Source: a virus
Taxonomy: Duplodnaviria > Caudoviricetes
Direction: 5' to 3' (one strand)
Length of the DNA stretch: 64,000 nucleotides
IMG/VR virus record: IMGVR_UViG_3300019371_000256
Location: 1-64,000 of that record
Program-made: the position numbers and the translations under genes
Notes under the pieces: generated by a model
What the model was told of the DNA's origin: nothing
What the model saw: only the letters and a program-made list of their open reading frames with translations
Database searches by the model: none
Shown: piece after piece, positions 1 through 64,000 of the stretch
Layout: every line of letters starts with the position of its first letter
Position numbering within the stretch: position 1 is the stretch's first letter

Positions 1-381
1 CTAAGCTAAGTATTTTCCCTGTTTAGTTGCAGATTGTTCTTTTTCTTGATTTATCATATTTTCCATTTGAACTAGTATTGATCGCTGATTACTTCTTGGT
101 AGTTCACGAAAATAAGATAACAGATCAGCCTCATCCGTGGATAGATCAGCATTATCTCCTATCTGTACAACTGTATTCTCTTCTTTACCAAGGAGTAAAT
201 AATCTGTACTGACTCCAAAATATTGCGCAAATTTAATTACTGCATCAGTGGATGGTTTTGCCTTACGCTTTTTCCATTCTGAAATTGAACTTTTAGAAAG
301 TTCTAATTCAGTCAATATGTCACTTGCCGTTTTATTACTATTATCAACTAAATAAAGTATTCGTTCTATTATGTCAGACAT
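1..381 (-). CDS. Phage immunity repressor (CI-like, XRE HTH), 126 aa
   Basis: N-terminal HTH (SKSSISEWKKRKAKPSTDAVIKFAQYFGVSTDYLL). GGAGGG RBS before the ATG at 381. Divergent from a cro-like gene. Confidence 0.88.
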   Translation of the reverse strand: MSDIIERILYLVDNSNKTASDILTELELSKSSISEWKKRKAKPSTDAVIKFAQYFGVSTDYLLLGKEENTVVQIGDNADLSTDEADLLSYFRELPRSNQRSILVQMENMINQEKEQSATKQGKYLA

Positions 382-441
382 AATAACCCTCCTGTCATTA
401 GAAAATTCTAAAATAACCATTGACAAATTAGAAAGTTCTAA
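293..441. promoter_or_regulatory. Three repressor-type operators TTAGAA-N2-TTCTAA at 293-306, 398-411 and 428-441
   Basis: Three copies of the palindrome. One lies in the spacer of the rightward promoter and one inside the cI coding sequence. Confidence 0.8.
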
Positions 442-448
442 TTATAAT
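420..448 (+). promoter_or_regulatory. Consensus sigma-A promoter for the lytic (cro) transcript
   Basis: TTGACA (420-425), 17 bp spacer, TATAAT (443-448). Confidence 0.88.
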
Positions 449-463
449 TACAAATGTAAAGTG

Positions 464-707
464 AATTTGTAGTTTCGGATACAACAAATGCCGGGCCACT
501 AACCCGGAACTCTCCAACATTATGCAACCGAGGTAGACAAGCCCTCAAAAGATTATCATTCATACCTGTGAGCCTTATTCCCCCATGAGAAGCAATAGAC
601 ACGCAAGACTGATAGCGGTTGCAGTATTAAACTTTGGATTTAGGTATCGCCAAATACCTGTTTTAACTAATCCTCTTGTATGTGTTGTAGTAGCCAAACT
701 ACAAATT
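464..707 (+). ncRNA. Candidate structured leader RNA upstream of cro
   Basis: Perfect 12-bp terminal pairing of 464-475 with 696-707. Internal stems at 491-507, 523-530/616-623 and 642-659. Confidence 0.5.
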
Positions 708-766
708 TATTTTACCTTACAACCTAACAAATGTAAAGGAAGTTTGCAGGAAGGAGGCGAAATTGA

Positions 767-979
767 ATGGCAGTATACACTCCTAAATGGGGTAAGGAAG
801 TAAAGAAGGCTTTAATTGATAATGACCTTTCGGTTGCGGACCTTGCAGTTACGCTGAGTTGCTCAAGAATCTATTTAAGTAATGTGATTCATGGACGGGA
901 ATATTCCAGTGAAATTGTAACAAAAGTAAGCAGGCAGCTAAATATCCCGGAAATGGGAATGTGTGATGTCTTACGTTAA
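767..979 (+). CDS. Cro-like HTH regulator
   Basis: 70-aa HTH divergent from cI, preceded by GGAGG RBS. Confidence 0.8.
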   Translation: MAVYTPKWGKEVKKALIDNDLSVADLAVTLSCSRIYLSNVIHGREYSSEIVTKVSRQLNIPEMGMCDVLR

Positions 980-1014
980 AACTATTATGTAACTAATCCA
1001 AAGGAGGTGGAAAA

Positions 1015-1281
1015 ATGGAAGATTTCAAGGAGCAGATAGCAAAACAATTTGTTTCAAGTGAAAAAGCGTGTATCGAAGCAGAAAAAAGGAGTAAAGGTAT
1101 TGATCCAGCAAAAGTCCAGATTGTTGTTCCTATGTTATTGGAAATTGCAAGTAACAACTACCTGAACCCAGCCGAATTCAATGAAGCCTTAAAAATTGCT
1201 AAAGATTTAATGGATTATTCTTTAGCCAGATTATCAGCTAATGCTTGGACAGTAACTGCATTAGAAAAAGCAAAGTTGTAA
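1015..1281 (+). CDS. Hypothetical phage protein
   Basis: Strong GGAGGTGG RBS, 88 aa. Confidence 0.6.
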   Translation: MEDFKEQIAKQFVSSEKACIEAEKRSKGIDPAKVQIVVPMLLEIASNNYLNPAEFNEALKIAKDLMDYSLARLSANAWTVTALEKAKL

Positions 1282-1412
1282 TCCGTGATAAACTCTAAAA
1301 TTTGACCTTCCATGGCTTGGTGTGAATCGTCATTGTTTGAATTTATGCGAGCCTGCATCTTGACAGATGCAAATGCGATAGCAATATCATGTGCCCTTTT
1401 TTCAATCTTCAT
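1215..1412 (-). CDS. Small antisense-oriented hypothetical protein (65 aa)
   Basis: AAGAAAGGA RBS before the ATG at 1412. Its 3' end overlaps the 1015 ORF. Confidence 0.5.
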   Translation of the reverse strand: MKIEKRAHDIAIAFASVKMQARINSNNDDSHQAMEGQILEFITDYNFAFSNAVTVQALADNLAKE

Positions 1413-1534
1413 ATATGTTTTTCCTTTCTTAAGTACTCGGTGGTCAAACACCTGTAACTAAAGCATTGCAGAAATTGTGAAGATGAGATGAATTGCTATT
1501 AATATAATTTTAAATCAGATTGGAGTAGGAATCT

Positions 1535-2017
1535 ATGGGAGCTAAGCCAACGAAAGCAGCCAATAGTATCTACTGTAAGTCGAGATTAGAAGCAGCGATC
1601 TTTGATGACAGACTGAGGAGCCGGGAAAAAGCGGCTGAGATGTTAGGATATGATCCTTCTACCGTTGCAAGTTGGGAGCTGGGCTCAAGTCGCCCTTCGC
1701 CTGAAGCTGTGCTAATTATGGCAGATACATATAATGCACCAAACTTATGTAATCATTTTTGTACGAATGAATGCCCTCTGGGAAAAGATATGCCGTCAGT
1801 AATAGATGGTGATCTGGATAGACTTGTTCTTCGGGCATTAGGAGCAATCAGAGATTTGAAGGAGACCAAGGAAAGTCTAATTGATATTACAGTAGATGGA
1901 ATAATTGATGAAAGTGAAATGCCAATACTGGAGGAGATTATAGCTACATTTGATGAATTATCTGTAATTCATAATAGCTTAAAGATCTGGTTTATAAAAA
2001 ACAGTAAGGAGGGATAA
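1535..2017 (+). CDS. XRE-HTH / CII-like phage regulator
   Basis: REKAAEMLGYDPSTVASWELG HTH followed by LCNHFCTNECPLG. Confidence 0.7.
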   Translation: MGAKPTKAANSIYCKSRLEAAIFDDRLRSREKAAEMLGYDPSTVASWELGSSRPSPEAVLIMADTYNAPNLCNHFCTNECPLGKDMPSVIDGDLDRLVLRALGAIRDLKETKESLIDITVDGIIDESEMPILEEIIATFDELSVIHNSLKIWFIKNSKEG

Positions 2018-2019
2018 GG

Positions 2020-2265
2020 ATGCCAAAAGGAAGAGCAACTAAGAAAAAAACTGAGCCTGGGCTTAGTAATATGGTGACACTGTCATATTACACAATTAAG
2101 GATGTGATGACTATACTTGGTTGTGGTCGTACTAAAGCATCGGAGGTCGTTCGTGCGTTGAACGATGAGCTTGAGGGAAAGGGTTATATGAGGTTTCCGC
2201 TTGGGCGGGTACCAAAACAGTATTTTGAAGAAAGATATCATTTAGTAGAAAGGAGAGAAGCTTAA
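2020..2265 (+). CDS. Excisionase-like HTH DNA-binding protein
   Basis: YTIKDVMTILGCGRTKASEVVRALNDEL...GRVPKQYFEERY pattern. Confidence 0.6.
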   Translation: MPKGRATKKKTEPGLSNMVTLSYYTIKDVMTILGCGRTKASEVVRALNDELEGKGYMRFPLGRVPKQYFEERYHLVERREA

Positions 2266-2306
2266 GATATAACCGGCGGTGATTAACTCCAGAAAGGAGG
2301 AATACC

Positions 2307-2453
2307 ATGAGATATTTTGAAAATCTGGATGATTTTCAGGATGGCAGTCGCCCCCCCATTATTGATTGGGTAGAATGGTTTGTCAGCAGATTGATTGCCA
2401 TAGGAGCTATAATGTTGATTTTTATAATTTGTGGCACATTGGAGGTATTGTGA
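2307..2453 (+). CDS. Small membrane protein (48 aa, not in the ORF track)
   Basis: AGAAAGGAGG RBS. Translation MRYFENLDDFQDGSRPPIIDWVEWFVSRLIAIGAIMLIFIICGTLEVL has one hydrophobic segment. Confidence 0.6.
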   Translation: MRYFENLDDFQDGSRPPIIDWVEWFVSRLIAIGAIMLIFIICGTLEVL

Positions 2454-2645
2454 AAGAGGGTGAGAAATGATTACCTATTCATGTAAGTCGTGTCGGTTCC
2501 GCAATCGTTGCCCGGATCGGAGCAGGCGGTATACCTGTAAAGATTACAAAAGAAAGAATCCCCAGGAGCAGCAACTCCCAGGGATCAAAGAAACTGATAA
2601 TAACTTTTCAACTCTATTATACGTAGAGAAACGGAGAAAATCAAG

Positions 2646-2921
2646 ATGGAAAAAATGTTAGAAGCTATTTTATTGGCTGCTATGCCAGAGAAGTTGAGAG
2701 AAGAGGCGAAAGAACCAATATGCCTTATCTTTAATAAGGAAAAAGGATTAGAGGGGGAAGTTACTACAACCATTGCTGGACCGGCTTCCGGTATTTTTGC
2801 AGGTCTTTGTACCTTGCTTATTGATTCTCTAAAAGTCATGGAATCAAATGATCCTATGAGACAAAAGGAAATTCTGGACTCTATTTATGAAATAGTAAGT
2901 ATTGAACTGGGATTAAAATAG
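2646..2921 (+). CDS. Hypothetical phage protein
   Basis: 91-aa ORF in the early operon. Confidence 0.55.
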   Translation: MEKMLEAILLAAMPEKLREEAKEPICLIFNKEKGLEGEVTTTIAGPASGIFAGLCTLLIDSLKVMESNDPMRQKEILDSIYEIVSIELGLK

Positions 2922-2932
2922 GAGGTTTAAAG

Positions 2933-3079
2933 ATGGCTTATTCTAATGAATGTCCTTATTGTGGAGCCAACCTGGATCCAGGAGAGCATTGTAGCTGTAT
3001 TGAGGAAAAGGCAGAGGAAGAACAGACTTCTGTTGTTGGGATTACATATCATACTCAGGAGAAGCAAAATGTCTGTTAA
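2933..3079 (+). CDS. Small Cys-rich (Zn-finger-like) protein (48 aa, not in the ORF track)
   Basis: GGAGG RBS; MAYSNECPYCGANLDPGEHCSC. Confidence 0.6.
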   Translation: MAYSNECPYCGANLDPGEHCSCIEEKAEEEQTSVVGITYHTQEKQNVC

Positions 3080-3722
3080 GAAGATGGTTCTTAGCAGTAG
3101 AGAAGAGTGGTTGCAGGCCAGAAAAAATCACATTGGTGGATCTGACGCCAGCGCCTGTGTAGGCATGAATCCTTACAAGTCCAATGTGGAACTATGGGAA
3201 GAAAAGTCAGGATTACGTCAGCCAGAGGATATCTCAAAAAATGACTATGTTATTTATGGAAATAAAGCAGAAGAGTGCTTAAGAGCGCTGTTTTCTCTTG
3301 ATTTTCCCCAATATCAGGTTATCTACGATGATAATAATATGTTCCTAAACTCTGACTTTCCTTGGTTACATGCTTCCCTTGATGGAGAATTGATTGATCA
3401 GTTTGGCAGACATGGAATTTTAGAGATTAAGACAAGCAATCTCCTTCAGTCTCTGCAAAGGGAAAAGTGGAAGGATAGAATACCTGATAATTATTTTTGT
3501 CAGGTTCTCCACTATCTGGCTGTGACAGGTTATGAATTTGCTGTGTTAAAAGCCCAGCTAAAAAGTGAATGGGGCGGAGAACTAAGTATTATAACAAAGC
3601 ATTATTTCATTGATAGAAAGGACGTGGAGGAAGATATTGAGTATTTGGTTGATGCTGAAAAACGATTCTGGAATTGTGTGGAAACGGGACGGCGTCCAGA
3701 TCTTATTCTTCCAGCGATATAA
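3069..3722 (+). CDS. YqaJ-like viral recombinase / lambda-type exonuclease
   Basis: REEWLQARKNHIGGSDAS, ASLDG, LEIKT, YFCQVLHYLAVTG motifs. Confidence 0.9.
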   Translation: MSVKKMVLSSREEWLQARKNHIGGSDASACVGMNPYKSNVELWEEKSGLRQPEDISKNDYVIYGNKAEECLRALFSLDFPQYQVIYDDNNMFLNSDFPWLHASLDGELIDQFGRHGILEIKTSNLLQSLQREKWKDRIPDNYFCQVLHYLAVTGYEFAVLKAQLKSEWGGELSIITKHYFIDRKDVEEDIEYLVDAEKRFWNCVETGRRPDLILPAI

Positions 3723-3731
3723 GGTGGTCAC

Positions 3732-4637
3732 ATGGAATTAAAAATATATAATCCACAGGAAAACAGCTTCCTGCAAAAGATTGAATGGAACTTTGAGGAT
3801 TTGAAAAAAGAAATTGCTGTGTCGGCTCAGGAATATGAATCCTCAGTTTATACGGATGACACGATAAAGGCTGCAAAAGCAGATCGGGCAAAGCTTAATA
3901 AATTTGTAGATGCACTGAATAACAAGAGGACGGAGGTCCGAAAGGCACTTCTAAAACCAGATGAACAGTTCGGACTGGAAATTAAAGAACTGACTGGGAT
4001 TGTTCAAAAGGCAATTAATAACATTGATACCCAGGTGAAAGGCTATGAAGAACGCCAGAGAAAGGAAAAAACAGCAAAGGTCCAGGAGTTTTACGAAGAG
4101 AATATCCATGATCTTTCCTCTATTCTACCTTTTGATCGAGTTTTTAAGCCAGAGTATGCCAATGCCTCTACAACCATGAAATCGATTAAAGAGGATATAC
4201 TGGCTCTGATCCAGAAGGTTGATGAAGGCCTGGCTATTATCAATGAAGTTGATAGTAAGTTTGCAGGAGATATGAAAGAAGTGTTTATTCGGACTTATGA
4301 CATAGGGGCAGCTATGGCCGAAAGGAATCGCTTGGAAACTGCAGAAGAGAAACGCAAAGCTTATGAGGAAGAACAGGCTCGTAAAAAGGCAGAACGAGAA
4401 GCTGCCATGCAGGCTCAGACAAGCAGGGTAATTACCGTCGGTAAAGTGCCGGTAACTTCTACGCGTCCAATACAGACTCAGCATGTAGCACAGCCTACGC
4501 CTGCTGTGGAAAGCATAGAAGATCCTGTACATATTCTGGACTTCCGTGTCCATGCAACAAAAAAACAACTGGATAAGTTAAAGGATTTCTTGAATTCAAA
4601 TAGTATCCGGTTTGAACCGGTACCGAAAGGAGTGTAG
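3732..4637 (+). CDS. DUF1351-like phage protein
   Basis: IEWNFEDLKKEI...KADRAKLNK pattern; sits between yqaJ and recT. Confidence 0.7.
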   Translation: MELKIYNPQENSFLQKIEWNFEDLKKEIAVSAQEYESSVYTDDTIKAAKADRAKLNKFVDALNNKRTEVRKALLKPDEQFGLEIKELTGIVQKAINNIDTQVKGYEERQRKEKTAKVQEFYEENIHDLSSILPFDRVFKPEYANASTTMKSIKEDILALIQKVDEGLAIINEVDSKFAGDMKEVFIRTYDIGAAMAERNRLETAEEKRKAYEEEQARKKAEREAAMQAQTSRVITVGKVPVTSTRPIQTQHVAQPTPAVESIEDPVHILDFRVHATKKQLDKLKDFLNSNSIRFEPVPKGV

Positions 4638-4642
4638 TCTCA

Positions 4643-5560
4643 ATGGCAGTTAATAACAGTCTTGCTAAACAACAGAATAGAAAAATGGATTTTGGTATGT
4701 ATTTGACTCAAGATGCCGCGAAGCAGCAGATTAACAAACTCTTGGGAGGGCAGGCAGGAACCCGTTTCATTTCCAGTATTGTATCTGCGGTTCAAGCAAA
4801 TCCAGCACTGCAGGAATGTACCAACACTTCTATATTGAGTGCAGCGTTGCAGGGAGAAGCATTAAAGCTTTCTCCTTCCCCACAGCTGGGACAGTTTTAT
4901 ATGGTCCCATTTAATAATAAAAAGAAAGAGGTCAAGGAAGCTCAGTTTCAGCTGGGATATAAGGGATATATCCAGCTTGCAAAAAGAAGCGGGGTTTATA
5001 AAAAACTCCATGTCATTTCAATCAAGGAAGGGGAATTGATTTCTTATGATCCACTGGAAGAGGAGTTGAAAGTATCCTTAATTGAAGATGATCTCTTAAG
5101 AGAAGCAGCACCTACCATCGGATATTATGCCATGTTCCGGGAGCATAACGGTTATGAGCATAGTATGTACTGGTCTAAAAAGAAGATGATGTCTCATGCA
5201 GACAAATTTTCATCGGCATTCAATGCAAAGGATCTGGAGCGATTAGAGAGAGGGGAAATACCGGACAAGGATTTATGGAAGTATTCATCCTTCTGGTATA
5301 AGGATTTCGACGCAATGGCTCACAAGACCATGCTAAGACAGTTGATCTCAAAATGGGGAACTATGAGTATTGAAATGGTTCAGGCCATAGATGCCGATAT
5401 GGCAGTGATCCGTGAGGATGGTACCGCAGATTATGTAGAGGTGGAAGAAGCTGCCAAAGATAATGTGGTTGCAGAGCAGGAAGCAGAACAAGAGCAACCG
5501 GTTCAGGAATCGCCGGAAAGCCCGGAAACGAGTGTGGAAGATGATTTCTTTAATCAATAA
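4643..5560 (+). CDS. recT: RecT-family single-strand annealing protein
   Basis: RFISSIVSAVQANPALQEC, LSPSPQLGQFYMVPF, QFQLGYKGYIQLAKRSG, MAHKTMLRQLISKWG. Confidence 0.92.
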   Translation: MAVNNSLAKQQNRKMDFGMYLTQDAAKQQINKLLGGQAGTRFISSIVSAVQANPALQECTNTSILSAALQGEALKLSPSPQLGQFYMVPFNNKKKEVKEAQFQLGYKGYIQLAKRSGVYKKLHVISIKEGELISYDPLEEELKVSLIEDDLLREAAPTIGYYAMFREHNGYEHSMYWSKKKMMSHADKFSSAFNAKDLERLERGEIPDKDLWKYSSFWYKDFDAMAHKTMLRQLISKWGTMSIEMVQAIDADMAVIREDGTADYVEVEEAAKDNVVAEQEAEQEQPVQESPESPETSVEDDFFNQ

Positions 5561-5586
5561 AATCCAGTAGAAAGGAGGAAATACAA

Positions 5587-6018
5587 GTGGGAATCAGCCT
5601 TGATAGTATGGGGTGTGGAGCATTGCTCGAAAGAGCCAATCTCGCCCTGGCCCAAGTAGCAAGAAATATCATGGATCCAAATACAGATCCGGAAAAGGCC
5701 CGTAAGGTTACAATTACCCTTACATTTAAACCTGACAAAAGTCGAAGACATGTAAAAACTTCTCTGGGAGTTAATGTCTCCTTAGCCCCACCTTTGGCAG
5801 ATGAGACAATGATGCTGATAGGACAGGACTTAAAGACAGGACGGATTGAAATGAATGAGTATGGGAGCAATCAGCAGCCTGTACGGGTTGCTGGGGAATC
5901 TTATCCGGTTGCAACAGAAGAAATACCACCTCAGCCCAGAAACTTCGATTCAGAGACCGGAGAGATTATAGAGACGTCGCAGTATCAAAAACCTATTAAT
6001 TTAAGAGAAGCAAATTAG
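5587..6018 (+). CDS. Conserved hypothetical phage protein
   Basis: NIMDPNTDPEKARKVTITLTFKP motif typical of Firmicute phage early genes. Confidence 0.65.
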   Translation: MGISLDSMGCGALLERANLALAQVARNIMDPNTDPEKARKVTITLTFKPDKSRRHVKTSLGVNVSLAPPLADETMMLIGQDLKTGRIEMNEYGSNQQPVRVAGESYPVATEEIPPQPRNFDSETGEIIETSQYQKPINLREAN

Positions 6019-6035
6019 AGAAGGAGATCCGTAAC

Positions 6036-6779
6036 ATGGACAATTTAAAAGAAGCATTACAGTACATTGCAGGGCTTGGAGTTGATGCAGAAAAAACAGA
6101 AGTACTTGATATCAATGGGAAAACCTATGCTACTAAGTCATTGACGCGGTATGACAAGATGCCAAAGGCGGACAGGATCAAAGCATCCACCCTCACATCT
6201 ATGGTGGATTATATTTACCAGTGTAATAATGAATTCCCTGGCAGCATGATTATACATATTGCAAGTCCCACTAAGGTGTACCTAATGTCAGCTCTTGATA
6301 AGGAAAGGGAGCGAGAGATACTGTTTGAAGTAAATGCAGAGATCTCAGAATTCCGTTTTGATCAGTGGTACGATCAGGAACATATGATGATTGATTTACA
6401 GGCTAACTTCCAGAAGAATGAGGATCTTGAGTTGGTTTTAAAAGCAGTTGGAAATATCGTGAAGAAGAATGGCGAGACTTACTCCGATGATGGCTGCTCC
6501 CAGGTTGCAACTATGAGCACGGGAATTGCAACAAAAGCAGATGTGATTGTACCCAATCCAGTAGAGCTGATCCCATATCGCACATTCCAGGAAGTGGGTC
6601 AGCCGGCAAGTAAGTTTGTATTCCGGATCGGAGACAAAGAGGTTCCAGCCTTTAAGATTGTAGAAGCAGAGGGTGGAATCTGGAAGAACGAAGCCATTTC
6701 AAATATCAAGGCTTTCCTTATGGAGAACCTCTCCAATATGGAAACTGAAATAAGAAGTAACATTACTGTAATAGGTTAA
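6036..6779 (+). CDS. Conserved hypothetical phage protein
   Basis: VPNPVELIPYRTFQEVGQPASKFVFR motif; commonly follows the preceding gene. Confidence 0.65.
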   Translation: MDNLKEALQYIAGLGVDAEKTEVLDINGKTYATKSLTRYDKMPKADRIKASTLTSMVDYIYQCNNEFPGSMIIHIASPTKVYLMSALDKEREREILFEVNAEISEFRFDQWYDQEHMMIDLQANFQKNEDLELVLKAVGNIVKKNGETYSDDGCSQVATMSTGIATKADVIVPNPVELIPYRTFQEVGQPASKFVFRIGDKEVPAFKIVEAEGGIWKNEAISNIKAFLMENLSNMETEIRSNITVIG

Positions 6780-6877
6780 TATTTTTTCCTTAGTGGTTTT
6801 ATATGTCACGAATCTAAGACCAACTGTTTTACCTCCGCTGCCTGTCAGTGGGTGGCGGGGGATTTTAGTGGAAGTAG

Positions 6878-7744
6878 GTGAACCACACCATGTCAAGACC
6901 TCAGAAAGAGGGTATCGACTACTTTCCATTTGATATAGACTTTTTTTCCGACCCTAAAATAAAAATCCTGAAGGCCCGGTATGGGGTAGATGGCATTGCA
7001 ATCTATTTGTATCTACTGTGTGAGATTTACCGATCAGGATATTATATTCGATTTAATGATGATTCTCAGTATATCATATCGGACGATTTAAAAATGAGTC
7101 CAGATAAGGTGATGCAGGTCTTGAAATTCTTGCTGGAACGGTCACTGTTTGATAATAAACTTTTCCAGTCGGACGCTGTCTTGACCTCAACCGGAATACA
7201 GAAGAGATTCCAGCTAGCTGTTAAAGAACGAGCTAAAAAGAATCCTATTCAAATAGAGGGTTTCTGGATTCTTCCAGAAGAAAAAACAGAACCCTTTATT
7301 AAAGTGAACTCATTTTTAAATAAATCAGGGAATAACAAGGATTTTTCCGGGAAAAACTCGGATAGTTCCCGGGAAGTATCCCTAAAGGAAAGTAAAGTAA
7401 AGGAAAGTAAAGTAAAGGAAATAAAAAGAAGTGTTTTTGTTCCTGAAGAGGATCTTAATAAGGCCATTTTGCGGTTTATGGATTATAGAGAGGAATTAAA
7501 AAAACCGTTGACCGATGATGCAATTACTTTATTAATTAAAGAATTACAGGATATAGGAAAGACCACAAACGAGCGTATTGCTATTTTAAATAGATCAATT
7601 ATGAACGGATGGACGGGAATTTTTCCTTTGAACAATATTGAAAAGGATTCAGCTCCATCTAATAAAAAAAACCAATTCCAGAACTTCCCTCAAAGGGATA
7701 CTGATTATGATGCCATTGTAAATGAACAGTTTCTGGAAATGTAA
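6878..7744 (+). CDS. Phage replication initiator (DUF4373-like N-terminus)
   Basis: GIDYFPFDIDFFSDPKIKILKARYGVDGIAIYLYLLCEIY; C-terminal ILNRSIMNGWTGIF. Confidence 0.8.
   Translation: MNHTMSRPQKEGIDYFPFDIDFFSDPKIKILKARYGVDGIAIYLYLLCEIYRSGYYIRFNDDSQYIISDDLKMSPDKVMQVLKFLLERSLFDNKLFQSDAVLTSTGIQKRFQLAVKERAKKNPIQIEGFWILPEEKTEPFIKVNSFLNKSGNNKDFSGKNSDSSREVSLKESKVKESKVKEIKRSVFVPEEDLNKAILRFMDYREELKKPLTDDAITLLIKELQDIGKTTNERIAILNRSIMNGWTGIFPLNNIEKDSAPSNKKNQFQNFPQRDTDYDAIVNEQFLEM
7339..7421 (+). repeat. Tandem 15-bp repeats (TAAAGGAAAGTAAAG x2.6) and CCGGGAA motifs inside the initiator gene; candidate origin
   Basis: Repeats at 7383-7397, 7398-7412 and partial 7413-7421. Lambdoid-type origins lie within initiator genes. 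Confidence 0.5.
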
Positions 7745-7757
7745 AGGAGGAGTGACC

Positions 7758-9278
7758 ATGGAAGAGTTGGAGACCGTAGTCCAAAATAATGCAGAAATAA
7801 AATCAGAGCCTTCACGTTGGTATGAAGGTCATATCAGTCTGGAGGACGCAAAGACATTTATTAAAAGCAATATTACTACGGCAGCCCGTTCTTTTATTGC
7901 CATTGGATTTTATTTGAAATGTGTCAGAGACCGGAATCTGTTTGAAGAAGATAATTATCAAGATGTATGGGATTTTGCCAAATCAGAATATGGTATAAGC
8001 AAAAGCACAGCTAGCCGTTATATGTCCATGAATGATCGTTTCTCTGAGAACGGAAACAGTCCCAACATAAAAACGGAATACAAATCATTTGGAAAAAGTC
8101 AGCTGCAGGAAATGCTATATCTGGAAGATGAGCAGTTGGAACAGGTCAAGCCTGAGGATAGAGTGGAAGATATCCGGAATTTACGAAGACCCAAGGAGAT
8201 TCCATACATAGAGCTACCAGGGCAGATGGATTTTGAAATAGACTTTCCTGATATTTTGCCTTCCGATCAGATTGAGAAGCCGGTTATGATACAAAAACAG
8301 ACCTTTGAAATAAATGTGGTGGATATGTTGTCTGGTGAGGAGCAGGAGAGCGTTGCGATATCGCAACAGGATGCGGATGTTAATAGTCAGGACTTTGAGG
8401 ATAAACGAAGAGAAGAATGGTTGATCCGATGTGATGTCCTTAGAAAAATGTGCAATGCTCTTTGCGATATGCATTCCTATGGTCTGGAAAAAGATAATTA
8501 CAGTATGACAGCAATTCAAAGAATATCAAGCGGATCCTATGGTTTTGGATTTGGCGATGACGGATCTGATCATTCAGAATATAACGTTGAATATAAGGAA
8601 CCCAGGTACTACGTAGAGGAATTTGATGGAATTGGAAACTGGGTATTTGAATCAGGTGAGATCGATCAGCAAATCTGGAATTTTAATGGCCGTGAATGGC
8701 ATAATGCACATCCGGATCAGCAGAAATTGGAAACCTCCCAGCTCGAAGATAAAGGATTTTATAATCCAGATGATGAAAAGAAAGTAGATGAATCTAACCC
8801 TGAAAATGTTATTGAACAACCAGGAAGTGTACCGGAAGAGGACGAAACTGTACCTGTTTCTTCTGAAAACGTAATTGATGGAGAATATGAGGAAGTTCCG
8901 TCAGAACCGATAAAGCAGGAACAGCCAGATCTTCCTATACTGAAGAACAATGAACAGCGCGCCGCTTTCATAGATGCCTATAAGACGTGGCCAATATGGA
9001 TCGAGACCAAAGAAACAGGGGAAAGGTACTACCGGTATGATTTATCGGAAAAGGCTGCCATTGTGGTAAAGGTATACTGGAAGCACTCATGGGAGAGTTA
9101 TAAGGAATCTAAGAATTATGAATACGGAGCAGAGCACTACTACCTTATGGGAGTGATGTCAGAATGGCATAACGGTAAAAATGCTTACGTGGAAGATGAG
9201 TCCAGGACATTTTATGAGTGTGGCACAAACCGATCTGCCCTAGTGGAATATTTGAAAGAATTTCAGAAAAAGCAATAG
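7758..9278 (+). CDS. Large acidic hypothetical phage protein
   Basis: GGAGG RBS; WDFAKSEYGISKSTASRYMSMNDRFS HTH-like segment. Confidence 0.65.
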   Translation: MEELETVVQNNAEIKSEPSRWYEGHISLEDAKTFIKSNITTAARSFIAIGFYLKCVRDRNLFEEDNYQDVWDFAKSEYGISKSTASRYMSMNDRFSENGNSPNIKTEYKSFGKSQLQEMLYLEDEQLEQVKPEDRVEDIRNLRRPKEIPYIELPGQMDFEIDFPDILPSDQIEKPVMIQKQTFEINVVDMLSGEEQESVAISQQDADVNSQDFEDKRREEWLIRCDVLRKMCNALCDMHSYGLEKDNYSMTAIQRISSGSYGFGFGDDGSDHSEYNVEYKEPRYYVEEFDGIGNWVFESGEIDQQIWNFNGREWHNAHPDQQKLETSQLEDKGFYNPDDEKKVDESNPENVIEQPGSVPEEDETVPVSSENVIDGEYEEVPSEPIKQEQPDLPILKNNEQRAAFIDAYKTWPIWIETKETGERYYRYDLSEKAAIVVKVYWKHSWESYKESKNYEYGAEHYYLMGVMSEWHNGKNAYVEDESRTFYECGTNRSALVEYLKEFQKKQ

Positions 9279-9301
9279 CGACAGGGTTGGAGGTGATTAA
9301 C

Positions 9302-10450
9302 TTGGGGATAGGAAGAAGTTGGACTGCGGAGGAAGAATCCTACTTGGAAGATAAGTGGGGAACTATATCCATAAAGGGCATCGCAAAGAGTTTGAACCGG
9401 TCAGAGAATGCCGTTATTGTGAGAAGCCAGAGAATGGGATTGGGATCATTTTTATCATCAGGAGATTATATTACATGGAACCAACTGCAGATTGCTCTTG
9501 GAATGGGACTATCTGGAAGTGGATACAAAATGATTTCCTGGGTACAGAACAGAGATTTCCCCTTACACACAAAGCGGATCAGGAACAATTCCTTCAAGGT
9601 TGTCTTTTTGGATGAGTTTTGGATCTGGGCTGAGAAAAATAAGGCGTTCTTAGATTTTTCCCGGTTTGAACCCTATGCTCTCGGAGAAGAGCCTGCTTGG
9701 GTACAAGAAAAACGCCGGCAAGATTATTCAGATCGGCTTCAAATCAAAAACGCTCCATGGACATCACATGAAGACGAAAAGCTGATCCGGCTTGTTAGAA
9801 AGCAGCGGTATGGATTTCGGGAACTATCCCAGATGATGAAGAGAACCGAAGGAGCAATACAACGCCGTCTTACAGATTTGGGAATTAAGGACCGTCCGGT
9901 AAAAGCTGACAATCATACCAACTGGACTAATGAAGAGTTTTCTTTACTGGGGCAGATGATTATTGCAGGGAAAAAGTATGAACAGATGGCTGAAGTTATT
10001 GGCAAGTCGGTAAAAGCTATTCGTGGGAGGGTTTATCAGATGTATATTACCGAAAATTTGGACAAGATACGGGAAATGATCGGATCTGGCCCATGGGGAT
10101 CTGGCAGACCGGAACGAAAGATTAAACAATATCTTCTCATGAACCTGGAAGAGAAAGCACAGACCAAGGAACTTATGACCAGACTGGCAGCTATCATTCG
10201 GAATCAGTATAAGCAAAACTTTGATGATTGCGATTATTGGCAGAAAGACCTATGTCAGCACTGGGAGGGCTTCTGCATGGCGAGTGAAACGGATTGTGAC
10301 AGCTGCGTGAATTTCCAACGGATTAGGCTCCAGTATTGTAAACGCTGCGGAAAAGAGTTTTTGGAGCGGAAGGAAAATCTGTATTGTAAAGACTGTAGGG
10401 CTGCCAGAAAGAAACAGTATCTCAAGAAATTGGCAGTACTTGATAGATAA
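9302..10450 (+). CDS. Protein with three Myb/homeodomain-like HTH repeats and a C-terminal Cys cluster
   Basis: WTAEEESYL, WTSHEDEKL and WTNEEFSLL repeats; CQHW..C...C..C and CKRC...CKDC. Confidence 0.6.
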   Translation: MGIGRSWTAEEESYLEDKWGTISIKGIAKSLNRSENAVIVRSQRMGLGSFLSSGDYITWNQLQIALGMGLSGSGYKMISWVQNRDFPLHTKRIRNNSFKVVFLDEFWIWAEKNKAFLDFSRFEPYALGEEPAWVQEKRRQDYSDRLQIKNAPWTSHEDEKLIRLVRKQRYGFRELSQMMKRTEGAIQRRLTDLGIKDRPVKADNHTNWTNEEFSLLGQMIIAGKKYEQMAEVIGKSVKAIRGRVYQMYITENLDKIREMIGSGPWGSGRPERKIKQYLLMNLEEKAQTKELMTRLAAIIRNQYKQNFDDCDYWQKDLCQHWEGFCMASETDCDSCVNFQRIRLQYCKRCGKEFLERKENLYCKDCRAARKKQYLKKLAVLDR

Positions 10451-10804
10451 AATCCCCTGAATAAGGGAGGTGCCGGTAAGATCGGGGGAATCCTACCGGC
10501 GGAAGTATGAAAAAAAGTATTTATATTAAAAGGTTGTTTGCCTCTTTACAAGTATTAATATACCGGAGAATTGTGACGGGAGTTTGATGGTTCTGTGAAG
10601 ATTTTGTGAGAGAAAGTTGTACATTGAAAACTTTATATTGATAGTTAGTAAGTATGGTGGTATTCTACTATTGAAGGTTATTCATCTAAAGTGGGGGTTA
10701 TGCAGTTAAACACCAGACATGCCTTGTATATTTGATACGTCTCGAAACTAATAACAGTCTAAACAAAGTTTAGGAACAAAGGTTGTATAGAATGGAGGGT
10801 ATTT

Positions 10805-11044
10805 ATGTCAGATTGGGCAGGAGCCAATTCTTATAAAGATAAGAATATTTTAGAAACTTGTGATTATTGTGGTTGTGTATTTCGAATGGAAAACCAATTG
10901 CAGGATGGTCACAACGAATATGAAGAATACTATTGTCCGGAGTGCCGAAAAGAGTATAGAATTAGGGCAAGTCTTTCCCCAAGAGTGACTTTGGTTACTA
11001 AAAGAATAGACGGAAAATCAGACCATTATAACAACAATAGATAA
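10805..11044 (+). CDS. Small Zn-ribbon moron protein
   Basis: CDYCGC...CPEC; own GGAGGG RBS; AT-rich flanks. Confidence 0.6.
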   Translation: MSDWAGANSYKDKNILETCDYCGCVFRMENQLQDGHNEYEEYYCPECRKEYRIRASLSPRVTLVTKRIDGKSDHYNNNR

Positions 11045-11153
11045 GCTCATTTCAAACCTTGAAATACTATTCCACACGTTTAGTTAAAAATTTGTAATTT
11101 TTATACTTGTATTTCTAGCATAATCCGAAACAAAAAAATAATTTTGAAAAGAA

Positions 11154-12093
11154 AACTACTAACTATCAATATAAAGTTGGTAGTTTTTTTATTGTCAAAA
11201 AGAGAGAAGTTAAAATGGCTATTTGAATTAGGATTTAAAAGAAAAATTGTTCCTTGATAATTGAATATTGCTAGTTGGGGTGGTAAAATAGATTATTAAA
11301 TAGACAAAGAGGTGACTATATGAAGGAATATTTTATAAATTCATGGAATGAGTTTATGAGTGCTGTTTTAGAAATTTCCTTTGAGAATAAGGGATTTTGT
11401 TGGTATAGAGGACATAGAGAGACAGGTTGGAAATTATTACCTTCTGTAAAAAGAGATCCTTTTAATCAAGGAGAAAATGAACAATATTTAGCTAATAATT
11501 TTTATATTGATGCAAGTCGTAGAATAAGAGATAAGCCTAATAATAAAGCTGGATGGATTTCTCTCATGCAACACTATGGATTACCAACTAGGCTTTTAGA
11601 TTGGTCAGAATCACCATTAATAGCACTATTTTTTGCTCTAGAAAATCAGGAAGGTTATTCTGAAAAAGATGCGATTGTATGGTCTTTAAATCCTGAAAAG
11701 TTAAATATCAACATGGATAACGATAAATACCTATATCCAATGGATAGTTATACAGTTCAAAAATATATTGAGCCTGCTTTTTCAAAATGTACTGAACCCG
11801 ATAATGTTATAGCTTGCTTCCCGGTAGAAAATGATTTGAGAATGTATGTTCAACAATCAGCATTTACAATTCATTCATCGAATTTACCACTTGAGGAATT
11901 TAAGTGTTCAGTTGATTTTTTAAATAAAATTGTAATTTCGTCAAAAATAAAAAAAGAATTTAAATTACAACTTGAGATATGCGGATTCAAATTAAGTAAC
12001 ATATATCCAGATGTGGAGCATATCTCAAAAGAATTAAAAAATAATTTTTAAATACTAACCAACTATCAATATTCGGTAGTTGGTTTTTTATTA
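11154..12093 (+). repeat. Duplicated terminator-like element AACTATCAATAT..GGTAGTT..TTTTTATT flanking the FRG gene (11154-11193 and 12057-12093)
   Basis: Identical 12-mer at 11161-11172 and 12061-12072, each within a hairpin followed by a T-tract. Confidence 0.65.
11320..12051 (+). CDS. FRG-domain protein (moron)
   Basis: WYRGH, LLPSV, MQHYGLPTRLLDWSESPLIALFFA, QQSAFTIH; markedly AT-rich. Confidence 0.9.
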   Translation: MKEYFINSWNEFMSAVLEISFENKGFCWYRGHRETGWKLLPSVKRDPFNQGENEQYLANNFYIDASRRIRDKPNNKAGWISLMQHYGLPTRLLDWSESPLIALFFALENQEGYSEKDAIVWSLNPEKLNINMDNDKYLYPMDSYTVQKYIEPAFSKCTEPDNVIACFPVENDLRMYVQQSAFTIHSSNLPLEEFKCSVDFLNKIVISSKIKKEFKLQLEICGFKLSNIYPDVEHISKELKNNF

Positions 12094-12111
12094 CCCAAAA
12101 GGAGGAATATA

Positions 12112-12671
12112 TTGAGAAAATCATCAAAAGACTGCAGAGCAGATAGAGCTAGCGTGAACAGTCGTATACAGGCCGAGGCGGATGAAGCTATAAAGGCGCC
12201 GCCGGTAATGAGCTTCAGCGCAACAAATCCACCCTACGCATATACAAGCTCATGCCCGGATCCAAAGCGCAGGACTGGCCCAGCTTTTGCGGAATTACGG
12301 AGGAAGAAGGTGCAGCATGAGGCTTGAAGAAAAACAGATAGTCACTGTCCAGATTTATCCAGGTAGGAAGTTTGGGACCATGATCGGCAGCAATGACGGT
12401 CTGATCGGGATACAGCTTAACAATGGTGATTACATAGACGTACCCCAGGAGAGGGTGAGGATTGTGTCGGTAGAGGTGGAAAATGAAAAAGACGAAAATA
12501 GAATACAGTAACAAGAAATGTCAATGTTGTGGAAAGTTATATCCTCCCAAGACAGATCAGAAAAGATGTACTTGTAAGCAAGCTGGGTGGTTACTTGATT
12601 GGGGAACATGGCATGAGCCGAAAATATTAGGCGTGAATCCAACAAATATACAACCGCCTGAAAAAAGTTGA
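12112..12671 (+). other. Three short overlapping hypothetical ORFs (12112-12327, ~12311-12511, 12483-12671)
   Basis: ORF track, RBS motifs and translational-coupling overlaps. Confidence 0.5.
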
Positions 12672-13675
12672 TGGAGGAAATTTATTATATGAATCGGTCA
12701 AAAGTTGAATGGTGTGATCATGAATGGAACCCAATAACCGGATGCTCTGACAAGTGCATCAAATGTACTTATACCAAGTTCATACGTGGCTTTGGTGGTG
12801 CTGATAGCAGATTTAATCTTTCAAAAACTCATATGTATAAGCAGGAAGGTGAGCTTTGCGTTTTAGAATCTGAATTCACCTCAGAAACAGGGTATAAAAG
12901 CGATTATCCATTTGGTATGTTGCCAACGTACCATCGATATAGATTAGGGCGTTTGGGTACCCTTAGTACCGGAAAGAATGTGCTTTGCGGTTCCATTGGT
13001 GAAATGTTTGGATATGAATCTTGGTGCTATAAAGAGATATTCGATGCTTGTAGATTGTATTCTCAAAACAACTATCTCTTCCTTTCATCAGAAATTGGAT
13101 ATAGTAAGCTGCTGCATACTTTGCCTGCGGAAGATAATATGTGGTACGGAAGTGTGATTTATAAAAAAGAAGACCCGGTATTTGCAAAAGAGGGATACCA
13201 TTGCTTTCTTTACATTAACCCGAAAGAAGAGCTGGCTATGAATTTATTAGAATTAGATGTTCGGGTGGAATGGGTGGTTGTAGGTACCGGTGGCTGCAGG
13301 TATGGAAATAAAAAACAGATGCCTGAAAAGGAATGGATTGACAATATTATTAAATATACAGAAAGATTGAGCATCCCAATATTTATAGAATCTGCTATAT
13401 GTCTGAAGTATCAGCTTCCACCTAGAAGAGAGTACCCGGATCAGTTGATGTGGAGTTCTGGCCGTCGGTATTTTGGGGAACTCAAGGAGAAAATGGTCGG
13501 TGTATGTGGAAAATGCAAACGAGAAGAATTAAAGCAGAATATGGTAGCTATATGTGGTCGAGTTCAGAGAGGGAAACAGCCACAACAAATGGGATATCTT
13601 TGTAAGGAATGCTTGGAGAAGGTATGTGAGAAATACGATTTCAAAAATATTATAGGAGGTACCGCTAATGAGTAA
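12668..13675 (+). CDS. DUF5131 (phage Gp37/Gp68) family protein
   Basis: KVEWCDHEWNPITGCSDKCIKCTY; later EWVVVG. Confidence 0.8.
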   Translation: MMEEIYYMNRSKVEWCDHEWNPITGCSDKCIKCTYTKFIRGFGGADSRFNLSKTHMYKQEGELCVLESEFTSETGYKSDYPFGMLPTYHRYRLGRLGTLSTGKNVLCGSIGEMFGYESWCYKEIFDACRLYSQNNYLFLSSEIGYSKLLHTLPAEDNMWYGSVIYKKEDPVFAKEGYHCFLYINPKEELAMNLLELDVRVEWVVVGTGGCRYGNKKQMPEKEWIDNIIKYTERLSIPIFIESAICLKYQLPPRREYPDQLMWSSGRRYFGELKEKMVGVCGKCKREELKQNMVAICGRVQRGKQPQQMGYLCKECLEKVCEKYDFKNIIGGTANE

Positions 13676-13964
13676 AAGAAGCTGCAGGAGAACCGAAGAT
13701 GCAAAAATGATTCATGAGAAGGCGGTCAGGATGCGAAAAATGACTGATGAGCAACTTGTTCATTATGTGGAGGATCGCATCGCAAAAGCGGAGAGCGAAG
13801 GATATAACCGAATAAAAAAAGATGCCAGTGGTGATCTGGATAATTCTACAGTGAAATATTTTTTAGATGGATTTAGACAGGTTCCTGGAGTAGGGAAAAT
13901 TACATATAAGCGCCTGGTTGAGTATGCAAAAGAAAATGGGTATATTCCTGAAGAACGATGTTGA
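13668..13964 (+). CDS. Hypothetical phage protein
   Basis: IHEKAVRMRKMTDEQLVHYVED; VPGVGK HhH-like motif. Confidence 0.6.
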   Translation: MSKRSCRRTEDAKMIHEKAVRMRKMTDEQLVHYVEDRIAKAESEGYNRIKKDASGDLDNSTVKYFLDGFRQVPGVGKITYKRLVEYAKENGYIPEERC

Positions 13965-14063
13965 AAGTTAATCTATAAATTAAAAGAGGGTGCTTTCGCT
14001 CCCCTCCCTAACCAATATTATTGTAGCAGAGATGCATTTTAATAGCAAGGAGGAGTGTAAAGC

Positions 14064-14627
14064 ATGGATCAAAAGATTTTTATGATTAACGAGTTGGAGT
14101 TTGAACGAATGATGAAAGAGGCAGCAAAAATTGGGGCCACTACCGCGATAGAGAAATTAGGAGAAGAAAAGGCAAGGTATAAAAGAGAACTTGGAAAGAA
14201 GAAATTGCATAATACTGAGTTGTTAATGAGAAATTATCGGGTATTAAAGGTTCATACCGATAATTCCGTTTTTGATGCTGCTCATCTAAATGAATCCGCA
14301 GCGGATATCCTAATTAATATGATGTCTCTAAAAGATGATGGAATGGTAGTTGAAAGTATTAAACGATCAGCAGAACGGACTGCTATTATGATGGCGCATA
14401 TAGATGCAATGTTGGACTTATTTAAGCGATTGTGCGAGAGGTCCTGCAACGAACTACAAATGCGAAAATATGATGTATTATATCAACTTTATATTGCAGG
14501 AACTAACATGACCGTTAAACAGTTAGCGGAGCATTACAATATATCCAAAGAAAGTGTTTATGCGGATAAAAACTCTGCGATAAAGCAATTATCGGCTCTT
14601 CTGTTTGGAATTGATGCATTGAAATGA
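14064..14627 (+). CDS. Putative late-gene transcriptional regulator (C-terminal HTH)
   Basis: TELLMRNYR...TVKQLAEHYNISKESVYADKNSAIKQLSALLFG; located before the packaging module. Confidence 0.7.
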   Translation: MDQKIFMINELEFERMMKEAAKIGATTAIEKLGEEKARYKRELGKKKLHNTELLMRNYRVLKVHTDNSVFDAAHLNESAADILINMMSLKDDGMVVESIKRSAERTAIMMAHIDAMLDLFKRLCERSCNELQMRKYDVLYQLYIAGTNMTVKQLAEHYNISKESVYADKNSAIKQLSALLFGIDALK

Positions 14628-14634
14628 GGTTGTT

Positions 14635-15261
14635 ATGTATGAAGTTGCAAGATTATTAGATTTTGTACCAGGACCAGAAGGTACCGAGCTGAAATTATTA
14701 GTACCAAGGGTTAACCTAATGGAACCTATAATCACTAAGGAGATTACTGAATGTGGGATCTGGCTTGATGATGGTCGACAAATAAGTGCAGCACAACGGA
14801 AAAAAATATATGCAATGTTCAATGATATTTCTGAATGGACCGGATACAGTCCAAAGGAAACTCATGAGGTAATGAAGTATGAATACATAAAGTGTATTGG
14901 CTGTACTGAGTTTTCGCTAAGTGACTGCAGTATGGATTTTGCACGTGATTTTATTAGCTTTCTTCTGGATTATGCATTAGCTCATGGTATGTGGTTATCA
15001 GATCATGGAATAGATCGAACTGATGATATAGATAGGTATTTGTATTCCTGCCTGAAGCACAAGCGCTGCTGCGTATGTGGTAGGGCAGGAGAAACCCACC
15101 ATGAGGACGCTATAGGCATGGGAAATAATCGAAAGAAAGTTGATGATTCGAAACACAAAAAAATATGTTTATGTAGAAAAGAGCATACTGAAGCACATAC
15201 GATTGGTATGGCTACCTTTTCAAAAAAATACAAGGTATATGGAATCCTGTTTAATGAGTAA
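14635..15261 (+). CDS. Putative HNHc-type nuclease
   Basis: CCVCG...HHEDAIGMG...LCRKEHTEAHTIG. Confidence 0.75.
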   Translation: MYEVARLLDFVPGPEGTELKLLVPRVNLMEPIITKEITECGIWLDDGRQISAAQRKKIYAMFNDISEWTGYSPKETHEVMKYEYIKCIGCTEFSLSDCSMDFARDFISFLLDYALAHGMWLSDHGIDRTDDIDRYLYSCLKHKRCCVCGRAGETHHEDAIGMGNNRKKVDDSKHKKICLCRKEHTEAHTIGMATFSKKYKVYGILFNE

Positions 15262-15492
15262 AAATGGTTGCTAATGCTATCTTATGTCCATTGAGTTAAA
15301 TTTGATAGATCGTATGTTTATACAAGTAAATCCGTTATGGAATTAGGTTTAGCAATAGGGAAAAATGACGAATGTTATCGTTTTCGGTCATAAACTAAGG
15401 GTAAAATTTTTTGTTAACACCGTTTATCCGATATAGCATGTAAGAATGTACATTTACATTCAACAAAATATAGTTATTGATCTAAACATACA

Positions 15493-15522
15493 TTGACATT
15501 GCAAGATTAGTAATGTTAAAAT
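15493..15522 (+). promoter_or_regulatory. Sigma-A promoter for the defence block
   Basis: TTGACA, 18 bp spacer, TG-n-TAAAAT. Confidence 0.6.
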
Positions 15523-15549
15523 GTAGAAAAATATAGGGGGGATGAAGAA

Positions 15550-16956
15550 ATGATTAAGTATTTTACGGTATATGGTCTATTTGGAAAGTTTAAAAATGAA
15601 ATAGTTTTTAATGAAAAAGAAAAAATCACTTTATTAATTGGACCAAATGGATGTGGAAAAACTACTACATTAAAAATACTAAAATGTGTTTTTATGGATA
15701 CTCTAAAAGAATTATGGAGATTTGACTTTGAGAAAATTGAAATAGGGATTGAAAATTCAATCATCAGGATTGAGACAGATAAGGAGTATCCCTATTTACA
15801 AAAAAAAATGAATAGAAACAACAAGACCTTCTCGATTCATGGCGTATTTAAAATTTTTTTGAATGATAAACCTATGGAATATGTATATTCTAGAAATACA
15901 GATAAGTATTTAGAAAGAAATTATATAAAAAATCATTACTATGAAGATGAGATTAGTGAAATTACGAAATTTAATCCATATATTGAAAGGAGTATAATAA
16001 AGGAAGAATATAATGATACTTCTGCAGCAATTGAGTTGAATTTTCCTGAAGAAATAAAAGTACTATTAGAAAAAGTTAAAATCGATTTTGTTTCAACTAA
16101 TAGATTACTAAAGATGGATATAGACGAAAATATTCCTTTACGTGAATTGAGAAATCGTTTTCGCTATGAAAATATGGTTGAAGTATATTCAAATGAATTA
16201 GTTAAAATGATTAAAGATACATTATCTGAATATGCTAATATATCACAAAAATTAGATGAAGCTTTTCCGGGAAAAATATTTGAAGCTTTAAAAAATAATA
16301 TATATTATGATGAAGATAAAGAATTAGTAGAAAAAAAAATTGAGGAAATTAATACTCTAAGAGAAAAACATATTAAAACGGGTATACTTGAGAGCAATGA
16401 AACTACAAAATACATTACAGATAGTATTGATACTGTTGATTCTAAAACATTGCCTATATTAAAGGTTTATTATAAAGATACAGAAGAAAAATTAAAATCT
16501 CTCAATGATTTGTCTGACCGTATTTTATTGTTTATTGATTTGGTAAATAGAAAATTAATGTATGGTAAGCAGCTTATTATAACAAAAGAAAAAGGAATTC
16601 AAATAACAGATGAAAAAGGAATACAAATAACAGAAGAAAAAGGAATACAAATAACAAAAGAAAAAGGAATTCAAATAACAGATAGAAAGAAGATAATAGA
16701 ACTTTCCCAATTATCCTCTGGAGAGCAACAAGAGATAGTTTTACTGTATCGGCTTATATTTTCGTCAAATGAAAATCAGTTAATCTTAATTGACGAACCT
16801 GAAATTTCATTGCATGTAGCATGGCAGAGACAATTTGTTGATGACTTAAAGAAGATTATTGAATTAAATAAAATGAATATATTAATTGCTACACACTCAC
16901 CTCAGATATTAAATGATTATTGGAATCTAACAGTAAAATTGGGTGAGGTAGAATAG
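15550..16956 (+). CDS. ABC/AAA_21-type ATPase, PARIS AriA-like
   Basis: Walker A GPNGCGKTT, signature LSSGEQQ, Walker B ILIDEPE, H-loop ATHSPQI; coupled to a DUF4435 gene. Confidence 0.82.
   Translation: MIKYFTVYGLFGKFKNEIVFNEKEKITLLIGPNGCGKTTTLKILKCVFMDTLKELWRFDFEKIEIGIENSIIRIETDKEYPYLQKKMNRNNKTFSIHGVFKIFLNDKPMEYVYSRNTDKYLERNYIKNHYYEDEISEITKFNPYIERSIIKEEYNDTSAAIELNFPEEIKVLLEKVKIDFVSTNRLLKMDIDENIPLRELRNRFRYENMVEVYSNELVKMIKDTLSEYANISQKLDEAFPGKIFEALKNNIYYDEDKELVEKKIEEINTLREKHIKTGILESNETTKYITDSIDTVDSKTLPILKVYYKDTEEKLKSLNDLSDRILLFIDLVNRKLMYGKQLIITKEKGIQITDEKGIQITEEKGIQITKEKGIQITDRKKIIELSQLSSGEQQEIVLLYRLIFSSNENQLILIDEPEISLHVAWQRQFVDDLKKIIELNKMNILIATHSPQILNDYWNLTVKLGEVE
16579..16683 (+). repeat. 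In-frame 24-bp tandem repeat x4.4 encoding IT(K/D/E)EKGIQ
   Basis: Units start at 16579, 16603, 16627, 16651 and (partial) 16675; units 1 and 4 are identical. Confidence 0.95.
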
Positions 16957-16957
16957 C

Positions 16958-17836
16958 ATGTTTGAACAAGAGATGAAACAGAGTCCTGTAGAATTAGCAG
17001 ATGAAATCGGAATGATGTTATGTGGATTAGAAGATAAATTTATTCTTGTAGAAGGAGATTCTGATAAACGATTTTGGAATACATTACAAATTAGTAATAA
17101 AAAAAAGTATCGAATATACCTTGGTGCTAAAATAGATTCTAATAGTAACAAAGATTACGTAATTAATGTGCTAAAGTTATTATATGAAAGAAATATAGAA
17201 GCTAACATTATCGGAATTGTAGATGCGGATTATGATTTTTTAGATGATATAAATGTCTCACTTAAAAGCTTATATTATTATAAATATAAAGACTTAGAGT
17301 TGACTCTGTTAAAGAGTCCTTCTTTGGATATAGTAAATGAATTGGTCTCATCAAATAAAAAAAGGAAGCCAACTTATGAATTATTAGAATTAATTCTTAC
17401 AAAAACATATCCTCTAGGAATTCTAAGACTTGTTAATGAGAAGTATAATTATAACTTTGATTTTAAAGATATTAAATTTAAAAAGCTGTATGAAAAAACA
17501 GAGGAAGATTTTTTGAAATATTTTTGTGATTATACTAAACTACCTTTTGATGAGAGAAGTATCTTAATTGAAAGATATAAATATATTAAAAATAAAAATT
17601 ACAGAAAGGAATATATTTGTAACGGCCATGATGCATTAGAAATATTTAGTTTATTATTGAAACAAGAGATAGCTAATGAAAGTCATTGTGAGCATAATGG
17701 AGGTATACTATGTGAAATGTTAATGTCATCATACCATCATATCCAATCATTAGAAAGTCATATCGATATAGAGTCATTCGATAATATAGTTATTTCATCA
17801 ATAAAAACTAAAGAATTGAATATATTAATGACTTAA
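16958..17836 (+). CDS. DUF4435 / TOPRIM-like protein, PARIS AriB-like
   Basis: ILVEGDSD and GIVDADYD TOPRIM-type acidic motifs; CNGHD motif. Confidence 0.75.
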   Translation: MFEQEMKQSPVELADEIGMMLCGLEDKFILVEGDSDKRFWNTLQISNKKKYRIYLGAKIDSNSNKDYVINVLKLLYERNIEANIIGIVDADYDFLDDINVSLKSLYYYKYKDLELTLLKSPSLDIVNELVSSNKKRKPTYELLELILTKTYPLGILRLVNEKYNYNFDFKDIKFKKLYEKTEEDFLKYFCDYTKLPFDERSILIERYKYIKNKNYRKEYICNGHDALEIFSLLLKQEIANESHCEHNGGILCEMLMSSYHHIQSLESHIDIESFDNIVISSIKTKELNILMT

Positions 17837-18045
17837 TAAAAAGATTATTTATAAAACATGATTAATATAGTTAATAGTGCTGAGTGCAAAATTAATTGAT
17901 TACCAAATAAAGATTGTAAACTTACAATGATTTTAAGCAAATCTAACCCTTTAGATAAATCGATTATTCTGGAATTAGGATGTACTGTAAAATATTTAAA
18001 ACAAGAGTTGCTATATTATAAATAATTTCATTTTAATTGAGAAAG

Positions 18046-18234
18046 TACTGTCCCGACGCTCGCATCCGTCAAAGACAGTATTAACCCCTTCCCAAAGGTT
18101 CGTTGTCGGGGTGGGGATAACAGCAGAGAAAGTCCAGGGTATCCGCCCTGGATTTTCTTGTCTTATTGTATCTCAATATTCCTCCCTGGTTGCCCGGTGC
18201 TGCTCTGACCAAGAATTTGATTGAGCTGCACTCT
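18046..18234. ncRNA. GC-rich multi-hairpin segment; candidate ncRNA or mobile-element remnant
   Basis: Stems 18046-52/18074-80, 18084-88/18108-12 and 18127-39/18146-58 within very AT-rich flanks. Confidence 0.4.
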
Positions 18235-18366
18235 TTAACTTGTATTATTTTCCATTTATAATATAATAGATACAGAATTATTCATTTATTAATATGGTGG
18301 CATAGCTTAATATAATTGTAATAATGGGAAGTTAGAGCATCAAGAGATGCGCTGGGGGATAAATGT

Positions 18367-21330
18367 ATGTACGAACAAGAATTTCAAAGAATTGTAGACG
18401 CCTCAAGAAACCATTCCTTAACATTTTTTGTTGGCGCAGGTGTTTCGGCTCTATCCGGAGCTCCCTCCTGGAAAAAGTTAATCCAAGAAATTTGCTATAG
18501 GCTAAAACGTCCTATAAAAGAGGCGTATTCGTCAGATGAAAATTTGCAAATTCCTCAGATGTACTACTACTCTATTGAGAAAGATGATGATACGTATTAT
18601 AGCTTTATCGAAGAGCTACTTACCACTAATAACCTCCTACCAAATGAAGTTCACAAAGAATTGTTGAACTTCAATCCAAGCTCTTTTATAACAACAAACT
18701 TTGATAGCCTTATTGAGGAAGCTGCTATCCAATATTGTCAAAGCTTTAAGGTAGTTGCATGTGACGATGAAGTCTCAAGCATTAACGGCGACAGATATAT
18801 ATTGAAACTTCATGGTGACTTAAAGCATAAAAACATTGTATTTAAGGAAGAAGACTACCTAAATTATAGTGAGAATTTCAAATTAACTGAGACTCTGCTC
18901 AAGTCCATTTTTTCAACAAATACAGTTGTTTTTATTGGATATGGTTTAAATGATTACAACATAAAGTTGATTCTCAATTGGGCAAAAACGCTATTAAAAG
19001 ACCATTTTAATAAGCCTATCTTCATTTATACTGGTGAAACTCCATTAAGTACCGAAGAACTCTTATATCAAAAATCAAAAGGATTATGCGTGATTGAATG
19101 TGAAAAAATAGTTAAGCACTCCACTGATTATTTTACAAGATATATGTCTGTTCTAATGGCAATAAAAAAATCATCGGATTTATCTATCGATGGAAAAACA
19201 GAACAAGAGGCCTTTGGCATCCTATATGAACTATTAGAACCTCTTGATAGATTGAATACTTTAAGAATCAGAGATGTTTATTCTAAATTAAAGCCTTATA
19301 TAAGAATAAATGATGACGGAACAATTTTGACTTCCCCTAGCGAAAGTATTCTGATTCAATACTTTTTTAAAATAAATATGATCTCCGTCGAAGAATATGA
19401 ATCAATCCCTAAAGCTATACAAGAAAAGTATCAAGTTATTTTAAGAGTGTTTAGTAAAGCACAAATTGATAAAGTTGATATAGAACATAAGAGACACTTC
19501 TTTGCCAACAAGGAAGTTTACTTTGCTGATCCAAATTGTATAGGTTTTAATTATGAAAATATGTTTGCTTTTGCGTCAAAAAAGTATACTACAATTCGTG
19601 ATAATTACAAAAAGGGATTCTATCTTGCACGCTTAAAACAATATGACAAAGCATTCTATATGTTTGCTCAAATTGCTAATCAAGCATTTAAATCTAAGGA
19701 TTACCTATTTTATTATCTTGCAGAAGTCAACTGTATCAATCTTCGTATAATTCTACGAAATGTAAATCAGTATTACAACTGTTATGACATCGAAAAAATT
19801 GATGCGACAGCTCCAAATACTGATGACATCGAGCATTTGTTTGAAAAACTGCCAATTGAGTTTCAGAACCAATACATCAGCTTCAAAGATATACATTCAA
19901 CAAATCTATTATACCAATATTCTTATGAGGCTTTTGCTGATGGTCAAAAGCTTCGGAATGCAATAGAGTCAAATTCAATAGAGTATGGTTTTACAAGCAG
20001 TGCAAAAGCAATGTGTAGAATTAATGACTATTTACATTTCTTACTGGGTAATGGTATTGTTGTTGATCTTTTTGCTGAATTTAAAAATACTATTAATAAC
20101 TTGATGTCTCTGCTTGTCTATAAGTATTCTGTGCAAGGTAAAAAAAATCTGCAAGATGAATTTTTCCTCGGCTCTACGCAAGAGGAGGTATATTTTGATG
20201 AAATAGATTTTTATTGTTTTGTTGAATGCTTTAGTAGCAATGAATTAATTCAGTTATTTAGTAAGCATAAAGTGAAAACAATCACATTTCAAAAAATTGA
20301 TTTGGTTGAAAATGCAATAAATAATATGCTGAAATATTATGAACAGCTAATAAAAAAGAACGCAAGTTTTACAGAAATTATAAATTTACAAAGGCAAATA
20401 AAGTCATGTTTAGCTTTGCTGCGATATGTAGATATATCGCAGTCATTAGTTGAAACATTATGTCGGTTTCTTTTTAAATATGAATTCCGTGAAATACTGA
20501 TCAATGATAAAATTTCATTTCTTTATTATCAATTATTATGCAAAGAAATGTATAGTGATGTAACCTCGAAAATAATTGAGGACAAGTTGCTTTTTTATAT
20601 AGATTCTCAAATAAGGGCAATTGAGTCTTCAGAAAAATTTAATGAACCCTTGTCTAATAGTGGCCTTACCTATAGCAATTTGATCCACTACGTTGCTCCT
20701 AAAAATGAGCAATATCATTCACGTAGGGTAGCCATCCGAGTTTTGTATATTATTAAAAACAATATGACTGACATGGTTCCACATGTCTTAAAGGATTATT
20801 GGAACCATATCTCACCATATTCTCGATACAAAGTTACTACTTGGGTAAAGGAGAAATTAACATATTCTTTTAACTTTGATATGTTCACATTGCTAATTGA
20901 ATGCAACGTAAAAATTGATAAAAAATTAATTGAATCCCTTATAGGATACTTACGGGATATAATTCAGAAAGAATCTATAGAATCAAAAAAAACAGAGATT
21001 TTTACACACTCCGAAAGAGATCTCTATAGGGAATTGAAACTGGTTGGATATTGGTGTTTGATAAAAAAACTTCGTAAAGATGATTTTAAAGCCTTTGTAG
21101 GTGTTAACGATTTTTTTGACTTCTTTTACCAATACGAAAAATTTGATTTTACTAAATTTGATGTATCGTGGCTTCTAAATCTTAATTTGCAAGCACTGAA
21201 AGCAATTGCAAATAACAAACTTGTTAAAGAAAAAATCAGATTTTCTATTGTGCATGTTTTGGATGAGGGAAATGTTTTAGATACAGATAAAATGAAATTA
21301 TTAGACATATTAACACATCATTTTTGCTAA
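18367..21330 (+). CDS. dsr2: Defence-associated sirtuin, full-length DSR2-like NADase (987 aa)
   Basis: SIR2_2 motifs FFVGAGVS, ITTNFD, LKLHGD and VFIGYGLNDYNI. The long helical remainder resembles Bacillus DSR2 along its length (DNYKKGFYLARL; FDFTKFDVSWL). Confidence 0.85.
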   Translation: MYEQEFQRIVDASRNHSLTFFVGAGVSALSGAPSWKKLIQEICYRLKRPIKEAYSSDENLQIPQMYYYSIEKDDDTYYSFIEELLTTNNLLPNEVHKELLNFNPSSFITTNFDSLIEEAAIQYCQSFKVVACDDEVSSINGDRYILKLHGDLKHKNIVFKEEDYLNYSENFKLTETLLKSIFSTNTVVFIGYGLNDYNIKLILNWAKTLLKDHFNKPIFIYTGETPLSTEELLYQKSKGLCVIECEKIVKHSTDYFTRYMSVLMAIKKSSDLSIDGKTEQEAFGILYELLEPLDRLNTLRIRDVYSKLKPYIRINDDGTILTSPSESILIQYFFKINMISVEEYESIPKAIQEKYQVILRVFSKAQIDKVDIEHKRHFFANKEVYFADPNCIGFNYENMFAFASKKYTTIRDNYKKGFYLARLKQYDKAFYMFAQIANQAFKSKDYLFYYLAEVNCINLRIILRNVNQYYNCYDIEKIDATAPNTDDIEHLFEKLPIEFQNQYISFKDIHSTNLLYQYSYEAFADGQKLRNAIESNSIEYGFTSSAKAMCRINDYLHFLLGNGIVVDLFAEFKNTINNLMSLLVYKYSVQGKKNLQDEFFLGSTQEEVYFDEIDFYCFVECFSSNELIQLFSKHKVKTITFQKIDLVENAINNMLKYYEQLIKKNASFTEIINLQRQIKSCLALLRYVDISQSLVETLCRFLFKYEFREILINDKISFLYYQLLCKEMYSDVTSKIIEDKLLFYIDSQIRAIESSEKFNEPLSNSGLTYSNLIHYVAPKNEQYHSRRVAIRVLYIIKNNMTDMVPHVLKDYWNHISPYSRYKVTTWVKEKLTYSFNFDMFTLLIECNVKIDKKLIESLIGYLRDIIQKESIESKKTEIFTHSERDLYRELKLVGYWCLIKKLRKDDFKAFVGVNDFFDFFYQYEKFDFTKFDVSWLLNLNLQALKAIANNKLVKEKIRFSIVHVLDEGNVLDTDKMKLLDILTHHFC

Positions 21331-21431
21331 AGCCAATTATGATAACCGTTTTATGTATATAATAAATAGATTAAGTTAAGTATTGAGATTATTGAAAGTC
21401 ATTACTTGCAGCATATACAGGGGGTAAATAC

Positions 21432-22403
21432 ATGGAAAAACGGTATCAAATTTTTGTAAGTTCGACATTTGAGGATTTAGTAGATGAGCGTAAGAGGGTC
21501 ATAGAAACTATTTTAAATTTTAATCATATTCCAGCTGGAATGGAGTTGTTTACTGCCTCTAACGATGAACAATTTGAATATATAAAAAAAATAATGCATA
21601 ATTGTGATTATTATATTCTAATAGTTGGAGGCAGATATGGAACTATAAATCCAGATAAAGGTATAAGCTACACAGAGCAAGAATATCTTTATGCCTTGGA
21701 ATTAGGTTTACCAATTTTAGCTTTTTTACATGAGACACCATATGATTTGCCATCCAAAAGAAGGGATGATGAGAATAGAATACTATTTGATGCATTTCTA
21801 AAAAAAGTTAAAACAGGTAAGATGATTAAGTATTGGTCTAATATAGATAATTTGACTTCTTCAGTTTTACTAGGATTAAATTATGAATTTAATAATAATC
21901 CTAGGTTAGGTTGGGTGCGTGGCGGAGAAAGTAATAGTGCTGAACTTTTAAAACAAATTAATGATTTGAGGTTAGAAAAAGAGACGATAGAGAAGAAGTA
22001 TATGGAAGTTAAAGAGACTCTTCATGAAAACCAACCTAAATTTGAAAATTTAGCTGAAATGTCAGAGGTGTATACTGTCAGAGGAATAGAAATGGATGAA
22101 AATGGTGATAGCAATTTTTATGAGGATGATTTTGATTTTACTTGGAATGACATTTTTAAAGCAATTGGTCCGCACCTTAATCCTTGTGTAAAAAAAGACA
22201 TATTTGAAAAAATCGTAAAGTGTAATCTTGGTTATTATGGTTTCGAAGGAATCAGAGATGAGTGTATACAAACTATTAGGATACAGTTATATGCGCAAGG
22301 TCTTATATATCAAGATACAATATCAGGTAGCTTGCATATAGGTCTGACTCAAAAGGGAGAAGTATATCTATTGCAGATTATGACTATAAAGACGCAAAAG
22401 TAA
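21432..22403 (+). CDS. DUF4062-domain protein
   Basis: KRYQIFVSSTFEDLVDER...HIPAGMELF...YILIVGGRYG...SYTEQEYLYA. Confidence 0.85.
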   Translation: MEKRYQIFVSSTFEDLVDERKRVIETILNFNHIPAGMELFTASNDEQFEYIKKIMHNCDYYILIVGGRYGTINPDKGISYTEQEYLYALELGLPILAFLHETPYDLPSKRRDDENRILFDAFLKKVKTGKMIKYWSNIDNLTSSVLLGLNYEFNNNPRLGWVRGGESNSAELLKQINDLRLEKETIEKKYMEVKETLHENQPKFENLAEMSEVYTVRGIEMDENGDSNFYEDDFDFTWNDIFKAIGPHLNPCVKKDIFEKIVKCNLGYYGFEGIRDECIQTIRIQLYAQGLIYQDTISGSLHIGLTQKGEVYLLQIMTIKTQK

Positions 22404-22415
22404 GAAAGGTTAGCT

Positions 22416-22877
22416 ATGGAATATAATTATAATGATATATTGATACATGCAAATAAATTTTACAATATTTATTTAGAGATAGCAAAGAATAATGAAGATA
22501 AGGATGAGTATTCTTCCTATGCTGTCGAATTCGTAAATGGTACATTTACTTGTGAATTATATTTAAAAGCGTTATGTTTAAAACTGAATAAAAAGCATGC
22601 GCATGGTCATGACCTCAAGGACCTATTTATGTGTTTACCTGATGATTATAAGACTTTAATTGGGCAAAAAATGCATAAGGAAGACTATGCTTATCCTATA
22701 TATCCGAATAAAGACTGTGTATTAGATACACTCTGGTACGAGTTTAGTAAAGGATTTATTGAATATCGATATGAATATGAAAAAGTGGGTAATGGTAAAA
22801 GGTTGATTATTTTTCCAAATCTGTTATCTGAATTTGCAACTATTTTAAAAGAGGTTACTGAAAGTATCTATTTATAA
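22416..22877 (+). CDS. HEPN-like protein
   Basis: NGTFTCELYLKAL, HGHDLKDLF, FIEYRYEYE. Confidence 0.65.
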   Translation: MEYNYNDILIHANKFYNIYLEIAKNNEDKDEYSSYAVEFVNGTFTCELYLKALCLKLNKKHAHGHDLKDLFMCLPDDYKTLIGQKMHKEDYAYPIYPNKDCVLDTLWYEFSKGFIEYRYEYEKVGNGKRLIIFPNLLSEFATILKEVTESIYL

Positions 22878-22899
22878 GTATAATTACAAAATAATTACA

Positions 22900-22928
22900 T
22901 TGACACTACATATAACAGATGTTAGACT
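22900..22928 (+). promoter_or_regulatory. Sigma-A-like promoter upstream of the ParB/methylase/terminase genes
   Basis: TTGACA, 17 bp spacer, TG-n-TAGACT. Confidence 0.55.
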
Positions 22929-23013
22929 GTAAATGTAAAATTCTATCATATGTAAGGGGATTGCCGAAATGAAGACGGTAGTCCCTTTTTTGCTCCCCAG
23001 GAAGGAGCATAAG

Positions 23014-23514
23014 ATGTATATAAAGAATGTGGCAGTGGAAGAGTTGCAGGTGGCGGCATATAATCCTAGAAAGGACTTGAAACCAGAGGATGTTGAGTAT
23101 CAAAGAATTAAAAAATCTTTAGATAAGTTTGGCTGCGTTGAGCCTATTATCTGGAATGAAAAGACTGGTAACGTAGTTGGCGGACACCAAAGGCTGAGAA
23201 TACTGATGGATGAAGGTGTAGAGGCAGTTGATGTCAGTGTGGTGAATCTTGATCCAATTGAGGAGAAGGCGCTTAATGTTGCACTGAATAAGATATCCGG
23301 TAATTGGGATATTGAAAAACTGACAGATATAATGCAGGAGCTTGTAGAAAAAGACTATGCCTCGCTTACCGGATACAGTGAAAAAGAAATTGAGAAGCTA
23401 ATTGATCAGGTGAATATTGATGCAACGATAAGCACTATGGGAGAGATAGATACGGCTGATTTCTCAGCGGATAACTTTAAAAATAAGTGCCCACGTTGTG
23501 GATTTCTTTATTAG
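23014..23514 (+). CDS. ParB/Srx-like domain protein with C-terminal Zn ribbon
   Basis: AAYNPRK, FGCVEPIIWN...VVGGHQRL, ALNVALNKISGNWD, CPRCGF. Confidence 0.85.
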   Translation: MYIKNVAVEELQVAAYNPRKDLKPEDVEYQRIKKSLDKFGCVEPIIWNEKTGNVVGGHQRLRILMDEGVEAVDVSVVNLDPIEEKALNVALNKISGNWDIEKLTDIMQELVEKDYASLTGYSEKEIEKLIDQVNIDATISTMGEIDTADFSADNFKNKCPRCGFLY

Positions 23515-23525
23515 GAAGGGGATAT

Positions 23526-24542
23526 ATGTATAGACCTTGGAGCTTAAAAGAGATAGATAATATTCCCCGAAACGGCATTAAAGTATTTTCATGTTTTTCC
23601 TGTGGAGGTGGTTCCACTATGGGATACAAGCTGGCCGGCTGTCAGGTGCTTGGTAATTGTGAAATAGATCAAAGGATTAATGAACTGTATAATAGAAATC
23701 ATCATCCCTTATATTCATACAATATGGACATAAGGGATTTTGTTAAATTATCGGACAATGATCTGCCACCTGAATTATTTCAATTGGATATATTAGATGG
23801 ATCGCCGCCATGTAGTGTGTTTTCAATGTCCGGGAACCGTGAGAACGACTGGGGGAAAGCCAAACGATTCCGGGAGGGCCAGGCAGCCCAAACGTTGGAT
23901 GATTTGTTCTTTGAATTTATATCCGTCATTCGAAAATTAAAGCCAAAAGTATTCATAGCTGAAAATGTAAAAGGTATGCTACATGGCAGTGCAAAAGGTT
24001 ATATAAGTGAGATCCTCAATAAAGTTGATGAAGCTGGATATAAAGTCCAGCTTTTTTGCTTAAATTCTGCCGTAATGGGCGTTCCACAGCGCCGTGAAAG
24101 AGTATTTTTTATTGGTCATAGAAAAGAGCTGCCATACTCAAAGTTGAATCTGGATTTTACCATGAGACCGATTCGCTTTGGAGAGATCAGGAGCTTAGCC
24201 GGTGGACCGGTTACTAAAGAGACATATCAACTTTTGAAGCACAAAACACCAACCGACCGCAATTTGGCTGATATCAATAACCGGCTGTTTAATAAACAGA
24301 GTAGATTTAATGCAGCTGTAGTTTGGGACAGCATTGTTTCGCCAACCATTACATCTAATGGTGATTTCCTGAGGGCTATCGACGACAGTAAATTTTCAGA
24401 TATGGATTACATTAATTGCCAGACGTTCCCTGTGGATTATGATTTTAATAAGACCAGCGTTCAATATGTATGTGGAATGTCTGTGCCACCGCTGATGATG
24501 AAGGAAATAGCAACTCAGATATGCAATCAGTGGTTTTTCTAA
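23526..24542 (+). CDS. Orphan C5 DNA cytosine methyltransferase
   Basis: Motif I FSCFSCGGG, catalytic GSPPC, ENV, QRRERVFF, C-terminal GMSVPP. Confidence 0.9.
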   Translation: MYRPWSLKEIDNIPRNGIKVFSCFSCGGGSTMGYKLAGCQVLGNCEIDQRINELYNRNHHPLYSYNMDIRDFVKLSDNDLPPELFQLDILDGSPPCSVFSMSGNRENDWGKAKRFREGQAAQTLDDLFFEFISVIRKLKPKVFIAENVKGMLHGSAKGYISEILNKVDEAGYKVQLFCLNSAVMGVPQRRERVFFIGHRKELPYSKLNLDFTMRPIRFGEIRSLAGGPVTKETYQLLKHKTPTDRNLADINNRLFNKQSRFNAAVVWDSIVSPTITSNGDFLRAIDDSKFSDMDYINCQTFPVDYDFNKTSVQYVCGMSVPPLMMKEIATQICNQWFF

Positions 24543-24575
24543 AACACAAAACAAACGATTGAGAGGTGGTGAGGA

Positions 24576-25337
24576 GTGAATGAAGTCAGGGCTCCAAATT
24601 ATGAATTAGCCTTGATTGATTATCAATCAGGCATGAAATATAAAGATATCGCCGAAAAGCATGGTGTTACCATTAATACCGTTAAATCATGGAAAACAAG
24701 ATATAAGTGGTCCAAGGATAAAAAAAAAGGTGTGCACACAAAATCTGATAAGGTGTGCACACAAAAAGGTGGGCAACCAGGCAATAGAAATGCGGCTGGA
24801 CACGGAGCACCGGCCATGAATAAAAACGCAGTTAAGCACGGACTCTTTAGCAAGTATCTGCCAGAGGAAACGTTGGCCATTGTTGAGGAGCTTCAGGAGA
24901 ACGCATTGGACCCGGCGGATATTCTTTATGATAATATCCTCATGCAGCATGCAGCTATAATTAGGGCTCAAAGAATAATGTATGTGAAGAATCAGTCGGA
25001 TCTGACTAAGGAGCTGAAGAAGGTTAAGACTTCAACAAGCGGTATGAGTGGGAAGAATAAATCCTCGGAGTTGGAGTATGAATTGCAATTTGCCTGGGAT
25101 AAGCAGGCCAGTTACCTTCAGGCCCAGTCCAGGGCAATGCAGACGCTTACAACTATGCTTAAGCAGTTTAAGGAATTGACTGCTCCCGATGATGAGCGCA
25201 GAATGCGTTTGGAACTTATGCAAGTTGAACTTGAAAAACGTCGCAACGAGACAGATTCACTTGGCGGTGGTGAAAATGTAGTTGATGATTGGATTGATGC
25301 TGTTACCGGTGAAGATGAGGGGGATGATGTTGATTGA
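24576..25337 (+). CDS. Terminase small subunit (YqaS-like)
   Basis: KYKDIAEKHGVTINTVKSWKTRYKW; GGQPGNRNA; NKNAVKHGLFSKYLP. Confidence 0.88.
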   Translation: MNEVRAPNYELALIDYQSGMKYKDIAEKHGVTINTVKSWKTRYKWSKDKKKGVHTKSDKVCTQKGGQPGNRNAAGHGAPAMNKNAVKHGLFSKYLPEETLAIVEELQENALDPADILYDNILMQHAAIIRAQRIMYVKNQSDLTKELKKVKTSTSGMSGKNKSSELEYELQFAWDKQASYLQAQSRAMQTLTTMLKQFKELTAPDDERRMRLELMQVELEKRRNETDSLGGGENVVDDWIDAVTGEDEGDDVD

Positions 25338-26773
25338 GAAAGGAATCCCTTCGTTGCGACGGTCGCAACAGTAAATCTTCTAAGCGCAGGGCATTTTTTA
25401 AGGAGCGAATTCCAATATACCGTAAAAATCCTGTTTTATTTGCTCAGGAGGTTCTTTTGTTTGAGCCTGATCCATGGCAGCAAGAGGCTCTTATGGATTT
25501 GGCTGAGCACCCGAAAGTAAGTATTAAGTCTGGCCAGGGTGTCGGAAAAACCGGTATTGAAGCTGTAGCCCTTCTGTGGTTTTTAACATGTTTTCCATTT
25601 CCTCGAGTGGTTGCCACAGCTCCGACAAAACAGCAATTACATGACGTGTTGTGGTCTGAGGTATCCAAATGGCAGGAACGGGCTCCTCTGCTCCAGGAAA
25701 TATTGAAATGGACTAAAACCTATATCTACATGAAGGGGCATGAGAAAAGGTGGTTTGCTACTGCCAGAACGGCAACCAAGCCGGAGAATATGCAAGGCTT
25801 CCATGAAGATAACATGCTTTTTATCATAGACGAAGCTTCTGGTGTGGCTGATCCGATTATGGAAGCAATCCTGGGTACCCTGTCTGGAGGAAATAACAAG
25901 CTGCTTATGTGTGGCAATCCTACCAGAACCAGCGGTACCTTTTATGATGCCTTTTATTCTTCCAGAAGGATGTATAAGTGCCATACGGTCTCATCAGAGG
26001 ACAGTCCACGTACCAATAAAGACAATATTAAGACATTGGTTGACCGGTTCGGATATGACAGTAATGTAGTCCGGGTACGTGTCCGGGGATTATTTCCGAA
26101 ACAGGAAGATGATGTGTTTATTGCCCTGCAACTTTTGGATGCAGCAATTGAACTTGAAATAGATATGGAAGAGGAAAACGAGGAATACACCCCTGACCGC
26201 ATTGATATAGGTGTGGACGTTGCCCGCTTTGGTAATGATAATACGGTAATAGCCCAGAAGATTGATAAGGTTATACCGGATCTCCTTGTCCGTCATGGAC
26301 AGGATACGATGAAAACTGCCGGTGATATTGTTCGCATGTATCGGAGTTTACTTGAAAAATATCCGAAGTATGATAATTACATCTATGTCAAAATTGATGA
26401 TACTGGTGTCGGTGGTGGTGTCAGTGACCGTCTGAAGGAGCTGCAAAGCGATCCGGAAGAGAAGCTGGAGAAACTGGTTGTTGTTCCTGTTAATTTCGCA
26501 AAGAAGGCACCAAAGACAAAGTCAGCCAGGTATTATGATGATATTGTAACTTGGATGTGGGCGAATGTACGTGACCTCTTGGAGAACAAAGAAGTTAAGC
26601 TGCCTGATGATTCAATCTTAGTCGGTGAATTCTCCACACGGAAGTATAATTTCCAGTCCAACGGTAAGCAGAGGCTTGAAAGCAAAGATGAATTGAAAAA
26701 GAGGGGATTAACTTCTCCGGACAGGGCGGATGCGGTTGCATTAGCCTGTATGCCAGTATTTAAAAAGAAATAA
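25334..26773 (+). CDS. terL: Terminase large subunit
   Basis: Walker A SGQGVGKT, IIDEASG, GNPTR, IGVDVARFGNDNTVI, SPDRADA. Confidence 0.95.
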   Translation: MRKESLRCDGRNSKSSKRRAFFKERIPIYRKNPVLFAQEVLLFEPDPWQQEALMDLAEHPKVSIKSGQGVGKTGIEAVALLWFLTCFPFPRVVATAPTKQQLHDVLWSEVSKWQERAPLLQEILKWTKTYIYMKGHEKRWFATARTATKPENMQGFHEDNMLFIIDEASGVADPIMEAILGTLSGGNNKLLMCGNPTRTSGTFYDAFYSSRRMYKCHTVSSEDSPRTNKDNIKTLVDRFGYDSNVVRVRVRGLFPKQEDDVFIALQLLDAAIELEIDMEEENEEYTPDRIDIGVDVARFGNDNTVIAQKIDKVIPDLLVRHGQDTMKTAGDIVRMYRSLLEKYPKYDNYIYVKIDDTGVGGGVSDRLKELQSDPEEKLEKLVVVPVNFAKKAPKTKSARYYDDIVTWMWANVRDLLENKEVKLPDDSILVGEFSTRKYNFQSNGKQRLESKDELKKRGLTSPDRADAVALACMPVFKKK

Positions 26774-26795
26774 TTGTGGGAAGGAGGTAAAGATC

Positions 26796-28433
26796 TTGGA
26801 GGAAGTACAGGAGCAGGAAGAAAAAAAGCGTATCCATAATTCGGTTGTCATTAAAACCATATCAGAGGACCGTGTAGCTATTATGGAAAGCAAAGCGGTT
26901 GATGAAGATGAATTTCATGGACTGTATGAAGATGGGGCTGTTTTGGAACCGCTTTATAATCCGGAGCAGTTAACCCGGCTTTCCGAAAACAGCGATATCC
27001 TACAGCAATGCATAGATGCGTATAAGACTAATATTGTGGGTTTTGGTGTAGACTTTGATTATGATATTGATGTGGATAAGCAGAATGAGAGCATTCAATC
27101 AGCTCTTGATAAAGAATGGACTAAGTATGAAAACTTCTTTAAATTCTGCAATTTTGATGAAAGCTATACAGAAATCATGAAAAAGGTTGTTGATGATAGG
27201 GAGCGTATCGGTTGGGGAACCTTAGAGGTTATAGAAGATGCTGTTGGCAGACCTGCAGGGCTGGAACATATACCGGCGCATAAAGTACGCTTATGTAAAA
27301 GGGAGAGGAAAGCCATTTCAGTAAAAACAATGGTTCCCAATGACAATGGAGAATTGATCGAAATTACTATCATGAAAAAATTCAGGAAGTTTGTTCAGAT
27401 CGTGGATAGCCGGAAGGTATTCTTTAAAGAATTTGGAGATCCGAGAACATTGAATTGTAAAACAGGGTTGCATGATGAAGCCGCTGCGGATGAAGACAAA
27501 GCCACAAGCATTATCTTTTTTAATATCTATTGTCCTTATACACCCTATGGTTTACCGAGGTACATAGGTCAGCTACTTAATGTTCAGGGAAACAGGAAGG
27601 CCGAAGAACTTAATTATACTTATTTCATGGACGGCAGGCATATGCCAATGGCCATCATTGTAGAAAATGGAAAGTTGACAGATGAATCTATTCAAAATAT
27701 ATCCAATTCTAAAGGAGATAAAGCCAGGCATAAATATTTGATTCTGGAAGCTGAGGGAGCTGAAAAGACAGTATCAATAGGTGATGATGATGAAAAATCA
27801 AAGGTGAACATTCGGTTTGAGAAGCTTGCGGAAATGTTGGAAAAGGATGGACTGTTTCAAGATTACTGTAAAAATAATCGTGATAAAATTCGATCCGCTT
27901 TTCGATTGCATCCGATATATACCGGAGAGAGTCAGGACTACACCAGAGCCACAGCTGATACTGCAAGGCAGGTCACAGAAGAGCAGGTGTTCCAACCGGA
28001 GCGGGAGGACATCGCTTTCAAATTTAACAACACTCTTAAGCGAGTACTGGAAATAAACCAGGTAAGCATGAAATTTGTGGCTCCTACCATATCGGATAAG
28101 GCAGAGATTGCTACAGCTATTGCACCTTATGTACAGGCCGGCGCGGCATCACCGAATATGCTTATAGATGCCCTGGGAGATCTGCTTGGCAAGTCATTTG
28201 AGCCTTTTGAGGGTGAATGGGCTGATAAGCCCTTACAATTATTGCTTAAGGAAATGGAACTGGAAGCAAGTCAGAGTAATGGATATGGAAGTGAAGAACA
28301 AATAAATAATGGTTCTGTAGGGCAGGAAAATGACCAGAATACTATAGAAAAGTCTGAAAGCATTGAAAGTATAGTCGGGATATTAAAAGGCTTGCAAATA
28401 GCAATAGAGGAGGCGCTTACAGATGAAGCCTAA
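26796..28433 (+). CDS. Portal protein, PBSX family
   Basis: EPLYNPEQL, TPYGLPRY, IRSAFRLHPIYTGESQDYTRATA. Confidence 0.88.
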   Translation: MEEVQEQEEKKRIHNSVVIKTISEDRVAIMESKAVDEDEFHGLYEDGAVLEPLYNPEQLTRLSENSDILQQCIDAYKTNIVGFGVDFDYDIDVDKQNESIQSALDKEWTKYENFFKFCNFDESYTEIMKKVVDDRERIGWGTLEVIEDAVGRPAGLEHIPAHKVRLCKRERKAISVKTMVPNDNGELIEITIMKKFRKFVQIVDSRKVFFKEFGDPRTLNCKTGLHDEAAADEDKATSIIFFNIYCPYTPYGLPRYIGQLLNVQGNRKAEELNYTYFMDGRHMPMAIIVENGKLTDESIQNISNSKGDKARHKYLILEAEGAEKTVSIGDDDEKSKVNIRFEKLAEMLEKDGLFQDYCKNNRDKIRSAFRLHPIYTGESQDYTRATADTARQVTEEQVFQPEREDIAFKFNNTLKRVLEINQVSMKFVAPTISDKAEIATAIAPYVQAGAASPNMLIDALGDLLGKSFEPFEGEWADKPLQLLLKEMELEASQSNGYGSEEQINNGSVGQENDQNTIEKSESIESIVGILKGLQIAIEEALTDEA

Positions 28434-29472
28434 GAGAAGAGCAGTTCTTCTATCCATAGTAAAATCAATCGAAGGAGTGCTTGAAAAAATAGATAAGGAA
28501 AATGAGGTATTCATAAATTCCTTTGATAACCTGACGAAAGAACAAAAGAAAATTGCATTAAAGGGATTGGAAGAGCTTGTGAAAAAACTCCAGGCTTTTT
28601 TTATTGCTCAAAAAAAGGATTACATAAAGGCCATGAAAGAGCTGCCTGCTTATCTTAAAAAGCGTAAGATCAAGTACCGGATAAACATAAAAAAGGCAGA
28701 TGGCATTCCGGATGATATTTTAGACCAGTTTGTTGAAGTGATAACGGATTTTGTTTTTGCAAATGACAAACGGAGAATAGAGCAGTTGGAGGAAATATAT
28801 GCTGCGTATTCTGGTTCAGTATTCCCTGGGGTTGCTGAGATATGTGCCCGGTCCGTTGAAGGTTCTAAGCTTGGAAATGAACTGACATTGACAGATATGG
28901 CGGTAAAATGGTTGGAACAGCACAAGATTAAATTTGCACAGGAAGTTACAGAATCTACCCACAATTCAGTTATAAGGTCCTTGAAAAATACACTCACTGG
29001 TGCCAATGGAATCATAAGCGGTTCAGAGGACTTGATTTCTGTTCTACCGGATTTTTTTAAACAAACAGGACTGAAGCAGAAAAGCAAAAACCTTACCAGT
29101 GTTACTGATGTTGACCTTTATAACAAAATGTCCCAGGAGATCGAACAGCAGGCATGCTTTGAACATTACAGAGCCAGGAGGATAGCCAGAACAGAAACTA
29201 TAAATGCCACGAATTCGGCAACTCTTGAGGGGTGGAGGCAAAGTGACGTAATAGGCGGTAAGCAATGGGTATGTGCCATGAGTGATAACAGCAGGAAATC
29301 TCATAAAAAAGCTAACGGCCAGATTGTGGATGTTGATAAACCTTTTATGGTTGATGGTGAAAAACTCATGCATCCGGGAGATACCTCTATGGGAGCCAGT
29401 GCTGAAAATGTTATAAACTGCCGTTGTACCATGAAATCCGTACTGAAATATAAGATGAAAGGGAGGGGATAG
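28423..29472 (+). CDS. Head morphogenesis protein (Mu F / SPP1 gp7-like)
   Basis: RARRIARTET, KQWV, HPGD...ENVINCRC. Confidence 0.9.
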   Translation: MKPKRRAVLLSIVKSIEGVLEKIDKENEVFINSFDNLTKEQKKIALKGLEELVKKLQAFFIAQKKDYIKAMKELPAYLKKRKIKYRINIKKADGIPDDILDQFVEVITDFVFANDKRRIEQLEEIYAAYSGSVFPGVAEICARSVEGSKLGNELTLTDMAVKWLEQHKIKFAQEVTESTHNSVIRSLKNTLTGANGIISGSEDLISVLPDFFKQTGLKQKSKNLTSVTDVDLYNKMSQEIEQQACFEHYRARRIARTETINATNSATLEGWRQSDVIGGKQWVCAMSDNSRKSHKKANGQIVDVDKPFMVDGEKLMHPGDTSMGASAENVINCRCTMKSVLKYKMKGRG

Positions 29473-29474
29473 CC

Positions 29475-29927
29475 TTGGGTGATGTTATTTCAACTGTCAT
29501 ACCAATTGCCAAGGTGGATACTGTGACCAAGACAGTAATTGGTGTGGTTTACAAAGCGTCAAAGACGTTTGATGCCAATGGGAAACCATTAGACAATATT
29601 GACTCTCATGGAAATTGGGCAACTGTGGAAGAAGTAAAAAAAGCTTGCCATAATTTTAATAAAAAGCTGCAGCAAAAGAAACTTATAGGAAAGGTCGGAA
29701 TTGATAAGCAGCACAATGAAAAGCCGGGATACGGAGTTGTAATTGAAAGCTATATTGCAATGTCTGATATACCGGATATTAATGCTTCCCAAGGTGACTG
29801 GGTGGCTGCTGTTGAGGTTACCGACAATGAATGCTGGAAGGAGATTGAGAAAGGTGAAATCGAAGGTTTTTCTATTGGCGGAACTGCAAAGATAGATACA
29901 TCGAAAGGAGGTGAAAAAGGTGATTAA
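29475..29927 (+). CDS. XkdF-like prohead protease
   Basis: DSHG, IDKQHN, VIESYIA, WKEIEKGEIEGFSIGG. Confidence 0.82.
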   Translation: MGDVISTVIPIAKVDTVTKTVIGVVYKASKTFDANGKPLDNIDSHGNWATVEEVKKACHNFNKKLQQKKLIGKVGIDKQHNEKPGYGVVIESYIAMSDIPDINASQGDWVAAVEVTDNECWKEIEKGEIEGFSIGGTAKIDTSKGGEKGD

Positions 29928-30891
29928 AAAAATTATGAAAGCGGCAAAGCAGCCTGAAATCATACCTGGGGAAATGAGTGATATGGATATCGACATGATT
30001 TCCCTGGTGAGAAAAGGAGCAAACGGTCAGAAAATTCAGATTTATAAGTCTGATGATTCAGATGAAACAGAAGGTGATGAGGAAGCACAAGGTCTTCTGG
30101 AGGTCTTGAAATTTTATTTCAATAAAGGGAAAGTGCAAAAGGCAGATGAAGCAGCAAAACCGGCAGCGAAAATCCCCAAAAAGACCTTTTCCAGTATGAT
30201 GGCTGTAAACGATATCACAGAAAACATGTGGAGAGCGAATGACACATTACGCTCTGTTATGCGTGATATTATCAACAATGAAGAAATTACTGATAAGAAG
30301 GCAGCGTTATTGCAGGCTGTTGATGAATATTCCGCCTATATGAAAGACAAGGTGAATGTTTCAACAATAGCCAAGAGCGCGGCCTTTTTTGATGTTCCGG
30401 AATCTGTTATTGAAAAGGCTGGGAAGAAAGTCTCCTCAAAAAATTTAACTGCACTTAGGGATGCACAAAAGGCTTTGTCAGCAGTTATTGAGGAAGCGGA
30501 AGGACCAAAGAATCCGGAAGATGATCCGGATGAAGAAAAAAACAAGGAAGGCAACGAGAAACCTGGTGGTGAGAAGGAGGATGGAGAAGTGAAAAAAGAA
30601 GAATTGACTAATGTTATGAAAGAAGCTCTGGAGGATATCTTAAAGCCAATTGCAGAAAGGCTTGACAAGATTGAAAAGTCAGATACAGATGTGACTGAAG
30701 AGGAAGAAGCTGCAGAGGGAAATATTGCAGAGGTTGTAAAATCTGCAATATCAGAAGCCGTTAAACCAATTAATGAGAGACTTGAAAAGATTGAGAAATC
30801 CCGTGCCCTGCCCCGTAGTAAAGAAGGTGATGAACCGAATCAGGTTCAGAAATCGGAGGCAGGTATATATGACGGTTTTTTCGTTGAATAA
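29911..30891 (+). CDS. Scaffold-like protein
   Basis: ISLVRKGAN at the N-terminus; acidic coiled-coil ending LEKIEKSR. Confidence 0.65.
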   Translation: MKKVIKKIMKAAKQPEIIPGEMSDMDIDMISLVRKGANGQKIQIYKSDDSDETEGDEEAQGLLEVLKFYFNKGKVQKADEAAKPAAKIPKKTFSSMMAVNDITENMWRANDTLRSVMRDIINNEEITDKKAALLQAVDEYSAYMKDKVNVSTIAKSAAFFDVPESVIEKAGKKVSSKNLTALRDAQKALSAVIEEAEGPKNPEDDPDEEKNKEGNEKPGGEKEDGEVKKEELTNVMKEALEDILKPIAERLDKIEKSDTDVTEEEEAAEGNIAEVVKSAISEAVKPINERLEKIEKSRALPRSKEGDEPNQVQKSEAGIYDGFFVE

Positions 30892-30906
30892 GGAGGGAAA
30901 GAGAGC

Positions 30907-31830
30907 ATGAACAACAGAACATTATTATCAAAAGCAGCGGTAGATACTTCAACGCTGGGAACTGGCGGCAAAATGAATGCGGAGCAGTCCACTCAGTTTA
31001 TTACTTTTATGAAAGACTATTCTGTATTTTTAAGATCGGTTGATTTTATCACTATGCAGACCACCAGACGTGTATTGGAATATGGTGATATTTCAAGGAG
31101 AAATATGCGTAAGGCAAAAGAAAATCAGGATAACCCGGCAACGGGCAGCTTCTCAACCAAACAGAGGGAGCTGAATGCGGTTGGTGTAATCATGCCTTAC
31201 GATATTACTTTCCAGTTCATGAAGGAAAATATCGAAAAAGGAAACATCAATACAACTCTTGCTCAGCTGTTTGCCCAGCAGTTCGCAAATGACACCATTG
31301 ATCTTGCTTTCAATGGCAATGAAACCTCAACTGATGATTTCCTGAATATCAATAACGGTTGGGTTGCCATAGGGGAAGCAGATGGCGGAACCCATAAAAT
31401 TGATAATGCAGGAATTACATCAAAAAGGGAACTTTTTAAAACGCTGCTCGGAGCTGTACCGAGCAAATACTTTCAGATGTATCAGCAGGAAGATAAGAGC
31501 CTCCTTAAGCTCCTGGTGTCTCATAATGTCAACCGAGAGTATAAGGAAGAACTGACAGAAAGAAACACGGCTCTTGGTGACAGTCTTCTGATCAGCGGCA
31601 ATCATGTGGCCTATGATGGATTTGAAATTATCCCGGTGGGCTTCCTTTCTGATGATGTACAGATGGTTACTCCACTGAAAAACCTGGCCTATGGCGTATA
31701 TGGAGGAAACATTGAGACTTATCATGATGTTGTACCAAGAAAAACACGCCATGAGTATACATTACTTGCTGACTTTGATTTTGAAATCCATAATCCTGAT
31801 GTACTGGTTATGGGAAATAAGAGAACCTGA
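30907..31830 (+). CDS. Major capsid protein (XkdG-like)
   Basis: GGKMNAEQSTQF, QQFANDTIDLAFNG, NINNGW; position after the scaffold gene. Confidence 0.85.
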   Translation: MNNRTLLSKAAVDTSTLGTGGKMNAEQSTQFITFMKDYSVFLRSVDFITMQTTRRVLEYGDISRRNMRKAKENQDNPATGSFSTKQRELNAVGVIMPYDITFQFMKENIEKGNINTTLAQLFAQQFANDTIDLAFNGNETSTDDFLNINNGWVAIGEADGGTHKIDNAGITSKRELFKTLLGAVPSKYFQMYQQEDKSLLKLLVSHNVNREYKEELTERNTALGDSLLISGNHVAYDGFEIIPVGFLSDDVQMVTPLKNLAYGVYGGNIETYHDVVPRKTRHEYTLLADFDFEIHNPDVLVMGNKRT

Positions 31831-31844
31831 TAGGAGGGAACTTT

Positions 31845-32228
31845 ATGGGAAGAAAAGTAGAAGATAATCATAAGGTTGTAGTTGAAAATGAAAGCCCGGC
31901 TACAGATCTGATTCAACAGCAGGAAGAATTCACGTTTGAAGAAGAACCTGCGGCCGAACCGGAATCCAAAGAACCGGTTCAGCAGGAAGAGCCAGTAACC
32001 GAACCGGCCTCGGCATCAGAACCAGAAAAGAAAGAAGAGGAGAAAAAGGAAGAGCAGATACAGGAAGAGCAACCTAAGAAGAAACAGGCAGAATACTGGT
32101 TGATTCTCACAGGTGCGGCTTCCTATACTGGCTGCGGAATGCGTTTCTTTAAGAATCAGCCGACACTTGTTACGGATGACACAGCATGCAAAAAGCTTCT
32201 TTCTACAGGGCTTTTTGTATTGAAATAA
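31845..32228 (+). CDS. Hypothetical head-associated protein
   Basis: Acidic low-complexity ORF following the capsid gene. Confidence 0.6.
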   Translation: MGRKVEDNHKVVVENESPATDLIQQQEEFTFEEEPAAEPESKEPVQQEEPVTEPASASEPEKKEEEKKEEQIQEEQPKKKQAEYWLILTGAASYTGCGMRFFKNQPTLVTDDTACKKLLSTGLFVLK

Positions 32229-32599
32229 TGGAAGCGTATCTGACTGCCAATGATTTGAAAGCAGGCGGAGAATTTGAAGGTGTTGTGTTGGAAGAGGACA
32301 TGGAGCAGTTATCTGATAAAACTCTGGAAAATCTGCTGAAAACAGGGAAGGAACTGATTGACGCATACTGCGGTATCTCATTTGATGATAAGATTCCCAA
32401 TATGGTTAAGGTAGTAAATGCTCAGCTGGTCCCAGCTCTAATCCAGGATGATACCAAAAACAGTGAAAGTGTGGACGGATATTCTTATCAGAATAATCTG
32501 TCTGCCTTTTCCTCTATACTTTCAAAGCTTGATTTTCTGGTAATTGGTGGAAAAACAATTTCGGAGCGTAAAAGAAGCGTAAGGGCAAGGGTGATCTGA
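32228..32599 (+). CDS. Head-tail connector (YqbG-like)
   Basis: AYLTANDLK...LIDAYCG...SESVDGYSY. Confidence 0.7.
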   Translation: MEAYLTANDLKAGGEFEGVVLEEDMEQLSDKTLENLLKTGKELIDAYCGISFDDKIPNMVKVVNAQLVPALIQDDTKNSESVDGYSYQNNLSAFSSILSKLDFLVIGGKTISERKRSVRARVI

Positions 32600-32600
32600 T

Positions 32601-32942
32601 GTGAGTATAGGAAGAATGCTGATTCATAAATGCAATATCTATAAGCATGGTAATGAAAAAATCGGAAACTTTACTAAAAAAGTACCTAATATGAAAGCCT
32701 ATGAAAACCAAAGGTGTAGATTTATCCGGAAAAATTCAACTAATACAGAAGAAAATGGACGGGTAAAGGTAAATACATACTATGTTCTTATGCTTCCCAA
32801 AAGTGTATCAGTTGAAAATGGGAACATTGTTTGCTGGATAGACAAAAAGGGGAAAGAGACATACCGTTTTAAGGTTGAAGAGCCATATTCTCCATCCGGA
32901 AAATACAATCGTGTTTCAATAGAACGGGAAAGTGAGGCGTAA
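32601..32942 (+). CDS. Head-tail adaptor (YqbH/XkdH-like)
   Basis: MLIHKCNIY start; synteny. Confidence 0.65.
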   Translation: MSIGRMLIHKCNIYKHGNEKIGNFTKKVPNMKAYENQRCRFIRKNSTNTEENGRVKVNTYYVLMLPKSVSVENGNIVCWIDKKGKETYRFKVEEPYSPSGKYNRVSIERESEA

Positions 32943-32945
32943 GAC

Positions 32946-33557
32946 ATGGAAGATGGGCTTTTTATTGATGGGTTAAATGAACTTGAAAAAAAGCTATTAA
33001 AAGCCGCTCAAAAGAATATGCCTGAGGTTATTCAGAACATTCTTGACACATTAGGAGAAGTTCTTATAAATGAGGCAAAAGATGTGCTGCAGAATGATGG
33101 AAGGCCGCATGCCAGGTATGCCAAAAAGACCAGGACGGTATCCAAAGGAAAAAATAAAGGAAAGACCAGGAATTATCTCCAGTTCAAAGGAACTGTCAAT
33201 ACAAATGCGATTGATTCGGGATTGTTATGGAATTCCTTGTCCAGAGGCAGCGCCGGTAATATATGGACCTTTTCAGGAAAAGCCGGGAAGTTTACTTTGT
33301 GTGTCGGATCCAGTGTCAAATATGCCAGATACATCAATGATGGATATAAGGCAAAAAAGCATTGGGTACCTGGTACCATTGATGGCAGAGGAAAGTTCAT
33401 ATATCAGAAAGGTGCAAAAACCGGTATTATGGTTCATTCACATACTTATAAAGGTGTCAGGTACTTTGATATGGGCTTTGAAGAAATGCAGAAAGCTGCT
33501 CCGGAGGTCATAAGATACGAACTGGATAAGTTTAAGGAGGCCTTTGATAATGGATAA
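32946..33557 (+). CDS. HK97 gp10-like tail completion protein
   Basis: IDSGLLWNS, VGSSVKYARYINDGY, VPG; synteny. Confidence 0.75.
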   Translation: MEDGLFIDGLNELEKKLLKAAQKNMPEVIQNILDTLGEVLINEAKDVLQNDGRPHARYAKKTRTVSKGKNKGKTRNYLQFKGTVNTNAIDSGLLWNSLSRGSAGNIWTFSGKAGKFTLCVGSSVKYARYINDGYKAKKHWVPGTIDGRGKFIYQKGAKTGIMVHSHTYKGVRYFDMGFEEMQKAAPEVIRYELDKFKEAFDNG

Positions 33558-34056
33558 TTTACCGTTGCCAGAAAATAGGGCACTTTCGGATATTGTAAAA
33601 GAAGTTTTTGGTGATATCATGCAGTACCAAATAGATGTTCCTGAAAAATTTAAACGACCTTGTTTTCTTTTTATAAATCCGGATAAATCAACAAAAACTG
33701 AAGAACTAACAAAAACGTTGTATAAGGAAACGAAAACATATGAAATTTACATGTATTGTGCAGAAGATGATGTTGACAGTTTGACATTGAATAAAGAAAA
33801 ACTGATAGATTATCTTATGGGTTTGAAAAAGATACCAATACCAGATACAGAACGCTTTTTCACCATTGAAAGGGTTGCTGCAGATACCGATGATGTAAAT
33901 TCTATGGTAGCCTTTATGATTGAGGTCTCCAGGGTGAGATCCCGGAGTTTAAGACGTAATCCGGTACCCAAGATACAGCATATTGTGAATAAAGTCAGTA
34001 TTGAAGGGAGGAAAGCAGTAGAAGATGAACAGCAAAGCGGAATTCAGTCTGGATGA
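33544..34056 (+). CDS. Putative tail terminator / neck protein
   Basis: VPEKFKRPCFLF; position before the sheath gene. Confidence 0.55.
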   Translation: MIMDNLPLPENRALSDIVKEVFGDIMQYQIDVPEKFKRPCFLFINPDKSTKTEELTKTLYKETKTYEIYMYCAEDDVDSLTLNKEKLIDYLMGLKKIPIPDTERFFTIERVAADTDDVNSMVAFMIEVSRVRSRSLRRNPVPKIQHIVNKVSIEGRKAVEDEQQSGIQSG

Positions 34057-34201
34057 GATATGCCAGAATTCAAAGGAGCTTTTAGGAGTCTATCCGGAAG
34101 TGATTTATGGAGCTCTTTTTACTTGTGATAAGAAAGAGAAATATTCCCTAGGAGAAGTGAGCCAGGCAATTGATGAATTTCTAAAAAAGGAGGTAAGGTA
34201 A
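34025..34201 (+). CDS. Small phage protein (58 aa, not in the ORF track)
   Basis: MNSKAEFSLDEICQNSKELLGVYPEVIYGAL...IDEFLKKEVR; typical small gene before PBSX-type sheath genes. Confidence 0.65.
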   Translation: MNSKAEFSLDEICQNSKELLGVYPEVIYGALFTCDKKEKYSLGEVSQAIDEFLKKEVR

Positions 34202-34202
34202 C

Positions 34203-35624
34203 ATGTCAAGTGGAACATGGAAACCGGGTGAAAGTAAGGAACGTACCGGATTATATAACTGGTTTGTATCCTTGGCAGCATCCAGAATAGATGCTACTAA
34301 GAAAGGGGTTGTCGGTATCCCGATTAAGGCGGATTGGGGGCCTTGTAATCAGCTTACAATCTGTGAAGATGATTCAGCTATTATTTCCGCTTTTGGTACC
34401 GGCGGGACCGTATATTTAGCCCGGAGGGCTGCCAAGGGAGGGAAGCAATACAAACCATACCGGGTAATTTTATACCGTATGGCAACAGCCGAAGCAGAAC
34501 AGGCAGTTGCTACTGTTGAAGGCAGTTTTAAGTTAATTGCCAAATACAAAGGTAGCAGAGGAAATCAGTTCAGGGCAGCTATCACAGAAAATATTCAGGA
34601 TGAACAGTCAGTAAATCTTGCTATCTATGAAGGAAGTTCTATGATAAGCAAGTATACAGCAAAAAAGACAAATGTAAATGCTTTGGTTGCCGCTATAAAC
34701 AGTGATGATGAATCTCTGGTGACTGCGGTCAAAACCGGTGATACAGAACTTGCGGTAACTGCATCCATATCCTTTTCTGGTGGTAATTCAGGAAGTGGTG
34801 TGAAGGTTGAGGATTACATAAGAGCTCTGGCAGCATTTGAAACCGCCTATCTAAATACAATCTCCATGGATGGTGTATGTGATGAATCATTGCTTACTAC
34901 TGTGAAAAACTGGCAGAGCAGAGTATGGAATGCCGGGAAGATGATTCAGCTTGTCATTGGTGGGACACATGAAGATGATAAAGATCCGACCGTAGGGAAT
35001 GCAAGGTCAAAAGCCTGCGATAACTACGGTATTATAAACGGTATTGTTGGCGGTATTGATGCTGCCGGCAATATGTACTGTTCGGCAGAAATGGCACCGC
35101 AGATTGCCGGAGCAATAGCGGCGCTCCCCCTTAATAAAGCTATTACATATAAAGAGTTGGAAGATATTGTGAATGTTACAGCGGAATTGAGTGATACAGA
35201 AATCCGTGAAGCCACAACTGCCGGCTCTTTTGTTCTGTTCAAAGATACTGATCCTGAAACCTTTGAGGTCACTGTCAAAGTTGAGAGAGGCATTAATACT
35301 TTTACCAGTTTCACAGCTGAAGCAGGGGAAAAACTCCGGAAAATAAAAGCTATTTCTACAATGGCGGCCATTGATTACGATATTGGACGTTACGCCATGA
35401 AAAATGTATTGGGGGAGTTGGATAACGATGGTGATGGCAGAGCAGCCTTGCTCAGTGGGATTTCCCAGTATCTTGAAACCCTGGCCGATCAGCACGTAAT
35501 CAGTCCAGATATCCTTGTTGGGTTAAGTGAATCACTTGTCAGTGAAGGTGATACTGTTTATATGGAAACGCAGGCCCTGACAATTGATAAGATTGAACAG
35601 ATCTTTAATAAGGTCTTTCTGTAA
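34203..35624 (+). CDS. xkdK: Tail sheath protein
   Basis: GTWKPGESKERTGLY start; IKADWGP; ERGINTFT; KIKAIST. Confidence 0.9.
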   Translation: MSSGTWKPGESKERTGLYNWFVSLAASRIDATKKGVVGIPIKADWGPCNQLTICEDDSAIISAFGTGGTVYLARRAAKGGKQYKPYRVILYRMATAEAEQAVATVEGSFKLIAKYKGSRGNQFRAAITENIQDEQSVNLAIYEGSSMISKYTAKKTNVNALVAAINSDDESLVTAVKTGDTELAVTASISFSGGNSGSGVKVEDYIRALAAFETAYLNTISMDGVCDESLLTTVKNWQSRVWNAGKMIQLVIGGTHEDDKDPTVGNARSKACDNYGIINGIVGGIDAAGNMYCSAEMAPQIAGAIAALPLNKAITYKELEDIVNVTAELSDTEIREATTAGSFVLFKDTDPETFEVTVKVERGINTFTSFTAEAGEKLRKIKAISTMAAIDYDIGRYAMKNVLGELDNDGDGRAALLSGISQYLETLADQHVISPDILVGLSESLVSEGDTVYMETQALTIDKIEQIFNKVFL

Positions 35625-35643
35625 GAAGGGAGTGTTATAAGAC

Positions 35644-36075
35644 ATGGATGAAACCAAAGTTATAAATGGCTCTTACGGTGAGTGCCATTGTGAAGGAAAG
35701 TGGCTAACCAATATTTATAAAATGTCAGCAGATATTGAGCCTTCCTATGGTGATGTGAAAATGTCCGGTAGTCGATGGACCGGTCAGAAGTTACTTGGCT
35801 TAAAAGGCTCAGGAAGTATATCTGGATATAAAATCACATCAGAGTTGGTAAAGAATGTGGCAAGAATCACAGATGATCGGAAGTCAGAGTATGTAACTGA
35901 ACTGATTTCCAAGCTGGATGACCCGGAAGCGTATGGGTACGAGCGTGTCCGCCTGAAACATGTAAAGTTTTCAAAGATTCCTATTGTCGGTTGGGAAGTT
36001 GGTTCAATGGTGGAAGAAGAATGGCCATTTACCTTTGTTGGGGTGGAATGGTTGGATAAAATCGAAGAAAGTTAA
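35644..36075 (+). CDS. xkdM: Tail tube protein
   Basis: VINGSYGE; LISKLDDPEAYGYERVRLKHVKF; EEEWPFTF. Confidence 0.92.
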   Translation: MDETKVINGSYGECHCEGKWLTNIYKMSADIEPSYGDVKMSGSRWTGQKLLGLKGSGSISGYKITSELVKNVARITDDRKSEYVTELISKLDDPEAYGYERVRLKHVKFSKIPIVGWEVGSMVEEEWPFTFVGVEWLDKIEES

Positions 36076-36119
36076 TATTTGCGGCTCTGCGGAGCCGCTA
36101 TTTTTGAAAGGAGCACATT

Positions 36120-36614
36120 ATGAAAGAAAATAAAGCAGGATATGAAAACTTAGAGGATATGCCGGCAGATGCCTATGTGGAGCCTGTCACACAGACAGAC
36201 GAGGATTTGTTGGAAGCTCTCCTTGGAACTCCGGATGGAGATGAAAAAAAGGTATACATGAAACGGTTCAACTCTTATTTTACTGTAAAGGCAATTTCCT
36301 CAGAAGAATATGGTCAGCTTGAAAAGCGCTGCAAGTATCCGGTTAAGAATCCACGTACACACCAGATTGAGGAGAAAACCGATCAGGATAAATTATCCAG
36401 TATGCTCATTTTAACAGCATGTACAAAGCCCATCTGGAATAACCCTAAGTTGCTTGCCAAATACAGCACAGAGGATCCGACTAAAGTAATCCGTAAAAGG
36501 TTGTTAATCGGTGAGATTTCACAGCTCACAGAGGCCATTATGGACGTCTCTGGATTTGACGATGGGATGGAAGCAATAAAAAACTCATTAGCCGAGGCGG
36601 AGAAGCAGCAATAA
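36120..36614 (+). CDS. xkdN: Tail assembly chaperone (XkdN-like)
   Basis: PIWNNPKLL...LLIGEISQLTEAIMDVSGF. Confidence 0.85.
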   Translation: MKENKAGYENLEDMPADAYVEPVTQTDEDLLEALLGTPDGDEKKVYMKRFNSYFTVKAISSEEYGQLEKRCKYPVKNPRTHQIEEKTDQDKLSSMLILTACTKPIWNNPKLLAKYSTEDPTKVIRKRLLIGEISQLTEAIMDVSGFDDGMEAIKNSLAEAEKQQ

Positions 36615-36751
36615 TTCACAGACTGCTTCAGGAGAGCAATTATACTCTTTTTCCTGATGAAATATATGCGAAGCCTCGTAACGTAAGGAATTTTATGTAC
36701 GCCTCCCTGGAACTAACTATGAAGGATCGGAAGAAGCAGTCCAAAAAGTAA
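36578..36751 (+). other. -1 programmed frameshift site A AAA AAC (36578-36584) giving an extended chaperone that ends at 36751
   Basis: Slippery heptamer. The -1 frame is open for 55 codons (LISRGGEAAIIHRLLQ...FMYASLEL) up to the tape measure RBS. Confidence 0.8.
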
Positions 36752-36781
36752 TTTCAAGAAAATAAGGAAGGGGGTGGAGGT

Positions 36782-39700
36782 GTGGAATTGAGTGCGGTTT
36801 TATCATTACGGGACCGGTTATCTGCTAAGATGAAAAAGGCAAGCGAAGGTGTTGGAGCAATGACAAAACGGGTTAATGAATCAAAGGAAGCCTTAGTCAG
36901 GATGTCTCAGTCACAGAATATTAATATTTCTGCTCGTACCAATATTGCAGAGGTAATGCGAACTGCAAAGCTTGAAATGGCATCTTTGAAGAATACCATA
37001 GAAGAGAAAGAAATTGCTTTAAAGGTTCATTTAGATGATGGGCTCAATATGGATAAGATAGAAGAGCAGTTAAAGCATTTCAATGCTCTTGCAGAAACCG
37101 GAGAAGATATAATTCAAGGGTACAGTAATAAGCTGGACACTTTAAAGCAAAAACAGGCTGAATTTACTGATAAGACTAAAGTAAATACGAAACTTGGTAT
37201 TGAGCAATCTATTGATAGTTTAGAAAAAAAGCTAGCAGAAATAGAATCGGCAAAGCAGAAATTTACTGAGTGGCAAAAAATCCGAGCTGATTTCAGTGTT
37301 TTAGAAGAAGCCAGGTCAAAGCTGGCCGCAATGGAAAAGTCAGTAGAGGATTTGAATAAGACTAATGTAGCTGTCAGAGCCTATGTTGATTTCAAAGCCG
37401 ATGCCCTGAAACAAGTCTACGACATTGATGAAAAACTAAAAAGCTTAGGTAAGAAGGTTATCACTCCTGTAATTGATCTGAAGGATAGGGTTACGAATAG
37501 GATAAAACCAATAACTTCCAGGTTAAAAGGCTTGGCCAGGCAAAAGGTTCAGCCATTGGCAGTTCTTAAAGACAAGGTTACAAATGCCGCCGGAAAGGTT
37601 CGCCAAAGATTAGCAAAGGTGGCCGGGACTGTAGCATATCCGGTGGTAAAGCTTAAGGATATGGCTTCCCCTCTTGTATCTAAGATTTCAGCGAAAATAA
37701 AAAAAGTGACGGGTAAGGTTTGGGCGGCCACTGTAAAAGTGATTGACAAGACCGGACCTGCTTTAAAGAAAATTGGTTCAGGTCTTAAGAGTGTTGCCGG
37801 TATTGCTGCGAAAGGCATTGTCATTGGTGCTACAGTAGCCATGGCGGGAGCTACAGCGGCAACAGCAACCTCCATAAGTAAAGACCAGGCAATAAATTCT
37901 ACCATGGCACAAACGGGCCAGAAGGATAAGGCAGAAATAAACAGCATAATGTCAAATCTCTATCGTGATAATATGGGCGAAGATTATGCTGATCTTGGGA
38001 AAAGCATATCTACTGTTGCTCAGATATCCGGATCAACTGGTAAAGAATTAGAGGGTCTGACACACAATGCTTTGTTGCTTCGTGATACTTTTGAATTTGA
38101 TGTAACTGAAAGTACACGATCTGCAAAAATGATGATGGACCAATTCGGCATATCCGGGGATGAGGCTTATAACCTGATTGCCCAGGGAGCACAAAAGGGT
38201 TTAAATAAAAATGGGGATCTTCTGGATACACTGAATGAGTATGGTACACATTTCAAGCAGATGGGATTTTCCAGTACAGAAATGATGAATATGCTGGTAA
38301 ACGGAGCCCAAAGCGGTACCTTCTCTGTCGATAAGCTTGGTGATGCCATTAAAGAATTCGGAATAAGGTCAAAAGATGGAAGTGACGGTACTAAACAAGC
38401 GTTCAAGGATTTGGGACTGGATGCCAATCGGCTTACAAAAGATTTTGCGGCCGGGGGTGCCAAGGGAAAAGCGGCATTCCAAGAAGTAACCGCTGCGCTT
38501 GGAACCATGCAGGATCCGGTAAAGCAGAATGCTGCTGGTGTGGCTCTCTTTGGTACCATGTGGGAGGATCTGGGAGCTAAAGGCGTACTTTCCATGTCCC
38601 AGCTAAATGGTGAAATTCAAGGCGGTACAGATGCGCTGACAGAGATTAATAATATAAAGTATGATGATCTCGGAAGTGCCTTTGGAAGCTTAAAACGAAC
38701 CTTTACAGATGCGGTTTTGGAACCAATCGGGAAGAAGCTTACGCCGGTTGTATCAGATGCGGTAAATGTACTGAAAGGATTTGCGGGTAGGATTGGTAAA
38801 GCTATTGAATCAGGGGATACGTCTGAAATTGGAAACGTATTTAATGATATGATAGGTACTGGGGTTCAGGCTGTTCAAGATGGAGCACCTAAGATGATTA
38901 AAGCCTTGATCGGTGGTCTGGGTGGTTACCAGAAGATGATTAGACAGCAGGCGCCTTCTATTATAACAGCAGCAACTACTATAATCCTTACTCTTGTGCA
39001 GGGACTGACACAGGCAATGCCGGATCTTGCGGAGACATCAATATCGATTCTGGAAAGCTTTACCCAGGGTATTTCAGGAAACCTGCCTATGATAATTCAG
39101 GCGGCGGTACAATTACTTACCAGTTTAATTCAAGGATTCGTAAGCATGCTGCCGGCCATACTTAACCTGGGATTGCAACTGCTCTTATCTTTGATACAGG
39201 GAATCGTACAAAGTTTACCACTGCTAATAGATTCAGCGGTTCAGATAGTTCTTAATCTACTTCAGTTCATTACTGATAATCTACCTATGATAATCCAGGC
39301 TGCCATTGATATTATAATGACACTGGTACAGGCTTTAATTGACAATATCCCGGTATTGGTAGACGGAGCTATACAGATCATAACAGGACTGGTTAGCTTT
39401 ATCATTGAGAATCTACCTATGATACTGGAAGCTGCAATACAGCTTGTGGTAGCTTTGGTGAATGGACTTATTTCCGCATTACCTACTTTGGTTGAGGGTG
39501 CCTTAAATTTGGTATCTGCAATTTGGGACACTTTGAAAGGGGTGGACTGGCTGCAGCTTGGCATTGATCTGATAAAGGGAATCGGGGAAGGCCTGTTAAG
39601 CGGAGTAAAGCAGATTGGTAGCACCATAGGAAATGTTGCGGGCTCCATTGTAGGAAAATTCAAGAATTTCCTCGGAATACATTCCCCATCCCGGGTGATG

Positions 39701-40159
39701 AAAGCCGAAGTGGGATTTAATATGGGTGCCGGTGTTGCGGAAGGTCTGAAAGATACTAAGGCTATGCTGAATAATGAAATAGAAAGCCTGACTGACGATA
39801 TGACAGTTACCATGAGTGCGAATACTCCTGAGGTAGTGATACCGTCCATGAAGCCTTATCAGCTACCGGTTTCCGAAGAGTCTGAGAAGCCTTCCAAGCC
39901 AAAGAATCCTTCCAGTGGTAGTGATGAATATTCAGGATTAGATATTGCACAGCCAATAAATAATAGCAATACATCAAATTCCTATAGTTCGTCTGCAGAA
40001 AGTAAGGTTGAGAAGAAATACTTTATTGAAAAGATAATCGAACACGTAGAGATAACAGGAGAGGGTGATGAAGATAGGCTGGTACAGAAGATACTGGCAG
40101 CATTAGCTGATGATATAGAAGAAACCGCAGATAATATGGGAGAGGAGGCTGTTGATTGA
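36782..40159 (+). CDS. Tape measure protein (1125 aa)
   Basis: LSLRDRLS start, TP901-type core (GTFSVDKLGDAIKEF), amphipathic repeats (IIQAAVQLLTSLIQG). Confidence 0.93.
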   Translation: MELSAVLSLRDRLSAKMKKASEGVGAMTKRVNESKEALVRMSQSQNINISARTNIAEVMRTAKLEMASLKNTIEEKEIALKVHLDDGLNMDKIEEQLKHFNALAETGEDIIQGYSNKLDTLKQKQAEFTDKTKVNTKLGIEQSIDSLEKKLAEIESAKQKFTEWQKIRADFSVLEEARSKLAAMEKSVEDLNKTNVAVRAYVDFKADALKQVYDIDEKLKSLGKKVITPVIDLKDRVTNRIKPITSRLKGLARQKVQPLAVLKDKVTNAAGKVRQRLAKVAGTVAYPVVKLKDMASPLVSKISAKIKKVTGKVWAATVKVIDKTGPALKKIGSGLKSVAGIAAKGIVIGATVAMAGATAATATSISKDQAINSTMAQTGQKDKAEINSIMSNLYRDNMGEDYADLGKSISTVAQISGSTGKELEGLTHNALLLRDTFEFDVTESTRSAKMMMDQFGISGDEAYNLIAQGAQKGLNKNGDLLDTLNEYGTHFKQMGFSSTEMMNMLVNGAQSGTFSVDKLGDAIKEFGIRSKDGSDGTKQAFKDLGLDANRLTKDFAAGGAKGKAAFQEVTAALGTMQDPVKQNAAGVALFGTMWEDLGAKGVLSMSQLNGEIQGGTDALTEINNIKYDDLGSAFGSLKRTFTDAVLEPIGKKLTPVVSDAVNVLKGFAGRIGKAIESGDTSEIGNVFNDMIGTGVQAVQDGAPKMIKALIGGLGGYQKMIRQQAPSIITAATTIILTLVQGLTQAMPDLAETSISILESFTQGISGNLPMIIQAAVQLLTSLIQGFVSMLPAILNLGLQLLLSLIQGIVQSLPLLIDSAVQIVLNLLQFITDNLPMIIQAAIDIIMTLVQALIDNIPVLVDGAIQIITGLVSFIIENLPMILEAAIQLVVALVNGLISALPTLVEGALNLVSAIWDTLKGVDWLQLGIDLIKGIGEGLLSGVKQIGSTIGNVAGSIVGKFKNFLGIHSPSRVMKAEVGFNMGAGVAEGLKDTKAMLNNEIESLTDDMTVTMSANTPEVVIPSMKPYQLPVSEESEKPSKPKNPSSGSDEYSGLDIAQPINNSNTSNSYSSSAESKVEKKYFIEKIIEHVEITGEGDEDRLVQKILAALADDIEETADNMGEEAVD

Positions 40160-40797
40160 TATATAAAATATCGTTTGAAAATTTGAAAGACAGTATAATT
40201 TTACCGGTCAATCCCTCTGAACCGGTAATCAGCGGGGGTGGCAATAATTTTACGGATGTACAGGTTATTAAGGGTGGAGAACGTACCATAATCGGCAATA
40301 GTATGCTGCAAGTGGTGTCGTTCTCCTCTTTTTTTCCCAGAGATTATGATTCTTCCTATTGTAGTGTAGAAGATATACCGGATCCATGGGAAGCAGTAAA
40401 AAAAATAGAGAAATGGAGGAAGTCTGGCCAACCAGTAAAATTGCTGATAACTAAGACGGGTGTAAATATGTACGCTACAATCCGGAAGTTTGACTACAGG
40501 GAGAAAGGCGGGGAGCCAGGGGATGTGTATTATGATATTGAATTTAAGGAGTTTAAATTTATAAAAATCCGGGAAGTAGTAAAAGAAGCACCTAAGGTAC
40601 AGCAGCAATCGGACCGGCCGGAAACCTCCACCACTGCAAAGACCTACACTGTTGTGAAAGGAGACAGCCTGTGGAATATAGCGAAAAAATTCTATGGAAA
40701 TGGGGGCCAGTATACAAAAATATTTAGTGCTAATAATCCTCCTATAAAGAATGCAAGCTTAATATCTCCGGGGCAGGTATTTACGATTCCGTCATGA
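40156..40797 (+). CDS. xkdP: LysM-domain tail protein (XkdP-like)
   Basis: ILPVNP; KTYTVVKGDSLWNIAKKFYG...LISPGQVFTIP. Confidence 0.9.
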   Translation: MIYKISFENLKDSIILPVNPSEPVISGGGNNFTDVQVIKGGERTIIGNSMLQVVSFSSFFPRDYDSSYCSVEDIPDPWEAVKKIEKWRKSGQPVKLLITKTGVNMYATIRKFDYREKGGEPGDVYYDIEFKEFKFIKIREVVKEAPKVQQQSDRPETSTTAKTYTVVKGDSLWNIAKKFYGNGGQYTKIFSANNPPIKNASLISPGQVFTIPS

Positions 40798-41822
40798 AAG
40801 AATTATACAAAGAAAGGGAAAAGTATAAGGTTGCCGTTATTCAGGAAAATCTTATATCTTGGATTGAAGAGGCTGTCACTACCATGACTTGGGGTGGCAG
40901 CAAAGACGAAGCTTCCCGAACACTTAATCTGGAAGTAACAAAGGTCAATGGAAAAACAGATTTCCCGAATGGGAGCGCCATTGTGATATATGATCTTGCG
41001 GACCAGGAACTCATGAGGTATATCATCACTAAAAAAAGTAAAACCCGGAGTAGTACAGCAATAAAGTATACGGCCAGGGATGTTCGGTGGTGGCTCACAC
41101 GCAGTAAAATGGACAAAAAGTTTGAGAACATGACTGCCAGTGAGATTATCTCAAGCTTGTGTAAAAGTTTAGGAATAAGTACAGGAACCATTGCGGATAC
41201 AGGTGTTAAATTTTCTGTTCTGCATTTTATAAAAAAAAGTCCCTGGGACATGATTGTCATTGCGCTTACAGAAACCAGGAAACAAAGTGGAAAGCGGTAT
41301 ACAACCCGTGTTAAAAATGGAAACCTGGAACTTATTGAAAAGTGTAAGCAGACAGTACAATGGGTGATTGAGGAAGGGGCAAATCTACTGGATGCATCTT
41401 ATGATGAAAGCATTGAATCCACTTATACACAGGTTAAGGTAGTTGGAAAGAATTCCAAAGGCAATGAAATATCAGCGATTCAAAAGAATGAAGGAGCTCA
41501 AAAGCTTTATGGTGTGATGCAGGAATACATAAGTCAAAGTGACAAAATGACACAGGCGGAAGTGAATGCAATAGCAGTTCAAAAATTGAAAGAGCTGTCA
41601 GTCATGCAGAAAAGCGGAACAATAAAAACCTTTGGATTAGATGATGTAGAAACCGGAACAGGGATATATGTAATTGACAATGAAACCGGTTTGGTAGGCG
41701 GATTTTATGTCGAATCAGATAGTCATACATATAGCAATGGATATCATGAAATGAGCCTTACTTTGGCCTGGACTGATGAATTACCGGAAATTGAATATGA
41801 GGCTCCAAAAGAATCAACGTAA
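40794..41822 (+). CDS. xkdQ: Baseplate hub (XkdQ/YqbQ-like)
   Basis: WGGSKDEASRTL; KLYGVMQE; DSHTYSNGYHEMSLTL. Confidence 0.82.
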   Translation: MKELYKEREKYKVAVIQENLISWIEEAVTTMTWGGSKDEASRTLNLEVTKVNGKTDFPNGSAIVIYDLADQELMRYIITKKSKTRSSTAIKYTARDVRWWLTRSKMDKKFENMTASEIISSLCKSLGISTGTIADTGVKFSVLHFIKKSPWDMIVIALTETRKQSGKRYTTRVKNGNLELIEKCKQTVQWVIEEGANLLDASYDESIESTYTQVKVVGKNSKGNEISAIQKNEGAQKLYGVMQEYISQSDKMTQAEVNAIAVQKLKELSVMQKSGTIKTFGLDDVETGTGIYVIDNETGLVGGFYVESDSHTYSNGYHEMSLTLAWTDELPEIEYEAPKEST

Positions 41823-41842
41823 CCATAGGAAAGGGTGATAAT

Positions 41843-42103
41843 ATGAGTGCGGAAGCAGCGAGAATAATAAAAAAAATCTCTGGAAAGAAAACTGCCAGTG
41901 GGCTTGATATCATGTTAGGAACAGTAAAGGCGGTTTCTCCTCTTACTGTAAAGTTTGATGATGTGAGTTTTGATATATCTGCAGGACTATTAGTAAATCC
42001 GGATATCAATCTTCGTGAGGGGCTTAAAGCAGGGGAAAGGGTAGCCGGTGTTCCTGTGGGGGGAACACAGTATCTTATTTTATGTAAGGCGGTGGCAGCT
42101 TAA
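41843..42103 (+). CDS. DUF2577 / XkdR-like protein
   Basis: GTVKAVSPLTVK...LKAGERVA...GGTQYLIL. Confidence 0.75.
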   Translation: MSAEAARIIKKISGKKTASGLDIMLGTVKAVSPLTVKFDDVSFDISAGLLVNPDINLREGLKAGERVAGVPVGGTQYLILCKAVAA

Positions 42104-42561
42104 TGGGAATCTTACCTCAATCATCTGAAATAAGTAATACTACTGTAAAAACTTATAAAGACAGTTTGCTGGGGAAACACACATTTAAGTTTGATTTTGA
42201 AAAGAATGAGTTTGTCACCGATGTTATGGATAATGTTATTACCACTAGTAATGCCAATGAAATATTAGAGCAGGTAATTAATAAAATTCTCCATGATCGT
42301 AGATATAAAAACCTCATTTATCCGAAATCATATGGGAATGAAATAGACCTTATATTAAATCAGGATGACCCATATGAAGTCGTGGAGTGTGAATTACGCA
42401 GGGTTTACATAGAAGCATTGGAATACCATCCAATGATTGAAAGCATAAGTGATTTCTCGGCCAGTTATGAAGGAGATACGATTACATGTAAATTTGTTGT
42501 GAATGGAGTGGACGGTACCAGCGTCCAAGTAGTAAAGGAGCTGAATTATGTCACTACCTGA
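42103..42561 (+). CDS. xkdS: DUF2634 / XkdS-like baseplate wedge protein
   Basis: FKFDFEKNEF, RYKNLIYPKSYGNE, EALEYHPMIESI. Confidence 0.78.
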   Translation: MGILPQSSEISNTTVKTYKDSLLGKHTFKFDFEKNEFVTDVMDNVITTSNANEILEQVINKILHDRRYKNLIYPKSYGNEIDLILNQDDPYEVVECELRRVYIEALEYHPMIESISDFSASYEGDTITCKFVVNGVDGTSVQVVKELNYVTT

Positions 42562-43711
42562 TTTTGATTTTATTAAAATGATCCAGGATGGATCTTTGGA
42601 CGTGATTGAATGGTTGGCAGCTCAAAACGAGGAAACCATACGAGAAAGAGTTTATGAACGGGTGCCTGAAGGCTTGGATGTCTCAGTCGGAAGCTATGAA
42701 TATGATGCCATAGAGCCAACTAACGCAGAATTTGCAGTGGCTTATTTTATGCTGCGTAATGTGATTTTACTTGCGTTTCCCCAATATTCTTTTGGTCAAT
42801 GGCTTACCCTGTCCGCCGCCGCCCATGGAGTATATCGAAAGGCTGCCACTTATGCAAGCGGAAATATTTTAATTCAGGGAGCCATTGGAACTGCAATACC
42901 GGCCGGGACCAAATTCTCAAACAGTATTCCTTCCGGATCTGCCTTAAGTGTTAAATATTATACTTCAAAAGAGTATTCGGTAATTGGAAGTGATAGCCAG
43001 GTAGAAATTGAGGTTACTGCTGATGAAATAGGCTCTGCCGGTAATGCTCAGGCTGGGGAAATAAATTTAAACCTGGCTGACATTCAAAATCTTACCTCTA
43101 TCGGCAATGTCTCCGCTTTTACAAATGGAGTGGATGAAGAGAGTGATGATTCATTACTTACCCGGCTGCTTGATAAGGTCAGAAATCCCACCAGTGGAGG
43201 AAATAAAAACGATTACAAACAGTGGGCGAAAGAAATATCCGGAGTTGTTGAAGTGGAAGTAATACCGCTTTGGAATGGTCCGGGAACAGTTCAGGTTATT
43301 ATTATTGGGGAAGGCGGTTCCCCTATTCCTGATTTGGTTTCGGTTGTAAAGGAGCATCTGGATCCTGCGGACCATGAAGGGGAAGGAGAGGGGCGGGCTC
43401 CCATCGGAGCGGTAGTTACTGTGATTACTACAGAGAACTACGCTATCCGGATCGATATTAACGATTTGGAATTTGAAAGTGGATACAGCCTTTTAAATAC
43501 TCGACAAGCTATTATTGAAGCAGTAAAGAAAGAAATTTCCAAGGTGAGCATTGGAGGTTTGGTGAGGATACATTATGTAGAGGATGCAATAAAGCATGTA
43601 ACAGGCGTAAAGGATTTCGGAAATGTGTTTCTTAATCAATCTAGTACCAATATGCAAGTACCGGCGCATTTAAAACCGTCAGCTGGGGAGGTGTATTTCG
43701 ATGGAAATTAG
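42548..43711 (+). CDS. xkdT: Baseplate J-like protein
   Basis: GVYRKAATYASG, GVDEESDDSLLTRLL, GGNKNDYKQWA, VIPLWNGPGTVQV. Confidence 0.92.
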   Translation: MSLPDFDFIKMIQDGSLDVIEWLAAQNEETIRERVYERVPEGLDVSVGSYEYDAIEPTNAEFAVAYFMLRNVILLAFPQYSFGQWLTLSAAAHGVYRKAATYASGNILIQGAIGTAIPAGTKFSNSIPSGSALSVKYYTSKEYSVIGSDSQVEIEVTADEIGSAGNAQAGEINLNLADIQNLTSIGNVSAFTNGVDEESDDSLLTRLLDKVRNPTSGGNKNDYKQWAKEISGVVEVEVIPLWNGPGTVQVIIIGEGGSPIPDLVSVVKEHLDPADHEGEGEGRAPIGAVVTVITTENYAIRIDINDLEFESGYSLLNTRQAIIEAVKKEISKVSIGGLVRIHYVEDAIKHVTGVKDFGNVFLNQSSTNMQVPAHLKPSAGEVYFDGN

Positions 43712-44627
43712 CCGCTCTGAAGAAATGCTTAAATATGTTGAAGGGTATTACCGGGAAAGCAAATATTATCTGGCTCAGAACAGTGCCAAAGGTGAGGAAC
43801 TTAATATCATCCATGCGATATTGGAGGATCTGCCCAATCAGTTTAACCCGCAGACAGCTACGTGGGGCCTTAGATTATGGGATGAATTACTGGAAATTGA
43901 CGGAGGAATTCAGACCGTTGAGGATCACAGGGCAAAAGTGATGATGAAACTGATTGCCTTGCCAAGAATTACACCTATTTCCTTGGAAAGACTGATAAAA
44001 AGTATTGCAAAAGCAAATGTGGATATTATCCGGAACGTGGCACCGTATACTTTTCAAATCCGAGTGAGAGAAGATAGCCTTGACTGCAACAGCAACTTAA
44101 TACGGCAAATCGTAGAAGATTACAAGGAAGCACATATGGCATTTCACCAGGCGTATTATCTAGGGCACATTGTTTCAAAAGAACGTATTTATTTAAAAAC
44201 TTTACATCGCATAACAATGTATTGGTTCCTTGAAGCGTGGCTTTTAAATGGGGCACATTCTCTAAACGGAGAGATGAAATTAGGATTTATATATCCAATG
44301 TATAATCTTTTAGTATGCAACCGTATTTCAGTAGTAATTTCTGAGCGTTTTTATACAAAGACTATGCGGAATACCTTTATAGTGAAAACAACTGAAAAAG
44401 CCAAAGTTAGAGGCAGTATACGGCCTATTTTTAGCTGGTGGAATGGGGGCCTAAATAGAAAGCCAGATTATAAGACGAGGTCAACAAATCGGATTGATGT
44501 GATTAATCCAGAGAGAGTATCCTCTCCAGTGGTAACTATTTCACATAATTTATGGCATTTAGATGGTTCTGTTATGTTAGATGGCAGCCGAACGCTGGAT
44601 GCATACCAAATTAAGGAGGTTTTATAA
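43701..44627 (+). CDS. YmfQ/DUF2313-like baseplate protein
   Basis: QFNPQTATWGLRLWDELL; C-terminal LDGSVMLDGSRTL. Confidence 0.78.
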   Translation: MEISRSEEMLKYVEGYYRESKYYLAQNSAKGEELNIIHAILEDLPNQFNPQTATWGLRLWDELLEIDGGIQTVEDHRAKVMMKLIALPRITPISLERLIKSIAKANVDIIRNVAPYTFQIRVREDSLDCNSNLIRQIVEDYKEAHMAFHQAYYLGHIVSKERIYLKTLHRITMYWFLEAWLLNGAHSLNGEMKLGFIYPMYNLLVCNRISVVISERFYTKTMRNTFIVKTTEKAKVRGSIRPIFSWWNGGLNRKPDYKTRSTNRIDVINPERVSSPVVTISHNLWHLDGSVMLDGSRTLDAYQIKEVL

Positions 44628-44629
44628 TA

Positions 44630-45010
44630 ATGGCAGAAAGTATTGTTACAGATATTGCAAAAGAAAAAATGCTGAAGGCAAGGGCAGGAGTTTCACCCTT
44701 ACCACCTATTGTTGGGATGGCTTTTGGGGATGGGGCTAAAAATGTTTCGGGTGGAATAATTGCTCCAACCGCAAATCAAACAGCTTTGAACAATGAATTA
44801 CTTAGAAAATCAAATGACAGTTGCAAAGAAATTACTAAATTAATTTATCGTTATTCTTGCACATTAGATGAAGGCGAATTGGCCAATAAATTTATAAATG
44901 AAATAGCCTTGTATGATTCTGATGGAGATTTGATAGCGATAAAGACTTTCTTAGATAAGGGAAAAGATTCTGATCAAGAAATGGTATTTGAGATAGATGA
45001 TACATTTTAA
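44630..45010 (+). CDS. Tail-collar-like tail protein
   Basis: MAFGDG, TALNNELLRK, INEIALYDSDGDLIAIKTF. Confidence 0.75.
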   Translation: MAESIVTDIAKEKMLKARAGVSPLPPIVGMAFGDGAKNVSGGIIAPTANQTALNNELLRKSNDSCKEITKLIYRYSCTLDEGELANKFINEIALYDSDGDLIAIKTFLDKGKDSDQEMVFEIDDTF

Positions 45011-45022
45011 AAGGAGGAGTTT

Positions 45023-45841
45023 ATGGCTGATTTTGAAATTGAAAAAGAGTATAGGGAACAACTGCGGAAATTAGAAACAACAGATCCTGCCCATGCTGAC
45101 CTATTTAATTCAACGTTTTCAACATTAATAAATAATGATGCATACCTCAACGAGCAGAATAACAAAATCAAACAACCAGAATTTGATGATTCTGGCAGCG
45201 TAGATGAAATAAAAGACTTCCCATCATTTTTATCATCTATGGTATCTAAGATGAGTATATTTAAGTTTTTTTCAGATTTGAAAGCTGGATTAAAATTTGT
45301 ATTACATACAGGGCAAATAGTCAATAACTGTGTTACGGACCGGTCAGACCTTCCAGGTTCGGCACATAATGATAAGGTTTTGATGGATAAATATTTGGCG
45401 TTAAGTAGTGATTTAAGTGAACGGCTTTTCTTTGGTGCTGGTACTGCGTTGCAAGCAAAGAACGGTACGACGTGGTACAGATTACAAATTAATCCTGATA
45501 ATTCAACAGGTGTTTTTAAGTCTATCGATAATGGTACCACATGGCCAATTTTTGAAAGATTTATAACAGAATCTGGATCAGTTAAAATAAAGAGTGGGTA
45601 CATAAACATTGCAACGACTGCTTCTTACGGCAATGAATACCAGGGATCTATGTCCATTCCATCTATCATTTCAGCTTTTAGTCTTACAGATAAAACGGTT
45701 TTGACAGTCATTTGTCGGGGAGGCAATCTTATATCAGATGGTGCAATTGTCCCAAAACATGGTTCAGACGGTTCTATATTTACACTCTCTGGTGCTGTGT
45801 CGGGTACATACAGGATGCATTTCGATATACTTTATAAATAA
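45023..45841 (+). CDS. Tail fibre / receptor-binding protein with a switchable C-terminus (currently cassette 1)
   Basis: LETTDPAHADLFN N-terminus typical of tail fibres. The recombination site encodes L127-S-S-D-L131. Confidence 0.82.
   Translation: MADFEIEKEYREQLRKLETTDPAHADLFNSTFSTLINNDAYLNEQNNKIKQPEFDDSGSVDEIKDFPSFLSSMVSKMSIFKFFSDLKAGLKFVLHTGQIVNNCVTDRSDLPGSAHNDKVLMDKYLALSSDLSERLFFGAGTALQAKNGTTWYRLQINPDNSTGVFKSIDNGTTWPIFERFITESGSVKIKSGYINIATTASYGNEYQGSMSIPSIISAFSLTDKTVLTVICRGGNLISDGAIVPKHGSDGSIFTLSGAVSGTYRMHFDILYK
45401..45415 (+). repeat. Shufflon site A TTAAGTAGTGATTTA, inside the tail-fibre gene
   Basis: 45403-45416 is the perfect reverse complement of 46097-46110. Confidence 0.88.
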
Positions 45842-45848
45842 TGATTAA

Positions 45849-46109
45849 TTAAATCCATGACCTCCACTGATTTCCCCAGCGCATACGATGTTTAAAGTCA
45901 TTATTCCAGTCAAAGAATAGCTGGATACCACTCGGACCATTATTAAATATGATGATAATTCCATCTTTCCCCGTTGGCGTTTTTGTACTTCCGTCATTTC
46001 GTATGTCAATAGTAGCAATTTGCGTCTCCCGTAAATTATCCAGAGTTATAAGTGAACCATCTCCAATGGAATAGTTATTATATGGGAGGATGCTCGTTAA
46101 ATCACTACT
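45849..46109 (-). other. Silent tail-fibre cassette 2 (86 aa, no start codon, not in the ORF track)
   Basis: Open frame from site B: SSDLTSILPYNNYSIG...QLFFDWNNDFKHRMRWGNQWRSWI*; in-frame TAA immediately upstream. Confidence 0.85.
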
Positions 46110-46112
46110 TTA
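46098..46112 (-). repeat. Shufflon site B TAAAGTAGTGATTTA
   Basis: Inverted copy of site A, in frame with cassette 2. Confidence 0.88.
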
Positions 46113-46205
46113 TTAAAAAGATGGTAATAAACAAAATATTGTAATATTTTCCTTTTAAGTCTATAATTAAAAATGGATAAATAATCTGTATAGGGGGAAT
46201 TATGT

Positions 46206-47090
46206 ATGTTTAAAAAGAAAAATACGATAGGGTTTATAATCGGAGCATTAGCAATAATTACTGTAGCAATAACTAACAACACGAATAGTTATGCAAAAAG
46301 TGATTTTGCCGTAACAACAAGGGATGAATCTATTGAATATAATGGAGTTACATATAAAAGAATTCAAGTTGATGGTGGAGATTTATCAGGTTCAAGGCAA
46401 CCTAATGTGGCGGTAGATGTTGGGTATGGGGATAGAACATATTGGGCGTTAACAAATGAGCATAGTCAGCTTGTGTATGTAATAGCTGACAAAATCACCT
46501 TGCAAGATGAAAACACAGAACAAGTTACTTCTGAGGGACGTTATTATAGTGATGAGGCAAAAGTACCTGGCACTGAAAGGTCAGACTTAGATGAAGGACA
46601 TGTCATAGCAGATAGTCTTGGTGGAGTTTCGAATGCATACAATATAACACCACAAGATAGCACTTTAAATCGCCATGGAGATCAAGCCTATATGGAGAAA
46701 GTGATTCGTGATGCAGGTGGTTGTGAACATTTCATAGCTACTATCACATATCCAGATACTTCAACTCAAATTCCGTCACATTATCATTATGAATATATAC
46801 TCAAAGGGAATGCGGTTGTAGATGATTTTGATAATATAAATCCTGACGAAGTTAATAAAGCACAAGCAGATAAACAACAAAAAGAATCAAATGTAACAAG
46901 TGGAAATAATAATTCTAGTGAATCTAGTATAAATGAACAAGAGGAACTGAAAAAGATAGATACTAATGGCAATGGTAAAGTTACAATAGCCGAAGCAAAA
47001 GCAGCTGGATACAAAATGCCAATCTATTCAACTCATTGGTTGTATAAATATATGGATGACCGAGATGGAGATGGTATGGTAGGAGAATAA
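46206..47090 (+). CDS. Secreted DNA/RNA non-specific endonuclease with C-terminal EF-hand-like motifs (moron)
   Basis: Signal-peptide-like N-terminus; DEGHVIADSLGG...NITPQDSTLN; DTNGNGKVT and DRDGDG. Confidence 0.85.
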   Translation: MFKKKNTIGFIIGALAIITVAITNNTNSYAKSDFAVTTRDESIEYNGVTYKRIQVDGGDLSGSRQPNVAVDVGYGDRTYWALTNEHSQLVYVIADKITLQDENTEQVTSEGRYYSDEAKVPGTERSDLDEGHVIADSLGGVSNAYNITPQDSTLNRHGDQAYMEKVIRDAGGCEHFIATITYPDTSTQIPSHYHYEYILKGNAVVDDFDNINPDEVNKAQADKQQKESNVTSGNNNSSESSINEQEELKKIDTNGNGKVTIAEAKAAGYKMPIYSTHWLYKYMDDRDGDGMVGE

Positions 47091-47148
47091 TAGTCATGTT
47101 AATAGGAGCCGTAAGGCTCCTGTTTTTTTATAAAGAAAGGAGTTCTTA

Positions 47149-47886
47149 ATGGAAAAAGTTAAAATAGGAGATAAGGAACTATTCTATGATATCCAAGAGA
47201 TTCTTCCCATTAATACACATGTTTTGCGTATCGTTTTTGCTAACTCACTGCCTGCAAGTTACGGAGACATTACTACGTATACAGCTGGGGGAATTGAAGG
47301 AGTTACGCTTACTGGTTACGATACAGTTTATCGTGATGAGGGCAAGACAGTTTATTTAAGCAATGATAAAAGTGTTTATATACCAGTGGAAACCTCTACC
47401 GGGCCTATGGATCCACCGGAACCACATTCCCCCACTATGAAGGAACTAAAGGCATCAAAGCTTAGGGAAATATCGGCCGCCTGTGAAAAGTCAATCTATG
47501 CAGGAGTAGATGTTAATTTAGCTGATGGAGTAATAGAACATTTTTCCCTTACTGAACACGATCAGCTCAATTTGTTCGGAAAACAAATCCAGGTGTCAGC
47601 AGGTGTAGAGAAAATAGAATACCATTCAGATGGTATGCCATGCCGATATTATAATGCTGCTGATATGCAGACTATAATTTCGGCAGCTATGTGGCATGTA
47701 TCTTACCATACTACATATTGTAATGCACTTAATATATGGATATCCGGGATTGAGCAAGCAGGGGATCTGGAAACTATTTCCTATGGGGTGGAAGTTCCCG
47801 AGGCTTACCAATCGGACGTACTTAAAGCATATTTTATACAGAAGGCTGCCATGACGGAAGGAGAAAGAGATGAAACAGCAAGCTAA
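47149..47886 (+). CDS. DUF4376-like tail-associated protein
   Basis: KASKLREISAACEKSIYAG, HFSLTEHDQLNL, YHTTYCNAL. Confidence 0.7.
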   Translation: MEKVKIGDKELFYDIQEILPINTHVLRIVFANSLPASYGDITTYTAGGIEGVTLTGYDTVYRDEGKTVYLSNDKSVYIPVETSTGPMDPPEPHSPTMKELKASKLREISAACEKSIYAGVDVNLADGVIEHFSLTEHDQLNLFGKQIQVSAGVEKIEYHSDGMPCRYYNAADMQTIISAAMWHVSYHTTYCNALNIWISGIEQAGDLETISYGVEVPEAYQSDVLKAYFIQKAAMTEGERDETAS

Positions 47887-48286
47887 ATACATATTTTTAT
47901 TAGTGTCCGGTGGATTTATGTACAGCATTATAGAAATTTTATATCGGGGGTATACCCACTGGACCATGTTTATTTTGGGCGGTTTATGTTTTATATGTCT
48001 AGGGTTAATTAATGAGTTGATTCCTTGGAGTACGCCACTCTGGAAGCAGATGCTTATTGGTATGGCTATAATTACATGCTTGGAGTTTATAACTGGGTGT
48101 ATAGTCAATATATGGCTTGGGTGGGGCATTTGGGATTACAGTAATTTGCCAGGTAATATATTTGGCCAGATTTGTCCTCAGTTCACTTTCTTATGGTTTT
48201 GGATAAGCGCTGCCGGGATAATATTAGACGATTGGCTTAGATATTGGCTTTTTGAAGAAGAACGGCCACATTATAAATTAATATAG
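47870..48286 (+). CDS. Integral membrane protein (putative ABC-transporter type IV family)
   Basis: RGYTHWTMFILGGLCF; EFITGCIVNIWLGWGIWDYS; GQICPQF. Confidence 0.8.
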   Translation: MKQQAKYIFLLVSGGFMYSIIEILYRGYTHWTMFILGGLCFICLGLINELIPWSTPLWKQMLIGMAIITCLEFITGCIVNIWLGWGIWDYSNLPGNIFGQICPQFTFLWFWISAAGIILDDWLRYWLFEEERPHYKLI

Positions 48287-48301
48287 GAGGATAAGGTTAC
48301 G

Positions 48302-48607
48302 TTGACTTTTTGGGATTATGTAAAAGAGTCTTGGCCGGGATGGGTGTGTTCAGCAGCTGTCCCGGCCATCATTTATTTATATACACAGGTTATGGCCAGC
48401 CGTAATGGCGTAAGAGCCCTTTTGAGAGCAGAAATAATAAGAGTGTATAACAAGTATCATGATGATTTAAAGTATTGTCCAATTTATGTTAAACAATCCA
48501 TGGAGGATATTTATAAACAGTATCATGCTCTGAAAGGTAATGGAGTTGGTACAAAGCTTTATGAAGAAATTATGGAATTACCAACAGAAAAAGAGGAGGA
48601 AAATTAA
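48302..48607 (+). CDS. Lysis-cassette membrane protein
   Basis: One TM segment, then GVRALLRAEII...YKQYHALKGNGVG. Confidence 0.6.
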   Translation: MTFWDYVKESWPGWVCSAAVPAIIYLYTQVMASRNGVRALLRAEIIRVYNKYHDDLKYCPIYVKQSMEDIYKQYHALKGNGVGTKLYEEIMELPTEKEEEN

Positions 48608-48811
48608 ATGAACAATGAAAAGATTTTAAAGTGGGTAAGAGCTGCAGGGGTAAGAGCAGTTAAGACAATGGCGCAGACGGCCATTGCAACCATTGGGACT
48701 ACAGCGGTAATGTCTGGGGTAGATTGGATTATGGTAGGATCAGCAACGGCACTGGCCGGGATTCTTTCTATACTTACATCGGTGGCTGGGCTACCGGAAT
48801 TAAAAGATTAA
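48608..48811 (+). CDS. Holin (r1t type)
   Basis: WVRAAGVRAVKTMAQTAIA...SILTSVAGLPE. Confidence 0.88.
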   Translation: MNNEKILKWVRAAGVRAVKTMAQTAIATIGTTAVMSGVDWIMVGSATALAGILSILTSVAGLPELKD

Positions 48812-48886
48812 TTTGTTGCGACCGTCGCAACACTATGGACCTGGGACATCCTGGGTCCTTTTTCTATTGAAAGGAAGGGGAATATC

Positions 48887-49759
48887 ATGATTAGTAATTG
48901 TGGACATGACGAAAATGGAAAATACACAGGTGGTAAAGCCGGGGATCAGACTGGTGGAGAGTACGCAGTAATTAATTGGTATAACCGTCCATGGGCCTGT
49001 GTGTTAAGGTATCCAGATATTAATGTAGGGTTAAAGATTGCGGAGATTTCTAAAGCTGCAGCAATTAATAATAACGTGGGTTATGATCAGGGACAGAGAC
49101 TTACATATTACAACTGCTTACGAGCTGTAAATTGGGATCCTGCTAAGATCATAACTCCATGTGAGGGTGACTGTAGTGCAACAACGGCAGCAAATGTGAT
49201 TGCCGCCGGAAATCTATTAGGTTTTAGTAAGTTAAAATCTATCAATCCATCAAACACTACATCGACATTGCGTAAGGCTCTTGTTGCAGTAGGATTTGAA
49301 CTTTTGACAGACAGCAAGTACCTTACAGGTGATAACTATTTGCTTCCGGGAGATATTCCACTATATGATGGACATCACGTAGCAGTTAACCTTGATTATG
49401 GATCAGAAGTTAAGCCAGCAGAAGAGAAGAAATCCGGCTGGATAAAAATAACAGATGGATGGATGTATTATAATGGTGATACCGATTTGCCGGTTCGTAA
49501 TGATTGGGTAGAGGATCAGAGCAAGTGGTACTGGTTTAACGCGGCCGGGATCATGGTCACGAATACCTGGTATCAGTATAATGCTGCATGGTATTATTTA
49601 GGACCGGATGGGGCTATGTGCCAGTCACAGCTTGTGGAGAATTCCGGGAAGATTTATGCAGTGGACACAGATGGAAAAATGGTTACAGGTGAAATTTTGT
49701 TATCTACTTTGAGCGACGGGACGCTGCAGTACAAAGGTTTAATAGGAGACGGCAAGTAA
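48887..49759 (+). CDS. Endolysin (NlpC/P60-like catalytic domain plus cell-wall-binding repeats)
   Basis: GHDENGKYTGGKAGDQTG, CEGDCSA, GHHVAVN; WYWFNAAGIM and WYYLGPDGAM repeats. Confidence 0.9.
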   Translation: MISNCGHDENGKYTGGKAGDQTGGEYAVINWYNRPWACVLRYPDINVGLKIAEISKAAAINNNVGYDQGQRLTYYNCLRAVNWDPAKIITPCEGDCSATTAANVIAAGNLLGFSKLKSINPSNTTSTLRKALVAVGFELLTDSKYLTGDNYLLPGDIPLYDGHHVAVNLDYGSEVKPAEEKKSGWIKITDGWMYYNGDTDLPVRNDWVEDQSKWYWFNAAGIMVTNTWYQYNAAWYYLGPDGAMCQSQLVENSGKIYAVDTDGKMVTGEILLSTLSDGTLQYKGLIGDGK

Positions 49760-49856
49760 TATTACTTTGAACCCAGAACCGGTCATTAACTGTAATGCGC
49801 TATGTATGTTTCAAATCATGATGGGGTGCAGTATATAGGTACATTTTAATTAATGT

Positions 49857-49883
49857 TGGCGGGCTCTTGTCCTGAGTCCGCCA
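49857..49883. terminator. Hairpin after the endolysin
   Basis: TGGCGGGCTC-N7-GAGTCCGCCA. Confidence 0.6.
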
Positions 49884-49924
49884 TTAAAAGTACTTTTCAA
49901 TTTTAGGGTCGTATGGTATTATAG

Positions 49925-50164
49925 TTAAGTAGAGTGGCAGAAAGAGAGGCCACATGAGTAGTAATAATAACTGTCTGAAAGCAATCAATTTAATTCATTT
50001 CGATGGCAAATCAATTAGTCTAAATAATGTATGTATGTCTCATACAATTTTTCAAGAAAACCAAGTTTTACAAGCAGCAATCTACGGTGATATGATAGTT
50101 ATAACTTCAGCAATGGAAGAAGAAAAAGAAAGTAATTAATTTGTATTATAGCCACTCTACTTAA
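49925..50164. repeat. Perfect 14-bp inverted repeat TTAAGTAGAGTGGC (49925-49938 / 50151-50164) bracketing the 61-aa ORF
   Basis: Direct reading of both arms. Confidence 0.85.
49954..50139 (+). CDS. Small protein, possibly SymE/AbrB-fold
   Basis: Own extended -10 (49914-49922) and RBS. Hydrophobic register ISLNNVCMSHTIFQENQVLQAAIYGDMIVIT matches the SymE pattern by eye only. Confidence 0.45.
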   Translation: MSSNNNCLKAINLIHFDGKSISLNNVCMSHTIFQENQVLQAAIYGDMIVITSAMEEEKESN

Positions 50165-50263
50165 ATTTTACTTTAATATACAAAATTGATTTTTTAAAGT
50201 AATAAGATTATAATAAAAAAACGATTTTAAACTGAATATCAATTATATAATAATCAAATTTAT

Positions 50264-50953
50264 TTGGAGGAAGTTTATATGGATAAAGAGTTAATTAATA
50301 CCGAGAATATTGATGAAATATCAATAAAAAGAATAATTGATGGTTTAACAGGTTTTATATCTGGAAGTAAGGCAGACTATGCACACTCAGCAAATAGATT
50401 ATTGAAAAGCCTATTTGCTCATGATTTTTTATTTCAGTTACAAAAAGAATGGGATAAATATGTCGATAGAGGTAATATTGACTTAGATTATAAAAAATCA
50501 AAGCCATTCTTAAATAGTTTATCTGAATTAATGGACTATCTTGATACGGATTTACCAAATGATGAGATAGCTCTAACTTTAAAAAAGTTATTCTTTATAC
50601 CAGCTTTTAAAGACTATTACAAAGAAGACAAGCTTTTAGCAATTGAATATATGAAAATAATAAGAAAGTTAACGCCAGGTGAAATGGTGGTTTTGTTTAC
50701 AGCATATAATAATGTTGGAATAAGTACAGACAGTGCTTCAAAATGGTTGGAAATAATTGCAGAGAAATCCACTCTGAAATATACAGAACTAGTAGAGCTG
50801 CATGAAAAGAAATTAATTGATTTAAATCTGATTACAAAACGTAAATATGAGGATAATAGTGGATTATGGGTTGGAAAATATTCTCGCTTAACAAGTTTGG
50901 GGTATAACTTATGTCATTTCATAAAATTGTATGATGAATTTAATGAGAGATAA
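50264..50953 (+). CDS. AT-rich hypothetical moron protein (229 aa)
   Basis: ORF with low GC; C-terminal LIDLNLI...LTSLGYNL winged-helix-like segment. Confidence 0.65.
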   Translation: MEEVYMDKELINTENIDEISIKRIIDGLTGFISGSKADYAHSANRLLKSLFAHDFLFQLQKEWDKYVDRGNIDLDYKKSKPFLNSLSELMDYLDTDLPNDEIALTLKKLFFIPAFKDYYKEDKLLAIEYMKIIRKLTPGEMVVLFTAYNNVGISTDSASKWLEIIAEKSTLKYTELVELHEKKLIDLNLITKRKYEDNSGLWVGKYSRLTSLGYNLCHFIKLYDEFNER

Positions 50954-50965
50954 AAAATTGTATTG

Positions 50966-51032
50966 AATCCTTATACTAATAATGAAATACAACTTTATTT
51001 TTTGGTGGTATTTCATTATTAGTGTAAGGATT
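50966..51032. terminator. 25-bp stem with 17-nt loop between convergent genes
   Basis: AATCCTTATACTAATAATGAAATAC pairs with GTATTTCATTATTAGTGTAAGGATT (one G-U). Confidence 0.7.
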
Positions 51033-51036
51033 TATA

Positions 51037-52053
51037 TTACGGTACATATTTTCTATGGGCTTCCTGTACGGTGGCTTTGGCAATAGCTGCATAGCACTGC
51101 TTTGTTGTGTCCAGTTGGACGTGCCCTAATTTCTCGGCCACAAGTTCCAGAGGAGCCCCCTTATTAATCATATCTGTGCCAACGGTGCGTCGGAAAACAT
51201 GAGGCGTTAATTTGACTGCAGCAAGATCATTGTCTCTATTCTTGATTCGTTTTAATATATTTCTTACTGTGCTACTACTTACACGGTTATGAGGTTTTTG
51301 ATTTGTTACAAATAAAGCCTGGTTATTATCGGTACGGCTTTTAAGATACCGTTCTAAATGAACCTTTGCTTGGCCGTTAAAATACACCTCTCTTTCCTTA
51401 CGTCCTTTTCCGTATACAATGGCTTTCATATCGGAAAAATCAACATCATTGATATTTAAGCGGCAAAGCTCAGATACCCGTATCCCAGAGGAATATAGTA
51501 AATCGCATAATGCTAATTCCATTTCATTTTTGCAGGCGCAGCGAACCTCTTCCCGCTGTTCAGCTTTAAGGGTCGGACCTATACGACGTTCTACTTTGGT
51601 TTCTTTTAGCTTTTTGGCTGGGTTATCAGGTAGCATATCCTCTTCATATAGCCAACCGAAGAAGCTCCTCATGCATATTAGCTTACTATTATATGTACGA
51701 TCTTTCCATTTTCGAAAAAGTTTTCCGTATGCAAGATAACCTTTTAGATCTGAATATGATATTTCAATAATATTTTTATTTATATAATCAAGCATATTTT
51801 GAAGATTATTTTTATAATTTGCAATACTGGCATCAGTGCATCCGTCAAGCTTCATTTGTATTAGATATTGTCTTAAATATTCTTCCGTACAATCAATTTT
51901 GGTAGATAAACCTGTTCTGGCCTCTTCTTTAATTAATTTATAATTTCCTAAATACATATATATGAGTAATTTTGTTTCGTGTATTTTTTCTGTTTTTATT
52001 ATCCCTGCTATTTCAAACTGCAATACTAAATCATTTATAACATTTTCTTCCAT
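51037..52053 (-). CDS. Tyrosine recombinase (XerD-like), putative shufflon invertase
   Basis: Catalytic set GIRVSEL, VYGKGRKER, HVFRR, LGH, TTKQCY; SAM-like N-terminus; adjacent to sites C and D. Confidence 0.92.
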   Translation of the reverse strand: MEENVINDLVLQFEIAGIIKTEKIHETKLLIYMYLGNYKLIKEEARTGLSTKIDCTEEYLRQYLIQMKLDGCTDASIANYKNNLQNMLDYINKNIIEISYSDLKGYLAYGKLFRKWKDRTYNSKLICMRSFFGWLYEEDMLPDNPAKKLKETKVERRIGPTLKAEQREEVRCACKNEMELALCDLLYSSGIRVSELCRLNINDVDFSDMKAIVYGKGRKEREVYFNGQAKVHLERYLKSRTDNNQALFVTNQKPHNRVSSSTVRNILKRIKNRDNDLAAVKLTPHVFRRTVGTDMINKGAPLELVAEKLGHVQLDTTKQCYAAIAKATVQEAHRKYVP

Positions 52054-52077
52054 GGTGCACCCCTGTAAACTTATTAC

Positions 52078-52140
52078 AGTTAGAATATAACCATTATCGT
52101 TATATTAGAGAAAAAGTTAGAATATAACACATTCCGTTAT
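52078..52140. promoter_or_regulatory. Direct repeat AGTTAGAATATAAC x2, each copy the left arm of an AATATAAC-N7-GTTAT(ATT) dyad
   Basis: Copies at 52078-52091 and 52115-52128; right arms at 52099-52106 and 52136-52140. Confidence 0.6.
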
Positions 52141-52154
52141 TCCGGGATTTTGTT

Positions 52155-52169
52155 TTAAATAGTGATTTA
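52155..52169 (+). repeat. Shufflon site C TTAAATAGTGATTTA
   Basis: 14/15 identical to site A; in frame (LNSDL) with ORF 52170. Confidence 0.88.
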
Positions 52170-52691
52170 ATGTATAAAGGTAATGCCAATGATTTAGATA
52201 CGTTAATCAATGAAGAATACACTGATAAGGTTATAACAAACAGTTATAATTACTCCTCCACGGGAGTGCCAGAAAACTCAAGCGGATATGTTATTACATA
52301 CTACAGGACACCTGCCAGCGTATTACAAAATTTATATACTTTCACAGGGAACTGTTATACAAGGCGCAGAGACATTAATACAACACCTACATGGGTAAAA
52401 CTCCCATCAAATGAAGATTTAGAAAACAAATTATCTACCAATGCTTTTTACATTACGAATATAAAGACTTTAGCTGATTTGTATTCCGCCTATGCCAGTG
52501 GTATCATATTTGTTTATAATAGTACTGGAAATGTCCCAAGTTATGGTAGTGGAATTATATTACGATGTTCAAACTCTAACTTTAAACTCTTACTTGTAGA
52601 TGATGATACTGATGCAATGTATCTATGGTCATTAACGGGTGCGGCTGGAACAGCTCTAATAATTAGTGCGAATAAAACCAAGGTTATTTAA
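52158..52691 (+). other. Silent tail-fibre cassette 3 (177 aa from N of NSDL)
   Basis: NSDL-MYKGNANDLD...VPENSSGYV...CYTRRRDINTTPTWVKL knob-like domain plus a second domain. Confidence 0.82.
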
Positions 52692-52698
52692 TGATCAT

Positions 52699-53013
52699 TT
52701 ATGCTATCATCTTCCAGGCAAGCCAGCTTAGGTATCCATAAAAATGATTTCTGTAATATACATTGTTCCTTTTGATATCAAACAGTATTTGAACTCCGTG
52801 AAAACTTACTTTGGATAAAATAGGATAAGTGTTGAATGAAAATACGAATACCGCTTCTCCTCCTGTCGCTCCAGAAATGGAAGGACCATTGGTGATATCT
52901 AAAACATACGAAAAATAAAATCCGCTGGTTATAGCATTTAAATCTAAATTCTCAGTATAGGGTGGAGAAATCATTAATTTGGGAAGTAATGTTTGTGCAC
53001 CTAAATCACTATT
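52699..53013 (-). other. Silent tail-fibre cassette 4 (104 aa)
   Basis: NSDLGAQTLLPKL continues in frame into ORF 52974 (DLNAITSGFYF...VQILFD...VYYRNHFYGYLSWLAWK); in-frame TAA immediately upstream. Confidence 0.85.
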
Positions 53014-53016
53014 TTA
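53002..53016 (-). repeat. Shufflon site D TAAAATAGTGATTTA
   Basis: 53002-53014 is the perfect reverse complement of 52157-52169. Confidence 0.88.
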
Positions 53017-53122
53017 TGGCATAACAAAGATATTAAAAAAAGTTAAATAATCAATAATTGTTGTAAATTCCCTTATTTAAAATTATAATGTTGATATATT
53101 ACTAATAAGGAGCAATTGTACA

Positions 53123-54067
53123 ATGAGTAATCTGTTTGTTTTTGGTAATGGTTTTGATTTGGCTCATGGTTTTGATACAAGCTATGATGATTTTAAAATA
53201 TGGCTTAGTGAAAAATATGATGAATCATCAGATTCGTATGAGTCGTTTCCTAAATACAACACTAATTATAAAAGGTTTGAATCATTTAGTTTTGAAAGCA
53301 TGTCTTATTTTTTCTATAATCTTATTTACAATGTAGTTGGTAGTGATTGGAGACAATTTGAAGCAGCATTGTCAAAACTTGATTGGGTTTCAATAATCGA
53401 AAATGAATGTTATGGCAGTAATTATAAAGAACGAATGTTCCAAGCTGAGGATATAGCTGTACAAATAAGAGATTTTGCTCACGTTTTAAAAGATAGTCTA
53501 TTTAAAAGTTGGGCTGAGGAAATTGACATTTCACACCCTAAGTCAATTTCAGAAGAACTTATAGGATTGATTGATAATGAACATGATTATTTCTTGAATT
53601 TCAATTATACTGATACACTTGAAAAACACTATAATATCAATAATGTTTGCCATATACACGGACAATCTTCTAAACATGATAGTTTGATCGTGGGACATTC
53701 GGGAAAAGATAAAATAGAGTTTGATAGCTATTTGACTATTACTTATTCTTACATTCGACAGATTTATGAAGATTATCGAAAAGATACTAAAAACATATAT
53801 AAAAAGCACATGGATTTTTTTAATAAATTATATAATAATAATATTACTAATATTTATATACACGGTTTTTCATTTTCAGATGTTGATATGTTTTACTTAA
53901 AAAAAATCGCACTAAAACTAGATACTTCTGTGGTACGTATTCATCTACATAGCTATTTAGAGGAGGACTTTGAAGGCTTCAAAAAGAAACTCATTAGATG
54001 TGGATTCCATAATATTAACATTATACAGTTTAGATTATCTGATATCAATGATGTATGTGAGATATGA
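53123..54067 (+). CDS. abiH: AbiH-family abortive infection protein
   Basis: LFVFGNGFDLAHGFDTSYDDF, FLNFNYTDTLE, HIHG, IYIHGFSFSDVDMFY. Confidence 0.85.
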   Translation: MSNLFVFGNGFDLAHGFDTSYDDFKIWLSEKYDESSDSYESFPKYNTNYKRFESFSFESMSYFFYNLIYNVVGSDWRQFEAALSKLDWVSIIENECYGSNYKERMFQAEDIAVQIRDFAHVLKDSLFKSWAEEIDISHPKSISEELIGLIDNEHDYFLNFNYTDTLEKHYNINNVCHIHGQSSKHDSLIVGHSGKDKIEFDSYLTITYSYIRQIYEDYRKDTKNIYKKHMDFFNKLYNNNITNIYIHGFSFSDVDMFYLKKIALKLDTSVVRIHLHSYLEEDFEGFKKKLIRCGFHNINIIQFRLSDINDVCEI

Positions 54068-54240
54068 AACTAGGAGGCGGAAAATTCTGTCTCCTTTTTA
54101 ATAAAAAATTACTATTTATTTTGGCAGTCTTAATTTGATATAAGAATTACTTATTGCTATAACCTATTCCGTGATTATATAACATTTTACCATCGGTTTT
54201 ATCAACTGATGGTAAAGTATAACGGAAGGAGCAATTACAT

Positions 54241-54501
54241 ATGATAAAAATTTTACTCTCTTCAAGGCTAGGTGACCGAAAATGGACACAAGCAGATTTG
54301 GCGCGAAAAACAGGTATTCGGCCAACGACAATTTCGGAGCTGTACCATGAGATGGTAGAAAGAGTAAACTTAGAACATTTGGATCTGATTTGCGAAGCAT
54401 TAGACTGCGATCTCAGCAACTTAATTGTATATGAACCAAATAAAGAGCCAAAAATTGTACATACCATTAATGGGTCACCTAAGCCAAAGGACATAAAGTG
54501 A
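54241..54501 (+). CDS. Cro/C1-type HTH regulator (YozG-like)
   Basis: WTQADLARKTGIRPTTISELYH...LICEALDCDLSNLI; upstream dyad TTACCATCGG/CTGATGGTAA. Confidence 0.85.
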   Translation: MIKILLSSRLGDRKWTQADLARKTGIRPTTISELYHEMVERVNLEHLDLICEALDCDLSNLIVYEPNKEPKIVHTINGSPKPKDIK

Positions 54502-54582
54502 TATGTCTCAAAAGGATGCGTTGTTTGATCAGCGCATCCTTTTTGTTGTATTACTTCCTTTTATATGATATATTAATAGCGG

Positions 54583-54785
54583 TGACACCCAAATGGCACC
54601 CATATGTTGAAAATGCTATTGATATTGTACGGAATGAGCGGTTAAATTGAACGTATTATAGCATATGTGTACGCTAACGATTACCGGTCAATATTGAGTT
54701 TGAATAAAAAATTTGAGCCCGCAAAGCCTTATAAAATAAGGATTTGTGGGCTCTCTTTATGTCGTTTGGTACTATTTTGGTATTA
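54583..54785. other. Candidate attR junction: arm-type repeats, guaA-like core and hairpin
   Basis: 11-bp-period repeats at 54583/54594 and 54766/54777; ATTGAGTTTGAATAA (IEFE*) at 54693-54707; hairpin 54715-54753. Confidence 0.5.
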
Positions 54786-55606
54786 TGTAACACGTCATTG
54801 AACGAATAGTTAAATAACTTCTTTCAAATAACTATATGATTTACTTGAGAGAATTAAGTTATTTGTTTCTTTTATTTCATTTGCCATTTAATTAGATATT
54901 AGATGATGGTATTTCTATACTATGTACAAGCATGTCTCTTATCTTTTTTAATTCAAGAAGCCTATTATACTCTTTTGGTGAAAAAATTTCTTTTAGGTTA
55001 TTTGAAATAAAGAGTATTTTGGATCTCGGGTTTTGAGAATATAGCCTCTTATCTGTAGAAGAAAAGGTGGAGCTCCTTGCAATAGCAGATTGTGCTGATT
55101 CCTCAGATATTATGTGACTAGTGAAACAGTATTTTCAGGAGATTGGTCATGATTACAGTATCAATGAAGTTATGGAGGAATCGGATGCGGTCTACGATGG
55201 ATTCAGAGAAATTTGTATCGGAAAGAATGCTGAACGGATATGTAATAAGCTACAGAGAGAGGATCTATCATACAGGTATCTGACGGTGTCTGAGAAGTCT
55301 AGGTTACTTGAATTTAGGCTAGATGATAATCCTTGTTACTTCATGCAGTTGTTTTGAAGAAATTAGGTGTTGATATGGATTTTGATGAGCAATATGAGGA
55401 TTATCAGAAGGTTTATGAAACAGGACTAGAATTGCAGAATAAAGATAGGGTGAAAGACAGGGAACGATAAGTTTACTTGTCTTTATAACTATTTCCTATT
55501 AAATCATATGTAAGAAGTCGAAATTTGGTTGCTAATATGACAATTTAGCGATACTATATTTGTAGTTGTGTATAAACTGAAAGTTAAACAGTTCGGAGGA
55601 AAATGT

Positions 55607-55791
55607 ATGTCTGAAATTATTGAAAATGGTCGAGTTTAGAAGAAACAGCAGAGTATCTAGGCGTAACAAAAGATACCATAAGAAACTGGATTAAGAAGGC
55701 AGATATACCAGCACATAAAGTGGGTAGACTATGGAAGTTTAAGTTATCTGAAGTAGATGCCTGGGTAAAAAGTGGCAAGGGTGCGCTGTAA
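55607..55791 (+). pseudogene. Frameshifted excisionase-family HTH gene preceding hsdM
   Basis: MSEIIE, then a 1-nt deficit, then WSSLEETAEYLGVTKDTIRNWIKK...GRLWKFKLSEVDAWVKSG (185 nt). Confidence 0.78.
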
Positions 55792-55859
55792 GACCGGATT
55801 TTAGGACAGGTAATAAGAGAAAATTATGATGAGATTACTATATATTGGAGGATACAACG

Positions 55860-57335
55860 TTGATAACAGGCGAAGTGAGAAATAAGATAGATAAAATATG
55901 GACAGACATGTGGGCAGGAGGAGTAACGAATCCTTTGACAGTAATTGAACAGATTACATATCTGATGTTTATTCGCTCTTTGGATGAAAAAGAATTAGAG
56001 AATGAAAGCTTTGAAGCACTGGCAAGAGAAAAGATGGAAAAAATCTTTCCACAAGATGAAAATGGTCAATCCATGCGATGGAGCAGATTCAAAGATAAAG
56101 ACGCCAGAGAAATATTTGAAATTATTGGACAAAAGGTATTTCCATTTATTAAAAGTTTGAATGGTAATAATGCATCCGCATTCTCTAGATATATGGAAAA
56201 TGCGATGTTTATGATTCCTACACCACAAATTTTGCAGAAGATCATTACTGGATTGGAAGATTTGTACGAGCATGATTTGACAGGGCTTGATATGCAAGGT
56301 GATCTCTACGAATATATGCTGGACAAACTTGCTACCGCGGGGCAAAATGGTCAGTTTCGTACACCAAAGCATATAAGAGAACTGATGGTGCAATTGGTAA
56401 ATCCAACACCAGATGATACCATCTGTGATCCGGCTTGTGGAACAGCGGGATTCTTAGTATCGGCATCTGAATATATCAGAAAGAACTTTGAAGGGACTAT
56501 GACAAGTGAGCAATGGGAGCATTTTGACAAAGGAGCATTTTCGGGATTTGATACGGACACAACAATGCTTCGTATCTCTGCAATGAATCTGATGCTTCAT
56601 TCCATTAGTAATCCTGATATTGATTACAAAGATAGTGTATCAAAACAGAATGAGATTATTTCAAAATATACGGTGTGCCTTGCAAATCCACCATTTGCAG
56701 GAACTGTAGATTCAGAGAGTATTAATGACAATCTGAAAGCAATCTGTAGTACCAAAAAGACAGAGCTTCTATTTGTGGCATTATTCCTTCGTATGCTAAA
56801 AAAGGGTGGAAGATGTGCATGTATCGTACCAGATGGAGTTTTATTTGGTAATTCAAAAGCTCATAAAGAGTTAAGAAGAGAACTTGTTGAAAATCAACAT
56901 TTACAAGCAATCATATCTATGCCGAGTGGAGTATTTAAGCCATATGCAGGGGTATCAACCGCAGTTTTGGTATTTACAAAGACAGATGATGGTGGAACGG
57001 ATAAAGTCTGGTTCTATGATATGAAAGCGGATGGAAAGAGTCTGGACGATAAACGTCAGGATACGGATAAAAATGATATTCCTGATATTTTAGAACGCTG
57101 GAATCATTTAGAATTAGAAACGGACAGAGTAAAAACAGAACAATCCTTTTTTGTAACAAAGAAGGAGATTGAGGAAAATGAATATGATCTGTCGATTAAT
57201 AAGTATAAAGAAGTAGTCTATGAAAAGGTAGAGTACGATTCATCAGAAGTGATTATGGAACGAATTGATAAAATTGATGAAGAAATTGTTGTACTGAAAG
57301 CGGAATTGAAAACATTATTAAATTTAGATTTGTAG
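55860..57335 (+). CDS. hsdM: Type I R-M methyltransferase subunit
   Basis: GQFRTPKHI, DPACGTAGF, ANPPF (N6-adenine MTase), FKPYAGVST. Confidence 0.95.
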   Translation: MITGEVRNKIDKIWTDMWAGGVTNPLTVIEQITYLMFIRSLDEKELENESFEALAREKMEKIFPQDENGQSMRWSRFKDKDAREIFEIIGQKVFPFIKSLNGNNASAFSRYMENAMFMIPTPQILQKIITGLEDLYEHDLTGLDMQGDLYEYMLDKLATAGQNGQFRTPKHIRELMVQLVNPTPDDTICDPACGTAGFLVSASEYIRKNFEGTMTSEQWEHFDKGAFSGFDTDTTMLRISAMNLMLHSISNPDIDYKDSVSKQNEIISKYTVCLANPPFAGTVDSESINDNLKAICSTKKTELLFVALFLRMLKKGGRCACIVPDGVLFGNSKAHKELRRELVENQHLQAIISMPSGVFKPYAGVSTAVLVFTKTDDGGTDKVWFYDMKADGKSLDDKRQDTDKNDIPDILERWNHLELETDRVKTEQSFFVTKKEIEENEYDLSINKYKEVVYEKVEYDSSEVIMERIDKIDEEIVVLKAELKTLLNLDL

Positions 57336-57337
57336 GG

Positions 57338-58492
57338 ATGATTGATATGGAGATTAAAAAACTTAAAGATATAAATGAATATTCTAGCCAAAGTGTAAAT
57401 CCTTCAAAATCGCCAGATATTGTATTTGAAGTTTATAGTGTACCAAGTCATGCAGACAACAAACCAGAGTATCTTCGCGGTGATGAAATTGGTTCAACAA
57501 AAGTAGTTATTGAAGAAGGTGATATTTTGCTATGTAAAATAAATCCAAGGATTAATAGAGTCTGGGTTGTAGATAAATCGTCTGAACATTTGAGTGTTGC
57601 TTCATCTGAGTGGATAGTAGTTAGAAGTAAAGAAAATAATCCAGAGTATTTGGCGTGGTATTTTAGATCTGATGGATTTAAAACTCGTATGAATAGTGGT
57701 TTGACTGGAATTGGTGGATCATTAACACGAGCACAGCCAAAGCGAGTAGCAGATTATCCAGTTCCAATTAGAGAAAGAAAAGAACAAGATGAAATAGTAT
57801 TAGTTTTAAATAAAGTAAATAAAATAATAGATAGCAGAAAAGAACAGTTAGAACAGATGGATAACCTAATCAAATCCCGATTTGTCGAGATGTTTGGGGA
57901 TCCTTTAAGTAATCCAATGGGCTGGGAAGAAGTTGTTATTACAGAGCTGTGCGAGAAAATATGCGGTGGTGGTACACCTTCAAAATCTCATCCAGAGTAT
58001 TTCGTGGGGCGTATTCCTTGGGTGTCACCGAAAGATATGAAATCTATGGTTATTAGAGATAGTCAAGATCATATAACTGAAGAGGCCATTAAGAATAGCT
58101 CAACGAAGATTATTCCAGAAAACTCGGTACTTATGGTAATAAGGAGTGGTATTTTAAAACATACACTTCCTGTTGCTATTAATGCAGTGCCTGTGACTAT
58201 TAACCAAGATATGAAAGCTTTTATTCCAGGGAAAAAAATACTTACAACATTTTTGATGAACTACTTTAAAGCGATAGAACCAGATGTATTAAGCGGTGTA
58301 AGAGGAGTAACGGCTGATAATATCGATTTCAAAGATTTTCAAAAAAGACTGGTAATTTTACCACCAATTGAAATTCAGAAGCAATTTGCCAACTTCGTCC
58401 AACAAGTCAACAAATTGAAAATTGAAGTACAGAAATCATTGGATGAAGCGCAGGTATTGTTTGATTCGTTGATGCAAGAGTATTTTGAGTGA
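57338..58492 (+). CDS. hsdS: Type I R-M specificity subunit
   Basis: Two TRDs with conserved spacers (LIKSRFVEMFGDP...NPMGWE; LPPIEIQKQFA...LFDSLMQEYF). Confidence 0.93.
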   Translation: MIDMEIKKLKDINEYSSQSVNPSKSPDIVFEVYSVPSHADNKPEYLRGDEIGSTKVVIEEGDILLCKINPRINRVWVVDKSSEHLSVASSEWIVVRSKENNPEYLAWYFRSDGFKTRMNSGLTGIGGSLTRAQPKRVADYPVPIRERKEQDEIVLVLNKVNKIIDSRKEQLEQMDNLIKSRFVEMFGDPLSNPMGWEEVVITELCEKICGGGTPSKSHPEYFVGRIPWVSPKDMKSMVIRDSQDHITEEAIKNSSTKIIPENSVLMVIRSGILKHTLPVAINAVPVTINQDMKAFIPGKKILTTFLMNYFKAIEPDVLSGVRGVTADNIDFKDFQKRLVILPPIEIQKQFANFVQQVNKLKIEVQKSLDEAQVLFDSLMQEYFE

Positions 58493-58555
58493 TAAGATAA
58501 GGAAAGCTATTGCCATGACAAATGAATATGAAGAACAGAATGCATATAAAAAAGC

Positions 58556-59920
58556 ATGAAATTGTTTGTACGATTTTGTAAAGATATGAATATCACAACT
58601 AAGGAGCAACTTTCAAACTTTACTTTCGAAGAAATTCCTTCTGAATATAAATATAAATATAAATATGGAGCCTCTGATGAAATCAGAGCTTCTGATGATC
58701 CTGATAATACACAAATAATAAATGCTATTTATATAATTTTATGGGGAGAATTTTTTGATATAAGAGATAAGAAAGATGTTGGTTCTTAGTCTGATAGTAA
58801 AAAAATAGAAGGTAGTCAGTCATCATACAGAGGCGACACAATGAATAGTTTTTGTTCTATGTTTGGAAGTGATGATACAGGATGGAATAGAATGAAGCAT
58901 ATTCTAGGTGTGGAAATCGATAATGACTGGTCTGATATAATAAAATTTAGAAAAATTTATCATACATTAGGAAATTTTTTACTTATTCCAAATAGAAAAA
59001 ATGTAAATAGAGTAAAAGGTACCTCTGGCAGACTAACAGACAGTTTTGAGACACTTTTATCAAATGCATATATGTACTATAATGAAAAAGAAAATGGAAC
59101 AAATAAGCTTATTATGTGTGGTTATAGAAAGGTTTTTGAAGAAAATATAGAATACAAGAATACATATAATGAAGATTTTTTGTTTAAATTAAAATATTTT
59201 ATTTGCAAGATTATTATTATAATGAAGGAAAGCCAACAGTCAAGTTTAAATTTAGTTTCAGAAGGGAAAAAAGGCTTAGCTGATTATGTATCTACAAATT
59301 TGAATACTGATGAATATTATACACGAAGTCATTTGCAAAAATTGGATATCATACAGACGGTTGGTTCGGCTTCTTGGTTAGGCATAATTAATGACAAAGA
59401 TTTATTTCAGGAAAGCTTGGATTGGTTTCGAGGATATATAAATTTTATTTGTGAAAAGATAGGATATGAGTTGCTTTACCAAATGATCGACAATTGTAGA
59501 AGTATAAATGAAAATAAAGATTCACAATTAGAAGCGTCATTGTGTTATGGAACATGTATGTATATTTGTTCATTTATTGAAAAAATATTAAAAATAATAT
59601 ACATAGAACTAAAAAGAGAAATAGAATATATTCCAATTGAAAATATAACTTTAGGGGAATTGCTATCAGACGGGAATTCATTGTATGCGGAAATGTTAGG
59701 AGAATATCAATTAAAGCATTTAAGATATTTTCTATTGACAGACGGCGATAAAAAAATTGGTACAAATTATCGTAATTCACTGGCACATTATAGTTCAATT
59801 ACTTCTGAGAATATTAATATGTTTCTTGTTGGAAAACTAATGTTTCTTTTTACAAATATAATAACATCATTTTTTCATTACTTTTTTATGAAACAAAGTG
59901 AAGAAAATATAGATAATTAG
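58556..59920 (+). pseudogene. Nonsense-interrupted gene (in-frame TAG at 58787-58789) with a DUF4209/HEPN-like C-terminus
   Basis: ORFs 58556 and 58841 share a frame across a single TAG (…VGS*SDSKK…YRGDTMNSF). C-terminus TLGELL…IGTNYRNSLAH. Confidence 0.6.
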
Positions 59921-59930
59921 GGGAGGATAT

Positions 59931-62900
59931 ATGTCAAACTTCGAATTCTTAACATCAAAAACAGAATATGAGCTTTTTGCAGTAGCGTGCGTTGAGGCGG
60001 AGAAGGTCTTGACATCATCACCTGCCATGAGTGCAGTAGGAGCTAGAAAAGCATTAGAACTTGCTGTGAAATGGGTATATTCCGCTGATAACTCAATTTC
60101 TATCCCGTACAAAGATAACTTACAATCATTGATTCATGAACCAAGTTTTCGTTTTGCCTTGGATAGTAAGACATGGGGCAAGATGCCATTTATCATTAAA
60201 TTAGGTAATTTGTCAGTACATACGGATAAGAAGGTGTCAAAAAGTGACGCTGTTTTATCATTACAAGGTTTGTTTGAATTTGTAGAGTGGATTGATTACT
60301 GTTACGGAAATGATTATCAGGAACGTAACTTTGATGAAAAACTGATTCCAGGTGAAAAAGTCGCTGTTGATGTATCAAAAATCAAAGAGCAGGAGAGTTT
60401 ACTTTCTGAAAAGGAAAGTGAAATCAAAGCCTTAAGAGAGAAAATTGAGGCGATGTCTGCTACCTATACTGCTGAAAAAGGGCAGCATAAAGAAGAAAGA
60501 ACTTTTACTGCGAAAGATTTATCGGAGTTTAAGACGAGAAAAAGATACATTGATGTAGATTTAAAATTGTTAGGTTGGGATTTTGACCATGATGTAAAAG
60601 AAGAATTTGAAGTACAAAATATGGATGGAAAATCAGGTCAGATGTGATATGCTGACTATGTTTTGTTTGGCAAAGACGGTCTTCCATTGGCGATTATAGA
60701 AGCAAAGAGGACAAGCAAAGACCCGAATATCGGAAGGCAGCAGGTTTTGCTTTATGCCAAGTCTTTAGAAGAGCGTTATGGACGCCGTCCTATGATGTTT
60801 ACCACGAATGGGTTTGAAACCTATTTCTGGGATGATGAAAGCTATCCTCAGAGAAAAGTCAGCAGTATTTTTTCCAAAAATGATTTGCAGAAGTTGATGA
60901 ATCGAAGACAAGAGAGAAAAGATTTATCAACCATTCGCATAGATGATAAGATTACCGATCGCTATTATCAGAAAGAAGCGATCAGAGCAGTATGTGACAG
61001 TTTGGTGCAGGGGCATAGAAAAAATCTTCTCGTGATGGCAACTGGTACAGGCAAGACCAGAACCGCTTCCAGTTTGACAGATGTATTGTCAAGAGGGGGC
61101 TATGTTACCAACGTTTTATTTCTTGCCGACAGAACGGCATTAGTAAAACAGGCAAAAGATGATTTTAAAAATTATCTTCCAGATATGAGCCTTTGTAATT
61201 TGCTGTCCAATAAGGAGGATAAGAATGCAAGAATCATTTTTTCTACCTATCCAACTATGTTAAATGTCATTGATTCGGAAAAGACAGAGGATGGACAGCG
61301 ATTATTTTCTCCATCCCATTTTGATCTGATCATAGTAGATGAAGCACATAGAAGTATCTTTAAGAAATATCGTACCATTTTTGAATACTTTGATTCAATT
61401 GTTGTAGGATTAACTGCTACGCCAAAAACAGATGTCGATAGAAATACCTATGATTTTTTTGAAATGGAACATGGGGTTCCGACCTATGCATATGACTATG
61501 AAACTGCTGTGAATCATGATTATGTGCTGGTGCCATATTTTAACATTGAAACATCAACGAAATTCTTAGAGGAAGGAATTTCATACGAAGAGTTGGATGA
61601 AAAAGATAAAGAACGTTACGAAGATGATTTCGGTGATGATGAAGGAAATATGCCAGAATTTGTGCCTTCACCTACCATGAATAAATTTGTATTTAACGAA
61701 AAGACAGTGGATTTAGTGTTGCAGGATTTGATGGAAAATGGAATCAAGGTTGAGGGCGGAGATCGAATTGGAAAAACAATCATTTTTGCTCAGAACAAGA
61801 CTCATGCTGAATTTATTTTAGAACGATTCAATAAATTATATCCAAAGCTGAAAGGTGGATTTGCAAAGCGCATTACTTGCGAAGATACCTACGCCCAGTC
61901 TGTCATTGATGAATTCAAGATTGCGAATAAGCCACCATATATTGCAGTTTCTGTCGATATGATGGATACCGGTATCGATGTACCAGAAGTAGTCAATCTT
62001 GTATTCTTTAAGAAAGTGCGCTCAAAGACAAAGTTCTGGCAGATGATAGGACGTGGAACCAGACTGTGCAAAGACCAGACTTTTGTTGACAGACAGGATG
62101 GAGAGTATACAGATAAAAAGAGATTTTATATTTTTGATTACTGTGGAAATTTTGAGTATTTCCGTGAAAATAAAGAAGGTATTGAAGTAAAAGATACAGA
62201 AAGTTTGAGCGAAAAGAGTTTTAGCAAAAGAGTCCGATTGATACAAAATCTTCAATCATCAGATTTCTTAGGAACGGAATACCAGAACTGGAGAAGTGAG
62301 CTTGTAAGTACTGTGCTACAGCAAGTACAGTCACTCAACAAAGAACTGGTTGCTGTACACATGCAACTTCGTCATGTGGAAAAATTCGAAAAGCAAGAAG
62401 CATTTACTTGTATCTCAGAACAGGATTATCATGATTTGTCCAGGCATGTAGCACCATTGGTAACGATGGATGATAAAGATGAGTATGCAAAGCGATTTGA
62501 TAATCTGATGTACGGCTTGATGATTGCTCAGATGGAGATGTTACCAGGATTTAAGAAAGCGAAAAATCAGGTCTACACATTGATGGGAGCATTGGAACAA
62601 AAAGCAATTATTCCTAAGATTAAAGAAAAACTTTCTTTGATTCAGACGGTAACAACAGATGAGTTCTGGGCTTCTGGTGATATTTTGCTTTTTGAAAAGA
62701 TTCGAGAGGAATTAAGAGATTTGATTAAACTTACAGTGGATGAGGGCACTGGTAAACGCCCGATTATGACAAGTCTTGCAGATCCTATTCTATCTAGAAA
62801 AGAAGGCGATATATTAGATGCAGCATATGATTTTGAAGATTACCGGTTAAAAGTGAATCGATACATAGAACAACATAAAGATCATATTGCAATCTGGAAG

Positions 62901-63299
62901 CTTCGAAATAATGTAAAACTGGAATCGGGAGACTATCAGGCACTCGAAAGCATCTTTACAAAAGAACTGGGCGATGAAGAAGATTACAAACGAGAGTTCG
63001 GAGATACACCATTTGGTCTTCTTATCCGTAAGATAGCAAAGCTTGAGCATGAAGCTGCGATGAAAGCATTTTCTAAGTTTATCAATGATGAATCATTGAA
63101 CCAACAGCAGATTGTTTTTGTGAAAAAGATTGTGGATTATGTGGAGCAGAATGGATACATAGAAAATATAACGGAACTGATGAAACCGCCGTTTGATAAA
63201 CCAATGAGCTTTGTGAAGCTGTTTGATAGTAAGAGGCAGGCTGAGATTGTGAAGTTGGTGAATGAGATTAAGGAAAATGCTGTGGAAGTGGCGGGGTAA
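59931..63299 (+). pseudogene. hsdR: Type I restriction subunit (EcoAI/EcoEI-like) with an in-frame TGA at 60645-60647
   Basis: …GKSGQM*YADYVLFGKDGLPLAIIEAKR continues in frame; MATGTGKT, DEAH and SVDMMDTGID helicase motifs intact. Confidence 0.92.
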
Positions 63300-63345
63300 G
63301 GTTGATTTAAAATTCTCATCAGTGGAATTACAGGAGGAATACAGT

Positions 63346-63958
63346 ATGTGTGATAATGAAAACATATTTATTAATGCTGTTTTAAAAAGAAAAGAAGAGA
63401 ATAAAAAAGCTTTTTCTTGGCTTATGGAAGAAAAACTCTATTCTCTTATTGGAAGTATTTTGCGGTTGGAATTGGATTCATTGATTCGTGTGGCTTATTT
63501 AAATTCTATTAATGATATAAATCAAATGGAGTGTTTGCTTGCACAGTTTAATGCTGGTAAAAGATGGAAGAATGAGAAGCAACTTATCACTGATAGGGCA
63601 ATGTTAAATAATGTTATGTGGAATTTAGGATTGGGGTGGGCGCAACCAATTTATGATATATGTTGTGCTTTTATTCATCATTCACCATATCACGATTGGG
63701 GTGAGATTGAGCCAACAAGAGCTATATCTGATTTAGAAAGAAGCAGCAGGAGTTAAGAGTTATTTTGGAGAACAACTTGTAGAATTTGGATTTCCGGTGG
63801 ATGCAATCAAACGTATAGAAGAGAAGAACAGTAAATTAATTACGCTTAATACAGAATCAACAAAAAAATACGTAGTTAGTAATTTACAAAAAATTTTATC
63901 TGTATTGGATGAATATGAGAAAAAACTTATGGAAAATGCTTTAAAGTCGATTTTGTAA
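63346..63958 (+). pseudogene. Hypothetical gene, probably frameshifted near 63740
   Basis: ORF ends RSSRS* while another frame continues EAAGVKSYFGEQLVEFGFP…ALKSIL*. Confidence 0.4.
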
Positions 63959-64000
63959 TGAGCGAGAAAGGTAGTTGGTATTTTTATTAATTTTGAACAG

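Follow-up and report, generated by a model that had tools for sequence, protein, structure and literature searches.

Gin of phage Mu, Cin of P1 and Min of p15B are serine invertases that work with an enhancer and Fis. The sfx sites of R64 reportedly combine, in work by Gyohda et al. from 2004, a conserved centre and one conserved arm with a second arm that is variable. The closest published system to the locus described here is the Rin shufflon (PMC6109161), which is present in prophages of Bifidobacterium (Bb423phi1 and others) and Eggerthella lenta (PMC6109161; PMC8778435). Rin is a phage-encoded armless XerD-like tyrosine recombinase distinct from the arm-type integrase, and every variable C-terminal cassette of the receptor-binding or fibre protein lacks a start of its own and opens with an 11-bp asymmetric rix site (PMC6109161; PMC8778435). 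The arrangements vary between prophage and virion sequences, and the layout, known from siphophages of Actinobacteria, runs without interruption from Rc through the Rv cassettes to rin (PMC6109161; PMC8778435). Tyrosine-recombinase fibre shufflons are on record to date solely as contiguous Rin loci of Actinobacteria prophages, and no published example in Firmicutes was found in the literature.

The window, i.e. the whole stretch of 64,000 nucleotides of viral DNA that was analysed, carries a locus (Table 1) that is best explained as a tail-fibre tip shufflon of two invertible cassette pairs with four sites and an Xer-like recombinase. We give this reading, which is based on sequence comparison, a probability of about 0.8. 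The same comparison indicates that the phage is very probably able to swap its host-recognition tip. Switching in this particular lysogen and the rate of it are inferred, and a change of tip would presumably alter host range or receptor recognition, which is likewise an inference.

Table 1. Features of the fibre locus and its surroundings, and the contexts of one cassette pair in sister phages.
Feature	Position or phage	Strand	Basis or remark
Proximal fibre protein, tail-collar fibre N-terminal domain	44630..45010	+	PF12571 3e-7, phrog_1780 2e-20
Constant N-terminal part of distal fibre protein, 126 codons	45023..45400	+	homology to sisters
Site A (s1)	45401-45415	+	TTAAGTAGTGATTTA, read LSSDL, in frame with ATG at 45023
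Cassette A, tip currently expressed, product 272 aa	45416..45841	+	follows constant part
Gap between convergent stops of A and B, 7 bp	45842..45848		degenerate junction motif TAA-TGATTAA-TTA
Cassette B, silent, 86 codons counting SSDL of site, predicted 213 aa	45849..46097	-	TAA in frame before
Site B (s2)	46098-46112	-	TAAAGTAGTGATTTA, in-frame TAA then SSDL
Middle segment M	46113..52154		separates the two cassette pairs
Nuclease moron	46206-47090		within M
DUF4376 protein	47149-47886		within M
Holin-like genes	47870-48811		within M
Endolysin	48887-49759		within M
Unknown ORF	50264-50953		within M
28-nt hairpin	50966-51032		within M
Armless Xer-like tyrosine recombinase, 338 aa, putative invertase	51037..52053	-	PF00589 8e-33
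Site C (s3)	52155-52169	+	TTAAATAGTGATTTA, read LNSDL
Cassette C, silent, 177 codons, predicted product 304 aa	52170..52691	+	two domains
Junction palindrome	52689..52701		TAATGATCATTTA, between stops of C and D
Cassette D, silent, 104 codons counting NSDL of site, predicted 231 aa	52699..53001	-	start-less
Site D (s4)	53002-53016	-	TAAAATAGTGATTTA, in-frame TAA then NSDL
attR core, copy of guaA 3' end	54693..54707	+	15-nt exact match to guaA end at attL
C2'/N4 pair, context 1, expression locus	L029		const-s1..s2-ORF127-DUF4376
C2'/N4 pair, context 2, remote locus	L071, L072		rec-s3..s4-HTH/attR
C2'/N4 pair, context 3, middle-inverted isomer	L062		rec-ORF258-s3..s1-const reversed
C2'/N4 pair, context 4, form without middle	L087		const-s1..s4-AbiH

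The sequence-only reading had described four copies of a 15-mer, all read in the same frame with a start upstream of A alone, four fusion products of 272, 213, 304 and 231 aa, a complete tyrosine recombinase gene beside C and D, and nuclease and lysis genes between the two pairs. Each of these claims held. The 15-mer TWAARTAGTGATTTA was recovered at the same positions and strands, four copies against 0.00 expected from shuffled sequences, and the whole 4.53 Mb genome contains only these four. A frame check of all four sites gave one reading, (L/stop)(S/N)SDL, each site opening a start-less cassette frame; the open frame upstream amounts to 130 codons at A (start included), none at B, nine without a start at C and 20 ending in TAA at D. 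The product lengths were reproduced as 126 + 1 + 145, 86, 177 and 104 codons, the recombinase gene was found by its Pfam domain, and the nuclease, holins and endolysin were located between the pairs.

An alignment of 16 sites showed an invariant right arm (ATTTA) and centre, with the left arm variable at two of five positions. The site is therefore asymmetric, one arm and the centre being conserved and the other arm variable, as in the anatomy of R64 sfx. The centre is AGTG throughout the window sites, and an identical 10 bp is common to all four cores. A search of the genome contigs collection with the site DNA pattern gave no match.

The proximal fibre protein is a separate ORF here, downstream of Baseplate_J (42548) and a Mu gp48-like gene (43701). 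The constant part of the distal protein is 95-96.5% identical to those of sister phages L028, L030 and L067 up to the core, where homology ends; its conserved domain, PEFDDSG...FVLHTGQIVNNCVTD, is common to 575 proteins, and at E 1e-25 the constant part was absent from 400 sampled genomes of the family. For cassette A no relative was found in IMG/VR. Cassette B matches the tip at the C-terminus of a full-length fibre, P0003, with 44% identity (E 1e-23). Cassette C contains a decayed site-like stretch, TCAAATGAAGATTTA, at 52407-52421 (SNEDL, 11/15 to the core); in L029, L059 and L060, constant parts are fused to short tips that share 73-81% identity with the final 93 aa of this cassette. A Pfam search of the four tips returned nothing. 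The AlphaFold2 model of the constant part with tip D (the natural fusion of L030, 36-row alignment) was unusable, with a mean pLDDT of 46.9 and a pTM of 0.22. Independent translation of the silent cassettes was considered and rejected because they have no start or RBS and a TAA lies ahead of B and D.

The recombinase consists of SAM-like N-terminal domains and a catalytic domain only, and its gene starts 101 bp away from site C. The catalytic R, K, H-x-x-R, H and Y align with those of XerD, leaving RKHRHY intact. Its best NCBIfam matches were XerA, XerC and XerD, with no Rci model listed, and all remained below cut-off (185/220, 166.5/335 and 152.6/330 bits, respectively). Since a separate arm-type integrase of the prophage lies at guaA (456 aa with an Arm-DNA-bind_4 arm-binding domain, adjoining attL at the guaA end), this is a second tyrosine recombinase; its being the prophage integrase itself was rejected, as the true integrase and the att sites are located elsewhere. 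The exact attR core lies in a wider imperfect match, and its position places the whole system inside the prophage. No serine recombinase was found in the prophage. All PF00239 matches were on other contigs of the genome, in open frames of 472-569 aa, which are large rather than small serine recombinases. That the 338-aa enzyme is the catalyst at the four sites is inferred.

Besides the genes in Table 1, the middle segment holds the upstream region of the recombinase gene, and its nuclease moron has its own promoter-like site (46139-46167) and terminator (47101-47124). L087 lacks the segment, and in L062 it is turned round with respect to the fibre gene. Such an inversion makes the lysis genes run counter to the late operon, an apparently costly state.

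Sister phages support joint action of the two pairs. Homology to them stops exactly within the site core and, towards L030 and L067, restarts exactly at 46098, at site B. Tip D, silent in the window, is joined to the constant part in L030, L031, L067, L068 and L069 (97.8% identity over 325 nt), while the orthologue of tip A, which is expressed in the window, occupies the remote '+' site in L028, with 87.5% identity over 464 nt. A further pair, C2'/N4, was found 97-99.5% identical in four contexts, where it is joined to all four site flanks. The proposal of a single system made up of both separated pairs is thus borne out, and the same site with different cassette order, sought in related prophages, was encountered in L028, L029, L062, L067, L071 and L087. 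The recombinase side of L062 is 99.9% identical to L067, and the L062 isomer and the relocated pair of L071 match their partners at 98.7-99.9% identity, which makes these events recent. In L087, the outer flank of site D and the start of AbiH are joined to another cassette pair. The remote pair is intact and without stops in every sister phage, and cassette pairings vary between phages. An origin of L062 as an excised circle was rejected: both possible circles predict other joints, neither with the constant part. No GenBank phage matched the 8.6-kb region by megablast.

In the proposed mechanism, the recombinase beside the remote pair would recombine any two of the four sites, and the 126 constant codons could consequently be fused in frame to any of the four tips. 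Recombination of A with B, or C with D, would flip one pair; that of A with D, or B with C, would flip the span of 6-7.6 kb in which lysis genes and recombinase gene lie, and through two such long-span steps the pair of the silent locus would reach the expression locus. The hybrid joints A-B, C-D, A-D and B-C would break inside TAGTGATTTA. The form in L087 implies that directly repeated sites also recombine, deleting lysis genes and recombinase. Against a shufflon it must be said that the assembly of this lysogen shows one arrangement only, and the support is comparative, without read-level or experimental evidence. The alternative joints were seen on short metagenome contigs of sister phages and could reflect rare evolutionary events instead of frequent switching. 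The apparent cost of inverting the lysis genes, the deletion implied by L087, the cassette pairings that differ between phages and the many related recombinases found in other contexts also weigh against it.

The single assembled state would also fit two independent local switches, in which A/B flips the expressed fibre end and C/D is a separate or relict segment, brought to the fibre gene only by rare accidents of evolution, leaving two tips in practice. Misorientation of the lysis genes by an inversion of the 7.6-kb span and the differing pairings among phages, which point to other exchange routes, also speak for it. This explanation is nevertheless considered improbable in view of the 10 bp shared by all four cores, the recent L062 and L071 events and the intact, stop-free remote pair of every sister phage. 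It is less likely still that no dedicated site-specific system exists, with xSDL being a natural fibre linker at which cassettes are exchanged by homologous recombination and the recombinase having another role, e.g. dimer resolution or a second integration function. P0003-like fibres do have internal SDL-like linkers, the enzyme is most like Xer proteins, and 72% identical recombinases occur near terminase genes, far from fibres. However, inverted start-less cassettes following a TAA and lying beside non-coding flanks keep the exact nucleotide core, 10-15 bp of identity is short for RecA-type exchange, the centre of the site co-varies with the enzyme, and the terminase-proximal homologues too have an inverted pair with the same core.

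Chimeric metagenome assembly via the short repeat could be suspected for the joints of L062 and L087, as their contigs are short (3.8 and 2.8 kb) and both come from complex samples. We regard it as the least credible of the explanations: the repeat of 15-17 bp is well below the k-mer size implied by the L062 contig name 'k141' (k being inferred from that name; for the scaffold L087 it is unknown), the core breakpoints agree across independent samples and assemblers, and the relocated cassettes of L028, L067 and L071 are on long contigs of 10-55 kb.

The differing cassette pairings cannot arise solely from inversions at the four sites. The palindrome between C and D, with AATGATCATT occurring once in the window, is also present at cassette junctions in L028, L030, L059, L052, L053 and L067, and across these loci only one copy lies off such junctions. 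TAAAT-GATC-ATTTA at cassette junctions may be a second site class. An extension of the shufflon reading, tentative and rather doubtful at present, is that one recombinase serves two orthogonal site classes with TAAAT/ATTTA arms. Directional AGTG-centred sites at cassette starts would then invert segments, while palindromic GATC-centred sites at the convergent junctions of 4-9 bp would reassort single cassettes, which would explain the differing pairings among sister phages. As lysis module and recombinase gene lie inside the invertible span, tip switching would pass through isomers with misoriented lysis genes, such as L062, and direct-site recombination would delete lysis genes and recombinase (L087), locking and disarming the prophage.

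The layout of two pairs and a recombinase recurs with 56-63% identical enzymes, in which the site arms are kept and the centre is changed (AGCA in L052/L053, GGCG in L051), so that the centre changes together with the enzyme; the layout of L052 is nearly contiguous. In an unrelated phage backbone, a 72% identical enzyme is situated 6.5 kb away from an inverted pair that has this AAATAGTGATTT core too, and recombinases of this identity lie upstream of terminase genes. Many 61-73% identical recombinases occur in other contexts. Among loci with 61-70% identical recombinases, megablast revealed no inversions, and the site type is missing from most of them.

If confirmed, the system would extend the shufflon principle to a widespread phage group apparently infecting Lachnospiraceae-like gut Firmicutes. 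Sites kilobases apart would act together, and annotators should therefore look for silent cassettes far from fibre genes. Host-range switching would be coupled to how the lysis module is oriented, or even to whether it is lost. The compact recombinase and 15-bp site pair, with natural centre variants, are candidate orthogonal recombination tools, and the system offers a possible route to predicting alternative host ranges of gut prophages.

Compared with known systems, the enzyme falls below the equivalog cut-offs of the XerC/XerD dimer resolvases. Gin, Cin and Min also switch tail-fibre C-termini by inverting convergent cassettes, Min as a multi-segment shufflon, but the window prophage has no small serine recombinase. 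With R64 (Rci/sfx, pilV) the locus shares a tyrosine recombinase, multiple sites and a constant N-terminus with alternative C-termini. The comparison with Rci made in the sequence-only reading stands for the site asymmetry, seen in 16 sites, and otherwise by analogy only, because the enzyme scores as Xer-like, with no Rci model among those listed; moreover, R64 encodes a plasmid pilus adhesin with contiguous segments and the window a phage fibre, and L087 suggests that direct-site deletion is not fully excluded in a system of the window type. Rin differs in that the window host is a gut-type Firmicute and its phage myovirus-like, two convergent pairs lie 6 kb apart with the lysis module and the recombinase gene inside the recombining span, and the site sequence is unrelated to rix. 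Nevertheless, the window shares with Rin an armless tyrosine recombinase that is not the prophage integrase, a short repeated site (15 bp here) 5' of start-less cassettes and in frame with the constant part, and alternative arrangements with breakpoints at the sites, here in sister phages only.

The degenerate 15-mer TWAARTAGTGATTTA, the crossover core of the proposed tail-fibre shufflon, was matched four times in the window, against 0.00 expected from dinucleotide shuffles, and no copy beyond these four was found in the 4.53 Mb bacterial genome. The common reading frame claimed for the four sites (A to D) by the sequence-only reading was reproduced, and recomputation gave the same predicted products of 272, 213, 304 and 231 aa. 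An upstream start at site A only was also borne out: this is the sole site with an open frame on its 5' side (130 codons, the ATG at 45023 counted), sites B and D have an in-frame TAA as first codon, and site C is preceded by nine open codons without a start.

Features of the window and of related contigs (L063 to L065, L087)
Feature	Position (strand)	Details
Site A	45401 (+)	LSSDL; opens 145 codons
Site B	46112 (-)	stop-SSDL; opens 86 codons
Site C	52155 (+)	LNSDL; opens 177 codons
Site D	53016 (-)	stop-NSDL; opens 104 codons
Decayed site-like stretch in cassette C	52407-52421	SNEDL; 11/15 to core
Recombinase	51037-52053 (-)	338 aa
Probable bidirectional terminator	50966-51032	within invertible middle
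NS-type nuclease gene	46206-47090	with promoter-like site and terminator, 46139-47124
AbiH-family abortive-infection gene	53123-54067	PF14253, 3e-43
attR	54693-54707	
hsdM, hsdS, hsdR (type I restriction-modification)	55845-63299	just beyond attR
Extra ORF, hsdS-hsdR interval	58841-59920	no Pfam match
DUF4145 protein, hsdS-hsdR interval	59931-60647	
Low-GC block	15550-22403	25-33% GC
AAA_21/AAA_15 ATPase	15550-16956	in low-GC block
SIR2_2 protein	18367-21330	987 aa; in low-GC block
DUF4062 protein	21432-22403	in low-GC block
Core flanking convergent NSDL cassettes, unrelated backbone	L063:17237-18436; L064:8093-8963; L065:7712-8582	
Fibre gene and one pair abutting D-site flank/AbiH at core	L087:1987-2761	ENA ERZ28645178 scaffold_3687

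The window is contained in contig C5 of the bacterial genome. Genes for Baseplate_J, Mu gp48-like and tail-collar fibre N-terminal domain proteins precede the fibre ORF, so the 272-aa ORF is assigned to the distal part of a myovirus-type fibre. A 456-aa integrase with an Arm-DNA-bind_4 domain is situated 3.4 kb left of the window, adjoining the 3' end of guaA and with CI-like repressors after it, and attR repeats the last 15 nt of guaA inside a wider imperfect match. These borders place the recombinase and both cassette pairs within a prophage of about 58 kb and, since the true integrase is located at guaA, the 338-aa enzyme is a second recombinase. It has PF00589 and SAM-like N-terminal domains without an arm-binding domain, and it scores as Xer-like, yet under every equivalog cut-off; its R, K, H-x-x-R, H and Y residues align to XerD and XerA. 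No serine recombinase was found within the prophage. The low-GC block of the prophage carries defence-like genes, and two extra ORFs lie between hsdS and hsdR outside it.

Between sites B and C are genes for a secreted NS-type nuclease, a DUF4376 protein, holin-like proteins, an ELLD/choline-binding endolysin and an unknown ORF, in agreement with the nuclease and lysis genes said to separate the two pairs. The nuclease gene directly follows site B and has its own strong promoter-like site (TTGTAA-17-TATAAT); it is found in relatives L030 and L067, is missing from L028 and has a 127-aa ORF in its place in L029, and resembles a moron bordering the invertible segment. The AbiH gene lies in the prophage immediately outside site D, in a slot holding different genes in L028 and empty in L071. 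On the opposite side, L067 and L062 carry a 258-aa membrane-like ORF between the recombinase and the site corresponding to C.

A search with the fibre protein returned two proteins with constant parts 93-97% identical and different ends; through their contigs, and with the pre-site DNA, the recombinase and cassette C as probes, the set of relatives was gathered. Homology between window and relatives breaks and resumes exactly at the cores (40001-45416/45422, 46098 onward, 51032-52169). In L030, L031, L067, L068 and L069 the constant part runs into a cassette sharing 97.8% identity over 325 nt with cassette D, which in the window is silent and occupies the remote minus site. Cassette A, the one expressed in the window, has its counterpart (87.5% identity) at the remote plus site of L028, adjacent to the recombinase. 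L029, L059 and L060 have constant parts joined at SSDL to the C-terminal half of cassette C, and one full-length fibre ends in a tip with 44% identity to cassette B. By these matches, all four are genuine fibre ends. The decayed site-like stretch of cassette C lies between its two domains, and cassette N8 of L067 has a similar internal HSDL with TAGTGATTT, which suggests that cassettes enlarge through fusion at former sites.

The strongest evidence, as judged from sequence comparison, is one cassette pair, [C2'|N4], which occurs in four contexts at 97-99.5% identity with every breakpoint inside TAGTGATTTA. In L029 it occupies the expression locus (constant part, first site, pair, second site, ORF127, DUF4376, holin), and in L071 and L072 it is inverted at the remote locus, between the recombinase with the third site and the fourth site with the HTH/attR region. 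In L062 the sequence on the recombinase side matches L067 at 99.9% identity for 2988 nt, as far as the third core, after which come N4, C2', the first site and the reversed constant part; this is the isomer expected if the middle inverted via one site from each locus. As an excised circle L062 was rejected, neither possible circle fitting. In L087 the constant part, first site and pair run at the core into the D-site outer flank and AbiH start, both closely matching the window. Lacking the middle and one pair, it is as expected from recombination of directly repeated sites; the joint implies that the lysis module, recombinase and one pair were lost by that route, leaving a locked, lysis-defective prophage.

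The feature is real and well supported. Its most likely mechanism (probability roughly 0.8, catalysis being inferred) is recombination between any two of the four sites by the Xer-like enzyme. Local inversions would select one tip of a pair, long-range inversions (A x D, B x C) would swap pairs between loci via isomers with the lysis genes and recombinase gene inverted, and direct-site events could remove the middle. The claimed switching among four tips is supported by the sites, the frames and the relocated cassettes of sister phages; the enzyme's catalysis, how often this lysogen switches and an effect on host range are only inferred.

Two local switches, independent of each other, would also involve inversion within each pair; beside a pair found at both loci and the arrangement of L062, we consider them unlikely. 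Plain homologous exchange at a linker motif is given very little weight. That the joints are assembly artefacts is the least credible; for L062, the 15-17 bp repeat should be too short for a false joint at the k-mer size inferred from the k141 in its contig name.

Pairings vary by phage (A|B and C|D in the window; D'|N5, A'|N3, C2|N4 and C2|N3 in others), which inversions at four sites cannot produce, and single-cassette homology stops at the far side of the junction. The gap between convergent cassettes is 4-9 bp, mostly TAAATGATCATTTA or a close variant, with the crossover-site arms around a palindromic GATC centre. With at most one mismatch, TAAATGATCATTTA was found at junctions in the window, L028 (twice), L030, L059, L052 (twice), L053 and L067, and once elsewhere in about 180 kb; AATGATCATT occurs once in the window. 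Stop codons account for only part of this motif. Given the differing pairings and a palindrome with the same arms, a second, orthogonal site class at the junctions is a reasonable, though untested, hypothesis.

Across six loci, 16 sites have T.AA.TAGTGATTTA in common, and their flanks are unconserved. The crossover site can be written as arms and centre, (W)AA(R)T-AGTG-ATTTA, with the cassette-side arm and centre invariant and the outer arm variable. Phages with 56-63% identical recombinases keep the layout of two pairs plus recombinase and the site arms, with an altered centre (AGCA in L052 and L053, GGCG in L051). The middle of L052 is only about 1.7 kb, so the long middle of the window is one version of a shared plan. 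An unrelated backbone (L063-L065) carries, 5' of its terminase gene, an enzyme with 72% identity; 6.5 kb from this enzyme, two ACAAATAGTGATTT sites in inverted orientation flank convergent NSDL cassettes that differ between otherwise near-identical phages. From both patterns it follows that enzyme family and site type move as a set and work at long range. In L063-L065 a 99-aa upstream ORF stops at an in-frame TAA one codon ahead of the site.

The system is a variant form of an already known shufflon type; a literature search found no paper on such a system in Firmicutes. Gin, Cin and Min are serine invertases, unlike the tyrosine recombinase of the window, and the likeness to R64 Rci/sfx drawn by the sequence-only reading is by analogy and concerns site asymmetry. 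Among published systems the closest is the Rin shufflon, found in prophages of Bifidobacterium and Eggerthella (PMC6109161, PMC8778435); it follows the same logic and relies on a tyrosine recombinase of the same armless kind, but is contiguous and actinobacterial.

Follow-up and report, generated by a model that had tools for sequence, protein, structure and literature searches.

Tail-fibre genes are common targets of programmed inversion, as a survey of such inversions has reported. In the R64/IncI shufflon, the tyrosine recombinase Rci reportedly performs multiple inversions at asymmetric sites that select the C-terminus of the adhesin-like protein PilV; there the target is a plasmid pilus, the segments are contiguous and the recombinase lies outside them, whereas the locus described here concerns a phage fibre and has its recombinase between two cassette pairs. 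In Mycoplasma pulmonis one tyrosine recombinase, HvsR, serves the separate vsa and hsd loci, which have a common short site. Our recombinase would likewise serve separate loci; the HvsR loci are different genes, whereas here the remote locus would feed the same gene. Inversion of the fibre C-terminus alters host range in the systems of Gin, Cin, Pin and Min (Mu, P1, e14 and p15B) and in the FR-phi gin shufflon (PMC13418256). Several cassettes are present in Min and FR-phi, as they are here, yet all of these systems use serine invertases with an enhancer and Fis, unlike the tyrosine recombinase of our locus.

Tyrosine-recombinase fibre shufflons are already known. The Rin shufflon of Bifidobacterium prophages has a phage-encoded tyrosine-family invertase (Mavrich et al. 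2018, PMC6109161) and, like our locus, a constant 5′ receptor-binding part followed by start-less, dissimilar 3′ cassettes, each after a short asymmetric site (PMC6109161). Rin is contiguous (Rc, Rv1-5, rin) with an 11-bp rix site, TTCCCTAACCC, whereas the window, by which we mean the whole 64,000-nucleotide stretch of DNA that was analysed, has two pairs with 6 kb of lysis genes and the recombinase between them. No rix sequence was found in the window with up to one mismatch, and the likeness of the Rin recombinase to ours is one of family. A BV01-like Phocaeicola phage, also a gut temperate phage, has an active, recombinase-flanked, multi-cassette shufflon at its fibre 3′ end, but that shufflon is compact (1.7 kb), its 10-bp motif is TGGGAGAACT, and it has three cassettes, none of them in a remote pair (PMC13596623). 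These fibre systems, of the serine and of the tyrosine type, are all contiguous, and the literature searched described none in which a recombinase and lysis genes separate an expression pair of cassettes from a remote one. It is this split layout that is new here.

We propose, with a probability of about 0.8, that the window has a tail-fibre shufflon with four sites at two loci, that positions 52157-53014 are its second pair of cassettes, and that the tyrosine recombinase next to them operates it. The features concerned are the following.

45023..45415, plus strand: the 131 codons of the tail-fibre gene that encode its constant N-terminal part, the last four being S128-S129-D130-L131; a strong ribosome-binding site is present
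45403-45415, plus strand: site A, AAGTAGTGATTTA, inside the fibre gene (codons 128-131), putative crossover point of the expression site
45416..45841, plus strand: cassette 1, 141 codons, the tip currently expressed
45849..46109, minus strand: cassette 2, a silent tip of 86 codons that begins SSDL and has two stop codons before it
46098-46110, minus strand: site B, AAGTAGTGATTTA, where homology to the sibling phage resumes exactly
46111..51036, plus strand: segment between the two loci, with a secreted nuclease, a DUF4376 tail protein, membrane proteins, holin, endolysin and an unknown 229-aa gene (Pfam, PHROG)
51037-52053, minus strand: XerC/D/XerA-like tyrosine recombinase, the presumed invertase (Pfam Phage_integrase, 8e-33)
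52054..52156, no strand: recombinase upstream region, with two 26-nt direct repeats at 52078-52103 and 52115-52140 (AGTTAGAATATAAC...)
52157-52169, plus strand: site C, AAATAGTGATTTA
52158..52691, plus strand: cassette 3, 177 codons, in which NSDL is followed by domain a (up to about 52409) and, beyond a decayed site within the cassette (AATGAAGATTTA, 52410-52421), by domain b
52699..53013, minus strand: cassette 4, 104 codons from NSDL, preceded by TAA
53002-53014, minus strand: site D, AAATAGTGATTTA, where the match of the sibling phage to the window begins exactly
54693-54707, plus strand: attR core of 15 bp, ATTGAGTTTGAATAA, an exact repeat of the guaA 3′ end at G000:C5:377581-377595 (L076 5582-5596)

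The four sites are copies of the degenerate 13-mer AARTAGTGATTTA, for which 0.01 copies would be expected within the 64-kb window. Two lie on each strand, so that the locus has, as looked for in a shufflon, at least three copies and both orientations. Position 3 is G in A and B and A in C and D, while the remaining positions are identical at all four sites; the perfect 13-bp inverted pair that the first-pass annotation had described for C and D is thus real. The in-frame reading is (S/N)SDL at 4/4 sites and each ORF runs away from its site, each site opening an alternative 3′ frame for one gene with a constant 5′ part. Site C can be written as TTAAAT-AGTG-ATTTAA, with inverted arms (TTAAAT / ATTTAA) and an asymmetric centre, AGTG, which is the same at all four sites. 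Inverted arms round an asymmetric centre are the expected form of a tyrosine-recombinase core, and sites A to D look like such a core; the asymmetric AGTG would fix the orientation of each site. Sites A and C have the same orientation and so form direct repeats, and so do B and D; the inverted pairs are A-B, C-D, A-D and B-C. A fifth copy of the 13-mer, in the 4.5-Mb genome, lies 175 kb off inside an ordinary host ORF. With about 1.5 copies expected by chance, it was rejected as a shufflon site and taken for a chance match within a host gene.

At the remote locus the ORFs 52170..52691 (plus) and 52699..52974 (minus) converge, as reported from the ORF list, and both open upstream in frame to the NSDL of their site. 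The TAA noted before site D is the codon that precedes NSDL; at site C, a stop comes first and the frame is then open for the 10 codons ahead of NSDL. The earlier remark that neither ORF has a convincing ribosome-binding site also stands, since direct reading shows no purine-rich Shine-Dalgarno sequence for either ATG (52170 or 52974), in contrast to the fibre gene (AAAGGAGGAG; 272 codons in all) and AbiH (AAGGAG). In shuffled local sequence, open frames of 104 and 177 codons arise with P of ~3e-4 and <1e-4, respectively.

The cassettes of the remote locus are found as fibre tips in relatives. The sibling phage contig L009, with 94–96% backbone identity and a conserved gene order across the segment between the loci, encodes a fibre of 231 codons (1451-2146) composed of the same N-terminus (92% at the amino acid level), SSDL and cassette 4 at 97.8% nucleotide identity. 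Its homology to the fibre locus of the window ends at site A, and its match to cassette 4 lies on the minus strand of the window. At the L009 junction, the left flank is that of A and the right flank that of D. The expressed L009 fibre protein is identical over the 13 codons that separate NSDL from ATG 52974, and cassette 4 differs from its L009 counterpart at 7 positions, with dN/dS ~0.2. The sibling comparison for cassette swaps that had been suggested thus places a remote tip of the window on the fibre of another phage. More widely, the fibre N-terminus is 92–97% identical in L009, P0001 and P0002, and divergence starts directly after SSDL. In P0002 (219 aa), the same N-terminus (93%) and SSDL are joined to a relative of cassette 3's second half, whereas P0001 (247 aa) has yet another tip. 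Judged from these alignments, at least four different tips occur on the fibre N-terminus of the window. Against 200 genomes of the family, this N-terminus gave distant matches only, and no relatives of cassette 1 were found in viral contigs.

The first-pass annotation had read the locus as an unexpressed store and had set against its own reading the outcome that the cassettes are never joined to the fibre N-terminus. L009 for cassette 4 and P0002 for a relative of cassette 3 domain b contradict that outcome, and the reading is further supported by the recurrence of the pair beside the recombinase. A contig of the same metagenome as L009, L074, carries the first 64 recombinase codons (97%), and upstream of them two inverted site copies round two converging start-less cassettes, unlike cassettes 3 and 4, with an extra gene between this pair and the recombinase. 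That L009 and L074, as separate contigs of one metagenome, belong to one phage is not proven. The partner of cassette 4 is cassette 3 in the window and another cassette, c5, in L009; c5 is absent from the window. Since this pairing is beyond the reach of inversions alone, some other exchange occurs. No sibling of the remote DNA was found among 40 relatives, and the whole region gave no match to GenBank phages by megablast. The sibling assembly breaks in the recombinase gene, between codons 64 and 100 (L044 1-717, L074 2036-2227).

Cassette 3 has two domains, as the earlier reading had it: residues 1–88 and 85–177 match different protein sets, and pLDDT exceeds 90 only from about residue 95. 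In an exhaustive protein search, residues 1–88 matched domains that follow NSDL, GDL or NADL in fibres of 259–600 aa. In the expressed long fibres, the residue after this motif is M, I or V and is aligned with Met 52170. By this conservation, Met 52170 is an internal residue and not a start codon. Residues 85–177 matched the C-terminal ends of fibres of 218–302 aa, and domain b is the expressed tip in P0002, L016, L017 and P0122. In L016 and L017, this tip comes after the identical DNA site, AATAGTGATTTA, and behind the tip stand a silent cassette and a partner of the site in inverted orientation. Domain b was predicted as a compact domain with pLDDT >90, whereas domain a gave no confident fold. 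The best structural matches of domain b were the domains at the C-terminal ends of the phage K gp144 and phi812 receptor-binding proteins (Z 6.0–6.4, VIA-align); the predicted fold thus resembles phage receptor-binding C-terminal domains, which is suggestive only. Foldseek of cassette 3 against the PDB returned nothing significant, and Pfam, NCBIfam and PHROGs held no match for the cassettes. The knob-like residue pattern earlier seen in both cassettes holds only loosely, and the cassettes have no BLASTP match to each other.

The sequence at the domain boundary of cassette 3 differs from the site at 3 central positions. A similar decayed internal site, reading HSDL, is present in the sibling cassette c6, and at the homologous position L104 has an intact site followed by a relative of the sibling cassette c5. 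From the decayed sites in two cassettes and the intact one in L104, the two-domain cassettes look like tandem cassettes with a decayed internal site. Multi-module fibres in series exist naturally (e.g. P0129). Cassette 3 may thus be two tandem tips that, with the internal site decayed, would be read as one two-domain tip.

The recombinase gene starts 104 bp from site C, so that a recombinase stands beside the cassettes, as would be expected of a dedicated enzyme. In Pfam, its sole match is Phage_integrase together with SAM-like N-terminal domains, and the identity of a serine invertase was rejected. Aligned to XerA (4a8e) and XerD (1a0p), it has the R, K, HxxR, H and Y positions occupied. We also rejected a XerC/XerD/XerA chromosome-dimer resolvase: its NCBIfam scores lie below all equivalog cut-offs (185 vs 220 for XerA, 166 vs 335 for XerC and 153 vs 330 for XerD), the gene is phage-borne and it adjoins cassettes. 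Its NCBIfam matches include no Rci-named model, which may reflect the content of the library. Because the prophage has its own integrase at attL, a 461-aa tyrosine integrase directly inside it, the recombinase is a second enzyme with no integration role left to it. Its nearest relative among named genomes is from a Lachnospiraceae bacterium. Homologues of 61–70% identity had no fibre genes in their flanks by tblastn and no clear four-site pattern, and the sole homologue locus in which ORFs were read (L026) also lacked fibre genes; the recombinase family alone is therefore not diagnostic of a shufflon. The upstream region is 93% identical to the sibling contig L074 up to 52141, and the 26-nt repeats, which are partly kept there, could be an operator or an accessory site.

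A layout of pair, recombinase and pair recurs, as read from the contigs, in two lineages besides that of the window. In the first (L036, L037, L068 and L070), the recombinase is 55–57% identical and the site is CTAAAT-AGCA-ATTTAG, with the same arms and another centre. L036 has four site copies: a pair on a 272-codon fibre gene, followed by a small tail gene and the recombinase, and a second pair by the recombinase start; in L037, L068 and L070 a cassette pair adjoins the recombinase. The second lineage has a fibre N-terminus that is 67% and a recombinase that is only 34% identical; in L011, the fibre is followed by a pair, the recombinase, another pair and the DUF4376 gene. The backbone of L010, a contig of the same phage from another metagenome, is 100.000% identical to that of L011 over 2879 nt. 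Compared with L011 2880-6194, L010 10230-11324 carries the far pair (99.9%) in inverted form, attached to the fibre at the site; neither the recombinase nor the two cassettes of the near pair are present. L010 is either a true recombination product or an assembly path through a mixed isomer population; from either origin it follows that fibre-to-far-cassette junctions must exist in nature. A relative of L011, L013 (4508-10441), has a simple two-cassette fibre locus, with no invertase between the fibre and the phage integrase. Relatives of the sibling cassettes c6a, c5 and c7 lie in L104 (1572-2480 and 4268; 755-aa fibre) as a contiguous silent array in which the c6a-c5 site is intact. The identical site and cassettes were also found on unrelated fibre N-termini, which points to a traffic of tips between phages.

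The exchanges themselves, their attribution to the adjacent recombinase, their frequency and their route we infer from the arrangement of the sites. The cassettes lie tail to tail, two at each locus (A>c1 c2<B and C>c3 c4<D), and only the one behind site A is translated; the other three have neither a start codon nor a ribosome-binding site, and an in-frame stop precedes two of these. Inversion between A and B would exchange cassettes 1 and 2, and inversion between C and D would change the remote cassette that faces outward at site D. A 7.6-kb inversion between A and D would bring a remote cassette onto the fibre, with the holin, endolysin and recombinase genes reversed. A second inversion, between B and C, would restore the orientation of the lysis and recombinase genes, with the net result that the two pairs have exchanged places. 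In the present orientation, an A-C exchange, one of the two routes proposed in the first-pass annotation, would delete the lysis genes and the recombinase; a viable phage would arise only by A-D inversion followed by B-C inversion. In the A-D intermediate, the holin and endolysin genes would point away from the late operon; for a prophage this would do no harm, but lysis of the cell would probably be impossible.

Could the same features have arisen otherwise? The cassettes at C-D may be real fibre-tip DNA that gets onto the fibre only through rare events, e.g. recombination between co-resident related phages at the shared site, with no programmed switching. We regard this as unlikely. It would account for sibling cassette sets that differ in ways inversion cannot give and for the same cassettes in phages with unrelated N-termini, and it avoids a 7.6-kb inversion that would reverse lysis genes. 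Yet C and D are perfect and have their centre in common with A and B, the recombinase is intact and adjacent, the layout has been kept across three lineages, and L010 and L011 differ only by a site-bounded rearrangement on a 100% identical backbone. A purely local switch, in which C-D inverts alone and controls the neighbouring recombinase or AbiH without supplying tips, seems very improbable to us. Two intact coding cassettes, which elsewhere serve as fibre tips, fill the segment, and AbiH has its own promoter-like site and ribosome-binding site, even though C-D does stand between the recombinase upstream region and the AbiH promoter region and site C has direct repeats next to it. Nor was an outward promoter evident, in a scan that is uninformative in such AT-rich DNA (46 found vs 51 expected).

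That the locus consists of two independent small genes, translated from ATG 52170 and ATG 52974, is hardly credible. Both have an ATG and gene finders would call them, P0121 being such a call of 173 aa. However, neither has a ribosome-binding site, both frames begin at a recombination site, the sibling fibre contains, in conserved form, the 13 codons that precede ATG 52974, and Met 52170 aligns with an internal M/I/V of expressed fibres. A further possibility, which we hold to be doubtful, is that the recombinase and its adjacent pair form a self-mobilising module, excised as a circle at direct sites and re-entering any fibre gene or other place that bears the site. The difference between L011 and L010 would then be the excision of such a module. 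Integron-like traffic of this kind would explain identical cassettes and a 12-13-bp site on unrelated N-termini, as well as the differing placement of the module, which adjoins the fibre in L011 and in the window lies on the far side of the lysis genes.

If the two-locus shufflon is real, its consequences concern host choice, because tail-fibre tips decide which bacteria a phage attaches to. Since the sibling carries cassette 4 on the same fibre, the virus can probably change the bacteria that it attaches to. With four stored tips (five modules) and a store that lies apart from the fibre gene, the potential host range would be wider than annotation suggests; start-less cassettes are missed by gene callers or called hypothetical proteins. 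In the split layout, switching would also re-orient the lysis genes and the recombinase, which may tie the choice of tip to the prophage state and limit the isomers able to form plaques. The site, shared as it is by unrelated fibres, points to a currency that gut Lachnospiraceae phages have in common for exchanging tips, and this matters both for host range predicted from metagenomes and for assembly breaks at fibre genes.

Finally, the host of the ~58-kb prophage to which the locus belongs is a low-GC Firmicute (family Lachnospiraceae). By the 15-bp att repeats, 52155-53016 lies within the prophage, near its right end. It is preceded by baseplate J, a Mu gp48-like protein, a tail-collar fibre piece, the fibre gene, the nuclease, the DUF4376 tail protein, holin and endolysin; AbiH and an HTH gene lie to its right, and a type I restriction-modification system further right, outside the prophage. 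The nuclease, at 46206-47090, is a secreted DNA/RNA non-specific endonuclease with an EF-hand-like tail, and it has its own promoter-like site and terminator. It is moron-like and stands between the fibre locus and the tail and lysis genes. The prophage also has several defence-type genes, at 15550-24542 and 53123-54067: an AAA_15/21 ATPase, a 987-aa SIR2-like protein, DUF4062, a C5 methylase and AbiH.
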